A DNA stretch of 30,830 nt, taken from Candidatus Methylomirabilis sp. GTDB lineage: Bacteria; Methylomirabilota; Methylomirabilia; Methylomirabilales; Methylomirabilaceae. Position numbers and translations under genes: made by a program. Positions within the stretch are counted from its first letter, which is position 1; each line of letters begins with the position of its first letter. This document shows, piece by piece, positions 1 to 30,830 of this stretch. Location: contig JBGQJI010000012.1 in NCBI GenBank assembly GCA_041498975.1, positions 1 through 30,830 on the forward strand, given 5' to 3'. The notes under the pieces were generated by a model. The model was not told where the DNA came from, did not search any database, and saw only the letters and a program-made list of their open reading frames with translations.

Positions 1-15
1 CGGAATCAGGTACAT
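1..15 (-). CDS. clpP: 5' tip of ATP-dependent Clp protease proteolytic subunit (runs off the window edge)
   Basis: Minus strand reads GGGAG (RBS) then ATG TAC CTG ATT CCG = MYLIP, a typical ClpP N-terminus. It lies directly downstream of tig, matching conserved tig-clpP synteny. Only 5 codons are visible. Confidence 0.7.
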
Positions 16-38
16 ATACGTGCTCCCTTCACTTCCCG

Positions 39-1340
39 TCAGGCGAGGGTCACGAGATTGACCCCCTCCACGACATTGGCCCGCTCGTAGAGAAAATCCA
101 GAGCCTTGCGCTCCAGCAGCCGCCTTTCGATCCCCTCAAGCCGCCCCTCTCGCGAGAGCATCTCACGGAAGGCCGTGGGCTCCTGGTTCAGGACGGAGGC
201 GAGGGAACGGACCTCTTCATTCAATCCCTCCTCTGACACCGAGAGCCGCTCCTGCTTCGCGACCGCCTCCAGAAAGAGGGAGCTTCGCACCCGCTTCTTC
301 GCAAGCTCGACCGCCTTCGTGTGGCCGCGGGCCGTTTCTGCCTCGATCTGAGCGCTTGCCGCCCCTCGGCTGCTCAGGCTCCGCTTCAGTTCGGCAAGGA
401 TATGCTCGACCTCCGCATCGACGAGCGACTCCGGCGCGTCGAATGGGTGTGCGGCCAGCAACCTATCAAGGATTTGTTCCTTCACGTGAGCCACCTGCTC
501 CCGCTCCTTGTGTGCCAGCAAGTCCTTCTTGACCTTCTCCTTCAGTTCGTGGACATTGTCGCACTCACCCACAGATCTGGCGAATTCGTTGTCCAGCGGA
601 GGGACCCGTTTCTTCTTGACCTCTTTGACCGCCACCCTGAAGAGCATGCGCTTCCCGGCGAGCTCGCGTCGTCCGTGGTCGGCGGGAAACTCAAGTGCGA
701 ACTCCTTGGTCTCCCCTTTCTTGAGGCCGTGGAGCTGTTCCTCAAACTCGGGGATAAACTGGCGGGCGCCGAGGAGGATCGAGACATTATGGCCACCTGC
801 CCCCTTGAGCGGCTTGCCGCCGGCGAAGCCCTCGTAGTCGATCACCACCAGGTCCTCGCGCAAGGCTGGCCATCCTTCCATGGGCACGTAATCAGACGCC
901 TGCTCGCGGAGGTACTCAAGGGCTTGGTCCACCTCCGGTTCCGCCACCTCGATCTTGTCCTTGTAGATCTCTAGCCCCGTGTAACTTGACGGCCGCACGG
1001 TTGGCTTGACCTCGAAGCTGGCCCGGTAGCTGAGAGGCTTCCCCTCCTCGCACACCACTTCGTCCACGCTGGGCTCGCTTACCGGATCCAGATTGGCCTC
1101 CTTCAGCGCCTGGGAATAGCTCTCGGGGATCAGCTCCCGCAGGACTTCCTGCCTGGCCTCTTCTCTGAACCGCATGCGCAAGACGTTTCGTGGGACCTTC
1201 CCGGGACGGAAACCCGGAAGGCGAATCTCTTTGGAGAGATGCCGGTAAGCTACCTCCAGCTTGTCCAGGAGGCTCTCGGGTGGCAATTCGATCCGAAGCG
1301 AGCGTTTGGTGCTGCTGATCTCTTCGATATCTACTTTCAT
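39..1340 (-). CDS. tig: Trigger factor (ribosome-associated chaperone/PPIase)
   Basis: GFRPGKVP ribosome-binding signature, FKBP-like domain (FIPEFEEQL..FPADH..ELAGK..F.V.VKEVK) and C-terminal domain. Start placed at ATG 1340 (MKVDIEE) because the longer ORF overlaps the tRNA. Confidence 0.97.
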   Translation of the reverse strand: MKVDIEEISSTKRSLRIELPPESLLDKLEVAYRHLSKEIRLPGFRPGKVPRNVLRMRFREEARQEVLRELIPESYSQALKEANLDPVSEPSVDEVVCEEGKPLSYRASFEVKPTVRPSSYTGLEIYKDKIEVAEPEVDQALEYLREQASDYVPMEGWPALREDLVVIDYEGFAGGKPLKGAGGHNVSILLGARQFIPEFEEQLHGLKKGETKEFALEFPADHGRRELAGKRMLFRVAVKEVKKKRVPPLDNEFARSVGECDNVHELKEKVKKDLLAHKEREQVAHVKEQILDRLLAAHPFDAPESLVDAEVEHILAELKRSLSSRGAASAQIEAETARGHTKAVELAKKRVRSSLFLEAVAKQERLSVSEEGLNEEVRSLASVLNQEPTAFREMLSREGRLEGIERRLLERKALDFLYERANVVEGVNLVTLA

Positions 1341-1370
1341 AAACGCAATGGAGTCTGAGGCGACATGTAA

Positions 1371-1457
1371 TGGTGCGAGAGGGGGGAGTTGAACCCCCAT
1401 CCGCCGGAGGCGGACTGGATCCTAAGTCCAGCGCGTCTGCCATTCCGCCACTCTCGC
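1371..1457 (-). tRNA. tRNA-Leu (anticodon TAG)
   Basis: Minus strand GCGAGAG..TGGCGGAATGGCAGACGCG CTGGA-CTTAGGA-TCCAG, long variable arm, GGGGG-TTCAACT-CCCCC, CTCTCGC-ACCA. Encoded CCA; classic tRNA-Leu-tig order. Confidence 0.97.
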
Positions 1458-1623
1458 GCCAGCCTCCAGCCGTGGACCGCAATCACTATACCACACGGCG
1501 AAGTCCGTGTCTACAAAGCCTCGCCCTGTCCCGACGCGAGAGCATAGCTTTGCCGTCCGATCTTCTAACAGTATTTCCTGGGCGAGTCAACTTCAAAAGT
1601 CTGACACCGAGGGGGGGCGCCGA

Positions 1624-2781
1624 TCACTCCTGGCAGAAAACCCGTGGCAGACGCGGCGAGAGGGCCGTGAGGATCTCGTAGGGGATCGTCCCCAGGCATT
1701 CCACCCACTCACCGACAGAGATGCGCTCCGCTCGATCCTGTCCTAGCAGTGTCGCGATATCCCCCTCGATCGTCTCCGGGACGTCGGTGACATCGATCAG
1801 ACACTGGTCCATGGTGATCATGCCGACCTGACGAACCCGCCGGCCACGCACCAGGAACACGATCCGGTTCGAGAGGGCACGCGGGACCCCATCGCCATAG
1901 CCGACGGCCACAGTGGCCAGTCGCGTCAGGCGCCCTGTCCGATACGTGTGGCCGTAGCTGACCCCTGTCCCCGAGGAGACCGTCTTGACGAAGATGATCC
2001 TTGCTCTCACAGACAGGGCGGGTTGGAGGGAAACCGTGTTGCGGAGGTGGGGCGCAGGGTAGAGGCCGTACTGGGCCAACCCGATTCGGACCATATCGAA
2101 GTGAGTTTTGGGGACCGCCAGCGTCGCCGCTGAATTGGCGAGGTGCACGAGTGGGGGCCGCAAGCCCCGCGCGTCGAGCGCGTCCACCAGTTCCAGGAAC
2201 TGCTGGCACTGGTGGGCGGCCGCGAGGAAGTCCGGGGCATCGGCGGTCGCCAGATGGCTGTACATGCTGGAGACGATGACATTGGGCAGGACCCTCAGTG
2301 AGCGAAGCAGGCCCTGGGCTTCTTGCCAGGAGACCCCGAGGCGGGACATCCCGGTATCGACCTTCAGGTGGATCCCGATCGCGCCAAGGCCGGCCTCGGA
2401 GAACCGACGAGCCTGGGCGAGGCTACAAACTGTCGGCTGCAGGCGATGCTCGGCGACCGCCTCGATCTCCTCTTTGGAGATCGCCGGGGCAAAGAGAAGG
2501 ATCGGCGCCTCGATCCCCCCGTTCCGGAGCAGGATGCCCTCCTCCAGTGTGGCCACCGCCAGCCATGAGGCGCCGGCCGAGAGCGCGGTTCGAGTTACGG
2601 CTTCCGCCCCGTGGCCGTAGCCGTTGGCCTTGACGACCGACATAAGCCGGGTCGATGGGGTGAGCAACCGTCGGATCGCCTGCACGTTGCTGCGTATCGC
2701 GCCCAGATCGACCTCAACCCATGCGCGGTGCGTAGGCGGAACCCGATCGCCGGGCCGCTCCACACCCCCGTCGATTACCAT
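1624..2781 (-). CDS. alr: Alanine racemase
   Basis: PLP-lysine motif VVKANGYGHG, HLKVDTGMSRLG, SHLATAD, GVSYG, GYGDG, TMDQ and TIPYE. Start uncertain (ATG 2781 chosen). Confidence 0.96.
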   Translation of the reverse strand: MVIDGGVERPGDRVPPTHRAWVEVDLGAIRSNVQAIRRLLTPSTRLMSVVKANGYGHGAEAVTRTALSAGASWLAVATLEEGILLRNGGIEAPILLFAPAISKEEIEAVAEHRLQPTVCSLAQARRFSEAGLGAIGIHLKVDTGMSRLGVSWQEAQGLLRSLRVLPNVIVSSMYSHLATADAPDFLAAAHQCQQFLELVDALDARGLRPPLVHLANSAATLAVPKTHFDMVRIGLAQYGLYPAPHLRNTVSLQPALSVRARIIFVKTVSSGTGVSYGHTYRTGRLTRLATVAVGYGDGVPRALSNRIVFLVRGRRVRQVGMITMDQCLIDVTDVPETIEGDIATLLGQDRAERISVGEWVECLGTIPYEILTALSPRLPRVFCQE

Positions 2782-2912
2782 AGACGCATCACTCACTCGC
2801 GCTCTTGCGACACACAATCGGTTGCGACCAGCCGCCACCAGCAGATTTCTGCTCTGTCGTCACTTCTCGCTATCACACCTCGGCCAAAACGTCAAGCTCG
2901 CTTTGCGCCTGT

Positions 2913-2941
2913 TTGACAAACCCGCGGAACCGTGATAGGAA
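2913..2941 (+). promoter_or_regulatory. Putative sigma-70 promoter, divergent from alr
   Basis: Perfect TTGACA (2913-2918), 17-nt spacer, then TAGGAA preceded by TGn (extended -10-like). Confidence 0.4.
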
Positions 2942-3192
2942 GGGCCGTCTCGCCCTTCACCATGGTTGGAAATGCTGCTCTGGAACCGTTCCATGAGCCT
3001 TGTCCTGTCACCCGAAGGGAGAGGAGGTGGGAGGGTGGGGTTCTGGTTGTGAGTAGGCCAAGGGCCATGGGGGCGCATTCGCTTGCATACCGCCGGCAAC
3101 CGGCTCCCATCCTCGAAACGAATAACATCGAGGGTCCTCCCGTCTAAAGAAGTCGCGGGCCATGGGCGCGACGCCGGAGTTCGGAACGAGAG

Positions 3193-3410
3193 ATGATCTG
3201 GATCTCGTTCTGCGCACCAAAGCCGGCGATCGGCGGTGGCGCCCGGTCAGGGACCACCGACATCAATGTTGTCCTCTTGCAGAAAATAACCGTTGCCGCA
3301 GAGGGTGTCGCCGTTCCATTCGTAATCAGAGCCGGCGCAGACCGTATCCTCCGGGAGCGCGATGAGGGTAACAACGTCGTCCCTCTGACGGTGAACGTGG
3401 TGCATCGAAG
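3193..3410 (+). pseudogene. Remnant C-terminal half of a CARDB-like Ig domain gene
   Basis: Frame encodes FVIRAGADRILRERDEGNNVVPLTVNV, matching the CARDB C-terminal pattern (..D...I.E.DE.NN..). There is an in-frame TAA at 3145-3147 upstream, and no RBS or signal peptide. Confidence 0.45.
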
Positions 3411-3626
3411 GCGGGGGGATAAGGGGTGCCGGTGGGCACGCCTGCATCGCGTCATCCCAGGGAGGGTGAGGTGAAGCTTCGCATAACTTGGACGACAAGG
3501 CACACGAGGCGTGATCTGAACGGACGCACTACCAGTCAGATTTCCCACCAAAACGGCCCGGTCGCCCCATGGGTGCCGGCCCATCCGACCAGCAGCAGCG
3601 CTGTTGTCTACAAGGAGGTAGGACAG

Positions 3627-4586
3627 ATGAGACACGGAGTCAAGAGGTCCCGGCCCGTGATTTTCATCGGCCTCGTCTTGGCTTTCTTGGCCGGGAGGGC
3701 TGAGGCCACGCATATAGAACTCAAGCCTCTTGGGTATGCCGAACTCGTCAGCAATGACCGTGTCCAGATTTCGATGGAGAACAAAGGTCCCGACCCTACC
3801 GCGAATTGCCGGGTCGAAACATTACATGCAAACGAGATCATTTTGCGTCTTGACTCCAGCGGATTGGTCGAGGCCAACTGCGACATGACCGTTCTCGCCG
3901 CGCTGGAGAACTCCCACACCATCTTCAGCGTCGGCTTCAAGGTACTCACGCCCCCCGGCCGCCGGCCCCCCGCCCCCCCCGCGTGCGCCGCCAGCAGGAC
4001 GCTCCTCCCAAGCCCGCCCGGCCAACCACCGAAACTGGCCTTTCAGGTCAGGGCAAAGATGACAGTGAAAGGCACCTGTGACGTGCAGGTCAGCCCGACG
4101 GTCCAGGGGCCGCGATTTTATAGCCCGTTTGTATCCCACGCCAAACCTGACCTGACGGTGGCGGACATCCGGGGGGGCCTGTCGGGGGACGCTTGCCTAA
4201 TCATCGTGGATCTGGAGAATCAGGGCGACCCCCAGTGGATGGAGCGGCAGAGCGCCCTCCTGAGCGAGGGGCCGGTGGTGAGCTTGACGAGGACAGGGCG
4301 CCCCCGTTCCTGCGGCCCGCAGGTCGTGAACCTCCTGTCAGCCGACCCCAACCGAATTCTCAACCAGAGCGGGCAACGGCTGAGTTACGCCTGGCCGCAG
4401 TGTCAGGTCACGGGTGGGATGAGCACGTTCACGGCGACGGTGGATCTGGCACATCGGTTATACGATGGCAATCCGGACAACCAAAGCAGGACGGTTCAGG
4501 TGGCCTGCGGCGCTCCGCCAACTTCCTCCGCCAGGGGGGTGCCAGCGCAACCGGGCCCGCAGGAGCCAGCCGCGGGCGGAAGGTGA
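3627..4586 (+). CDS. Secreted protein with C-terminal CARDB-like domain
   Basis: Strong RBS AAGGAGGT; signal peptide MRHGVKRSRPVIFIGLVLAFLAGRAEA; KPDLTVADI..IVDLENQG..FTATVD..YDGNPDNQ CARDB pattern; several Cys pairs. Confidence 0.75.
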   Translation: MRHGVKRSRPVIFIGLVLAFLAGRAEATHIELKPLGYAELVSNDRVQISMENKGPDPTANCRVETLHANEIILRLDSSGLVEANCDMTVLAALENSHTIFSVGFKVLTPPGRRPPAPPACAASRTLLPSPPGQPPKLAFQVRAKMTVKGTCDVQVSPTVQGPRFYSPFVSHAKPDLTVADIRGGLSGDACLIIVDLENQGDPQWMERQSALLSEGPVVSLTRTGRPRSCGPQVVNLLSADPNRILNQSGQRLSYAWPQCQVTGGMSTFTATVDLAHRLYDGNPDNQSRTVQVACGAPPTSSARGVPAQPGPQEPAAGGR

Positions 4587-4780
4587 GACGTCACGCATCC
4601 CGCCTTGGGAGCGACAGCAAGCACTCCAACCGATGATCGCGGGGTGAAGGCGGGTGGTGTGTTGAGCGGCTCTGCATTGTCAGGGAACGCCCGCGCTTCG
4701 ATGAAAACCGCCTGTTTACCCTCCGGGTCCCGGGCAGTCTCGACAGCGACGGTGCTCTCTCCACAAAGGAGGTAGGAGAG

Positions 4781-4897
4781 ATGAACGACAAAGAGACGCA
4801 TGCCTGCCCCATGATTTTCATCGGGCTTGCCCTCCTTCTGCTTACCGCGACATTCGCCGAACCGCGGCTTGACAGTCGAGCGCTTGACATAGTATAA
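4781..4897 (+). pseudogene. Truncated paralog (signal peptide only, 38 aa) of the 3627-4586 gene
   Basis: RBS AAGGAGGTAGGA as upstream of 3627. MNDKETHACPMIFIGLALLLLTATFAEPRLDSRALDIV* aligns without gaps to the signal peptide of the upstream gene, then stops. Confidence 0.6.
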
Positions 4898-4898
4898 G
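4869..4898 (+). promoter_or_regulatory. Putative sigma-70 promoter upstream of rpiA-fbp-fbaB
   Basis: TTGACA (4869-4874), 18-nt spacer, TATAAG (4893-4898). A second TTGACA lies at 4884-4889. Confidence 0.45.
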
Positions 4899-5060
4899 GA
4901 CATAGTCATGTCTGCGGACTCTTGAAAAGGTCTTGGTGTGCCTTGCCTGGCACACCTTCAACGGACTTCCTTCCAGCCCCACACGGTCTCCGTCGCGGCC
5001 CGTGACCGTCAGGGTTCTCACACAACACTCAGTTCAACCGGGAGCCTCTAAAATTATTTG

Positions 5061-5795
5061 ATGGCCGGGGAACCAAGCACGCATAGTCAACGATTGCGCT
5101 CCAGCGGTTCTGCCGCGCGGAAGACGCGTCCGTCCGTGGCCACGCACGCTCTCGAGTTCGTCAAGGATGGCGACGTTGTCGGTCTGGGCACCGGGCGTGC
5201 CGCCACTGCGTTCGTGTATGCTTTGGGGGCAGCGGTGAAAAGGGGGCTGCGAGTCCGGGCCGTGCCGACCTCGGGGGTCACAGCCGATCTGGCGACGCAG
5301 CTAGCCATCCCGCTGGCGAGGCTCGACGAGGTTGTCCGCATTGACGCCACTTTTGACGGCGCTGATGAGGTGGACCCCAGGCTCGACCTGATCAAGGGGT
5401 ATGGCGGCGCGATGGTTCGGGAGAAGATCGTAGCCGCCTCTTCGGGACGCTTGATCATCCTGGTCGGCGCCGAGAAGCTGGTGCCGGCCCTGGGAAGTCG
5501 TGGCATCCTTCCGGTCGAGGTCGTACCCTTTGGGTTGCCCCTTTGCCAGCGTCGCCTCGAAGAGCTGGGCTGTCGACCAACAGTGCGTCTGGTCGATGGC
5601 CAGCCGTTCGTGACCGACAACGGCAACCAGATCCTCGATTGCGGAATCTCCCCGATCCCCGATCCGGCCGCCTTGGAGCAGTCGATTCTCTCGATCCCCG
5701 GGGTGGTCGGCACCGGGCTCTTCATCGGTATGGCCGACACCGTCCTCATTCAAGACGGCGAGACGGTCGAGGTTCGACAACGGTCCGACCGATAA
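5061..5795 (+). CDS. rpiA: Ribose-5-phosphate isomerase A
   Basis: GLGTG, DGADEVD, LIKGYGGA..REKIVA, LPVEV, TDNGNQILD and IPGVVGTGLF motifs. Start uncertain (5061, or GTG 5136). Confidence 0.96.
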   Translation: MAGEPSTHSQRLRSSGSAARKTRPSVATHALEFVKDGDVVGLGTGRAATAFVYALGAAVKRGLRVRAVPTSGVTADLATQLAIPLARLDEVVRIDATFDGADEVDPRLDLIKGYGGAMVREKIVAASSGRLIILVGAEKLVPALGSRGILPVEVVPFGLPLCQRRLEELGCRPTVRLVDGQPFVTDNGNQILDCGISPIPDPAALEQSILSIPGVVGTGLFIGMADTVLIQDGETVEVRQRSDR

Positions 5796-5814
5796 CGACT
5801 GAAATAGAGACTCG

Positions 5815-6822
5815 ATGATCGACAAAGGCATCACGTTTAGCCGTCATCTGCTCGACTACCAGCAGGAATCGTCGGGAGGCGGTCTCGGAACGCTCCTGCT
5901 GCATATTAGCCTCGCCGCGAAGCTGATTTCGCGCGAGTTGAACCGCGCGGCGCTGGTTGGCATGTTGGGAAACACCGGAGAGGTGAACGTACAGGGCGAG
6001 CAGATCAAACAGCTCGACATCTGGTCGAACGACATCCTCGTGAGTGCGCTCAAAGAGACCCGCCTCGTCTGCACGGTGGTCTCGGAGGAGATGGAAGCGC
6101 CGCTTCACTTCGACCGTAACTGTGTCGCCGGGGCGTATGTGGTCTGTATTGACCCCGTTGATGGTTCGTCGAACATCGACACCAACGTCACGGTTGGGAC
6201 GATCTTCTCCGTGCGTCGCCGGCGGGGCCAGGGGCGGGATCACGTCTCGACCGATGTACTGCAAAAGGGCAACGAGCAGGTTGCGGCCGGCTATGTGATG
6301 TACGGCCCCAGCACCGTCCTTGTCTATACGGCTGGCCGGGGCGTGCACGGTTTCACGCTGGATCAGACGATCGGTGAGTACGTCCTTTCGCATCCGACAA
6401 TTCGAATCCCCAAACGAGGCAAGGTCTACAGCGTGAACCAGGGGAACTACCATCGGTGGCATCAGGAGACGCGTCGAGCGGTCGATTATCTGACCTCGCC
6501 CGACAAAGGCACGGGCCGGCCATATTCGCTCCGCTACGTCGGCTCGATGGTCGCGGACCTGCACCGGACGCTGCTCGAAGGGGGGATCTTCATGTATCCG
6601 GCCGAGGCCGGCGAGGGGAAGAAGTCCACCGGCAAGCTTCGGCTCCTGTACGAAGCGGCGCCGATGGGCTACGTCGTCGAGCAGGCGGGAGGCCGGGCCA
6701 GCACCGGGACCGAGCGGATCCTTGACATCGAGCCATCGGACTGTCACCAGCGAGTGCCGCTCTTCATCGGCAGCGCCGAGGACGTCGCGCTTGTCGAGGA
6801 GTTTTGGCTGGGGAAGCGGTAG
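5815..6822 (+). CDS. fbp: Class I fructose-1,6-bisphosphatase
   Basis: NVQGE..KQLD, SEE, DPVDGSSNID, RYVGSMVADLHRTL and GKLRLLYEAAPM motifs. Confidence 0.97.
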   Translation: MIDKGITFSRHLLDYQQESSGGGLGTLLLHISLAAKLISRELNRAALVGMLGNTGEVNVQGEQIKQLDIWSNDILVSALKETRLVCTVVSEEMEAPLHFDRNCVAGAYVVCIDPVDGSSNIDTNVTVGTIFSVRRRRGQGRDHVSTDVLQKGNEQVAAGYVMYGPSTVLVYTAGRGVHGFTLDQTIGEYVLSHPTIRIPKRGKVYSVNQGNYHRWHQETRRAVDYLTSPDKGTGRPYSLRYVGSMVADLHRTLLEGGIFMYPAEAGEGKKSTGKLRLLYEAAPMGYVVEQAGGRASTGTERILDIEPSDCHQRVPLFIGSAEDVALVEEFWLGKR

Positions 6823-6867
6823 TCGGGATCACGGCCCGCAGGCACAGTTAAAGGGAGGAAGACCGCG

Positions 6868-7794
6868 ATGAATAAGCGTATTCGTGAGATCCTTGGCTGG
6901 TACGGCAGCGACAACCCTGGGACCCTGACCAACCTGGCGCGCGTGCTGAACCATGGCTACCTCGCAGGCACGGGGCGGCTGGTGATCCTGCCGGTGGACC
7001 AAGGGTTCGAGCATGGCCCCGCGCGCAGCTTCGCTGTGAACCCCCCGGGGTACCATCCGCACTATCACTTCGAGCTGGCGATCGAGGCCCGGTGCAACGC
7101 GTATGCCGCGCCGCTCGGCTTCCTCGAGGCGGGAGCGGCAGACTTTGCCGGCCAGATCCCTCTGATCCTGAAGCTCAACAACCACGACGTGCTATACGAC
7201 GAGAAAGACCCGCTTTCATCGGTGACCGGAAGCGTCAAGGACGCCCTGCGGCTTGGGTGCGTGGCCGTGGGCTTCACGATCTATCCAGGCTCCGCCCATT
7301 GCAGCGCGATGTACCAACAGTTTCGCGAGATCGCCGCGGAGGGGAAGTCATCCGGATTGGTCGCGGTCTGCTGGTCCTACCCCCGCGGGTCCGGGCTGAG
7401 CAAGGAAGGCGAGACTGCGATCGACGTCGTGGCGTACGCCGCCCAGATCGCCGCGCAGCTTGGTGCGCACCTGATCAAGGTGAAACTGCCCAGCGCCCAC
7501 ATCGAACAGGCGGACGCGAAGAAGGCTTACGAGAAGACGAAGGTCCCCATCGGCACGTTGGCCGATCGCGTCCGGCACGTCGTTCAGAGCGCCTTCGACG
7601 GGCGTCGCATCGTGATCTTCTCCGGGGGGGCGGCGAAGGAGGACGATAACGCGGTGCTGGAGGAAATCCGGGCGATTCGCGATGGAGGCGGATTTGGCAC
7701 GATCATCGGGCGCAACTCGTTCCAGCGGCGCCGCTCAGATGCAATCGATCTGCTCACAAAGATCATGAAGATCTACGCCGGCGAAATGCAGTAG
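6868..7794 (+). CDS. fbaB: Class I (DhnA-type) fructose-bisphosphate aldolase
   Basis: ILPVDQGFEHGP..SFA.NP, WSYPRG, LGAHLIKVKLP (Schiff-base Lys) and IIGRNSFQR. RBS GGGAGG. Confidence 0.95.
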   Translation: MNKRIREILGWYGSDNPGTLTNLARVLNHGYLAGTGRLVILPVDQGFEHGPARSFAVNPPGYHPHYHFELAIEARCNAYAAPLGFLEAGAADFAGQIPLILKLNNHDVLYDEKDPLSSVTGSVKDALRLGCVAVGFTIYPGSAHCSAMYQQFREIAAEGKSSGLVAVCWSYPRGSGLSKEGETAIDVVAYAAQIAAQLGAHLIKVKLPSAHIEQADAKKAYEKTKVPIGTLADRVRHVVQSAFDGRRIVIFSGGAAKEDDNAVLEEIRAIRDGGGFGTIIGRNSFQRRRSDAIDLLTKIMKIYAGEMQ

Positions 7795-7869
7795 CCCCGG
7801 CGACAGCTCCCGCGAGCGAGGCGCATGGCACCATGCGGCCGCCAACGCCAGGGCAACCCTATGGCCCCG

Positions 7870-7908
7870 ACTGGTGAGATCGGCGCAGTAGCGATCTCAC
7901 CAGTTTTG
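7870..7908 (+). terminator. Hairpin/putative intrinsic terminator after fbaB
   Basis: CTGGTGAGATCG-9 nt-CGATCTCACCAG (12-bp perfect stem) followed by TTTTG. Confidence 0.55.
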
Positions 7909-8052
7909 TAATCACACACACCTCCCCAATTAACCGTCCAGAGTAGTCAGCGCTCTCCATTGCCAGATCGAGCCAGTGCTTCCTTGCGAAGAAGATTGTT
8001 CTATGCTTCTGCTCTCGTGATCCCTTTTCCAACACCGCACCAGGAGAAAGGC

Positions 8053-8132
8053 GTCATGGCGAGGAGCATAGCGACAAAGCAAGCTCTAGACTTGCACCGT
8101 TGGTGAGATTGCTTCGCTACGCTCGCAATGAC
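8053..8132. repeat. REP-like palindromic element (GTCATTGCGAG...CTCGCAATGAC family)
   Basis: GTCATGGCGAGGAGCATAGCGACAAAGCAAGCTC ... GAGATTGCTTCGCTACGCTCGCAATGAC imperfect inverted repeat. Same family as 28656-28830. Confidence 0.8.
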
Positions 8133-8379
8133 AAGCCGGAGAGAATCGCTCGTGATGACTATTATTGCAAGGAAGTGCCAGTCGGCACCTTCCCTACAGA
8201 GGACGCAGGAACGAGTCCGGCTCGCGCAGGGTGGCGCTGATCCTCCACAGAGCATGCCGCCCACCTGCTTTGCCCTACCCGCGCACCCGCTTCAAGCGAC
8301 CGGATCTTGGGTTTCAACTTCGAAGCTGGAAGTTGAACGGCACGACTACCCAGAACCTGGAACTCGGAGCACGGAACTT

Positions 8380-8793
8380 TTAGCCGAGACCGAGCACTTT
8401 CGCGGCGCGTTTGAGATCCGGTGGCTTGACCCAGAGGATCGCACCATAGCGACCTGATCCGGCACAGACGGCATCGATAGCGGTCACGTTGATCTTCGCA
8501 TTCGCCAGCTTGCCCAGGATGTCGGCAACGGCCCCGGTCCGGTCTTCACCCTGGATGAAAAAACCGGTTTTTCTCGCGCTGAGCTTCCACCCGGCCTTCT
8601 TGGCGACCTTCATAAAGGCGGCCGGATCTGCGGGAATGAAATCCAACTGGGAGCGACGGCCCTTGGGGAACCCGGAGAAGGCCAGCAGGTTGATGCCTGC
8701 ATCCTTCAACGTGGACAACGCTCGCGCCGCCTCTCCGGGCCTGTTGGGAGTTTCAATGTAAAAGTAGTCTGCTCGACTGATCGTGTCAGCCAT
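8380..8793 (-). CDS. Tandem ACT-domain protein
   Basis: Two ACT-like units: PNRPGEAARALSTLKDAGINL and EDRTGAVADILGKLANAKINV. RBS AAGGAGG upstream. Confidence 0.88.
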   Translation of the reverse strand: MADTISRADYFYIETPNRPGEAARALSTLKDAGINLLAFSGFPKGRRSQLDFIPADPAAFMKVAKKAGWKLSARKTGFFIQGEDRTGAVADILGKLANAKINVTAIDAVCAGSGRYGAILWVKPPDLKRAAKVLGLG

Positions 8794-9046
8794 GGCCGCC
8801 TCCTTGAGGTTGAGTTGTTATGGGCATCAGCAGGATGTAGGGAATTTCCCACCACTGCCGATCTCCGAAGAACGCGATTCATGTGAAATCTTTTGACTAC
8901 GTGCGACATTATTGTAAAATCCACGCCATGTCAACCGATCGGATACCGGAGATTAACCTGCATGGTGAAGGCGTCGCATGCCCTCTCGGACCGGGCAAAA
9001 TCGTCGCCGCTGCGGTCGAACAGCTACTCAGCAGCCCTTTCCCGCG

Positions 9047-9823
9047 ATGAAGATCGATCTGAATAGCGACATGGGCGAGAGCTACGGGGCCTGGAAGTTG
9101 GGAGATGATGAGGCCCTGATGCCGCACATCACCTCGGCCAGCATCGCCTGTGGATGGCACGCGGGCGACCCGGGCGTGATGCGCGCAACGCTGAGGCTGG
9201 CGAAGAGACACGGCGTTCGTGTCGGGGCACATCCCGGCTATCCCGACCTGCTCGGCTTCGGCCGGCGACCGATGCAGCTCTCGCCCGGCGAGGCGAGAGA
9301 TTATACCCTCTACCAGATCGGCGCGCTGGCCGCCTTCGCCAAGGCCGAGGGGGTTCGATTACAGCACGTCAAACCTCACGGTGGACTCTATAACCTGGCG
9401 GCCAGGGACCAGGCGATTTCGAAAGCCATTGCGGAGGCAGTTGCCGAAGCCGATCCTACGCTCATCCTGGTTGGCCCCCCGGAGTCTGAGCTGGTGAAGG
9501 CGGCGCAGGAGGCGGGGCTGAAAGTGGCGAGGGAGGGATTTGGCGATCGAGCCTATAACGAGGATGGAAGCCTGGTCTCTCGACAACTGCGTGGGGCGCT
9601 TGTCACTGATCCCGAAACCGTCGCTGATCGGGTCCTGATGATGCTGGAGGGGAAGGTGACAGCCATCACCGGCCGGGTCCTCACCACTTCCATCGACAGC
9701 ATCTGTCTGCATGGCGACACGCCAGGGGTGCCTGCGATCGCGAGACGGCTGCGGGAACGGCTGGCGGAAACAGGCGTGAACGTTGTCCCGTTGGAGGAGG
9801 TCCTTGGCGGTCAGGTTTCTTGA
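9047..9823 (+). CDS. pxpA: 5-oxoprolinase subunit A (LamB/YcsF family)
   Basis: IDLNSDMGES, IACGWHAGDP, GAHPGYPD..GFGRR, HVKPHGGLYN, DRAY and SICLHGD. Confidence 0.96.
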   Translation: MKIDLNSDMGESYGAWKLGDDEALMPHITSASIACGWHAGDPGVMRATLRLAKRHGVRVGAHPGYPDLLGFGRRPMQLSPGEARDYTLYQIGALAAFAKAEGVRLQHVKPHGGLYNLAARDQAISKAIAEAVAEADPTLILVGPPESELVKAAQEAGLKVAREGFGDRAYNEDGSLVSRQLRGALVTDPETVADRVLMMLEGKVTAITGRVLTTSIDSICLHGDTPGVPAIARRLRERLAETGVNVVPLEEVLGGQVS

Positions 9824-10490
9824 TGCGGGCGAGAGCTGCCTGGTGGTGGAGCTGGGCGATCGGATCGACATCGCGTTGAACCTGCACGTCCGCGCCCTCT
9901 GTCTGGCCGTCGAACGAGCCACGCTCCCGGGGGTTCAGGAGGCCGTACCCACCTATCGATCGTTGGCGATTTACTACGATCCGCTCGCGATCGACCGGGA
10001 TGTCCTAAAGGATCGTATCAGCGGCCTTCTGGGCTCGTCCGGAGGGGAGGGCGGGCAGCGGCCAAAGCTGGTGGAGATCCCGACCGTCTATGGGGGCGAA
10101 TACGGGCCCGACCTGGAGTTCGTCGGCCGCCACACCGGCCTCCCCCAGGATGACGTGGTTCGCCTGCATGCAGCGCCGCTCTATCATGTCTACATGCTGG
10201 GCTTTACGGCGGGATTCGCCTACCTGGGCGAGTTGTCACAGCGGCTTTCGGTCCCTCGCCTTTCCACACCGCGGTTGAGAGTGCCGGCCGGCTCGGTCGG
10301 GATCGCCGGGACGCAGACCGGCGTCTATCCTCTGGAGAGCCCTGGCGGATGGCATATCATCGGCCGTACCTCCCTTCGTCTCTTCGATGCCGCCCGGAAG
10401 GCGCCGACCCCGATTTCGCCGGGCGACAAGGTCCGCTTCGTACGGATCGAAGAGCGCGAGTACCTGAAGGCGGCGGGTGGAAGCCCTTGA
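9804..10490 (+). CDS. pxpB: 5-oxoprolinase subunit B (KipI/AHS1)
   Basis: VPTYRSL, YGGEYGPDL, YMLGFTAGFAYLG and GVYPLESPGGWHIIGRT. TTG start at 9804 after GGAGG. Confidence 0.95.
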   Translation: MAVRFLDAGESCLVVELGDRIDIALNLHVRALCLAVERATLPGVQEAVPTYRSLAIYYDPLAIDRDVLKDRISGLLGSSGGEGGQRPKLVEIPTVYGGEYGPDLEFVGRHTGLPQDDVVRLHAAPLYHVYMLGFTAGFAYLGELSQRLSVPRLSTPRLRVPAGSVGIAGTQTGVYPLESPGGWHIIGRTSLRLFDAARKAPTPISPGDKVRFVRIEEREYLKAAGGSP

Positions 10491-11565
10491 GGTCGTCAGA
10501 CCAGGATTGCTGACTACCGTTCAGGATCTTGGACGGTTCGGGTATCACAAATATGGAGTGCCGACCTCCGGCGCGATGGATCAAGCAGCATACAGGACCG
10601 CCAACCTGCTGGTCGATAACGAAGAGGGGGCGGCGGCGCTGGAGGTGACGGGCGAGGGGCCCGCTCTCCGCGCGCGTGCCGATCTGACCGTCGCCATCGT
10701 CGGGGCCGAGATGGAGCCGCTTGTCAACGGCAGGCCGGTCGAGTCCGATGCGGCAATCGATATCCGGAGCGGCCAGCTTCTTGAGTTGGGGCGAGCCAGG
10801 CGGGGACTGCGCGCCTATCTCGCTGTTGCCGGAGGGATCGACGTCCCACCCATGCTCGGCAGCCGCTCTACCTGTCTCCCAGCGGCATTCGGAGGCTTTC
10901 ACGGTCGAGCTTTGCGTGAGGGTGATCTCCTGCCGGTTGGCCAGGCCGGGACGCGACGCCTCCCGGTCGCAGGCCGCCGCCTCCCACCGGGATGGTGGGA
11001 CGCTGTAGGTGACGTGCTCACGCTACGCGTCATCCTTGGGCCACAGGACGATCAGTTCACAGGCGAGGGGATTCAGGCCTTCCTGGCCGGAACCTATCGG
11101 GTGATGCCGGAGATGGACCGAATGGGTGTCCGGTTACAGGGTCCGCCGATCGCTCATCGGGCAGGCGCGGACATCATCTCCGATTCGACCCCCTTGGGCG
11201 CGGTGCAGGTCCCGGCCGATGGCCAGCCGATCATCTTGCTGGCGGACCGCCAGACGACCGGCGGCTACACGAAAATTGCAGTGGTCATCGGAGAGGATGC
11301 CTATCGGCTGGCCCAGGCCATGCCGGGTCAGGCCGTCCGCTTCTGTCGGATCTCGATGCCAGAGGCGCGCGATGCCCGGAGGGCCTACGAGGGAAAGTTC
11401 CTGGCGTTGCGGGGTGGCTGGCCGCGGTGGCGAGATAGGCAGAACTATACGCTCACCCTCGGCGGGCAATCGTATCGGATCGGCGTGGAAGAAGGAATGG
11501 GGAAGTACCGGGTCAGTCTTGACGGGCGGACGGTAAGGCAATCCGAGGAAGGGGAGCCGCGGTGA
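10477..11565 (+). CDS. pxpC: 5-oxoprolinase subunit C (KipA/AHS2) with a short C-terminal extension
   Basis: TTVQDLGR.G, GAMD..ANLL, YLAVAGG, LGSRST, DRMG.RL and GAVQVPADGQPIILLADRQTTGGYTKI. Confidence 0.95.
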   Translation: MEALEVVRPGLLTTVQDLGRFGYHKYGVPTSGAMDQAAYRTANLLVDNEEGAAALEVTGEGPALRARADLTVAIVGAEMEPLVNGRPVESDAAIDIRSGQLLELGRARRGLRAYLAVAGGIDVPPMLGSRSTCLPAAFGGFHGRALREGDLLPVGQAGTRRLPVAGRRLPPGWWDAVGDVLTLRVILGPQDDQFTGEGIQAFLAGTYRVMPEMDRMGVRLQGPPIAHRAGADIISDSTPLGAVQVPADGQPIILLADRQTTGGYTKIAVVIGEDAYRLAQAMPGQAVRFCRISMPEARDARRAYEGKFLALRGGWPRWRDRQNYTLTLGGQSYRIGVEEGMGKYRVSLDGRTVRQSEEGEPR

Positions 11566-12008
11566 CTCAGCGTCGATGGGTGGATGGAGTGAAGCGGGTC
11601 GTGCTGGTCAGTGGTCTGGCACTCGCACTTTCAGCGTGCGCGACCTGGCGGATCGAACCGACGTCACCCGGCCCGGGCGTGCCGGTCATCTCGAACCTCC
11701 GGATCGAACCGGAGAAGGTCAGGGTCGGGGAAGACGTGAGACTCAGCTTCGACTTCGAAGATACTGACGCCGACATCACCGAAGCCCACATCTTCCCTTC
11801 CGAGGTTCGGGAGTGGGTCTATACACAAGCGCTTGCGGCGACTGTCCTGGATCTTAGAGGTGAGAAGTTCGGGCAGGCGATCGGCAGGGTCGAGGCGATC
11901 TTCAAGTGGGAAACCGAAGGGATCCGGGTCTTCGAGGTCTTCGTCGTGGACGAGCTGGGTCACACGAGCAACAAGTTGCGGGCCCGTGTCACCGTCAGGC
12001 TCCAATGA
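11562..12008 (+). CDS. Lipoprotein of unknown function (beta-rich, Ig-like)
   Basis: Lipobox LALSA-C. Start overlaps the pxpC stop (GTGA) and its stop overlaps the next start (ATGA). Confidence 0.8.
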   Translation: MTQRRWVDGVKRVVLVSGLALALSACATWRIEPTSPGPGVPVISNLRIEPEKVRVGEDVRLSFDFEDTDADITEAHIFPSEVREWVYTQALAATVLDLRGEKFGQAIGRVEAIFKWETEGIRVFEVFVVDELGHTSNKLRARVTVRLQ

Positions 12009-13015
12009 GGGTGGGGCCTTCTCAGATCTCGGAGACGATCGATCGGATCTGCCTGCTCGGCGAGACGGGGTCAACGAGCCGCGCACGAGACCTCTCCAGA
12101 CTGTACCAGGCTGCCCGGAGCCTGGCCGTGGAGCCGCTCTGTGCGGCGGCGGCCAGACGACTCGAGGCGGCCCTTCGCCCCGGAGCGGCCGTCCTCCTGC
12201 TGACCGGCGCCGGCGCGGCGCCCGCCTTGCCGCGCGGCGAGACCGACGGCCCGCTCGGAGCCGCGGTCCTCGCCCGAGGGCTCGCCCTGGCCTTCGGTGT
12301 GCGTCCGTTCTTGGTGGCGGAGGCCAGGTTCCGGAGACCGATCATGGCGACGCTGGATGCGCTGGCTGACGGCTCCCGGAACGCGGGCTGGCGGCGGGCT
12401 GTCCGTTACGCGCCGTTCCCGCTTCGCCGCGACCGGGCCGGCCTGGCTGCCACGGCCCTGTGGGATCGCGTCAAGCCCGCGGCAGTGATCTCGATCGAGC
12501 GATTGGGGCCGAACGATCTGGGGATCACCCACAACGCGATCGGAGAGGATGTAAGCAGCACCCACGCGGGCGTCGAAGCCCTCTTCGCGCTGGCCCGGCG
12601 ACGCAGGGTCCTGACCATCGGCGTGGGGGACAGGGGAAACGAACTCGGCTTCGGCAGGGTCATGCGCCGCCGGCTGAGGATCCCGGCCATGTCCCGTCGC
12701 TGCGCCTGTCCCTGTCGCTCGCCGATTGCGTGCGCGATCCCAGCCGATCTGGTCGTTGTCTCATCTGTGTCCAACTGGGGCGCCTATGCCATAGTCGCCG
12801 GGCTTGCGCTCGGGTTGGGCGATCCCCGGCTCCTCCATCGCCCCATAGACGAGGCCAGGATGCTGAAAGCCTGTGTGCTGGCGGGTGCCAGGGATGGGCT
12901 CTCTGGGCGGCGCGAACTGACCGTGGATGGCCTGCCGCTGCCGATGCAGCGCGATGTGGTGACGCTCCTCAGGGAAGCCCTGGCCCGGATGCGGCCTAGC
13001 GTTGCCGAGCGGTGA
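12005..13015 (+). CDS. DUF4392 / D-glutamate cyclase-like protein
   Basis: ETDGPLGA, IERLG, TIGVGDRGNELG.G, VSNWGAY and GARDG motifs typical of DUF4392; located next to pxpABC. Confidence 0.88.
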   Translation: MRVGPSQISETIDRICLLGETGSTSRARDLSRLYQAARSLAVEPLCAAAARRLEAALRPGAAVLLLTGAGAAPALPRGETDGPLGAAVLARGLALAFGVRPFLVAEARFRRPIMATLDALADGSRNAGWRRAVRYAPFPLRRDRAGLAATALWDRVKPAAVISIERLGPNDLGITHNAIGEDVSSTHAGVEALFALARRRRVLTIGVGDRGNELGFGRVMRRRLRIPAMSRRCACPCRSPIACAIPADLVVVSSVSNWGAYAIVAGLALGLGDPRLLHRPIDEARMLKACVLAGARDGLSGRRELTVDGLPLPMQRDVVTLLREALARMRPSVAER

Positions 13016-13153
13016 TCGGGCAGGGTGAGTCCTCGCCACGAGATACGCCAGATCGACATTCCTTCACGCCCTGCCCATTGACATTTCAAGGCAAGTGATC
13101 TAGTGTACGGCTGCTCTACGGGTGCATTCCGCCACAGAGGAGAAGCCAACCGG

Positions 13154-14152
13154 ATGCCGCAGCTTCGGAAAGACCCGATCACCTCGCGGTGGGTCATCAT
13201 CTCGACGGAACGAGGGAAGCGCCCCTCGGACTTTGCGATCGCGCCGCCGCCGAAGAAATTGGGTTTCTGCCCATTCTGTCCAGGGCACGAGGACAAGACC
13301 CCCCCCGAGATCATGGCCTACCGCAAGGACGGCAGCCCGCCCAATCGAGAGGGGTGGCGCCTTCGGGTGGTGCCGAACAAGTTCCCCGCGCTTCAGATCG
13401 AAGGAGAGCTGGATCGGCAGGGCGAAGGGATCTACGACAAGATGAACGGAATCGGCGCCCACGAGGTCATCATCGAATCGCCAGACCATGATGATGTTCT
13501 CTCTGACATGCCTGAGGAACGAGTCGAGGATGTCCTGTGGGCGTACCGGGATCGGATCCTCGATCTCAAGAAAGATGATCGGTTCCGCTACATCCTGATC
13601 TTCAAGAATCATGGCGAGCAAGCCGGGGCATCGCTGGAGCACCCCCACTCCCAGCTCATTGCGACCCCCATCGTCCCCAAGCGCGCGAGAGAAGAGGTGG
13701 ACGGGGCCAAGGCCTATTTCGATTACAAGGATCGATGTATCTACTGCGACATCGTCCGGCAGGAGCTGCAGCAGGAGATCAGGGTGATCGCGCTGAACGA
13801 CGAGTTCGTCGCAATCGCGCCCTTTGCGTCGCGCTTTCCGTTCGAGAGCTGGATCCTCCCTAGGAGCCATGAACCGTTCTTCCAGGACGCGCAGAAACAC
13901 GACATGGTAAGCTGCTCCCGGATCTTGAAAGAGGTCCTTGGCAGGATGAACCGGCTGCTGACGGACCCGCCCTACAATTACTTGATTCATAGTTCGCCCT
14001 TGCAGGAAAAAGAGGTGGATCATTATCACTGGCATCTCGAAATCATGCCGACGCTCACCAAGGTCGCCGGGTTCGAGTGGGGAAGCGGCTTTTACATCAA
14101 TCCCGTCCTGCCGGAAGATGCGGCCAAGTACCTCCGAGAGGCGCGGCCGTAG
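13154..14152 (+). CDS. galT: Galactose-1-phosphate uridylyltransferase family protein (HIT/GalT-like)
   Basis: LRKDP..WVII, CPFCPG, RVVPNKFPAL, GAHEVIIE, catalytic GASLEHPHSQ and HWHLEI.P. Confidence 0.9.
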   Translation: MPQLRKDPITSRWVIISTERGKRPSDFAIAPPPKKLGFCPFCPGHEDKTPPEIMAYRKDGSPPNREGWRLRVVPNKFPALQIEGELDRQGEGIYDKMNGIGAHEVIIESPDHDDVLSDMPEERVEDVLWAYRDRILDLKKDDRFRYILIFKNHGEQAGASLEHPHSQLIATPIVPKRAREEVDGAKAYFDYKDRCIYCDIVRQELQQEIRVIALNDEFVAIAPFASRFPFESWILPRSHEPFFQDAQKHDMVSCSRILKEVLGRMNRLLTDPPYNYLIHSSPLQEKEVDHYHWHLEIMPTLTKVAGFEWGSGFYINPVLPEDAAKYLREARP

Positions 14153-14153
14153 C

Positions 14154-14201
14154 TGCATAAAAACAGGTCAGGGAGGGGAGAGGGTGCGCAAAGCTTCGGC
14201 A
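14154..14201 (+). promoter_or_regulatory. Pair of NtrC-like enhancer boxes
   Basis: TGCATAAAAACAGGTCA (14154-14170) and TGCGCAAAGCTTCGGCA (14185-14201) resemble TGCACCAAAATGGTGCA. They are 31 bp apart and about 105-150 bp upstream of the -24 element. A weaker third box is at 14261-14277. Confidence 0.55.
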
Positions 14202-14303
14202 GTACGGTGATCCCCCCGACCAGGAAGGTGGCTGAGCGCGCCCCAAGGCTGCGTGTTTGGCGGACCAAAAGAGCGCTGGCGTACAGTTGAAGTATCCGAT
14301 ATC

Positions 14304-14320
14304 TTGGCATACGACTTGCT
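14304..14320 (+). promoter_or_regulatory. Sigma-54 (-24/-12) promoter of glnB-glnA
   Basis: TTGGCATACGACTTGCT: GG at 14306-07 and GC at 14318-19 with the exact 10-nt spacing. Confidence 0.85.
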
Positions 14321-14371
14321 TTTCAAACGTGGCAGAGGTGAAGGCTGACATCGTTTTAGGGCCTGGACTAG

Positions 14372-14764
<393 letters not shown>

Positions 14765-14967
14765 CGGGGCGCTCCAGGTGGATTCCTGGCGATCCACGGA
14801 CCCTTGAAGAACCCCCCAGAAAGCTGTGGGTTCTTCGAAGCGAACGGAACCTAAACGATCTGTATTCGCGCACCTCGACTCCCCAGCGAGCTGGGGAGAT
14901 TGCGGCGCGCTAGGCGTGTTCAATGGCGAACTGTTCGACTCGATAAGATAAGGAGGAAACAGGTCCT

Positions 14968-16383
14968 ATGACACCAAAGGATGCCATCAAGCTGGCGAAG
15001 GAGCGGGGCGCGAAGATCGTTGACCTCAGGTTCATTGACCTGCCCGGCCTGTGGCAGCATTTCTCGATACCGGTGCGGGAGTTAACGGAGGAACTATTCG
15101 CCGACGGGATTGGCTTCGACGGCTCTTCTATTCGAGGCTTTCAGCAGATCCATGAGTCGGACATGCTCCTGATCCCTGATCCGGCGAGCGCGGCCATGGA
15201 CCCGTTCCTGTCGGTGCCCACCATGGTCGTGATCTGCAACGTCATGGATCCGGTGACGCGACAACTGTACACCCGGGACCCGCGGTACATCGCGCAGAAG
15301 GCCGAGGCATACCTCAAGTCAACCGCGATTGCGGATACCTCCTATTTCGGGCCCGAGCTGGAGTTCTTTTTCTTCGACGACATCAGGTTCGACCAGAGCT
15401 ACCAGCATGGCTACTACTTCATCGACTCCGAGGCGGGGTTCTGGAACTCGGGGCGGGACGAGAAGCCGAACCTCGGCTACAAGCCCCGCTATAAGCAGGG
15501 GTACTTCCCGGTGCCCCCCATGGACAAGTTCCAGGATATCCGCTCTGAGATGGTCCTGGCGCTGGAGTCGGTGGGGGTTCCGGTGGAGGTCCACCACCAC
15601 GAAGTGGCCACGGGCGGCCAGACAGAGGTGGACATGCGGTACGGCACCCTCACCCGGATGGCCGACAGCGTCCTGTGGTACAAGTACTGCGCCAAGAACA
15701 CCGCCCGCAAGCATGGCAAGACGGCCACCTTCATGCCCAAGCCGCTCTTCCAGGACAACGGCTCCGGTATGCACGTCCACCAGAGCCTTTGGAAAGGCGG
15801 CAAGAACATCTTCTGGGAACTCGGCGGCTACGGGGATATCTCCTCTGCGGCGCTCTACTACATCGGGGGTCTGCTGAAGCATGCCCCCGCCCTGTGCGCC
15901 CTCATCGCCCCGACCACCAATTCCTATAGGCGGCTGGTTCCCGGCTACGAGGCGCCGATCAACCTAGTCTACAGCCAGCGGAACCGCTCGGCGTGCGCGA
16001 GGATTCCCGTCTATTCCAAGAGCGAAGGGGCCAAGCGGATCGAGTTCCGGACCCCCGATCCGAGCTGCAATCCCTACCTGGCGTTCAGCGCCATGCTCAT
16101 GGCGGGCCTCGACGGGATCCAGAAGAAGATCGATCCTGGCCAGCCGATCGATAAAGACCTGTACGAACTCGAGCCGGAGGAGGCGAAAGGGATCAAGCAG
16201 TTGCCGGGGAGTCTGGAAGAGGTCTTGGATGCCCTGGAGGCCGATCATCAGTTCCTGCTGAAGGGCGACGTCTTCACCCAGGATGCGATCGACACCTGGA
16301 TCGAGTACAAGCGGAAGAACGAGGTCGATCCGATCCGCCTCCGCCCCCACCCGTGGGAGTTCGCCCTCTACTTCGACATCTAA
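14968..16383 (+). CDS. glnA: Glutamine synthetase type I (GSI-beta)
   Basis: [60 protein letters not shown] and adenylylation-site DKDLYEL. RBS AAGGAGG. Confidence 0.98.
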
Positions 16384-16407
16384 ACCACTCTGTAGCTACT
16401 GACGCCG

Positions 16408-16444
16408 AAACGGCTCCGGATTACCTCCGGGGCCGTTTTGCTTT
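16408..16444 (+). terminator. Rho-independent terminator of glnB-glnA
   Basis: AAACGGCTCCGGA-TTACC-TCCGGGGCCGTTT followed by TGCTTT. Confidence 0.8.
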
Positions 16445-16593
16445 ACCGCTGGACAATCCAAAATCGCTTGTTATCGCTTTCGGATTATGGTAAGGGTTGG
16501 GCCGATTGTGGAAGATCCATTCCGGGATTGCGACAGTAAGTTCGTGTAAAGGTTCGGGTCTTCATTTGGAAGGAGACAAAGGGGGTGTCGGTA

Positions 16594-17781
16594 ATGAGAC
16601 AAGGTCTCGGGAAACGCCGACCAGGAGTGTCGTGGCCCATCGTCTCGCTTGTCCTGTTGGTGCTTTTCGTGGTTCCGGACGCGTTTGCACAGACGATTAC
16701 GGCCGAAGGTGTGGCGGCGATCACCGGCAACGTGACGATTGCCCGCGAGAAGGCGATCGATGACGCCCTCCGTCGCGCGGTGGAGCAAGCGGTCGGAACG
16801 CTAATCTCCTCCGACACCATGACCAATAACTTCCAGGTGGTCCACGACAAGATCCTGGCCCAGACGTCCGGCTATGTGAAGAATTATCAGATCGTGAAGG
16901 AAGAGCGGGTTGGTCAGGAGTTCCGTGTCACTGTCATGGCCGAGGTTGGGCGAGAGAACCTTCAGCGGACCCTGGAAGCACTGGGACTGATCCAGGTGCT
17001 AAAGGAGAAGCCGAAGGTCATGGTCATCATCGAGGAGCAGGTGGGAGGGCTCTTCGGGACCACCGAGTGGAGAAATGTCGGTCAGGCCGAGTCCACGATC
17101 GTGGACCGGCTGATGGCCGCGGGCTTCAGCGTCGTGGATCCGGCCATGGTCCGGACCAACACATCTCGCGAGAAGGCAATCCTGCTGCTAGAGGGAGACG
17201 AGAAGGCCGCTGTCGCAGCCAGCATTCAGTACGGAGCTCAGGTGATGATCACAGGCCGGGCTTTCTCCAAGAATGCGGGTGGCAGGCTGCTTGGAACACA
17301 GATCCAGTCGATACAGGCTACCTTGCAAGCGAGGGTGTATCGAGCCGACGATGGCCGCATCATCTCGTCACGCAGCGAGCAGGCGACCAAAGCCCACATC
17401 GACGAAATGCAGGGCGGGGCCCTCGCCATTAAAGAGGCGAGCGAGAAGCTGTCTGACGCCTTGATCAAGGACATCTTGGACAGTTGGAAGAAGGAGGTCT
17501 ACGGCCGATCCCAGGAAATCACCCTCGTCATCTCCGGCCTGGTTTCCTACCAAGACTTGACGGCTGTCAAGAAGTTCCTGGAGAACGACCTGCAAGGGGT
17601 CAAGGCGGTCCACCAGCGTAACTTCACCCAGGGCACGGCAGAACTCCAGCTCGACTATGGCGGGAAGACCAGTTTTATTGCCGATGAGCTGGCGTCCAAG
17701 CGGTTCACCGGCTTTCGCCTCGAACCGATTAATGTGACCGCGAACCGGCTTGATCTCCGCGTCGTGATCCTGCGGAAGTGA
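16594..17781 (+). CDS. Exported protein with FlgT N-terminal-like domain and a CsgG/TolB-N-like middle domain
   Basis: Signal peptide ending AFA-Q. AEG.A..AREKAIDDALRRAVEQAVG..I.S.T...N......I...TSGYV..Y.I..E....F.V.V.AEV is the FlgT_N pattern, followed by KPKVMVIIEE..GF.VVD..GAQVMITG. Confidence 0.78.
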   Translation: MRQGLGKRRPGVSWPIVSLVLLVLFVVPDAFAQTITAEGVAAITGNVTIAREKAIDDALRRAVEQAVGTLISSDTMTNNFQVVHDKILAQTSGYVKNYQIVKEERVGQEFRVTVMAEVGRENLQRTLEALGLIQVLKEKPKVMVIIEEQVGGLFGTTEWRNVGQAESTIVDRLMAAGFSVVDPAMVRTNTSREKAILLLEGDEKAAVAASIQYGAQVMITGRAFSKNAGGRLLGTQIQSIQATLQARVYRADDGRIISSRSEQATKAHIDEMQGGALAIKEASEKLSDALIKDILDSWKKEVYGRSQEITLVISGLVSYQDLTAVKKFLENDLQGVKAVHQRNFTQGTAELQLDYGGKTSFIADELASKRFTGFRLEPINVTANRLDLRVVILRK

Positions 17782-17833
17782 ATCGGGCTTCGTATAGGTC
17801 GGTCACTCGCCGATGGGTAAGGGGTGATCAGTG

Positions 17834-18331
17834 ATGAGAGCTCAGATCCGAACGGGTATTATGATGTGTCTCGTCGCAGTAGCACTCCTCTTGGCATATT
17901 CGAGTGAGGATGCGGCATCGGCCACTCTCGACCAGCATGCCTCGGAATCTGAGGCCGCCTATGATCAGGAATCTTCGCAAGGACGCCCGGTGAATTGGGG
18001 GGCGGTCTGGGGAGCGGTGCGGGAGTTTGAGGCACAGACCTACGCGCGCGTTCGTCCCCGGCAGTTCTCGATCGAGATCGCGATGCCTCAACCCTGGCAC
18101 TACATGCAGAGCGCTCCGGTGTTTGCGGCGAACCCGCCCAGCTCTATGACGCCAGGCTACGACGGTTATTCTTACGGCCCCATTTATCCCTATGCTCCTC
18201 CGTACGCCGGCTGGTGGGGTCTATCGCCCTGGCTTCACAGGTGGAGCACGATCTCTTTCAGCCAACACCACCGGCACCACGTAGGAGGGCATGGAGGGCA
18301 TCATGGGGCCAGAGGCCACCACCATCGCTAG
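17834..18331 (+). CDS. Small exported protein with Tyr/Pro-rich segment and His/Gly-rich C-terminus
   Basis: Hydrophobic N-terminal signal; YGPIYPYAPPYAGWWG; C-terminus HHRHHVGGHGGHHGARGHHHR. Confidence 0.65.
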   Translation: MRAQIRTGIMMCLVAVALLLAYSSEDAASATLDQHASESEAAYDQESSQGRPVNWGAVWGAVREFEAQTYARVRPRQFSIEIAMPQPWHYMQSAPVFAANPPSSMTPGYDGYSYGPIYPYAPPYAGWWGLSPWLHRWSTISFSQHHRHHVGGHGGHHGARGHHHR

Positions 18332-18484
18332 TTAGCATCCAATGATCGCTCTGGCCCGTCTCCTGACGGTGGGTGTCTGGCCTCTTCCGGATCTGGTGTT
18401 TCGAGGACTGCGGGGGTGAGGAAGGAATCGGTTGGAAAAGCAAGGCTGACCACCAGGGGAGACGACGCTTGCGGGAGGTTTGTC

Positions 18485-21400
18485 ATGAAGCGCATTTGTA
18501 GGTTGCTTGCTGTTTGGTCCGTGCTCGCGGTGATAGGCAGCTTCCCTGTCCTGCCTTCGCTTGCCAAGGAGCCAGAGTCTCTGAAGGACGATATTCAAGA
18601 TGTCCTCAGGGACATCGCTGAGTTCGCTAATCGAAATGGGGGCAGTATTGTTCCAGATTCAGCACTGGAGTTGGGGATCTCCCGCCTGGAGCATGATCTG
18701 CCCTTTATGGATCGTCTGCTGGCGGCGCTGCCGTGCGGCAAAAAAGCGCCGGACGTCCTCGACGTGAAAGCCGCCCTCGACGCTGTCCGTCGCTTGATCC
18801 CGACAGTGCCGTCCCAGCCCACGGAAAAGAACATAGACGATCTCAAGAAACGCATCGAGTTCCTTGACAAAGTGCATATCACAACGGTTAACCTCATCAA
18901 GTTGAAGGTCATCAGCGGTATGACCACGGCACTCATAGCCGCGGTCCCAGCCTCAGGTAAACCGGGTGCCTCAGGGGTCGACTTCGGCAATGTCCTCGAC
19001 CAGGGCCTGAGCCACATGGGGGTCAATCCCGCGGACACCGGTACGGTGAAGAAATTTCCGGGCCTGCCCCAGTATCGACAGTATCTATATGGTGAAAACA
19101 AGGATGAGTTTCAAAGGTTTGCTCAGCAAAAGGTCGATGAGGGGCTGCGGAAGTATCAGGGTCCCCCCGGGGGGGGACCACGGTTCACCGAGTACGACGT
19201 GTACCTGTGGGCGAACGAATTCACTCGCACCAAGAGCGCGGCGGATAAGAAGGCTGCCGAGCAACAGCTTGAGCAAAAGAAAAAGGAACTGACTGTACTC
19301 CTGCCAAAGAGCCAGGAAGCGGAGAAAAGGAAAAGGTACTTCGAGGGTCTGGTGGCTCGCTTGGAAGCGGCATGGAACGCGTCACTATGGGTGAAGGACA
19401 AGACTCAGTTCGAGAAGCCCGGGGCCGTCATCACCGTTTCGGTTGTCGATGCCGCCTCCGGGAGCCCGATCGGGGACGCGAAAGTTGGTCTCACCCCGCC
19501 CTCGGGAACGATGAGCGCGTCGATGAGCTCGACGAAGTACGTCGGCGTGGATCAGCGAGCGTATAGTATCGTGGCGGAGCACCGAGATTACAACAGCAGT
19601 AGCGCCTCAGTGACGGTGACGGACTGCAAGGATCACCCGGTGGTTGTCCGGCTCGTCCCGCTCCCGAAGCCACCCGCTGTAGCGACTCTCCACGTTTCGG
19701 TCATGGATGAAGCCACTAGGAAAGCGGTGCCTAACCCGAGAGTCGATCTCACCCCGGCCGCCGGCTGGAAAACCTTCCTGCGGGACCCGGACCGAATGGT
19801 GTTCGAGAAGCTGCCGCCGGACTCCTATAGCGTCACGGCCGAGGCCGAAGGCTACACCAGCGGCAGCGACCGGGTGACAGTGATTGAGCAAAAGGATTAC
19901 TCGGTGGTGATTTGGCTGAAGAAGAAAGAGGAGGACACGGGGCCTGTGCCGCACCTCACGGCACGGCTGGACTGTGGCGGCCTCCTAGAAGTGGTGCCTG
20001 GCCAAGGCAGCAAGGCCTGTACGGTAATTGTGGAAGGGTGGCGCAGCAACACCGTTGATCCGGTGGAGGTGGTGCTCTTCCCGAACCCTCCCCCTGGAGG
20101 CATCGTGATGTCTGGCAACACCTCGGTGGACCCGGGCAATATGTACACCGCTGGTGTCTCGGACAAACGGGACGAATACCCAATCAGTGAGTACTTCCGG
20201 GCCGACGACAGTGCACCGCCAGGAACCACGCCATTCCAGATCGTCGTCCGCCAGCGCGGCGCCGGCAGCGTCACGCTTCCGCTCTCGGTCATCGTGCTCC
20301 CTAAGAAGGGTGGGCCCGTCGGGCCTGCACCGGGTTCGCCGTCGTCGCCGCCCATATCCAGCACCACCGGCGGGCAACTGAGCGCGCGCCTGGACTGTGG
20401 CGGTATCCTACAACTGGTGCCGGGCCAAGTCAGCAAGAGCTGCGGTGTGGTCCTCCAGGGGTGGCGTAGCAACACAGCCGACCGCGTCGAGGTGGAGGTA
20501 GTCTATCCGCGGCTGAGCAGCGGGATTGAGGTGTTCCCCGGAACCACTTCCCAGGACCCGGGCAATATGTACACTGCGGGCGTATCGGATCACCAAGGCG
20601 AATACATCTTCTCCGAGGGGTTCTCCGCCAGCGACAGCGCCCTCCCTGGGACCACACCGGTGCGGGTCGTCGTTCGCCAGCGCGGCGCCGGCGAGCTCAC
20701 CCTCAGCCTGAACGTGACGGTCCTCGCCAAGGGCACGCCCGATATTCTCGGGATTGGCACGCCCCCTCCCGTCCAAGCCGGAACCGGGGGCAATATCTGC
20801 GTCTGGCGGTACAAGCTCATCGGCGATCCATACCCGGACTGCTGGCATTTCGTGGCCTCCACCTGCGAGAACAGACGGTATGCGAATAAGCCGGACTACC
20901 CGCTGGCAGGCTCGAACATGAACTGGGGGGACGCCGACCGGCTGATCGGGGAGCAGAGCCGCTACTTCAGCGACGCGTGTCGAGGAATCGCCCCCGGCCC
21001 GTCGCAGGCGGCAGCGCCCCCGCCGGCGACCGTGGCCGCCGGCAGCGGAGGGGAGTACTGCGTCTGGCGCTATAAACTCTTCGGCGATCCCCCGGCCTGT
21101 TTCCACTTCGCGGCCGCGGCGTGCGATACGCCCCGGTACACCAATCCCCGGGGTGGCTACGAGTTGGTCGGCTCTGGCATGAAGCGGTCGGAGGCCGACG
21201 CGCGGATTCAGGAGCTCAGTCGCTACTTCGACGACGCCTACGCGTGTCGCGCAGCCGCCGCTACACCTTCCACGAAACCGGCCACGCCTCCACCGTCCAC
21301 CCCTTCGGACTCTAGTGATTCCACCCCGCCGACCCCCCCCATCGGCCCTACGGAGCCTTCCGAACCCCTCCCTCCCACAGGCCCCGCCCAACCTACCCGC

Positions 21401-22441
21401 TACCTGTCTGCCTTTCAGGTGGCATGCCGCCCCACGACGATAGTGGCCAAGGAACAGTCGGCGACCTGCCAAGCGTCGGGGGTGTACTCGGACAAGCCGG
21501 ACCAGGCTGTGAACCTGACGGCCCCGCCCACGACCTGGGAAAACGGTCCTACATTCAGCTCCGATGTGGACGGTGAGTACACGGTCACGGCCTCCCTCGA
21601 GGGGTTGAGCGGATCGGCGACGGTGAGGGTGAAGAAGAAAGCGGACATCGCCGGCGCCACTAAAGAGGCGGGGAAGGTCCAAGCGCAGGATCCGGGGGGT
21701 AAGGCGCCCCCCACGCAACCAGACACGCCCGGTCAGACACAGGGGGGCTATGCGGAGCCACCGCCCGGCTCGACCCCAGGCGGGGGTCAAGGTGGCACTC
21801 CAGGCGCGCCGGGACTACCGCTGCCTCCGGGATTGCAGCCCGGAGTCGTCGTCGGAGGTCTGGTCAGCCCACCCGGGTTGGGGCCGTTGGGGGGGCCGCT
21901 GCCTGGAGGGCCTCCGGTGGGCGGAGGGGGTGGCCCGTATGGACCGTCCACCGGAGGTGGATCACCAGGGTCAAAGCCAGCGAAGACCGCCGGGGGGGCG
22001 CCTCCGAGGACGCCGCCGGTGAAGACCCCGCCCACCACGCTGCCGCCGGTCACGCCGCCCGGGCCCCCTCCGCCGCCCCCGACCCCTGGGTCAGGCGCGC
22101 AGGGTATTGACTTGTCAGGCACGTGGCAGGCAACCTACAACGCAGACTTTTTAGGCAATTTAAGGTTTACTATGACCCTCCGCCGCGTCGCTGCCGGTAA
22201 GTGGGAAGGTCCATTGGACTACGATGTTGTTGACTGTCCTGAGATGAGCTTCAAGACCCAGGCAACGCTTCAGGCTACGGGCGTCGGAAAAGTACATCTG
22301 ACATATAACAGTCCAGCAAAAGACTGTCCAAGATATGTTGGGAAGATAGTGGCAGGGGCTCAGCAGGCAGATGGGACGTACACCAACTCCCAAATTACCT
22401 TCGGGGCTTCTCCCAACACTGTGACGTACACGAGAAAGTAG
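18485..22441 (+). CDS. Large exported modular protein: helical N-domain, 2 carboxypeptidase-regulatory-like domains, 2 long Cys/Ig-like repeats, 2 short Cys-rich repeats, Ig-like domain, Pro/Gly linker, C-terminal beta domain
   Basis: RBS GGGAGG; signal MKRICRLLAVWSVLAVIGSFPVLPSLA; two V.V.D..SG.PI..A.V.L..Y.V.A.A.GY units; internal repeats visible at protein and DNA level. Confidence 0.85.
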   Translation: MKRICRLLAVWSVLAVIGSFPVLPSLAKEPESLKDDIQDVLRDIAEFANRNGGSIVPDSALELGISRLEHDLPFMDRLLAALPCGKKAPDVLDVKAALDAVRRLIPTVPSQPTEKNIDDLKKRIEFLDKVHITTVNLIKLKVISGMTTALIAAVPASGKPGASGVDFGNVLDQGLSHMGVNPADTGTVKKFPGLPQYRQYLYGENKDEFQRFAQQKVDEGLRKYQGPPGGGPRFTEYDVYLWANEFTRTKSAADKKAAEQQLEQKKKELTVLLPKSQEAEKRKRYFEGLVARLEAAWNASLWVKDKTQFEKPGAVITVSVVDAASGSPIGDAKVGLTPPSGTMSASMSSTKYVGVDQRAYSIVAEHRDYNSSSASVTVTDCKDHPVVVRLVPLPKPPAVATLHVSVMDEATRKAVPNPRVDLTPAAGWKTFLRDPDRMVFEKLPPDSYSVTAEAEGYTSGSDRVTVIEQKDYSVVIWLKKKEEDTGPVPHLTARLDCGGLLEVVPGQGSKACTVIVEGWRSNTVDPVEVVLFPNPPPGGIVMSGNTSVDPGNMYTAGVSDKRDEYPISEYFRADDSAPPGTTPFQIVVRQRGAGSVTLPLSVIVLPKKGGPVGPAPGSPSSPPISSTTGGQLSARLDCGGILQLVPGQVSKSCGVVLQGWRSNTADRVEVEVVYPRLSSGIEVFPGTTSQDPGNMYTAGVSDHQGEYIFSEGFSASDSALPGTTPVRVVVRQRGAGELTLSLNVTVLAKGTPDILGIGTPPPVQAGTGGNICVWRYKLIGDPYPDCWHFVASTCENRRYANKPDYPLAGSNMNWGDADRLIGEQSRYFSDACRGIAPGPSQAAAPPPATVAAGSGGEYCVWRYKLFGDPPACFHFAAAACDTPRYTNPRGGYELVGSGMKRSEADARIQELSRYFDDAYACRAAAATPSTKPATPPPSTPSDSSDSTPPTPPIGPTEPSEPLPPTGPAQPTRYLSAFQVACRPTTIVAKEQSATCQASGVYSDKPDQAVNLTAPPTTWENGPTFSSDVDGEYTVTASLEGLSGSATVRVKKKADIAGATKEAGKVQAQDPGGKAPPTQPDTPGQTQGGYAEPPPGSTPGGGQGGTPGAPGLPLPPGLQPGVVVGGLVSPPGLGPLGGPLPGGPPVGGGGGPYGPSTGGGSPGSKPAKTAGGAPPRTPPVKTPPTTLPPVTPPGPPPPPPTPGSGAQGIDLSGTWQATYNADFLGNLRFTMTLRRVAAGKWEGPLDYDVVDCPEMSFKTQATLQATGVGKVHLTYNSPAKDCPRYVGKIVAGAQQADGTYTNSQITFGASPNTVTYTRK
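19955..20731 (+). repeat. Intragenic tandem repeat A (two units of ~117 aa)
   Basis: Units 19955-20305 and 20378-20731 share LxARLDCGG..VPGQ.SK.C.V...GWRSNT.D.VEV..DPGNMYTAGVSD..SE.F.A.DSA.PGTTP..VVRQRGAG..TL.L.V.VL.K. Confidence 0.9.
20786..21247 (+). repeat. Intragenic tandem repeat B (two Cys-rich units of ~65 aa)
   Basis: Units ~20786-20980 and ~21047-21247 share GG..CVWRYKL.GDP..C.HF.A..C...RY.N....Y.L.GS.M....AD..I.E.SRYF.DA. Confidence 0.9.
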
Positions 22442-22476
22442 TGATCGCAGTTCTACAGACCGGCGGCCTCTAGTGA

Positions 22477-22509
22477 ACCGCCCGCGCCGGATGCGCCGGC
22501 TCGGGCGGT
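22477..22509 (+). other. GC-rich intergenic hairpin just upstream of the Rhs RBS
   Basis: ACCGCCCGCGCCGG-ATGCG-CCGGCTCGGGCGGT with no U-tract, followed by AAGGGGGG and ATG 22525. Confidence 0.5.
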
Positions 22510-22524
22510 AAGGGGGGATATCAC

Positions 22525-25500
22525 ATGCCTATGATTGCTAGACGGCTGACTGCGCTGATCGTTCTCGTGGCATTCGTCCTTGAGCCGTTCATGGGTCTCA
22601 TCGGCCGTGAACTGGCGGAGGCCGATTCCCGGGGGCGAGCCTCCCGTGTCGCGGCGTTCGATAACGCGCTGGCCTTGCACTTCGGTCGGGGCACGTCCTC
22701 CGATAGGCTTTTCGTCCACCATCCCGGCGACCCGGTCAACCTCCGCACGGGAAATCTCACGCTTCCCGGGATTGACCTGTCTGTCCCCTCTCGAGGCCCG
22801 TCGCTGGAGGTTACGCGGAATTACAACAGTCGGTCGTCTGCGGCCGGTCTCTTCGGACTGAAGTGGCAGTCCAACCTGGAGATGCGGGCGCTCCGCCTTG
22901 CGGGAAGGATTGCCATCGTGGAGCCCGATGGCGCCCTGATCGAGTTCAGGCCGGACGGCAACACCCCGGGCGCTGCGACCGGCGGATCGCGGTACAGAGC
23001 CACCGTGCGCGGCCCGGAGCAGGCGGAGGAGAGGCCGGACGGGTCACTCCTGAGGCAGACGGCCGCCGGGACTCGGGAGCTGTTCGATCGACAGGGCCGG
23101 CTGGGACGGATCGAGGACCGAAACGGCAATGCCCTCCGCTTGGAGTACCAGGGCGACAAGCTCATGAGAGTCACGAGCGATTCAGGGCGGGGGCTGACCT
23201 TTATGTATGGCGGTCCCGGCGGCCGATTCGTCGTGATGGTGAAGGACCCGGCCGGAGGGATCATTCGCTACCAGTACGACACGCGAGGCCGCCTGATCAG
23301 CGTCATCGACCAGGCCGGGCGCGAGGGACGCTACGAGTACGATGGCCGCGATCGGCTGGTCGGGCTGATCTACACCGACGGCGCGGAGACGCGGATGACC
23401 TACGAGGGCGATACCGGCGCGGTCCTGGCGCAGCAGGGACCTGGCCCTGGGACGACGACCTACCGATACGAGTGGGAGCCGGGCGGCGTGCTGTCTCGTC
23501 GGACGATGGTCACCGACGTTGCGGGCCGTCGGACCGTCTACGAATACGCTCAAGGCGGACGGGAGTTGGCCGTCACTGAGCCTTCCGGCCGTCGGACGGC
23601 CGTGCTCTACGATCCAGACTTCCACCAACCGCTAAGCGTGAGCGGGCCGAAGGGGATCCTCGCCTCCTATCAATACGATAGTTCGGGACGCCTCTTGAGT
23701 GAGACGAGCGCGCTGCGGCGGACGACCCGTTACCGCCACGACCCGGTCTCCGGCCGGCTGCTCGAGGTCATCGACGGGGCAGGCCACCGTGCCCGCTTCG
23801 AGTACGATGCCAGAGGGAACCGGCTGGCGGCGGTTCGAGGGGACGGGGCGGCGACGCGCGGCGTGTACGATGCGCGCGGCCAGATCGTCGAGCGGATCGA
23901 TCCAACCGGCGCCCGGACACGGTTTGGCTATGACCAGGCGGGAAACCTGATCGAGCAGGCGGACGCCGCCGGGCAGAAGACGCGATACGAGTACGACGTT
24001 CTCGGCCGGCAGGTCAGACGAATCGGGGCCAGTGCGGCGGAGACTCGTTGGGCCTACAACGGGGTCGGAGACCTGATCAAGAAGGTGGACGCCGAGGGGC
24101 GAGAGACGGTCTACCAGTATGACCCGATGCGCCGGTTGAGTGCGGTGACCGACTCGGCCGGCCGCGTCACCCGGTACGAGTATGATATCGGCGGCCAGCT
24201 CGTCGCCGTCGTCGATCCGGCGGGTGGGAGGACGGTCCGAAGCTACACGCCGGATGGGCTCCTGCGGGAGATCACAGACGCGAGCGGGGTCGTCCTCCGG
24301 TACGAGTATGATCCGCTTGGTCGGAGAGTCGCCCGGATCGACGGCCTGGGCCACCGCTCGCGGTACGAGTACGACGCCGAGGGCCGCCTCGCCACCTTGC
24401 GGGACCCGACTGGAAACGAGCTTCGACGTGCCTACGACGCTGGCGGGCGGCCAACGGTCCTGGCGAACCAGTCGGGCCGGACTACTCTGACGTATGATCC
24501 CGCCGGCCGCGTCGAGGCGTTGACCGAGCCCGACGGGAGGACCTGGCGGTACCGGTTCGGCCCGGTGGGGAAGGTCACGGAGGTGATCGATCCGGCCGGC
24601 GGCAAGGCCGCGTATCGGTACGATGCAGCGGGACGGCTCCTTGAGCAACTCGATCCGGCCGGCCTGAGCGTCCGCTACCTCAGAGACCAGCTCGGCCGAG
24701 TGGCTGCCGTCGAAGACCCGCTTGGGCCAGTGATGCGTCTCGCTTACGACGACTGCGGCAACGCAGTCTCCAAACTCTCACCCTCTGGAAAGGGGGTCAG
24801 ATATGGATACGACCGCCTTGGGCGCGTTGTTAGTATCAGCTATCCCGACGGCAGCGAGCGACGATTTCAATATGACCGGGCCGGAAATGCCGTGGCTGCA
24901 AGGCAAGGCGAGGAAGCAATCCAGTACAGGTACGACGCCTTGAACCGCCTGGTTAGTGTACAGTACCCTCGCTTGAACAAGACGATCCGCTACGCCTATG
25001 ACGCCGCCGGGCGCCGGACGGAAATGGTGGACACCGCCGGAGGCGTGACTCGGTACCGTTACGACGCGGCCGGCCGCCTCGCAGAGCTGACACCGCCGGA
25101 TGGCGCCATTCTACGTTTTGCCTATGACCCTGCCGGGCGCATGACGGAGGTTCGCTACCCCAACGGGGTGACGGGCAGGATCTCCTACGAGCTAAATGGC
25201 CGTGCGAAGGGTGTAGGGTATGAGCGGGCCGGACAACCGATCGCAGGACGTAGCTACCAGTATGATCCCTCAGGTCGCCCCGCGTCTGCGACCGCCCATG
25301 ACGGCTCGATGGAGCGGTACGGCTATGATGGGCTTTCACGGCTTACGACGGTAACGGGCGCCAAAGGGGATCGGGTTGAGTATGCGTACCTCCCTGACGG
25401 CAGCCGGGCTCGGACGTCCTCAGGTTCGTCCTCGGTCAGTTACAGCTACGACCCGGCGGGTCGCCTCGTCGCCGCTGGAGGCGTGACGTTCAGGCATGAC

Positions 25501-27453
25501 GCTGACGGGAACCTCATCGAGCGGAAGGGGCCTGAAGGCGTGACTGGGTATGAGTATGACGCCGACCGCCGATTGGTCAAGGTAAGCACGCCGAATGGTC
25601 AGACGATCGCCTACGGCTACGATCCGGATGGGCAGCGGTTGTGGCGGAGCGATATGGCAGGGACCGCCTACTTCCTCCATGACGGTCTCAACCTCGTCGC
25701 CGAGTTGGACGACAAGTTCTCGGTGAAGGCCCTGTACCTTCACGGCGAGGGGCTGGACGCTCCCCTCGTCATGATGCGGGCAGGGAAGAGTTATTACTAC
25801 CATCCGGACCGATTGGGCAACATCCTTGCGCTGACCGATGATCGTGGGCAAGTCGTGGCCTCGTACACATATGACCCCTTCGGCTCTCCCCAGTCCCTCC
25901 AGGCAACTGTGCCGAATCCATTCCTCTTTACGGCCCGGGAATACGATTCGGCCACCCGCCTCTATCACTTCCGTGCCCGCGAGTACGACCCAGCGTTAGG
26001 CCGATTTCTCACGAAAGATCCGTTGCCGGGCAATCTCCTTGATCCTCGTACGCTCCAGCCGTACGTGTACGTGTCCAACAATCCCTTGTCCCTTACTGAC
26101 CCGCTTGGGTTAGTCGGGTTTAGTGATCCTCCGAGTATTCCGGGTCTCCCCTCGTCAGGTTATCTCCAACCAAGCGACATCGCTAAAATCACAGACCCCG
26201 GTATGCGCGTCAACGTGCTCCAGCAGATCAATCAGGTGGCCACTCAGTACCCAGGACGGTACAGCGTCGGCATCACTCCGGGTAATCCCGGAACGCTGAC
26301 GGTGTGGCCGAATAATGGACCGCCGCAGACCATCTATCCGGAGCCACTCGGGGTGCCTGGCGGCATGGCAAATATAGCCATCCCTGAAGGACCCGTCGAA
26401 ATCGTGCCTGCGCCTAAGCCACCAGGAGGCATGACATTACCTGTCACGCCTGAGCCTGTTGCGCCCGTTACACCTGCGGAACCTGTCGTGCTCGAACCGG
26501 TTGCTCCGGGGGGCGCTGCCGGTGGGGCAGGGGAGGGTGCGGGCATTTCCGTGGGCGGGGCGCTGGGCGTGGTGGCGTTCGGGGTTGCGGTGATTGCAAG
26601 CGCCGTCCATATCGCCACGGCGGACGATAAAACAGGGGCGACCATACAGGAAACTGGTGGCTGGGTCGGCGCGATATATGGGGCCGGAGTTGGGGCATTT
26701 CTCTCTCCGGTTCTCGGTCCGCTTGGCCCGATCGGTGGCGGACTCATCGGCGGATTCATCGGGAGCGTAGTCGCTGGCTGCCTCTACGGCCCCTGTCCGC
26801 CGCCGGGCCCGTCGCCTTACCTCCCACCGGTGGAGCCGCCGCCATCGAGCCCGACCGGGAGTGTGCCCGCGTCCGGCACAAGCGACGGAAACCCCGTGCT
26901 CACCCCTCTACCTGACCCCGGCACGCCATCGGTGACCGTGGCGCCCTTTCCGCCGGTACACCCACCAAAACTTCCATCGGGGGAATCTGGACCGCCCCCC
27001 GACCTTGTCTCCCCGCCCTCCACTGAGCCCGAGCCTGGGAGCATGGGCACCGGGGCAGTCCCCAACATCAAGGGCGCAACAGAAGCAGCGGGCGAGTCCC
27101 AGCAAACGGCTCCCTGGGGGGCGTCACAGCAGCCCGCCACTCAATCGACGCAATCCGGGCCGCAGGGGCCGGGTTACGGAGCGCCGGAGCCGCCACCGGC
27201 CTCCCCGCCGCAGGGCAGCGCGGGCACGGCACCGGCTTATCCTGGGTCCCCGGGGTATCCGCCGTCGCCGGGCACCGGGTTCACGCCCCCTGGCTATAGT
27301 CTGCCACCGATGGATGATCCCGGGGAATCGCTTGGTTCTGGTGGAAGTGGCTCGAGGGGAGGGCGCGGACATCCCCCGAGGGGCGGTGGAAGGAAGGACC
27401 CAAAGCCGGGGACACCTGTGACGCCTCCCTGCAACCCTTGCGGAGGAGCGTGA
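22525..27453 (+). CDS. Sec-signal Rhs/YD-repeat protein (DUF6531 + YD repeats + Rhs-associated core + 446-aa C-terminal extension)
   Basis: Signal-like N-terminus ending AEA; DUF6531 pattern GDPVNLRTGN..DL..LEVTRNYNS..FG..W; many YD.xGRL repeats; core YYHPDRLG, YDPFG, REYD..TRLYHFRAREYDP.LGRFLTKDP and NNPLSLTDPLGL (DPLGL at 26098-26112). Confidence 0.93.
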   Translation: MPMIARRLTALIVLVAFVLEPFMGLIGRELAEADSRGRASRVAAFDNALALHFGRGTSSDRLFVHHPGDPVNLRTGNLTLPGIDLSVPSRGPSLEVTRNYNSRSSAAGLFGLKWQSNLEMRALRLAGRIAIVEPDGALIEFRPDGNTPGAATGGSRYRATVRGPEQAEERPDGSLLRQTAAGTRELFDRQGRLGRIEDRNGNALRLEYQGDKLMRVTSDSGRGLTFMYGGPGGRFVVMVKDPAGGIIRYQYDTRGRLISVIDQAGREGRYEYDGRDRLVGLIYTDGAETRMTYEGDTGAVLAQQGPGPGTTTYRYEWEPGGVLSRRTMVTDVAGRRTVYEYAQGGRELAVTEPSGRRTAVLYDPDFHQPLSVSGPKGILASYQYDSSGRLLSETSALRRTTRYRHDPVSGRLLEVIDGAGHRARFEYDARGNRLAAVRGDGAATRGVYDARGQIVERIDPTGARTRFGYDQAGNLIEQADAAGQKTRYEYDVLGRQVRRIGASAAETRWAYNGVGDLIKKVDAEGRETVYQYDPMRRLSAVTDSAGRVTRYEYDIGGQLVAVVDPAGGRTVRSYTPDGLLREITDASGVVLRYEYDPLGRRVARIDGLGHRSRYEYDAEGRLATLRDPTGNELRRAYDAGGRPTVLANQSGRTTLTYDPAGRVEALTEPDGRTWRYRFGPVGKVTEVIDPAGGKAAYRYDAAGRLLEQLDPAGLSVRYLRDQLGRVAAVEDPLGPVMRLAYDDCGNAVSKLSPSGKGVRYGYDRLGRVVSISYPDGSERRFQYDRAGNAVAARQGEEAIQYRYDALNRLVSVQYPRLNKTIRYAYDAAGRRTEMVDTAGGVTRYRYDAAGRLAELTPPDGAILRFAYDPAGRMTEVRYPNGVTGRISYELNGRAKGVGYERAGQPIAGRSYQYDPSGRPASATAHDGSMERYGYDGLSRLTTVTGAKGDRVEYAYLPDGSRARTSSGSSSVSYSYDPAGRLVAAGGVTFRHDADGNLIERKGPEGVTGYEYDADRRLVKVSTPNGQTIAYGYDPDGQRLWRSDMAGTAYFLHDGLNLVAELDDKFSVKALYLHGEGLDAPLVMMRAGKSYYYHPDRLGNILALTDDRGQVVASYTYDPFGSPQSLQATVPNPFLFTAREYDSATRLYHFRAREYDPALGRFLTKDPLPGNLLDPRTLQPYVYVSNNPLSLTDPLGLVGFSDPPSIPGLPSSGYLQPSDIAKITDPGMRVNVLQQINQVATQYPGRYSVGITPGNPGTLTVWPNNGPPQTIYPEPLGVPGGMANIAIPEGPVEIVPAPKPPGGMTLPVTPEPVAPVTPAEPVVLEPVAPGGAAGGAGEGAGISVGGALGVVAFGVAVIASAVHIATADDKTGATIQETGGWVGAIYGAGVGAFLSPVLGPLGPIGGGLIGGFIGSVVAGCLYGPCPPPGPSPYLPPVEPPPSSPTGSVPASGTSDGNPVLTPLPDPGTPSVTVAPFPPVHPPKLPSGESGPPPDLVSPPSTEPEPGSMGTGAVPNIKGATEAAGESQQTAPWGASQQPATQSTQSGPQGPGYGAPEPPPASPPQGSAGTAPAYPGSPGYPPSPGTGFTPPGYSLPPMDDPGESLGSGGSGSRGGRGHPPRGGGRKDPKPGTPVTPPCNPCGGA

Positions 27454-27626
27454 ACCCCCGGGAATTGTTGAGCGCCGGGCTGGCGCTCGAGGGGGAATGA
27501 GATCGATTCCATTGGATTGCCATTGCGACTTGCAATTCAAGCGGACATTCTGAGCAGCATCGCGGCCGGATCGGTCTGAGGTTCAATTTCTGAGAGAGCA
27601 CACACCAACTTGAGGAGATGAAAGGT

Positions 27627-28562
27627 ATGGAGATCCGCCACTGTAGGATTGGGTTGATTGTCACCTTGGGGGTCGCCGTTGTCGTTGGCTCGCCGTTCAG
27701 TCCGAAGAGTGTCTACGCGCAGGGGAAGGTCCGGATCGCGGTGACGGCATTCGAGAACAAGGCGAAGAGTCCCTACCTCGATCCCAGTTGGAAGATCGGC
27801 GAGGGGCTTGCCGAGATCCTCACCACCGAGCTGGCCAAGACCGGCCAGTTTATCGTTGTCGAGCGGCAGGCGCTTGGCGACATCGTGAAAGAGCAAGAGC
27901 TGGGACAGACCGGCCTGGTTCGCGGTGAGACAGCGGCCAGGACCGGGGAGATCATGGGGGCGCAGATCGTGGTGCGCGGCGCGATCACAGAGTTCGAGGA
28001 GCGGGCGAGTGGAGGCGGCGCCGGGCTCCAGGTACGAGGGTTCCAAGGTGGTGGCGGGGTCAGCAACGCCCACGTTGCGCTCGACATTCGCCTGATCGAC
28101 ACGTCAAGCGGACAGGTGATCGCCTCGCACCGTGCGGCAAAGTCGGTCCCGTCCGGCGGCGGGAAGCTCGATGCCAGGATCGGAACCGTCCAATTCGGGG
28201 GCGAGGCCTTCTTCCAGACGCCATTCGGTCAAGCGACGCGGGCAGCGATGGACGATGCCCTTCAGTTCATCATGGCGACCGCCTTCAAAGCTGTGGTTCC
28301 GTCTTTCTCCATCGTCAAGGTGGAGGGGGGGACGGCCTACATCAATGCGGGCACGAATTCGAATGTCAGGGTCGGCGACGTGTTCATGGTGTACACGAGG
28401 GGAGAAGAGCTGATAGATCCGGATACCGGCCTGAAACTGGGCAGCGACGAGAGGATGATCGGGTCGATCCAGATCACCTCGGTGCAGGAGAAATTTTCGA
28501 TCGGGACGATCAGGGGTAGTACGGGCGCCATGAAGCGAGGCGATCTGGTCAAGGTGCGATGA
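27627..28562 (+). CDS. CsgG/HfaB-family protein with FlgT-C-like domain (non-lipidated signal)
   Basis: RIAVTAFENK, LAEILTTELAKTGQFIVVERQAL..IVKEQEL, GAQ..VRGAITEFE and VALDIRLID..SG.VI. C-terminal YINAG....V.VGD.F.VY..GEELIDPDTG..LG. Signal ends VYA-Q. Alternative start 27618. Confidence 0.85.
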   Translation: MEIRHCRIGLIVTLGVAVVVGSPFSPKSVYAQGKVRIAVTAFENKAKSPYLDPSWKIGEGLAEILTTELAKTGQFIVVERQALGDIVKEQELGQTGLVRGETAARTGEIMGAQIVVRGAITEFEERASGGGAGLQVRGFQGGGGVSNAHVALDIRLIDTSSGQVIASHRAAKSVPSGGGKLDARIGTVQFGGEAFFQTPFGQATRAAMDDALQFIMATAFKAVVPSFSIVKVEGGTAYINAGTNSNVRVGDVFMVYTRGEELIDPDTGLKLGSDERMIGSIQITSVQEKFSIGTIRGSTGAMKRGDLVKVR

Positions 28563-28655
28563 AGGCGCGCTCAGCAGACGCCCATGTGGCGGGAAACTGT
28601 ATGGCTTAGCCCCAGAACAGAGATAGGAATCGTCATTGCTTCGAAAGTCCCCGGG

Positions 28656-28830
28656 TGTCATTGCGAGGGAGCGGAGCGACCGAAGCAATCTGACCCGAAG
28701 GGTCATTCCGAGCAACGCGAGGAATCTCACCGGGATTGCTTCGCTGCGCCTCGCAACGACACTGCGTGTCGGATTGCCGCGCACCCTTCGACTCGGCTCA
28801 GGACAGGCCCTTTGAGTGCTCGCAATGACA
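28656..28830. repeat. Composite/nested REP-like palindromic element
   Basis: Perfect terminal inverted repeat TGTCATTGCGAG...CTCGCAATGACA. Internal GAAGCAATC/GATTGCTTCG arms, plus embedded GTCATTCCGAG..GCGAGGAATCT and CCCTTCGAC..GCTCAGG half-elements. Confidence 0.85.
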
Positions 28831-28985
28831 GATATTTCAGGCCGTTGGTAAGTCTATCTCTGTTCTTGCGATTATGAAATGTCTTGACTTTTGGCACCGG
28901 AAGCGATAACTGAATCACCGGATTACTAATCGGCGTCGTCGTGGATGGGTAGAATGTGCTTGCCGCATACGGGAGGTCATTCGGG

Positions 28986-29987
28986 ATGAACCGCGCTCTT
29001 CTCCCCCTCGCCCTGAGGAAGTTCGTGTTCGCGGCGGTTGGCAGTGCCGCCCTGCTCATCGCCGGGTGTGCAGCCGTACCGCCTCCTGGTGGGCCCGGGC
29101 AGGAGGCTGCGGCCCTCCAGGCTGCTCAGCTCACCTATCCCCCTTACGATGGGCTCAAGAAACGGTTGGCTGTCATCCGGTTTGAGAACAAAGTCAAGAC
29201 TGCGCTTCCCGATCCCAGTTGGAAAATCGGAGAGGGGCTGACGGAAATGATCACGAGCGAGCTGTTCAAGACCGGCCGCTTTATCATGGTGGAGCGCGCA
29301 GCCCTTGCCGACATCGTGAAGGAGCAGGAGTTGGGACAGACCGGCCTCATCCAGAAGGAGACTGCAGCCAAGGTCGGGGAGTTGCTAGGGGCTCAACTTC
29401 TCATCACTGGAGCCGTGACGGAATTCGAGGCTCAGGCTCGGGGAGGCGGAGGGGCGGTGGGGTTCCGCGGAATCGGCGTCAACCTGCGCACACAGAGCGC
29501 GCACGTTGCGGTCGATGTTCGCCTGGTCGATGCCTCAACTGCCCAGATTCTGACCTCGATGAATGCGGAGGCATCAGCGTCGTATACGGGGCTGGGCTTT
29601 ACGGCCAAAATAAAGGGTGTGGATTTTGGCTCTGAAGGGTTTCAGAATACCCCGTTGGGTCAGGCGACCCGCGAGGCGATCTACAAGGCCGTCACGCAGA
29701 TTATCAAAGAGATGGAGAGGTTCCCGTGGACCGGCCGGGTGATCCAGGTCAAGGAGGGGGACATCTATGTGAACGCGGGAGTCAATGTCAACCTGAAACC
29801 CGGTGTGAAGCTCGCCGCGTACGTCAAAGGAGAGGATCTGTTCGATCCCGGCACGGGGCTGAATCTCGGGAGCAGGGACACCCTCGTTGGCACCGTCACC
29901 GTGAGAGATGTACAGGAGAAGTTCAGCATCGGCACATTCGCTGGGAATGGAGCCCTGAAGCGAGGCGACCTCTTGAAGTTCCAGTGA
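28986..29987 (+). CDS. CsgG/HfaB-family lipoprotein with FlgT-C-like domain
   Basis: RBS GGGAGG; lipobox LIAG-C; YDGLKKRLAVIRFENK, KTGRFIMVERAAL..IVKEQEL and GAVTEFE. Close paralog of 27627-28562. Confidence 0.88.
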   Translation: MNRALLPLALRKFVFAAVGSAALLIAGCAAVPPPGGPGQEAAALQAAQLTYPPYDGLKKRLAVIRFENKVKTALPDPSWKIGEGLTEMITSELFKTGRFIMVERAALADIVKEQELGQTGLIQKETAAKVGELLGAQLLITGAVTEFEAQARGGGGAVGFRGIGVNLRTQSAHVAVDVRLVDASTAQILTSMNAEASASYTGLGFTAKIKGVDFGSEGFQNTPLGQATREAIYKAVTQIIKEMERFPWTGRVIQVKEGDIYVNAGVNVNLKPGVKLAAYVKGEDLFDPGTGLNLGSRDTLVGTVTVRDVQEKFSIGTFAGNGALKRGDLLKFQ

Positions 29988-30056
29988 AACAGCCCTCACC
30001 GAAGCCTCTCCCCAGTGGGGAAAGGGTACGAAACGTTTGGAGAAGGAGGTGATGTC

Positions 30057-30251
30057 GTGAAACGATGGGCCAAGCTGTTTTCCCTGTTGCTGCTGACGGT
30101 CATCGGACTTGGCGCATGCTATTATTATGTCCCGCCTCCACCTCCACCGGCGCCACCACCTCCGCCAGCGGCCTATACGCCGCCTCCACAGGGGCCGTCC
30201 CCGCCCCACCCGTATGTCGGCCCCACAGACCCGCAGAGGGGATCTCGGTGA
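30057..30251 (+). CDS. Small polyproline lipoprotein 1 (64 aa)
   Basis: RBS AAGGAGGT, GTG start; MKRWAKLFSLLLLTVIGLGA-CYYYVPPPPPPAPPPPPAAYTPPPQGP... Confidence 0.8.
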   Translation: MKRWAKLFSLLLLTVIGLGACYYYVPPPPPPAPPPPPAAYTPPPQGPSPPHPYVGPTDPQRGSR

Positions 30252-30297
30252 ACCCCGCCGATTCACGACCAGGTCTGGATGAGAAAGGAGGTCATCG

Positions 30298-30450
30298 GTG
30301 CTTCGACGACCAAGCATACTGCTGCTGCTTATCGGGGTAGGGCTCCTGGCGGGGTGCTATGTGTACCAGATGCCGCCGCCCCCTCCGCCCCCGCCACCAC
30401 CAGCCTATGCTCCTCCACCCCCGCCACCTCCCGTGCTGGTTCCTCGGTAG
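30298..30450 (+). CDS. Small polyproline lipoprotein 2 (50 aa; not in the ORF track)
   Basis: RBS AAGGAGGT, GTG start; MLRRPSILLLLIGVGLLAG-CYVYQMPPPPPPPPPPAYAPPPPPPPVLVPR*; perfect lipobox LAGC. Confidence 0.8.
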   Translation: MLRRPSILLLLIGVGLLAGCYVYQMPPPPPPPPPPAYAPPPPPPPVLVPR

Positions 30451-30478
30451 GGCCACGGAGAAAGGAGGATATGGTGTC

Positions 30479-30830
30479 ATGCGTCGAGATCCAGAGAGGC
30501 TAGTCATCAACGATTGTGTCCGGCAGAGTAAAGCTGCCGTGCTTCTGCTTTCAGCGAGTTCATTGGCCCTCGCGCTGACCGCCCTGGCCGGCTGCACCGT
30601 CTACGACTACGGTCCCGGCCGGCCCCCGGTGGTGGTCCCCGGCGTCCTCGTGCCGCCGCCCCCGCCCCAGCCGGCCTACGCGCCCCCCCCGCCACCCCCA
30701 GCCCCGATCGTCCGGCAGGACGTGACGCTGCGAGCCAAGGGGGCCGGGGCGCCCCCGACGAAGGCCGCGAACGCCGCCCAGGCCCGCCTCATGTCGGAGC
30801 GGGCAGCCAAGGTGGACGGGTACCGCAACC
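30479..30830 (+). CDS. LPP20/FlgP-like lipoprotein with Pro-rich N-terminus (truncated by window end; not in the ORF track)
   Basis: RBS AAGGAGG; lipobox LAG-C; CTVYDYGPG..PPPPPQPAYAPPPPPP, then LRAKGAGAPP..AQARLMSERAAKVDGYRN, the LPP20/FlgP pattern A.G.G....QA.LMA.RAA..D.YR.L. Frame is open to the end. Confidence 0.78.
   Translation, partial: MRRDPERLVINDCVRQSKAAVLLLSASSLALALTALAGCTVYDYGPGRPPVVVPGVLVPPPPPQPAYAPPPPPPAPIVRQDVTLRAKGAGAPPTKAANAAQARLMSERAAKVDGYRN

Follow-up and report, generated by a model that had tools for sequence, protein, structure and literature searches.

FlgT-, CsgG- and FlgP-like proteins encoded in one array with an Rhs protein and a giant protein of surface type in a methane-oxidising NC10 bacterium

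The methane-oxidising NC10 bacterium analysed here (Candidatus Methylomirabilis sp., G000) carries, in a single array, the genes for exported FlgT-, CsgG- and FlgP-like proteins, for an Rhs protein and for a giant protein of surface type. The window, that is, the whole stretch of 30,830 nucleotides that was analysed, is an entire contig (JBGQJI010000012.1), and its positions 16594-30830 hold nine consecutive plus-strand genes, all lying where the original prediction had placed them (Table 1). The further claim that every product carries a signal peptide or lipobox agrees with the protein sequences and their hydropathy, from which these signals were read. FlgT_N, CsgG, DUF6531 and Rhs core domains, all named in advance, are matched by profile searches, as is LPP20 by way of the orthologue in G009, a genome of the same genus.

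Table 1. Features of the array and the basis of their assignment.
Feature	Description	Position	Strand	Basis
P1	exported FlgT-like protein, 395 aa	16594..17781	+	Pfam, NCBIfam, model
P2	small exported protein rich in Tyr, Pro and Gly, with a His-rich tail	17831..18331	+	sequence reading
P3	1318-aa exported modular protein, putative client	18485..22441	+	Pfam, sequence reading
Rhs protein	signal sequence, DUF6531, YD shell and core; putative client	22525..27453	+	Pfam, NCBIfam
CsgG-a	CsgG-family domain and FlgT_C-like beta domain	27618..28562	+	Pfam
Repeat	dispersed-repeat copy, intergenic, widening the CsgG-a/CsgG-b gap	28563..28955	.	blastn against the genome
CsgG-b	lipoprotein, CsgG-family domain and FlgT_C/TsaP-like beta domain	28956..29987	+	Pfam, profile, model
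PP1	64-aa lipoprotein, lipobox then polyproline	30057..30251	+	sequence reading; orthologue in G009:C45
PP2	50-aa lipoprotein, lipobox then polyproline	30298..30450	+	sequence reading; orthologue in G009:C45
LPP20 protein	LPP20/FlgP-like lipoprotein, cut by the contig end	30479..30830	+	sequence reading; G009 orthologue

In an independent run assembly, a single 12,386-nt contig covers positions 16299-28684, which extend from P1 through CsgG-a. The repeat that follows CsgG-a has 79 blastn alignments in the genome (its own place included), and all four run assemblies are broken there; the corresponding gap in G009 measures 115 nt. G009 keeps the order glnA-P1-P2-...-Rhs-Rhs on one contig and has Rhs-CsgGa-CsgGb-PP1-PP2-LPP20 on another (C45). 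Because the window is a whole contig, the downstream DNA was sought on other contigs. The final 44 residues of the LPP20-like protein open contig C105, and both G000:C105 and G009:C45 carry genes for a trypsin-like protease and for a pair of ECF sigma and anti-sigma factors; the downstream region is not an ordinary flagellar or curli locus.

P1 has a signal of the signal peptidase I type with no lipobox and consists of an FlgT_N domain, a CsgG/TolB_N-like middle domain and an alpha/beta C-terminal domain. It matches Pfam FlgT_N (45.2 bits; cut-off 28.8) and DUF2066 (25.8 bits; cut-off 23). Leptospira LipL46 (NCBIfam NF033164), treated in part of the literature as a surface antigen or adhesin, aligns to P1 over its full length but weakly (84.7 bits against a 400-bit cut-off; E-value: 5e-24), such that P1 is not an equivalog; P1 also differs from it in lacking a lipobox. 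The P1 structure model (pLDDT 85.3) has FlgT as its top fold matches (8z5n_0, 3w1e; E-value: 1e-11), and the P1 profile matches a Campylobacter jejuni lipoprotein chain (9hmf_C) at 2.9e-6. P2 matched no Pfam or NCBIfam family, nor was it matched by an HMM of the small aromatic module protein from other phyla. Its G009 orthologue (38% identity) also sits after P1.

P3, whose length is counted from an ATG with a Shine-Dalgarno sequence, comprises a helical N-terminal region, CarboxypepD_reg domains, a domain of ~140 aa that occurs twice, Cys-rich repeats, Pro/Gly-rich linkers and a small C-terminal domain. CarboxypepD_reg is its sole Pfam match (33.4 bits; cut-off 32.3), and its only hydrophobic segment is the N-terminal one. 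Residues ~496-940 are also found in large proteins occupying the same slot in loci L040, L048 and L065-L067.

The Rhs protein matches DUF6531 (58 bits), RHS_repeat (451 bits) and Rhs_assc_core (72.9 bits), with no PAAR family match in the Pfam scan. A DPLGL motif at residue 1192 is followed by a 446-aa C-terminal region that contains two hydrophobic Gly/Ala-rich segments and Pro-rich tails and matches no Pfam family at E<=0.5. At the same threshold, toxin-type Pfam families were found in none of the seven C-terminal regions searched (this one and those of six other module-linked Rhs proteins). The 164-nt gap between the Rhs gene and CsgG-a contains no ORF of more than 20 aa and no candidate immunity gene. 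The C-terminal regions of linked Rhs proteins span 446-827 aa, include long helical stretches and have adhesin-like modules in common with P3; several of these proteins lack the DPxGL motif. A strongly hydrophobic segment follows the core in 9 of the 13 linked Rhs proteins (Kyte-Doolittle maximum 1.9-2.6 over 19 residues) and is absent from three Sedimenticolaceae proteins and that of L059. A segment of this kind could arrest the Rhs protein in the inner membrane during Sec transport.

CsgG-a and CsgG-b share 50% identity and are both matched by Pfam CsgG (PF03783; 134.6 and 144.1 bits, respectively; cut-off 20.8). CsgG-a has a signal peptidase I type signal and no lipobox. CsgG-b has a lipobox at Cys38 of the ORF, with a likely start at 28986. 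In most of 44 aligned CsgG-like relatives the lipobox is missing and the signals are of the signal peptidase I type only. The expectation of an FlgT_C domain on both proteins was borne out only in part: CsgG-a scores 26.4 bits, just below the cut-off of 27, and in CsgG-b the domain is indicated by the structure model, with no sequence match. The family profile of the two proteins matches the C-terminus of TsaP (6.7e-9) and E. coli CsgG (1e-12). In the latter alignment the first membrane hairpin is ungapped and the loop aligned to the CsgG constriction is ~6 residues shorter; a second candidate hairpin segment, of similar length, can be made out by eye. The CsgG-b model (pLDDT 80.6) has a long beta-hairpin (148-192) at the first hairpin, with a low-confidence tip. 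Its best fold match is to the middle and C-terminal domains of FlgT (E-value: 1e-17; TMq 0.61 and 0.56), and CsgG follows behind (E-value: 2e-9; TMq 0.37). On the evidence of this model, the likeness of the CsgG-like proteins to FlgT, which forms no pore, is as great as their likeness to CsgG, and they may not be pores. The HL-rings of Vibrio, as described in 10.64898/2025.12.02.691832, are anchored to the outer membrane and form no pore.

The LPP20-like gene encodes a lipobox, a proline-rich spacer of ~45 residues and the start of an LPP20 domain. The window fragment alone matched no family in the Pfam scan; the 189-aa G009 orthologue, which is 93% identical to it over the 41 shared residues, matches Pfam LPP20 (PF02169; 28.6 bits; cut-off 25.9).

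As predicted, no flagellar, curli, T6SS or TpsB family was found in the window (28 ORFs scanned, PP2 excepted), and the CsgE and CsgF families are also missing from the window ORFs scanned. The T6SS sheath gene TssC was found in none of five NC10 genomes and none of five other carriers, in keeping with the proposal of an Rhs route other than T6SS. The ring-family genes are likewise non-flagellar and non-curli here: Flagellin_N and FHIPEP (FlhA) have no match in the P1 carriers G000 (84.9% complete), G009 (94%) and G015 (80%), and curlin (Curlin_rpt) has none in the five NC10 genomes. Flagellin and FlhA are present in G008 and G010, both without P1; TssC was not found in G010. There is no adjacent TpsB gene. 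The ShlB profile gave only weak matches (23-35 bits), to one ORF of 764-824 aa per genome on other contigs, which we take to be BamA-like.

The linkage of the Rhs and large genes to the module is not a chance insertion, the possibility that would have undermined the original prediction, since it recurs in Methylomirabilota, Nitrospirota, Desulfobacterota and Gammaproteobacteria. An Rhs gene adjoins the module in 13 of 80 loci with P1 relatives; these loci belong to Methylomirabilota, Nitrospirota, Syntrophus, Desulfocapsaceae, Burkholderiaceae, Chromatiales and Sedimenticolaceae. The module-linked Rhs proteins are mutual best matches, and part of the linkage may therefore reflect co-transfer rather than repeated recruitment. 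ORFs of at least 900 aa are more frequent in or flanking the module (22 of 187) than among the remaining ORFs of the same loci (20 of 668; Fisher p 8e-6, which overstates the contrast, since related loci are not independent). All RHS_repeat matches in each of three genomes, G041 (a 4.07 Mb chromosome), G044 and G045, fall in one module-linked gene.

The array belongs to a P1 subfamily with a variable "client slot" that encodes large Sec-exported proteins. Reading of the loci of one P1 clade gave a signal-peptide protein of at least 600 aa in the slot in 29 of 47. On a P1 tree of 73 rows (eight loci were lost at ORF calling), every client lies within one clade with 100% support. Of its 44 rows, 27 have a client, 13 have none and 4 are truncated at a contig end; in the other clade, 0 of 29 rows have one. 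These client-less rows indicate that the module works without a client in cis. The Rhs label changes at least seven times on the tree, and client type thus turns over among close P1 relatives. All clients examined begin with a signal sequence. Their annotated domains are of surface type (PKD, SprB, Ig, HYR, PASTA, CBM96 and CarboxypepD_reg), non-Rhs clients have no membrane segment besides the signal peptide, and no client among the 40 proteins scanned matched autotransporter, TpsA, RTX or T9SS-tail families at E<=1e-4. Another exit for clients exists in some loci: in L065 and L071, both from Pseudomonadales, TolC-like, HlyD-like and MacB-type ABC genes follow the client gene. The Rhs link and the variable client slot of a FlgT/CsgG/LPP20 module are new, and no published description of them was found.

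The array shares parts with several known systems. In the Caulobacter HfaA/HfaB/HfaD system, which offers an analogy, a CsgG-like protein under the outer membrane is co-encoded with surface proteins that depend on it; HfaA and HfaD require HfaB for surface localisation, and HfaB has been proposed as translocon and anchor base (PMC6707917). As far as that account goes, however, no FlgT_N or LPP20 partners are described. The Hfa clients are small or medium in size, whereas those here are Rhs shells and proteins of 1300-2300 aa, and this locus has no polysaccharide export genes, unlike the Caulobacter holdfast anchor. Curli CsgG (type VIII secretion; PDB 4uv3, 4uv2, 3x2r) resembles the proteins described here in that both score far above the Pfam CsgG cut-off and CsgG-b is a lipoprotein. 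The differences are the extra FlgT_C/TsaP-like C-terminal domain, the unlipidated CsgG-a and most of its relatives, the shorter constriction-aligned loop and the lack of any curlin found. The same domain families make up the Vibrio FlgT/FlgO/FlgP H-ring and the Campylobacter FlgP basal disk (PDB 3w1e, 8z5n, 9hmf), which are outer-membrane-associated lipoprotein rings, and FlgT is the best fold match for both P1 and CsgG-b; here, by contrast, the P1 C-terminal domain differs and the module bears client genes. T6SS Rhs effectors such as Tse5 share DUF6531, the YD shell, the core, DPxGL and hydrophobic helices after the core (PMC10684867). The Rhs protein of the array differs from them in that a signal peptide replaces PAAR/VgrG coupling and no TssC was found, and from these effectors and catalogued toxins in having no recognised toxin domain and no adjacent immunity ORF. 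Sec-signal RHS toxins are filed under "T2SS" in the catalogue of Zhang et al. 2012 (PMC3482391).

To judge from the recurrent pairing of module and clients, such large proteins may be handled at the outer membrane by a machine that is as yet undescribed. The reading that we favour, with chances that we put near an even balance, is that the array represents one lineage's own version of a FlgT/CsgG/LPP20 envelope module that is widespread and non-flagellar and whose ring complex receives slot-encoded clients. All nine products would pass the inner membrane by Sec. CsgG-b, PP1, PP2 and the LPP20 protein would be lipidated and located under the outer membrane, at a distance presumably fixed by their polyproline spacers. 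From the solved relatives we infer that P1, CsgG-a, CsgG-b and the LPP20 protein may form a ring complex at the outer membrane. This complex would take the clients, here P3 and the Rhs protein, in the periplasm, and they might then be threaded through a CsgG-type barrel or mounted and anchored at the outer membrane. A bolder version, in which the P1-clade module is a new outer-membrane export and display system that uses type VIII and flagellar ring parts to bring Sec-exported giants to the surface, is possible but rather doubtful. If it is true, the clients of such an export system include Rhs shells, PKD/SprB adhesins and P3-type proteins, and it is the route, independent of T6SS, that has been missing for the signal-peptide Rhs proteins of diderms in at least three phyla.

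The module may instead be a self-sufficient FlgT/CsgG/LPP20 ring or scaffold with its own job, its slot merely permissive and perhaps co-regulated, with no physical handling of Rhs or P3; this we think unlikely, although it is a serious contender. Client-less modules are common, as counted above; some conserved components belong to the module itself (LPP20 paralogues, a FecR+LPP20 protein and the aromatic protein of ~140 aa); FlgT, a ring protein of the flagellum, is its closest match in fold; and Rhs genes occur without it. Rhs core domains are found in G010, G019, G016 and G005, congeners with neither P1 nor the module, G042 and G043 have four more and one more Rhs loci, respectively, with no module gene within ~10 kb, and another signal-peptide Rhs of G000 is encoded on C58, apart from the module. 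Such a ring leaves unexplained, however, that three genomes have their one RHS-repeat gene precisely at the module, that unrelated clients (Rhs, P3-like proteins, PKD/SprB giants and others) occupy one slot in several phylum-level groups and that clients are restricted to one P1 clade.

An improbable alternative is that nothing leaves the cell: the C-terminal hydrophobic segments would keep the Rhs protein in the inner membrane while its shell lay in the periplasm, P3-type proteins would remain periplasmic and associated with the wall, and the module, tethered to the outer membrane, would dock them, all forming a structure that spans the periplasm as an envelope tether or spacer. The hydrophobic segments after the core in 9 of 13 linked Rhs proteins fit this arrangement, as do the length and long helical stretches of the C-terminal regions. 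At 446-827 aa, these regions are too long for full enclosure in the YD shell of an Rhs/Tc cage. The cell wall is suggested by the PASTA domains of P3-like proteins and by the SLH domain of one module protein in the other P1 clade, and the polyproline spacers on the lipoproteins would also suit a tether. Four linked Rhs proteins, however, have no such hydrophobic segment (the three from Sedimenticolaceae and that of L059), the non-Rhs clients show no further membrane segment after the signal peptide, and PKD, SprB, HYR and CBM domains typically belong to proteins of the cell surface. We know of no precedent for a periplasmic Rhs shell.

There is little probability that the Rhs protein is one of the ordinary polymorphic toxins that act against bacteria, a Tse5-like pore-former that takes an unrelated route (vesicles, lysis or an unrecognised system) and lies here by an accident of island location. 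Its canonical core and DPLGL cleavage motif would be expected of one, its Gly/Ala-rich hydrophobic segments recall the pore-forming C-terminus described for Tse5 (PMC10684867), and Sec-signal toxins of this family are on record in the "T2SS" class of the catalogue (PMC3482391). The lack of a candidate immunity ORF before CsgG-a, the 0 of 7 C-terminal regions with a Pfam toxin family, the linked Rhs proteins without DPxGL, the adhesin-like modules shared with P3 and the repeated linkage across phylum-level groups argue against it. It is most improbable that a flagellar motor accounts for the genes, as its remnants or accessory parts (H-ring or basal-disk proteins): FlgT_N, FlgT_C, FlgT_M and FlgO profile matches, the FlgT fold matches, the 9hmf_C match and the flagella of some congeners recall a motor, but flagellin and FlhA were found in the P1-less G008 and G010 and not in the three P1 carriers, and no flagellar family occurs among the annotated neighbours in the window and related loci.

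For the passage of signal-peptide Rhs proteins and of many giant diderm adhesins across the outer membrane, the standard catalogue gives no more than the entry "T2SS" (PMC3482391). The Rhs proteins concerned here are shells with structural-looking C-terminal regions, containing membrane segments, coiled coils and adhesin modules with no recognisable toxin domain. For them and for the other giants, the conserved genetic pairing with CsgG-, FlgT- and FlgP-type ring proteins, in genomes where no TssC was found, provides concrete candidate handlers, and with these named, the question of how Rhs proteins and adhesins exit is open to knock-out and localisation experiments. A widespread, unstudied envelope module thereby gains a possible function.

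The window is the complete contig C12 of a genome bin (G000) of 241 contigs and 2.68 Mb that is 84.9% complete. The names attached to close relatives of its proteins put the bin in Candidatus Methylomirabilis (NC10). Downstream of housekeeping genes (Table), nine co-oriented genes fill the contig from position 16594 to its end. P1, an exported FlgT-like protein, has FlgT_N and DUF2066 domains that exceed the Pfam cut-offs and shows weak likeness to Leptospira LipL46 along its full length. P2 has no family match, and the sole family match of P3 (1318 aa) is to CarboxypepD_reg domains. The Rhs protein that follows has a DUF6531 domain, 23 RHS-repeat stretches and an Rhs core domain. CsgG-a and CsgG-b are paralogues (50% identity) and strong members of the CsgG family. 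PP1 and PP2 are mini-lipoproteins made up of a lipobox and polyproline. The last gene encodes a lipoprotein in which a proline spacer precedes the beginning of an LPP20 domain, an assignment confirmed using a same-genus orthologue. A signal sequence or lipobox opens every product, as read by eye and from hydropathy. Contigs from four DNA runs confirm the gene order as far as a repeat at 28.7 kb, and an independent run assembly carries P1 through CsgG-a on one contig. Together with the gene calls, families and N-termini, this contig bears out the nine-gene exported array described in the original prediction. The repeat gives 79 blastn alignments genome-wide (its own place included), and all four run assemblies end at it. 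In G009, a genome of the same genus, the corresponding CsgG-a/CsgG-b gap is only 115 nt. Scans of 16300-30830 for promoter-like sites (4 versus 2.5 expected from shuffles) and terminator-like sites (8 versus 8.7) were uninformative.

Coordinates of features in the window, elsewhere in G000 and in loci with P1 relatives
Sequence	Positions	Strand	Feature
Window	1-16383		housekeeping genes: trigger factor, alanine racemase, ribose-5-phosphate isomerase, fructose-bisphosphatase, 5-oxoprolinase-like trio, glutamine synthetase, others
Window	8978-13015		LamB_YcsF, CT_C_D and CT_A_B (5-oxoprolinase-like), then D-glutamate-cyclase-like gene; ordinary metabolism, unconnected with the array
Window	16594-30830	+	nine-gene array, last gene cut by contig end
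Window	28563-28955		dispersed repeat between CsgG-a and CsgG-b
Window	about 30195-30328		PP1-PP2 junction region; 81% identical to DNA at the end of contig C105, after the small LPP20-like gene
G000:C105	1-132		LPP20 C-terminus, ~91% identical to that of G009
G000:C192	1-129		same LPP20 C-terminus, ~91% identical to that of G009
L102 (C105)	5424-7082		S41 protease gene, upstream of small LPP20-like gene
L102 (C105 3' end)	8018-8908		second small LPP20-like exported protein, 35% identical to that of G009 over 92 residues
L103 (G000:C13)	7153-8238		exported 361-aa protein; C-terminal third 53% identical to G009 LPP20 protein
L103 (G000:C13)	8331-10265		644-aa membrane protein; by eye, adenylate/guanylate cyclase with CHASE2-like sensor
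L104 (G000:C58)	3-4196	-	second signal-peptide Rhs-type protein, >1398 aa, cut by contig end
L025	12228-12656		~130-165-aa aromatic exported protein
L027	15769-16239		~130-165-aa aromatic exported protein
L048	5104-5562		~130-165-aa aromatic exported protein
L033	3381-12078		2103-2271-aa PKD/SprB/Ig giant and 618-642-aa CsgG protein (Syntrophia-type)
L042	6733-15081		as L033
L045	11111-19468		as L033
L065	15998-20927		giant after P1, then TolC-like (OEP), HlyD-like, ABC ATPase and MacB-type permease genes (Pseudomonadales); upstream, 7TMR-DISM histidine kinase and LuxR-type regulator
L071	15196-19721		giant after P1, then pump genes as in L065 (Pseudomonadales)

The locus can be followed past the contig end. 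At the start of contig C105 of the same genome stand the 44 C-terminal residues of an LPP20 protein, with 91% identity to the G009 orthologue. The next genes encode a 553-aa protein with a trypsin-like domain, then an ECF sigma factor and an anti-sigma factor of the zf-HC2 family. The same order as in the window plus C105 is found on G009:C45 (Rhs, CsgG-a, CsgG-b, PP1, PP2, LPP20, protease, sigma, anti-sigma), where the Rhs protein is 66-68% identical to that of the window. A further contig, G009:C27, carries glnA, P1 (82-83% identity), P2 (38%) and two more Rhs genes that reach the contig end. From the gene content of C105 and G009:C45, the downstream DNA is neither of the loci, flagellar or curli, that would have given the array an ordinary explanation. 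The LPP20 C-terminus that opens C105 also opens C192, so this end of the locus may be present twice or have been collapsed during assembly. For the anti-sigma factor and protease encoded downstream, a periplasmic part folded like CsgG/LpoB was rejected (hhalign probabilities 0.2% and 1.4%, respectively). An LPP20-like match on C13 was likewise rejected as part of the module, as it belongs to a FecR+LPP20 protein in an unrelated context.

The CsgG-b model (pLDDT 80.6) is most similar to FlgT (8z5n chain 0 and 3w1e; TMq 0.61 and 0.56, ~290 columns), followed by CsgG (E-value: 2e-9, N-terminal domain only). The CsgG-a/b family profile matches E. coli CsgG (1e-12) without gaps across the first membrane hairpin, and its C-terminal domain matches secretin-associated TsaP (6.7e-9). 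FlgT is also the first match of the P1 model (pLDDT 85.3). The middle domain of P1 shows likeness to CsgG, PelC, LptE and GNA1162, and its N-terminal domain matches a C. jejuni lipoprotein chain (9hmf_C). CsgG-a and the majority of the CsgG-like relatives are not lipoproteins. Judged from these models, the module proteins have the folds of ring formers, with a pore only putative.

P1 is patchy in the genus (2/19 other genomes), and relatives with 60-66% identity occur in Nitrospirota. A pattern scan based on the P1 alignment gave 123 relatives; 80 loci were retained and examined by tblastn with the window proteins, crude gene maps and Pfam scans. A FastTree phylogeny of 73 P1 rows, from which eight loci missed by the ORF caller are absent (L029, L041, L052, L059, L069, L088, L099 and L100, four of them with clients), has two clades, both supported at 100. 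In one, the gene order is three LPP20, P1, a variable slot, FecR+LPP20, a ~140-aa aromatic exported protein and CsgG+FlgT_C. In the other, it is LPP20, a TPR/SLH protein, P1, CsgG and a FecR protein, with no slot. By hand count over the maps and scans, large proteins encoded in the slot (clients; here P3 and Rhs) are present in 29/47 loci of the slot clade versus 0/33 of the other. On the tree, they fall in 27/44 rows of one clade only.

Rhs genes occupy the slot in 13 of the 80 loci, which their record titles assign to Methylomirabilota, Thermodesulfovibrio/Nitrospiraceae, Syntrophus, Desulfocapsaceae, Burkholderiaceae, Chromatiales and Sedimenticolaceae, and the Rhs label requires at least seven changes on the P1 tree. 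Other occupants are proteins with P3 residues ~496-940 (five loci; two more have a C-terminal piece only), PKD/SprB/Ig proteins of 2084-2271 aa and several proteins of 600-1500 aa without annotation. Every client examined starts with a signal sequence. BLAST among 29 client proteins separates several unrelated families, and no common N-terminal targeting domain emerged (phmmer with P3 residues 24-345 matched itself alone). The linkage of Rhs and large genes to ring-family genes, on which the original prediction depended, thus recurs in other genomes. ORFs of at least 900 aa make up 22/187 genes inside or flanking the module versus 20/668 elsewhere in the same loci, an excess for which the Fisher p-value of 8e-6 overstates the case because related loci are not independent. 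The most telling result comes from three genomes, G041 (4.07-Mb chromosome), G044 and G045, in each of which a single module-linked gene contains all the RHS_repeat matches. Module-linked Rhs proteins are best matches of one another, so some of the linkage may be due to co-transfer. The giants of the three Syntrophia-type loci (L033, L042 and L045) have a common N-terminal region of several hundred residues that contains, by eye, a Gly-Ser ... Asp-x-Asp motif; their CsgG proteins have a ~300-aa N-terminal extension.

The small aromatic protein (~130-165 aa; Tyr/Pro/Trp/Cys-rich) is conserved in L025, L027, L048 and 12 other loci, either between the FecR+LPP20 and CsgG genes or immediately before P1. 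Pfam has no family for it. An HMM built from 12 members matches 15 loci at E-values of 9e-13 or better, 12 of which are the training members. This protein could be a substrate of the CsgG-like protein. P2 was rejected as its local form: the HMM does not match P2 at E<=0.01, and the two are alike in composition only.

The preferred reading, held with even confidence, is that the module is functionally coupled to its slot-encoded clients, as portal or anchor. Known alternatives for export were searched for. The T6SS sheath family was found in 0/5 NC10 genomes (one closed) and 0/5 other carrier genomes, curlin repeats were not found in the five NC10 genomes searched, and the scanned clients gave no autotransporter, TpsA, RTX or T9SS-tail family match. 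The ShlB profile gave only weak matches, to one 764-824-aa ORF per genome that is taken to be BamA-like.

A rather less probable reading is that the module is a self-sufficient scaffold in which slot genes hitch-hike. Several results weigh against a portal dedicated to Rhs. Many modules on the P1 tree have no client in cis, and Rhs genes also occur away from the module: in G042 and G043, the ~10 kb around further Rhs loci contain no module gene. The second Rhs-type protein of G000, on C58, has a long non-Rhs N-terminal region and adjoins a response regulator, with no module gene near. Rhs core domains are also found in four congeners without P1. Two Pseudomonadales loci encode pump components after the giant (Table); pumps of the TolC/HlyD/MacB type have periplasmic substrates.

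It is improbable that the module forms a periplasm-spanning, non-secreting assembly, a reading favoured by the hydrophobic segments that follow the core in 9/13 linked Rhs proteins. In the window Rhs, a DPLGL motif at residue 1192 is followed by a 446-aa C-terminal region that includes two strongly hydrophobic segments rich in Gly/Ala, as well as proline-rich tails. These segments raise the possibility that the window and linked Rhs proteins are retained in the inner membrane. That the Rhs is an ordinary toxin placed here by accident is very unlikely, as the tail features speak against a toxin cassette of the classical kind. Linked tails reach 772-827 aa, presumably too long for enclosure judging from Rhs/Tc cages, and have long, structural-looking helical stretches; those of G009 share modules with P3. 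At E<=0.5, Pfam gave no family in the window C-terminal region and none of toxin type in six other linked tails, and no ORF >20 aa lies between the window Rhs and CsgG-a. A flagellar relic is scarcely credible: among the five genomes compared, flagellin and FlhA were not found in three P1 carriers (two incomplete), whereas two congeners without P1 have both (G008:C1 and G010:C15).

For coupling of the module to its clients, the closest worked example is the HfaABD anchor of Caulobacter, where HfaA and HfaD depend on the CsgG-like HfaB for their place at the cell surface (PMC6707917). Full-text literature searches gave no description of a CsgG/FlgT/LPP20 module with Rhs or giant-protein clients. 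What is new here is the link to Rhs proteins, a client slot that only one P1 clade has, and Rhs tails that do not look like toxins.

Follow-up and report, generated by a model that had tools for sequence, protein, structure and literature searches.

Comparison with described systems

Curli secretion (type VIII) relies on the CsgG channel together with CsgE and CsgF, and CsgA carries an N-terminal targeting segment. Further export routes at the outer membrane use cargo with a conserved C-terminal domain: a CTD in type IX secretion and, in Slam/type XI secretion, an 8-stranded barrel. FlgT, FlgO and FlgP are the H-ring proteins of the Vibrio flagellum. Rhs proteins usually combine a constant shell body with a variable C-terminal toxin tip, and their delivery in Gram-negative bacteria is mostly by type VI secretion. 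The Rhs/YD-repeat polymorphic toxins have variable C-terminal tips; C-terminal displacement is reported for Rhs genes (PMC2935791). We found no paper that links CsgG-like genes, Rhs proteins and Methylomirabilis or NC10 bacteria.

The window (the whole 30,830-nucleotide stretch of DNA analysed here) encodes a Rhs protein that resembles Rhs polymorphic toxins in having DUF6531, RHS repeats, a YD shell and a core ending in DPLGL. Like those of polymorphic toxin systems, its C-terminal modules also occur on non-Rhs scaffolds. Here, unlike in Rhs toxins, it is the extreme C-terminus, made up of the Ig-like domain and the tail, that stays constant, and variation falls between DPxGL and the tail. 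Also unlike the situation for Rhs proteins delivered by type VI secretion, the single type VI family that was searched for, TssC (PF05943, VipB/TssC), was found in neither the window's own genome, G000 (85% complete), nor the related genome G009 (94% complete), with a positive E. coli control. No obvious immunity gene follows the Rhs gene; two CsgG-like genes stand there instead.

As in curli, these two CsgG-family genes have neighbours whose products contain long disordered segments rich in Gly, Gln and Pro. The differences from curli are that CsgE and CsgF were found in neither G000 nor G009 (E. coli control positive), that the shared element is C-terminal, and that the proteins are 1300-2000 aa long with large folded parts. 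The CsgG-like proteins here also match FlgT_C/FlgT_M and LpoB profiles, and their channel function is putative. As in type IX and Slam cargo, proteins whose N-terminal parts are unrelated carry a conserved module at the C-terminus, and one form of it ends, as in Slam/type XI cargo, in an 8-stranded beta-barrel at the very C-terminus. Unlike those cargo domains, the module has no sequence or significant fold match to any solved domain and is accompanied by other machinery genes, and its export is hypothetical. Finally, the flanking proteins match the FlgT_N, FlgT_M, FlgT_C and FlgO profiles of the Vibrio H-ring, most of them below Pfam cut-offs, but the window holds Rhs and giant proteins and no flagellar genes.

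Gene content of the locus

The features of the locus, all on the forward (+) strand, are as follows.

16585..17781, +, FlgT_N/DUF2066-like exported protein of 398 aa in the upstream flank (Pfam FlgT_N E=1.4e-11, DUF2066 E=8e-6)
17831..18331, +, small 166-aa protein, aromatic- and His-rich, hydrophobic near the N-terminus; no family assignment
18416..22441, +, giant protein (1341 aa, counted from a GTG start)
21404..21634, +, final Ig-like domain in the giant protein, covering residues 997-1073 (AF2 beta-sandwich, pLDDT ~95)
21641..21772, +, motif copy 1, in the giant protein, at the start of the tail module (core DIAGAT at 21644-21661)
21773..22099, +, Pro/Gly-rich linker of the giant protein (tail residues 1076-1228: 28% Pro, 26% Gly)
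22100..22438, +, C-terminal 8-stranded beta-barrel of 113 aa (AF2 pLDDT 92.7; no known family)
22525..27453, +, Rhs/YD-repeat protein of 1642 aa (RHS_repeat, DUF6531, TEN_YD-shell)
26509..26796, +, Gly-rich hydrophobic (glycine-zipper-like) segment in the Rhs C-terminal region, read from the translation
27061..27201, +, motif copy 2, in the Rhs protein (core NIKGAT at 27064-27081)
27202..27450, +, Pro/Gly/Ser-rich end of the Rhs tail (last residues CNPCGGA, 27430-27450)
27618..28562, +, CsgG-like protein 1, with CsgG and FlgT_C domains (Pfam CsgG E=3.8e-39)
28956..29987, +, CsgG-like protein 2 (Pfam CsgG E=4.6e-42; lipobox LLIAGC read by eye)

The giant protein is present in the database as P0007, whose 1318 aa fit a start at ATG 18485, and has a CarboxypepD_reg domain at residues 429-499. 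Its relatives are P0008, P0013, P0014 and P0024, of which P0014 is a giant-type fragment ending in the barrel; searches with the two parts of the giant protein across 40 relatives gave no match outside its own genome. For the barrel, Foldseek returned nothing from the PDB at E<=1e-3 (the best being designed barrels and lipocalin-like proteins), an Atlas look-up led only to clusters without names, and a search of 1.84 billion representatives produced 24 matches at E<=1e-3. In all 10 matches that were fetched the barrel closes the protein or stops no more than 20 residues short of its C-terminus, and it also terminates the Rhs proteins P0009 and P0010. Of 251 genomes from the phylum, a barrel profile picked out this one alone; the same profile had no match in the genome-contig collection.

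In the Rhs protein, RHS_repeat (PF05593) is matched over 23 stretches (E=4.8e-139), with further matches to TEN_YD-shell (E=1.4e-14) and TIGR01643. The Rhs-associated core (Rhs_assc_core, TIGR03696, E=2.2e-20) occupies residues 1116-1196 and is closed by DPLGL at residues 1192-1196 (nt 26098-26112). The glycine-zipper-like segment is conserved in RhsC of G009 and, by eye, is also present in P0043 and P0051.

Among the flanking genes, the FlgT_N-like protein has orthologs of 83% identity in G009 and 79% in G015. CsgG-like protein 1, which by eye has a signal peptide without a lipobox, is 77% identical to the copy in G009 and 78% to that in the metagenome contig L016; CsgG-like protein 2 also has a partner copy in G009. 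The 166-aa protein matches nothing in Pfam or NCBIfam. Contig L014 encodes a homolog of it (33% identity, E=4e-15), placed about 1.25 kb downstream of a Rhs-type gene whose product has the barrel.

A shared C-terminal tail module

A small group of NC10-type bacteria puts a C-terminal tail, predicted to be disordered, on all large exported proteins of this gene cluster. The initial annotation had noticed the beginning of this tail as a peptide of about 45 aa common to the giant and Rhs proteins, and translation confirms both copies: 21641-21772 (+) reads ADIAGATKEAGKVQAQDPGGKAPPTQPDTPGQTQGGYAEPPPGS, inside the ORF 18416-22441, and 27061-27201 (+) reads PNIKGATEAAGESQQTAPWGASQQPATQSTQSGPQGPGYGAPEPPPA, inside the ORF 22525-27453, each with a Pro/Gly-rich tract 3' of it. 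Conservation is limited to approximately the first 25 residues, the remainder of the 45 aa being compositional. Each window tail (153 and 216 residues) contains a single Ile, and in both it is the motif Ile, in the context I-x-G-A-T. In the DNA, where the initial annotation also saw a resemblance, the two copies are identical in 71 of 141 alignment columns, so neither was copied recently from the other.

When giant residues 985-1232 were compared with the last 320 aa of 15 family proteins, 12 of these aligned (E<=1e-2). P0044 gave the best alignment (E=8e-14, with 41% identity across 125 columns), which passes from the Ig-like domain straight into the motif, and at the motif point 14 of the 16 rows of alignment A8 have [DN]IxGA. 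Since the alignment with NC10 Rhs proteins runs through it, the motif is the start of a conserved C-terminal tail module; the relatives show the similarity first seen between the giant and Rhs proteins to be real, with the motif at the same position in Rhs-type and giant-type members of the family. These comparisons support homology of the two peptides, which we interpret as diverged copies of the first conserved tail block, P-[DN]-I-x-G-A followed by a Gln/Gly/Pro-rich stretch.

The rest of the module is best seen in relatives. A search with the G009 Rhs tail matched 13 proteins, all of them Rhs proteins according to precomputed Pfam assignments, and the Ig-like domain and tail form the C-terminus in 12 of the 12 that were fetched. 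Their downstream blocks (a Gly/Ser/Thr block, a QPGL block, a Cys-containing block and a Cys/His-rich terminus) are conserved across 12 Rhs proteins, invariant Cys included. The best-conserved blocks of the family sit further down the tail, and both window proteins are without them. Inspection by eye found no Cys-containing block in either window tail. Of the Cys/His-rich terminus, which is longer in the family tails, the window Rhs keeps only a terminal CxxC, and in the giant protein the barrel takes its place. AF2 models the Ig-like domain at pLDDT ~95 and everything from the motif onwards below 50, that is, as predicted disorder.

Both window proteins have the [DN]IxGA block at the tail start. 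In the giant protein the Ig-like domain lies directly 5' of this block, and in the window Rhs and its G009 ortholog a Pro-rich stretch is found where the domain would be expected; the position of motif copy 2 is the start of the cassette in that ortholog, RhsC. The missing Ig-like domain of the window Rhs looks like a loss, probably through recombination of two motif copies on either side of it, an arrangement found in relatives such as P0043.

Restriction of the tail to one locus

Gene context was read for two genomes and three short metagenome contigs. All tail-bearing proteins of the window's own genome and of G009 are encoded between the FlgT_N-like gene and the two CsgG-like genes. In G009 there are four tail matches, all within the syntenic locus on contigs C27 and C45, with the order GlnA, FlgT_N, ..., RhsA, RhsB / RhsC and the two CsgG-like genes. 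A close CsgG-like pair occurs in 2 of 20 genomes of the genus, the same two that have the tails, and the locus as a whole is an accessory island present in 2-3 of the 20. On L016 the same CsgG-like pair comes immediately after a gene whose product ends in the giant's barrel; L014 has no CsgG-like gene within the 1.8 kb present.

Sequence and gene order support placing the giant and Rhs proteins in one system, because they share the tail and its carriers all lie in the FlgT_N-like/CsgG-like locus. In this respect the initial annotation is supported; its further proposal, that the 45-aa peptide is a signal read by CsgG/FlgT proteins, fares badly, the core being short and lost in relatives.

Possible roles of the tail

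The reading towards which we lean is that the two peptides are the first block of a lineage-specific tail module on the large exported proteins of one accessory locus. On this view the full module runs from an Ig-like domain through the [DN]IxGA block and a disordered Pro/Gly-rich linker to one of two ends, a Cys/His-rich terminus or an 8-stranded beta-barrel. It caps otherwise different proteins, both Rhs/YD-shell proteins and non-Rhs giants, encoded side by side in a locus bounded by the FlgT_N-like gene and the two CsgG-like genes. For a tail documented here in its homology, position, predicted disorder, restriction to the locus and selection on protein sequence, we tentatively infer a role as a handle for export to, or tethering at, the outer membrane by the CsgG-like/FlgT-like proteins of the locus; the common handle would be the whole tail and not the 45-aa piece alone. 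Complex prediction for the barrel with the two CsgG-like proteins gave no answer (score 0.00), which is no evidence either way. The most specific form of this idea, which we consider unlikely, would make the Ig-like domain plus disordered tail a new C-terminal cargo tag for Rhs shells and giant adhesin-like proteins of NC10 bacteria. A ring complex of CsgG-like and FlgT-like proteins would then export these proteins to the outer membrane or anchor them there, for Rhs proteins independently of type VI secretion, with [DN]IxGA as the first recognition element.

Alternatively, the tail may be homologous but passive, a flexible Pro/Gly stalk or spacer that spread from one neighbouring gene to another by domain shuffling in the manner of C-terminal displacement in Rhs genes, with the CsgG-like and FlgT-like genes as mere neighbours on the island. 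This is possible, if somewhat doubtful. It would fit the predicted disorder of the segment, the short core lost in several relatives, the occurrence of the locus as an accessory island, and the mosaic make-up of the tails, which end in a barrel or a Cys-rich terminus and have or lack the Ig-like domain; the two copies around the Ig-like domain of P0043 would permit the necessary recombination. Arguing against it, the three paralog tails of G009 retain 56-66% protein identity, and by codon position are 66-76% identical at positions 1 and 2 and 36-50% at position 3. Because these tails differ mostly at third codon positions, so that protein identity outlasts third-position identity, the comparison points to purifying selection on the protein sequence and not on mere spacing. 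Paralogs with similar tails have differing upstream C-terminal regions. The retention of the downstream blocks with their invariant Cys in 12 Rhs proteins also counts against a simple spacer.

The motif within the family

We think it very improbable that the peptide of about 45 aa alone serves the CsgG/FlgT proteins as a specific signal for targeting, docking or processing. In its favour, the block has a fixed position at the tail start in 14 of 16 aligned proteins, is the sole Ile-containing, non-Pro/Gly element of each window tail, and has carriers restricted to the FlgT_N-like/CsgG-like locus. However, family-wide conservation covers only about six core residues. The nearest Rhs orthologs have a motif form 8 residues shorter, P0005 and P0012 carry a shortened form, and the core is absent from three giant-type relatives (P0008, P0013 and P0024) and from P0009. 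In the nearest relatives of both window proteins the core is degenerate or missing. The known signal of a CsgG substrate is, moreover, N-terminal. A profile of the two copies recovered no further credible member: the next best in this genome had E=0.19, and across 40 relatives the best (E=0.0018) was spurious, the two best lying in frames that overlap other genes.

Matrix and flank comparisons with individual family members favour the similarity. When an ungapped 27-column matrix was made from two copies outside the window (P0014 and P0044), 1-3 of 5000 shuffles equalled the giant copy and 18-27 of 5000 equalled the Rhs copy; in the reverse direction the count was 0 of 2000 for each. For the 18 residues after the six-residue core, compared in register, 300 of 20000 shuffles equalled giant versus Rhs, 33 and 45 equalled the giant against P0014 and P0044, and 1071 and 439 equalled the Rhs against the same two. 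Both the matrix and the flank tests are partly circular in the six core residues, because P0014 and P0044 were chosen for their long form of the motif. P0014 agrees with the giant copy at 13 of 23 positions (E=2.9e-4, not reproduced once the tails were cut 1-2 residues differently) and matches the G009 Rhs tail at E=6.4e-11.

Broader models did not detect the window copies. Against profiles of members outside the window, 257-335 of 500 shuffles did as well as the giant copy and 63-77 of 500 as well as the Rhs copy. In the first 50 positions of a family HMM both window tails scored below most shuffles (900 or more of 1000), and a further HMM of copies outside the window left them undetected (1030 or more of 2000 shuffles). 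The window motifs did not rise above shuffles against the tails of P0005, P0012, P0008 or P0011.

Significance of the pair alone

Compared only with each other, the two window copies show borderline similarity. BLASTP of the two peptides, in a search space of 44x47, aligns them with 19 of 45 positions identical (E=5e-4), and their Smith-Waterman score of 67 (shuffles: mean 37-39, sd 7) is reached by 3 of 5000 and 14 of 5000 shuffles. The pair therefore passes simple shuffled controls, but not once search space or composition is allowed for: among 45x45 window pairs from the two disordered tails the top score is 81, a value that 19 of 150 and 27 of 150 block shuffles attain, and composition-corrected BLASTP (modes 1-3) does not align the motif at E<100. 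BLASTP of the whole giant against the whole Rhs did not report the motif alignment, and a DNA repeat search of both genes did not place the pair among the best 20 of 48 families.

Chance resemblance of two Pro/Gly/Gln-rich low-complexity regions, which the selection-corrected window pairs, the silent composition-corrected BLASTP and the family HMMs that fail to score the window copies would allow, is already disfavoured and in our view very improbable, given that the giant copy occupies the equivalent position, immediately behind an Ig-like domain that is itself homologous, that the Rhs copy lies where its ortholog carries the family cassette, that the matrix finds both copies and the flanks match in register, and that in both tails the sole Ile is embedded in I-x-G-A-T.

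Implications

The usual order of Rhs proteins is reversed in this lineage: the very C-terminus is constant, common to a non-Rhs protein and under selection. The genes that bear the tail stand beside CsgG-like and FlgT-like genes, in genomes where TssC was not found. If the tail is indeed a handle, Rhs proteins would have a new route of export or display, and the CsgG fold would be put to a new use. Even if it is only a stalk, the tail module and the orphan 8-stranded barrel, with its 24 matches in 1.84 billion, would provide new family definitions.

Organization of the locus

Downstream of glnA the window carries a run of six genes on the same strand, from a FlgT_N/DUF2066-like gene to a second CsgG-like gene, and two of them encode the large proteins that hold the motif copies:

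16585-17781, plus strand, FlgT_N/DUF2066-like protein gene
17831-18331, plus strand, small protein gene of no family (aromatic- and His-rich product)
18416-22441, plus strand, 'giant' protein gene (1341 aa)
21641-21772, plus strand, motif copy of the giant protein (core DIAGAT)
22100-22438, plus strand, orphan 8-stranded beta-barrel domain of the giant protein (113 aa, C-terminal)
22525-27453, plus strand, Rhs protein gene (1642 aa)
27061-27201, plus strand, motif copy of the Rhs protein (core NIKGAT)
27618-28562 and 28956-29987, plus strand, two CsgG-like protein genes

In the giant protein the motif peptide follows immediately on the last folded domain and is succeeded by a Pro/Gly tract and the 113-aa C-terminal domain. 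The Rhs copy lies about 320 residues C-terminal of the DPLGL site, with a hydrophobic, Gly-rich segment and a Pro-rich stretch on its N-terminal side and a Pro/Gly/Ser tail with terminal CNPCGGA on its C-terminal side.

Other features of the region were recorded alongside. The giant gene contains two internal duplications, one of 122-nt units (19951-20495; 73% identical, spacing 423 nt) and one of 70-81-nt units (20760-21237; 70-71% identical, spacing 261 nt); both correspond to repeated protein domains, one pair with conserved Cys/Trp. Giant residues 337-497, spanning its CarboxypepD_reg-like region, weakly match the model of the anammox S-layer glycoprotein Kustd1514 (E=6.8e-6), a match compatible with a cell-surface protein, although 23.7 bits against a cut-off of 1400 give no family assignment. 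A homolog of the small protein at 17831-18331 (33% identity, E=4e-15) is encoded in the metagenome locus L014, about 1.25 kb downstream from a barrel-ending Rhs-type gene, which makes the small protein a possible further component of the system. Upstream lie genes of ordinary metabolism at 8978-13015, namely LamB/YcsF and two carboxyltransferase-domain genes, of the 5-oxoprolinase pxpABC type, together with a D-glutamate cyclase-like gene. The segment 5058-7794 encodes ribose-5-phosphate isomerase, FBPase and a DeoC/LacD-family aldolase.

The two motif copies compared directly

The peptides quoted in the initial annotation are exact translations of the window DNA. Aligned with each other by BLASTP they share 19/45 identities (E=5e-4, in a search space of just 44x47), and their Smith-Waterman score of 67, for windows picked after inspection of the sequences, was equalled by 3/5000 and 14/5000 shuffles. 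These simple controls favour the alignment, whereas controls that allow for selection do not: the best 45x45 window pair across both disordered tails scores 81, reached by 19/150 and 27/150 block shuffles, and composition-corrected BLASTP did not report the motif alignment at E<100. Nor was it listed by BLASTP of the whole giant against the whole Rhs protein. Tail against tail, within limits of our choosing, an alignment through the motif scores 193, with 1, 2 and 0 of 400 block shuffles as good. Taken alone, the pair of peptides is thus borderline as evidence beyond chance. The DNA copies share 71/141 alignment columns, so no recent gene conversion has taken place between them.

A two-copy profile found nothing further credible in the window genome or 40 relatives, among which the giant protein itself had no match. 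Orthologs of the Rhs tail were found in the genus relative G009 (59% identity across the first 300/447 residues, the match stopping ahead of the motif) and in P0012. The motif core is not kept as such in either ortholog and is absent from the giant-type relative P0008; neither window motif rose above shuffles against these tails.

A wider family of tails

These initial comparisons spoke against conservation of the motif, but three further results reversed the picture. P0014, a giant-type fragment among the barrel-profile matches, has a [DN]IxGAT core after its Ig-like domain. It matches the giant copy at 13/23 positions (E=2.9e-4, a value not reproduced with slightly shifted cut points) and the Rhs copy at 8/11 (E=0.036), and past the core its tail shows clear homology to the G009 Rhs tail (E=6.4e-11). 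Used as a query, the G009 Rhs tail recovered 13 proteins, all Rhs by precomputed Pfam, two with candidate division NC10 as named source. All 12 that were fetched end in an Ig-like domain and then a tail starting P-[DN]-I-x-G-A, with several conserved blocks after it and a Cys/His-rich end. Giant residues 985-1232 could be aligned to the last 320 aa of 12/15 family proteins tested, the best being P0044 (125 columns, 41% identity, E=8e-14), whose alignment takes in Ig-like domain and motif as one unbroken stretch. Across the 16-row family alignment, [DN]IxGA occupies the motif column in 14 rows, and an 8-residue longer motif form is common to P0044, P0014 and both window copies.

An ungapped 27-column matrix built from P0014 and P0044, non-window copies selected for their likeness to the window copies, scored the giant copy at a level equalled by 1-3/5000 shuffles and the Rhs copy by 18-27/5000; in the reverse search 0/2000 shuffles were as good for each. 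With the six core residues left out, the next 18 are still alike in register (33 to 1071 of 20000 shuffles by pair). The same ungapped matrix missed the 14 short-form tails (95 to 1782 of 2000 shuffles as good), and HMMs of non-window family members did not place the window copies above shuffles. We read the window copies as real, strongly diverged family members that retain the first block but not the downstream family blocks. Homology of the two copies, as initially proposed, is supported.

At the C-termini of P0041-P0052, P0005 and P0012 a Cys/His-rich stretch is conserved, with C-x3-C-H spacing and then C-H-C. It may bind metal or haem or form a disulfide knot; the window Rhs retains CNPC alone.

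Predicted structure

AlphaFold2 with the family alignment predicts an Ig-like sandwich at giant residues 997-1073 (pLDDT about 95) and no secondary structure from residue 1078 on, motif included (pLDDT <50). The C-terminal domain is predicted to be an 8-stranded up-and-down barrel (pLDDT 92.7). The barrel has no PDB match at E<=1e-3, and its profile found just 24 proteins at that threshold among 1.84 billion representatives. It lies at the C-terminal end or <=20 residues from it in 10/10 fetched proteins, and also terminates the Rhs proteins P0009 and P0010. It is likewise the last domain of small secreted proteins (P0018, P0021, P0022, P0028; 341-417 aa), whose N-terminal parts are Cys-rich and PAN/WSC-like by eye.

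Gene context in relatives

G009 has four tail matches, all in one locus spread across two contigs:

G009:C27: glnA, FlgT_N-like gene, two small ORFs, AbiEii-like gene, RhsA, RhsB
G009:C45: tail remnant, RhsC (ortholog of the window Rhs), two CsgG-like genes, protease, ECF sigma factor, anti-sigma factor

The window locus shares this frame, the giant protein taking the position of RhsA and RhsB, and the FlgT_N-like genes encode products 83% identical. A close CsgG-like pair was found in 2/20 genus genomes, these same two; the FlgT_N-like gene was found in G015 too, 175 nt short of the contig end. In the metagenome locus L016 a barrel-ending gene precedes a CsgG-like gene (78% identity to its window counterpart), after which a second one begins. 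In L014 a barrel-ending Rhs-type tail is followed by other genes within the 1.8 kb present. The shared tail and the locus context in the window genome and G009 support the earlier suggestion that both proteins belong to one system. The initial interpretation is thus supported in part, for homology and for a single system, a signal role of the motif being putative.

The G009 remnant (C45, 75-257) is a short frame just upstream of RhsC that matches the last ~55 family-tail residues (E=4.7e-8), either the contig-broken end of a neighbouring Rhs gene or a leftover tail. The AbiEii-like nucleotidyltransferase gene (C27, 12395-13009, minus strand), between the FlgT_N-like gene and RhsA, has no window counterpart. 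A second Rhs of another type (NHL, Big_7, DUF6531, RHS repeats) is encoded elsewhere in the window genome (C58, 3-4196, minus strand), beside a GAF/PAS histidine kinase and an AraC-type response regulator, its 3' end lost at the contig end.

The three G009 tails have 56-66% protein identity. Their DNA is 66-76% identical at the first two codon positions but 36-50% at the third, which is the pattern of old copies under purifying selection rather than of recent conversion. In the 1745-aa Rhs protein P0043 the motif block occurs twice, at residues about 1461 and 1611, on either side of the Ig-like domain; recombination between such flanking copies could have given the Ig-less form of the window Rhs and RhsC.

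Comparison with known systems and proposed role

The window Rhs has the defining Rhs features and is a true Rhs, but it departs from the usual plan: its extreme C-terminus is the constant part, CsgG-like genes occupy the expected immunity-gene place, and no type VI gene was found (TssC searched). Like TssC, CsgE and CsgF were not found in the window genome (85% complete) or G009 (94% complete). We do not class the cluster as a curli system, because it lacks CsgE and CsgF and its large proteins share a C-terminal element. The tail resembles type IX and type XI cargo domains, and the flanking proteins the Vibrio H-ring, at the level of analogy. A full-text literature search returned no paper connecting these elements.

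All large proteins of the locus, which is flanked by FlgT_N-like and CsgG-like genes, carry a common C-terminal module that is predicted to be disordered and is under selection. Its [DN]IxGA block could serve for contact or do no more than mark where the module begins; the weak conservation of this block argues against its being the whole signal. We suggest that the tail module may serve as a shared handle through which the CsgG-like and FlgT_N-like neighbours export or anchor these proteins. The Pro/Gly linker would then form an extended tether, and the terminal barrel or the Cys/His-rich end would be the part that docks or acts as a stopper.

Follow-up and report, generated by a model that had tools for sequence, protein, structure and literature searches.

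The window analyzed here, an entire contig of 30,830 nucleotides from a Candidatus Methylomirabilis species, ends in two very small proline-rich open reading frames (ORFs) and the 5' part of a third (LP1, LP2, and LP3; Table 1), which raises the question of whether such small frames are genes and, if they are, what their products would do.

Three lipoprotein genes in tandem at the end of the contig

As the original prediction had read directly from the sequence, each of the three genes has an AAGGAGG ribosome-binding site, a canonical lipobox, and a mature start in which aromatic residues follow the lipobox cysteine, and all three products share the motif AY(T/A)PPP. Mature LP1 has 44 residues, begins with CYYYV, is Pro rich, and ends in PHPYVGPTDPQRGSR. 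Mature LP2 comprises, as claimed, only 31 residues (CYVYQM-P10-AYA-P7-VLVPR), with runs of 10 and 7 prolines, and has no VGP motif. Mature LP3 begins with CTVYDY and continues with a Pro-rich stretch containing AYAPPPPPP, then AQARLMSERAAKVDGYRN; behind the lipobox, a tether of ~40 residues (CTVYDYGPGRPP...polyPro) leads into a FlgP/LPP20 (SHS2-like) domain, of which the window contains the beginning. The contig end truncates LP3, whose last 44 residues are encoded by the first bases of contig C105 (C105:1-132). The intergenic gaps are 46 nt between LP1 and LP2 and 28 nt between LP2 and LP3. As a check on chance, the whole 2.68-Mb assembly was scanned for lipobox ORFs with five or more consecutive prolines and a mature start rich in Pro, and only four ORFs passed, namely, LP1, LP2, LP3, and an unrelated 174-aa protein. 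Both LP1 and LP2 are overlapped by long antisense ORFs.

TABLE 1 Features of the window referred to in the text
Feature	Position	Strand	Basis
FlgT_N/DUF2066/LipL46-like exported protein	16585..17781	+	Pfam FlgT_N 1.4e-11; NCBIfam LipL46 5e-24, below its cut-off
CsgG-superfamily/FlgT-like protein 1, 314 aa	27618..28562	+	Pfam CsgG (PF03783) 3.8e-39, FlgT_C 9.8e-6, FlgT_M 1.5e-4
CsgG-superfamily/FlgT(M+C)-like lipoprotein 2, 343 aa	28956..29987	+	Pfam CsgG (PF03783) 4.6e-42; model m7e0de58a3484
AAGGAGG ribosome-binding site of LP1	30043..30049	+	Sequence; GTG start 7 nt further on
LP1, 64-aa micro-lipoprotein precursor	30057..30251	+	GTG at 30057, stop at 30251; lipobox LGAC
AAGGAGG ribosome-binding site of LP2	30285..30291	+	Sequence; GTG start 6 nt further on
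LP2, 50-aa micro-lipoprotein precursor	30298..30450	+	GTG at 30298, stop at 30450; lipobox LAGC
AAGGAGG ribosome-binding site of LP3	30462..30468	+	Sequence; ATG start 10 nt further on
LP3 5' part, 117 of ~186 aa	30479..30830	+	ATG at 30479; lipobox LAGC; open to contig end

With a lipoprotein signal defined as a positive n-region, a hydrophobic core, and the lipobox [LVI][ASTVIG][GAS]C, all three precursors carry one (LP1, MKRWAKLFSLLLLTVIGLGA-C; LP2, ending in LLLLIGVGLLAG-C; LP3, ending in LALALTALAG-C). The genome encodes lgt; lspA was not found in the assembly (85% complete) and is present in all three congeners searched. LP1, LP2, and LP3 are thus predicted to be lipidated, and the Tyr or Thr at position +2 would, by the E. 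coli rule, direct them to the outer membrane.

LP1 and LP2 are maintained by purifying selection

LP1 and LP2 could be functionless, either as degenerating copies of the LP3 5' end or as chance ORFs in GC-rich DNA, given that gene callers seldom report them, that the antisense ORFs run across both, and that the C terminus of LP2 (PPPPVLVPR-stop) is similar to the end of the LP3 tether (PPPPAPIVRQ). The pattern of selection already contradicts this. All 12 related loci, namely, those in which LP3 has the long signal peptide, carry both ORFs uninterrupted ahead of LP3 (a script recovered 11, and the twelfth LP1 was found separately). Variable sites fall on codon positions 1, 2, and 3 in the ratio 15/14/50 in LP1 and 16/7/36 in LP2, and what varies at third positions of the LP1/LP2 frame falls on first positions of the antisense ORFs. 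Pooled pN/pS values are 0.14 for LP1 and 0.21 for LP2, with dS to the window copy from 0.6 to 1.1. Pro runs are kept although synonymous sites are near saturation, and Pro codons are mixed in both LP1 (CCG 8, CCA 6, CCT 4, CCC 2) and LP2 (CCA 6, CCG 5, CCC 4, CCT 4), as expected from the selection on the protein that had been proposed. LP1, LP2, and LP3 are genuine, selected lipoprotein genes, and absence of function of LP1 and LP2, which would also leave the conservation of the micro-lipoprotein family across phyla unaccounted for, is extremely improbable.

That the small genes are partly invisible to ORF calling was likewise borne out, as LP1 and LP2 are nearly missing from the called-protein databases searched. 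An exact look-up of nine sequences in a protein collection (LP1 with two starts, LP2, the G009 orthologues, the fused form described below, and three antisense ORFs) returned none of them, and no protein in the databases searched had words in common with LP2. At E values up to 0.1, no Pfam family matches LP1 or LP2; the micro-lipoproteins gave only chance-level matches to Pfam, NCBIfam, and PHROGs (BimA Pro-run, E = 0.014; Zot-like, E = 0.018; Rz-like spanins, E of at least 0.16), and the top ESM Atlas scores for LP1 (0.77 to 0.78) are below the useful level. A literature search covering sources other than subscription journals found no description of LP1/LP2-type micro-lipoproteins, nothing relevant on proline-rich lipoproteins, no paper pairing LPP20 with CsgG, and, among the matches listed, no relevant paper on outer-membrane lipoprotein proteomics of Methylomirabilis.

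Ribosome stalling on polyproline is relieved by EF-P, and since an efp gene is present in the genome, EF-P dependence of LP1 and LP2 translation is a reasonable inference. Stalling on their Pro runs could even tie the expression of LP3 to EF-P activity or proline supply, making LP1 and LP2 regulatory leader ORFs whose peptides are unimportant; the runs of 6 to 10 Pro directly upstream of LP3, the short gaps, and the presence of efp suit such a role. However, the signal peptide, lipobox, C-Y-x-Y, and C-terminal motif are all kept by purifying selection, a strong ribosome-binding site precedes each ORF, relatives without polyproline hold the same position and motif, and fused forms are known, all of which make the leader function very unlikely.

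A predicted family of micro-lipoproteins with an xVGPxR tail

Judged from its sequence, LP1 belongs to an unannotated family of micro-lipoproteins. The family was defined by a precursor of at most 110 aa with a lipobox, C-Y-x-Y, a Pro-rich spacer, and xVGPxR near the C terminus, encoded inside an LPP20 cluster. LP1 has every one of these features and matches the family profile at E = 1e-16, LP2 has all except the VGP motif, and the lipobox Cys is present in every one of 30 family members. In other phyla, 18 of 61 loci have a lipoprotein of 55 to 88 aa (up to 106 aa counted from the first in-frame start) of the form GC-Y-[IV]-Y...PPP...G[AE]VGPAR heading the LPP20 cluster; VGP occurs in all 18, though it was no filter criterion. 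The family is also found in Nitrospirota-type loci, and when 1.84 billion representatives were searched with a profile, 31 matched at E values up to 1e-3, mostly proteins of 51 to 114 aa of the micro-lipoprotein type. Polyproline, by which the tandem family was originally described, is absent from the members at L051 and G326, which retain xVGPxR; the VGP motif, not polyproline, is therefore the conserved element.

The small proteins and LP3-type proteins are connected by intermediate forms. In the fused protein P0060, an LP1-like YVGPSDPLR region is joined directly to an LPP20 domain, and in L042 and L045 the tether of the LP3-type protein itself contains GEVGPAY. When the N terminus of LP3 was aligned with the micro-lipoproteins by hhalign, only 16 columns matched, covering the lipobox and the C-x-x-Y region, so that the case for homologous Pro-rich parts is built on their composition, order, and synteny.

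The polyproline would be expected to form a rigid PPII spacer. Braun's Lpp, which is lipid anchored, and the proline-rich rods of TonB and TolA act as rulers across the periplasm, and LP1 and LP2 might in a similar way be abundant free-standing struts, that is, PPII rods on a lipid anchor that by themselves define or occupy the space beneath the outer membrane with no specific partner, in the style of Braun's lipoprotein or OprI. LP2, almost pure polyproline with no recognizable docking motif, fits this description, as does the persistence of the Pro runs at near-saturated synonymous divergence. Nevertheless, the distribution is patchy: 4 of 20 genomes of the genus have strong matches, a survey of 251 genomes of the phylum yielded no others, and a 151-genome class sample had few genomes with micro-lipoprotein matches, which is a misfit with a general envelope strut. 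Furthermore, the genes are always within LPP20 clusters, some family members have no polyproline, the C-terminal residue is Arg and not the Lys of covalent wall linkage, and there are no coiled-coil heptads; the C-terminal domain of TonB is also absent from LP1 and LP2. We therefore consider free-standing struts unlikely.

Two other types of small lipoprotein were compared and rejected because of chance-level profile matches and context. Phage lambda Rz1 (o-spanin) is, according to PMC5295617, a very small proline-rich outer-membrane lipoprotein that acts by partner binding. The micro-lipoproteins differ from it in their C-Y-x-Y start, VGP tail, and envelope, RHS, and protease gene neighbors; PHROGs spanin models gave only E values of 0.16 to 0.99, and no lysis cassette or i-spanin is nearby. 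PXPV-repeat lipoproteins (PF12778) are likewise small and rich in Pro, Val, and Tyr, and one ESM Atlas cluster of the PXPV type (score, 0.77) was taken as a lead only; PF12778 matches neither LP1 nor LP2 (E values up to 0.1) nor five relatives (E values up to 1).

LP3 and the upstream proteins resemble flagellar ring components

The LPP20/FlgP-like domain recognized originally in the third gene was corroborated with a full-length orthologue of LP3. PF02169 matches the full-length LP3 orthologue at 28.6 bits (cut-off, 25.9) and is precomputed on nearly all LP3 homologues listed, while the window copy alone, as cut by the contig end, gave no Pfam match. The AlphaFold model of the orthologue, of modest confidence (mean pLDDT, 67.9), has a beta-alpha-hairpin-beta-beta arrangement followed by a C-terminal helix; the hairpin strands (residues 133 to 137 and 140 to 144) lie between the helix and the next strand, with pLDDT below 50 at 143 to 150. 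Its closest PDB match is C. jejuni FlgP (9hmf_A; E = 1.4e-7, TM 0.70 on the target, 31% identity). LP3 is thus modeled as a FlgP/LPP20-fold lipoprotein on a ~40-residue, largely polyproline tether.

The arrangement of lipobox, N-terminal tether, and PF02169 domain of predicted SHS2-like fold is shared with FlgP (Campylobacter basal disk, Vibrio H-ring) and with H. pylori Lpp20. The LP3 model also has, after its helix and ahead of the second strand, the putative hairpin insert by which the ring-forming members are marked, as well as the C-terminal helix. Unlike in FlgP, the tether is polyproline and ~40 residues long, and the locus is outside a flagellar gene cluster. Tether length varies among LP3 orthologues, from only ~15 residues in the Nitrospirota type to 45 to 50 in the Methylomirabilis type; according to PMC12222027, the tether length of FlgP determines the distance of the disk from the membrane. 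The literature consulted on FlgP mentions no tether-only paralogues of the LP1 and LP2 kind.

Two genes upstream of LP1 had been taken as CsgG-like. This is correct at the level of the superfamily, as both products match Pfam CsgG strongly (Table 1), but the protein directly upstream of LP1 (lipobox IAGC) is modeled nearer to FlgT than to CsgG: FlgT structures 8z5n and 3w1e are the top matches (E of ~1e-17 over 292 to 293 columns), and CsgG chains, whose architecture includes a membrane-spanning beta-barrel pore, come second (4uv2, E of ~1e-10 over ~226 columns). A Gly-rich loop (residues 164 to 176) has low confidence in this monomer model. The product of 27618-28562 has a signal peptide without a lipobox and an orthologue in L037 at 80% identity. 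Homologues of the FlgT_N-like protein, ~60% identical, are located inside LPP20 clusters of other phyla by tblastn synteny; the literature on LipL46 comprised only Leptospira antigen papers among the matches listed. The 166-aa gene at 17831-18331 was rejected as LPP20-like (hhalign probability, 0.6%).

In combining a FlgT(M+C)-like fold, a FlgT_N-like protein, and FlgP-like lipoproteins, the module resembles the Vibrio H-ring (FlgT/FlgO/FlgP). Unlike the H-ring, it has no flagellar neighbors, FlgT_N and FlgT(M+C) are on separate genes, and there are multiple LPP20 paralogues; the micro-lipoproteins have no counterpart in the H-ring as described in bioRxiv 10.64898/2025.12.02.691832. The locus lies behind glnA, includes RHS, protease, and ECF-sigma genes, and is not a flagellar cluster. 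Searches of G000 (85% complete) and G009 (94% complete) yielded neither FlgI nor FliP; FliP is present in cluster-bearing G016, and both are present in cluster-less G008. In these incomplete assemblies, cluster presence is uncorrelated with the presence of FlgI and FliP.

The small lipoproteins track LPP20 genes

Among relatives, the small lipoproteins follow LPP20-domain genes in preference to CsgG-like ones. In Nitrospirota-type loci, the micro-lipoprotein adjoins an LPP20-like protein with a signal peptide, here termed LPP20b, which has no lipobox-like string in 16 of 19 cases and an ambiguous one in the other 3. Such adjacency was found by script in 20 of 31 loci and by eye in 4 more, and in L042, L045, and G326 the stop of the micro-lipoprotein overlaps the start of LPP20b, indicating that the two are sometimes translationally coupled. 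In the 151-genome class sample, all five genomes with full-length LPP20b have an adjacent micro-lipoprotein, and there is no strong match elsewhere. The window cluster itself has no adjacent LPP20b, the nearest being ~8 kb downstream on C105.

These neighborhoods also bear on the original suggestion that LP1 and LP2 are CsgF-like accessory peptides or plugs of CsgG-type channels, whose Cys-aromatic N termini would enter the rings of the two upstream CsgG-family proteins. The proposed likeness to CsgF, the accessory subunit of the CsgG curli channel, is that of a short peptide region associating with the ring of a CsgG-family protein encoded next door. LP1 begins only 69 nt after the second CsgG-family gene, with no terminator- or promoter-like site between them on the + strand. 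Conservation of the small ORFs downstream of a csgG-like gene, as had been anticipated, was confirmed, the order being kept in 12 of 12 Methylomirabilis-type loci, and a CsgG-like gene directly precedes the micro-lipoprotein in L054 and L105, too. However, a second module copy (LPP20b, micro-lipoprotein, and LP3b) has no CsgG-like gene beside it, and in most loci of other phyla LPP20b is adjacent while the CsgG-like gene is 2 to 5 kb distant. CsgF, for which a separate Pfam family exists, is not known to be a lipoprotein, whereas LP1 and LP2 carry lipoboxes and match no Pfam family, CsgF included; moreover, the neighboring protein is FlgT-like. A CsgF-like role is thus quite unlikely, and the suggestion is not upheld.

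A tether model for the module

The explanation that we favor, and to which we give about an even chance of being right, is that all three lipoproteins are translated, are of the outer-membrane type, and form part of a non-flagellar FlgP/FlgT-like envelope module, in which LP1 and LP2 are tether-only members and the VGP tail is proposed for docking. The module would be built from relatives of flagellar H-ring and basal-disk proteins, with LP3 as the FlgP/LPP20-like part, the products of 27618-29987 as the FlgT/CsgG-like part, and that of 16585-17781 as the FlgT_N-like part. LP3 would suspend from its lipid anchor a FlgP-like domain that probably forms rings or a lattice, and the tether should fix the distance from membrane to lattice. 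LP1 and LP2 would be tether-only paralogues of the N-terminal module of LP3. The xVGPxR tail may dock onto a module partner, most likely LPP20b, and such putative binding would provide the mostly lipobox-less LPP20b with a lipid anchor in trans. Since LP2 and the LP3 tether have no VGP, docking cannot account for LP2. In the Vibrio rings, according to bioRxiv 10.64898/2025.12.02.691832, lipidated loops at the N terminus serve as the anchors of FlgP, FlgO, and FlgH, and the rings are held together by short loops at the termini, which insert into adjacent subunits.

A more specific and tentative version, which we think possible but doubtful, treats the xVGPxR micro-lipoproteins as detachable lipid anchors, each a lipidated short linear motif on a polyproline ruler; a FlgP-like lattice that is otherwise mostly non-lipidated (LPP20b and its paralogues) would thereby be stapled to the outer membrane at a fixed spacing, and in Methylomirabilis the anchor would have been multiplied and fused into LP1, LP2, and the LP3 tether. 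In a bolder variant, the invariant Tyr-x-Tyr next to the lipid and the VYA/AYA breaks in the Pro runs would serve extensin-like Tyr cross-links between rods.

Implications

Ten consecutive prolines in a mature protein of 31 residues represent an extreme natural case of polyproline translation, making LP2 a useful EF-P test substrate, and the locus illustrates that selected genes of ~50 codons can be hidden under longer antisense ORFs in GC-rich genomes. Non-flagellar FlgP/FlgT/CsgG-like gene clusters recur in many phyla; a conserved partner of 30 to 60 residues that is mostly missed by gene callers would be a missing part of such clusters. The family of predicted micro-lipoproteins, conserved yet unnamed, travels with non-flagellar FlgP-like genes. 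These proteins probably tether non-flagellar relatives of flagellar ring proteins to the outer membrane, and their lipid anchor, ruler-like spacer, and putative short docking motif would offer a handle for study of these clusters.

Three lipoprotein genes at the 3' end of the window

The final 800 bases of the window contain three co-oriented ORFs, LP1, LP2, and LP3, and their original description, a ribosome-binding site, a lipobox, and an aromatic start after the Cys in each, agrees with the sequence. The AAGGAGG element lies 7, 6, and 10 nt upstream of the starts of LP1, LP2, and LP3, respectively. The gaps are 69 nt between LP1 and the upstream CsgG/FlgT-like gene 2, 46 nt between LP1 and LP2, and 28 nt between LP2 and LP3; a weak scan from gene 2 to LP3 found neither promoter-like sites nor terminator-like sites on the + strand. 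Mature LP2 reads CYVYQM-P10-AYA-P7-VLVPR, exactly the 31 residues with Pro runs of 10 and 7 that had been described, and its C terminus, PPPPVL[VI]PR, has no VGP tail; the LP1 tail, PYVGPTDPQRGSR, is the local version of the VGP tail of the micro-lipoprotein family. Pro codons of LP1 and LP2 are mixed, and the codon count bears out the variety claimed before. Only four lipobox-plus-polyproline ORFs were found by scanning the whole assembly, namely, LP1, LP2, LP3, and one unrelated protein.

Features of the locus and of related contigs (C12, the window; C105, C192, and C13, other contigs of the assembly; L020 and L124, related loci)
Feature	Contig	Position	Strand	Description
glnA	C12	14968-16383		
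FlgT_N-like gene	C12	16585-17781		
Exported protein	C12	17831-18331	+	166 aa; ends in a His/Gly-rich run
CarboxypepD_reg-domain protein	C12	18416-22441	+	1341 aa
RHS/YD-repeat protein	C12	22525-27453	+	1642 aa; long Pro/Gly/Ser-rich C-terminal tail
CsgG/FlgT-like gene 1	C12	27618-28562		
Repeat stretch	C12	28570-28950		Between the two CsgG/FlgT-like genes
CsgG/FlgT-like gene 2	C12	28956-29987		
Antisense ORFs	C12	29574-30317, 30292-30597		Long; over LP1/LP2
LP1	C12	30057-30251	+	GTG start; 64 aa; AAGGAGG 30043-30049; lipobox LGAC; mature start CYYYV
LP2	C12	30298-30450	+	GTG start; 50 aa; AAGGAGG 30285-30291; lipobox LAGC; mature start CYVYQ
LP3	C12	30479 to contig end (30830)	+	ATG start; 117 aa seen; AAGGAGG 30462-30468; lipobox LAGC; mature start CTVYDY
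LP3 end	C105	1-132		Last 44 residues
Trypsin-like serine protease	C105	603-2264		Homologue L020:8733-10439
Exported protein	C105	7484-7786	+	~100 aa; YYYPPSYYPY and PVYQ repeats
LP3 tail	C192	1-129		43 residues, identical to that on C105
Third LPP20-domain paralogue	C13	19152-20237	+	Fused to FecR-like N-terminal region
Broken micro-lipoprotein	L124	~1300-1560		Metagenome contig

LP1, LP2, and LP3 are real genes. Among 28 related loci scanned on public contigs, 12 have an LP3 with a long signal peptide plus upstream sequence, and all 12 carry both LP2 and LP1 (the latter by script in 11 and by reading in L116, with lipobox RGAC); every copy is intact, with lengths of 63 to 65 aa (LP1) and 49 to 50 aa (LP2). 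Variable sites at codon positions 1, 2, and 3 number 15, 14, and 50 in LP1 (12 sequences) and 16, 7, and 36 in LP2 (13 sequences), and pooled pN/pS values are 0.14 and 0.21. Since relatives differ from the window by a dS of 0.6 to 1.1, the Pro runs have been retained through near-saturating silent change. The two antisense ORFs are not the selected frame, because variation falls on their first codon position. LP1 and LP2 are also partly invisible to ORF calling, as had been supposed: they are nearly absent from protein searches and yet occur together on at least 12 public contigs. A word-indexed search, which low-complexity words may weaken, returned one LP1 relative, the fused form P0001, from 5.8 billion protein clusters; the same kind of search returned no LP2 relatives, and exact look-ups of nine sequences in a protein collection found none (0/9).

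A probable non-flagellar module of FlgT- and FlgP-like proteins

The window spans the complete contig C12, at whose end the assembly interrupts LP3. C105 opens with the end of an LP3 followed by the protease gene, and C192 opens with an LP3 tail followed by glnE. In congener G009, the entire module lies on a single contig (L020), in the order RHS, two CsgG-like genes, LP1, LP2, LP3 (189 aa), protease, ECF sigma and anti-sigma, S41 peptidase, Tyr/Pro-rich small protein, LPP20b (an LPP20-like signal-peptide protein), a fused LP1/LP2-type lipoprotein (84 aa), a second LP3 (170 aa), and glnE. From this synteny and the shared LP3 tails, we infer that the assembly broke inside repeated LP3 copies and that the order is C12, C105, C192; the whole module, ~30 kb, would then lie downstream of glnA and extend to glnE on C192. 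C105 itself breaks off after the start of a paralogue of LP2, which is preceded by one of LP1 (MMQKL...CYYVV...PHPYVGPTDPQRGSR) and by a second LPP20b.

A full-length LP3 orthologue exceeds the Pfam LPP20 threshold, and an LP3 model (44 homologues; pLDDT 67.9), comprising a strand, a helix, a short hairpin, two strands, and a C-terminal helix, has Campylobacter jejuni FlgP as its sole significant PDB match (9hmf_A; E=1.4e-7, 31% identity), which supports the LPP20/FlgP-like domain of the original prediction. The study of this FlgP structure describes concentric rings formed via a hairpin insert and an axial shift of the disk upon lengthening of the N-terminal linker (PMC12222027). The two upstream genes have strong Pfam CsgG and weaker FlgT_M and FlgT_C matches; a gene 2 model (pLDDT 69.7) matches FlgT best (8z5n, 3w1e; E ~1e-17, 292-293 columns) and CsgG chains second (E ~1e-10, ~226 columns). 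The FlgT_N-like gene encodes a FlgT_N domain, and its resemblance to LipL46 is below that family's cut-off. The locus contains no flagellar genes, and neither FlgI nor FliP turned up in the window's assembly (85% complete) or in G009 (94% complete); FliP was found in the cluster-bearing genome G016, and both in the cluster-less G008. In our reading, H-ring and basal-disk-type proteins make up a non-flagellar module at this locus.

Several other features accompany these genes. The RHS/YD-repeat and CarboxypepD_reg-domain proteins are encoded inside the module. The two exported proteins in the table have Tyr/Pro/Trp/His-rich low-complexity tails and matched no Pfam family; an LPP20-like assignment of the 166-aa protein was rejected by hhalign. 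The repeat stretch is built of dispersed units, for which the 2.68-Mb assembly gave 62 matches; many of these extend over 40-130 bases at 85-100% identity, and a similar element lies upstream of small genes on C105. The third LPP20-domain paralogue adjoins a CHASE2 adenylate/guanylate cyclase-type gene and has no neighboring micro-lipoprotein. The protease gene after LP3 is followed by the ECF sigma/anti-sigma pair and the S41 peptidase gene; LP1, LP2, and the fused forms share a C-terminal Arg, and the LP3 tether ends in ...IVR, followed by Q. Given these Arg ends and the neighboring trypsin-like gene, proteolytic processing of the lipoprotein tails is conceivable.

A micro-lipoprotein family adjoining LPP20b

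Loci from other phyla, labelled Nitrospirota, Thermodesulfovibrionia, and a Syntrophaceae bin, were reached via the LP3 domain. Their order is small lipoprotein, LPP20b, double-LPP20 protein, LP3-type lipoprotein, and FlgT_N-like protein (~60% identical to that of the window), often followed by one more LPP20 gene plus a gene of the CsgG-like or RHS kind; RHS genes lie 3' of the FlgT_N-like gene in L043, L049, L051, and L053. Filtering on lipobox and Pro content alone recovered the small lipoprotein from 18 of 61 loci, many being too short to reach the region, and all 18 read ...GC-Y-[IV]-Y-T-x-E-PPP...V-I-I-I...PPPPPPP...G-[AE]-V-G-P-A-R or have two to three copies of PPP[ST]GAVGPA. In an alignment with LP1, its paralogues, and fused forms (some picked by a VGP-aware filter, the 18 not), the lipid Cys, one Pro, and V-G-P are invariant, and Tyr occupies +2 in at least 90%. 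When 1.84 billion representatives were searched with a profile, 31 proteins reached E<=1e-3 (12 of them E<=1e-10), and most of the 31 are 51-114 aa and of micro-lipoprotein type. Strong full-length matches occur in 4 of 251 Methylomirabilota genomes sampled, all of the window's genus (4/20), and the module is therefore accessory. The micro-lipoproteins fall under no Pfam, NCBIfam, or PHROGs family; as a family they are unannotated, though of a general type that is well known.

Among 31 loci in which 450 nt or more precede LPP20b, an adjoining micro-lipoprotein was found by script in 20 and by eye in 4 more (L049, L051, L053, and L092). It is broken by stops in L124; L046 (masked bases), L052, and four distant loci with LPP20b only ~30% identical showed none. 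The L124 copy retains an intact mature part (ACYIYTKEPP...GAVGPAPRY), the stops falling in its signal-peptide region; it could represent a pseudogene or reflect an error of sequencing. The micro-lipoprotein stop overlaps the LPP20b start in L042, L045, and genome G326. In one class sampled evenly (151 genomes), full-length LPP20b occurs in five, each with an adjoining micro-lipoprotein (four by profile, one by reading); beyond these, the profile gave just three matches, weak ones (E 4e-6 to 4e-5), in genomes lacking LPP20b. LPP20b proteins carry a signal peptide, with a lipobox-like string absent in 16/19 and ambiguous in 3/19. Members in L051 and G326 have zero polyproline and retain two SGAVGPAR motifs. 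Because the gene 2 model matches FlgT better than CsgG and the micro-lipoproteins adjoin LPP20b, some without polyproline, the reading of LP1 to LP3 as polyproline accessory rods of CsgG rings is now less likely than one of lipid-anchored tethers or adaptors for a FlgP/FlgT-like scaffold outside the flagellum.

Free and fused forms and a proposed tethering mechanism

In the database protein P0060, an LP1-like region (...NAYVGPSDPLR...) is joined directly to an LPP20 domain, and LP3-type lipoproteins of L042 and L045 have GEVGPAY within their own tether. The tether is ~15 residues in other-phyla LP3 orthologues (~140 aa); Methylomirabilis-type tethers have 45-50 Pro-rich residues, and their start, C-T-V-Y-D-Y-G-P-G-R-PP-V-V-V-P, resembles the C-Y-I-Y...P-V-I-I-I start of free micro-lipoproteins. 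As hhalign of the LP3 N terminus against micro-lipoproteins supported only 16 lipobox-proximal columns, a common origin of the Pro-rich parts is graded only likely.

Processing by Lgt and LspA would yield N-terminally acylated LP peptides; lgt is present in the assembly and lspA in congeners. The +2 residue of lipoproteins governs outer membrane sorting in Escherichia coli, and Tyr or Thr at this position would direct LP1 to LP3 to the outer membrane. Pro runs favor the PPII helix, with ~3.1 Å per residue; LP1, LP2, and the LP3 tether would be stiff, spanning at most ~10 nm (LP2) or 12-14 nm (LP1 and the tether of LP3). Polyproline translation depends on EF-P, which P10 and P7 should require, and efp is present in the assembly. 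For LP2, roles as a motif-less spacer or as a competitor are possible. The proposed role of the LP1 VGP tail is to dock a partner that is mostly non-lipidated, LPP20b being the first candidate; in the Vibrio H-ring, FlgP, FlgO, and FlgT are glued to one another by short terminal loops (bioRxiv 10.64898/2025.12.02.691832). LP3 would hold a FlgP-like lattice at a depth set by its tether.
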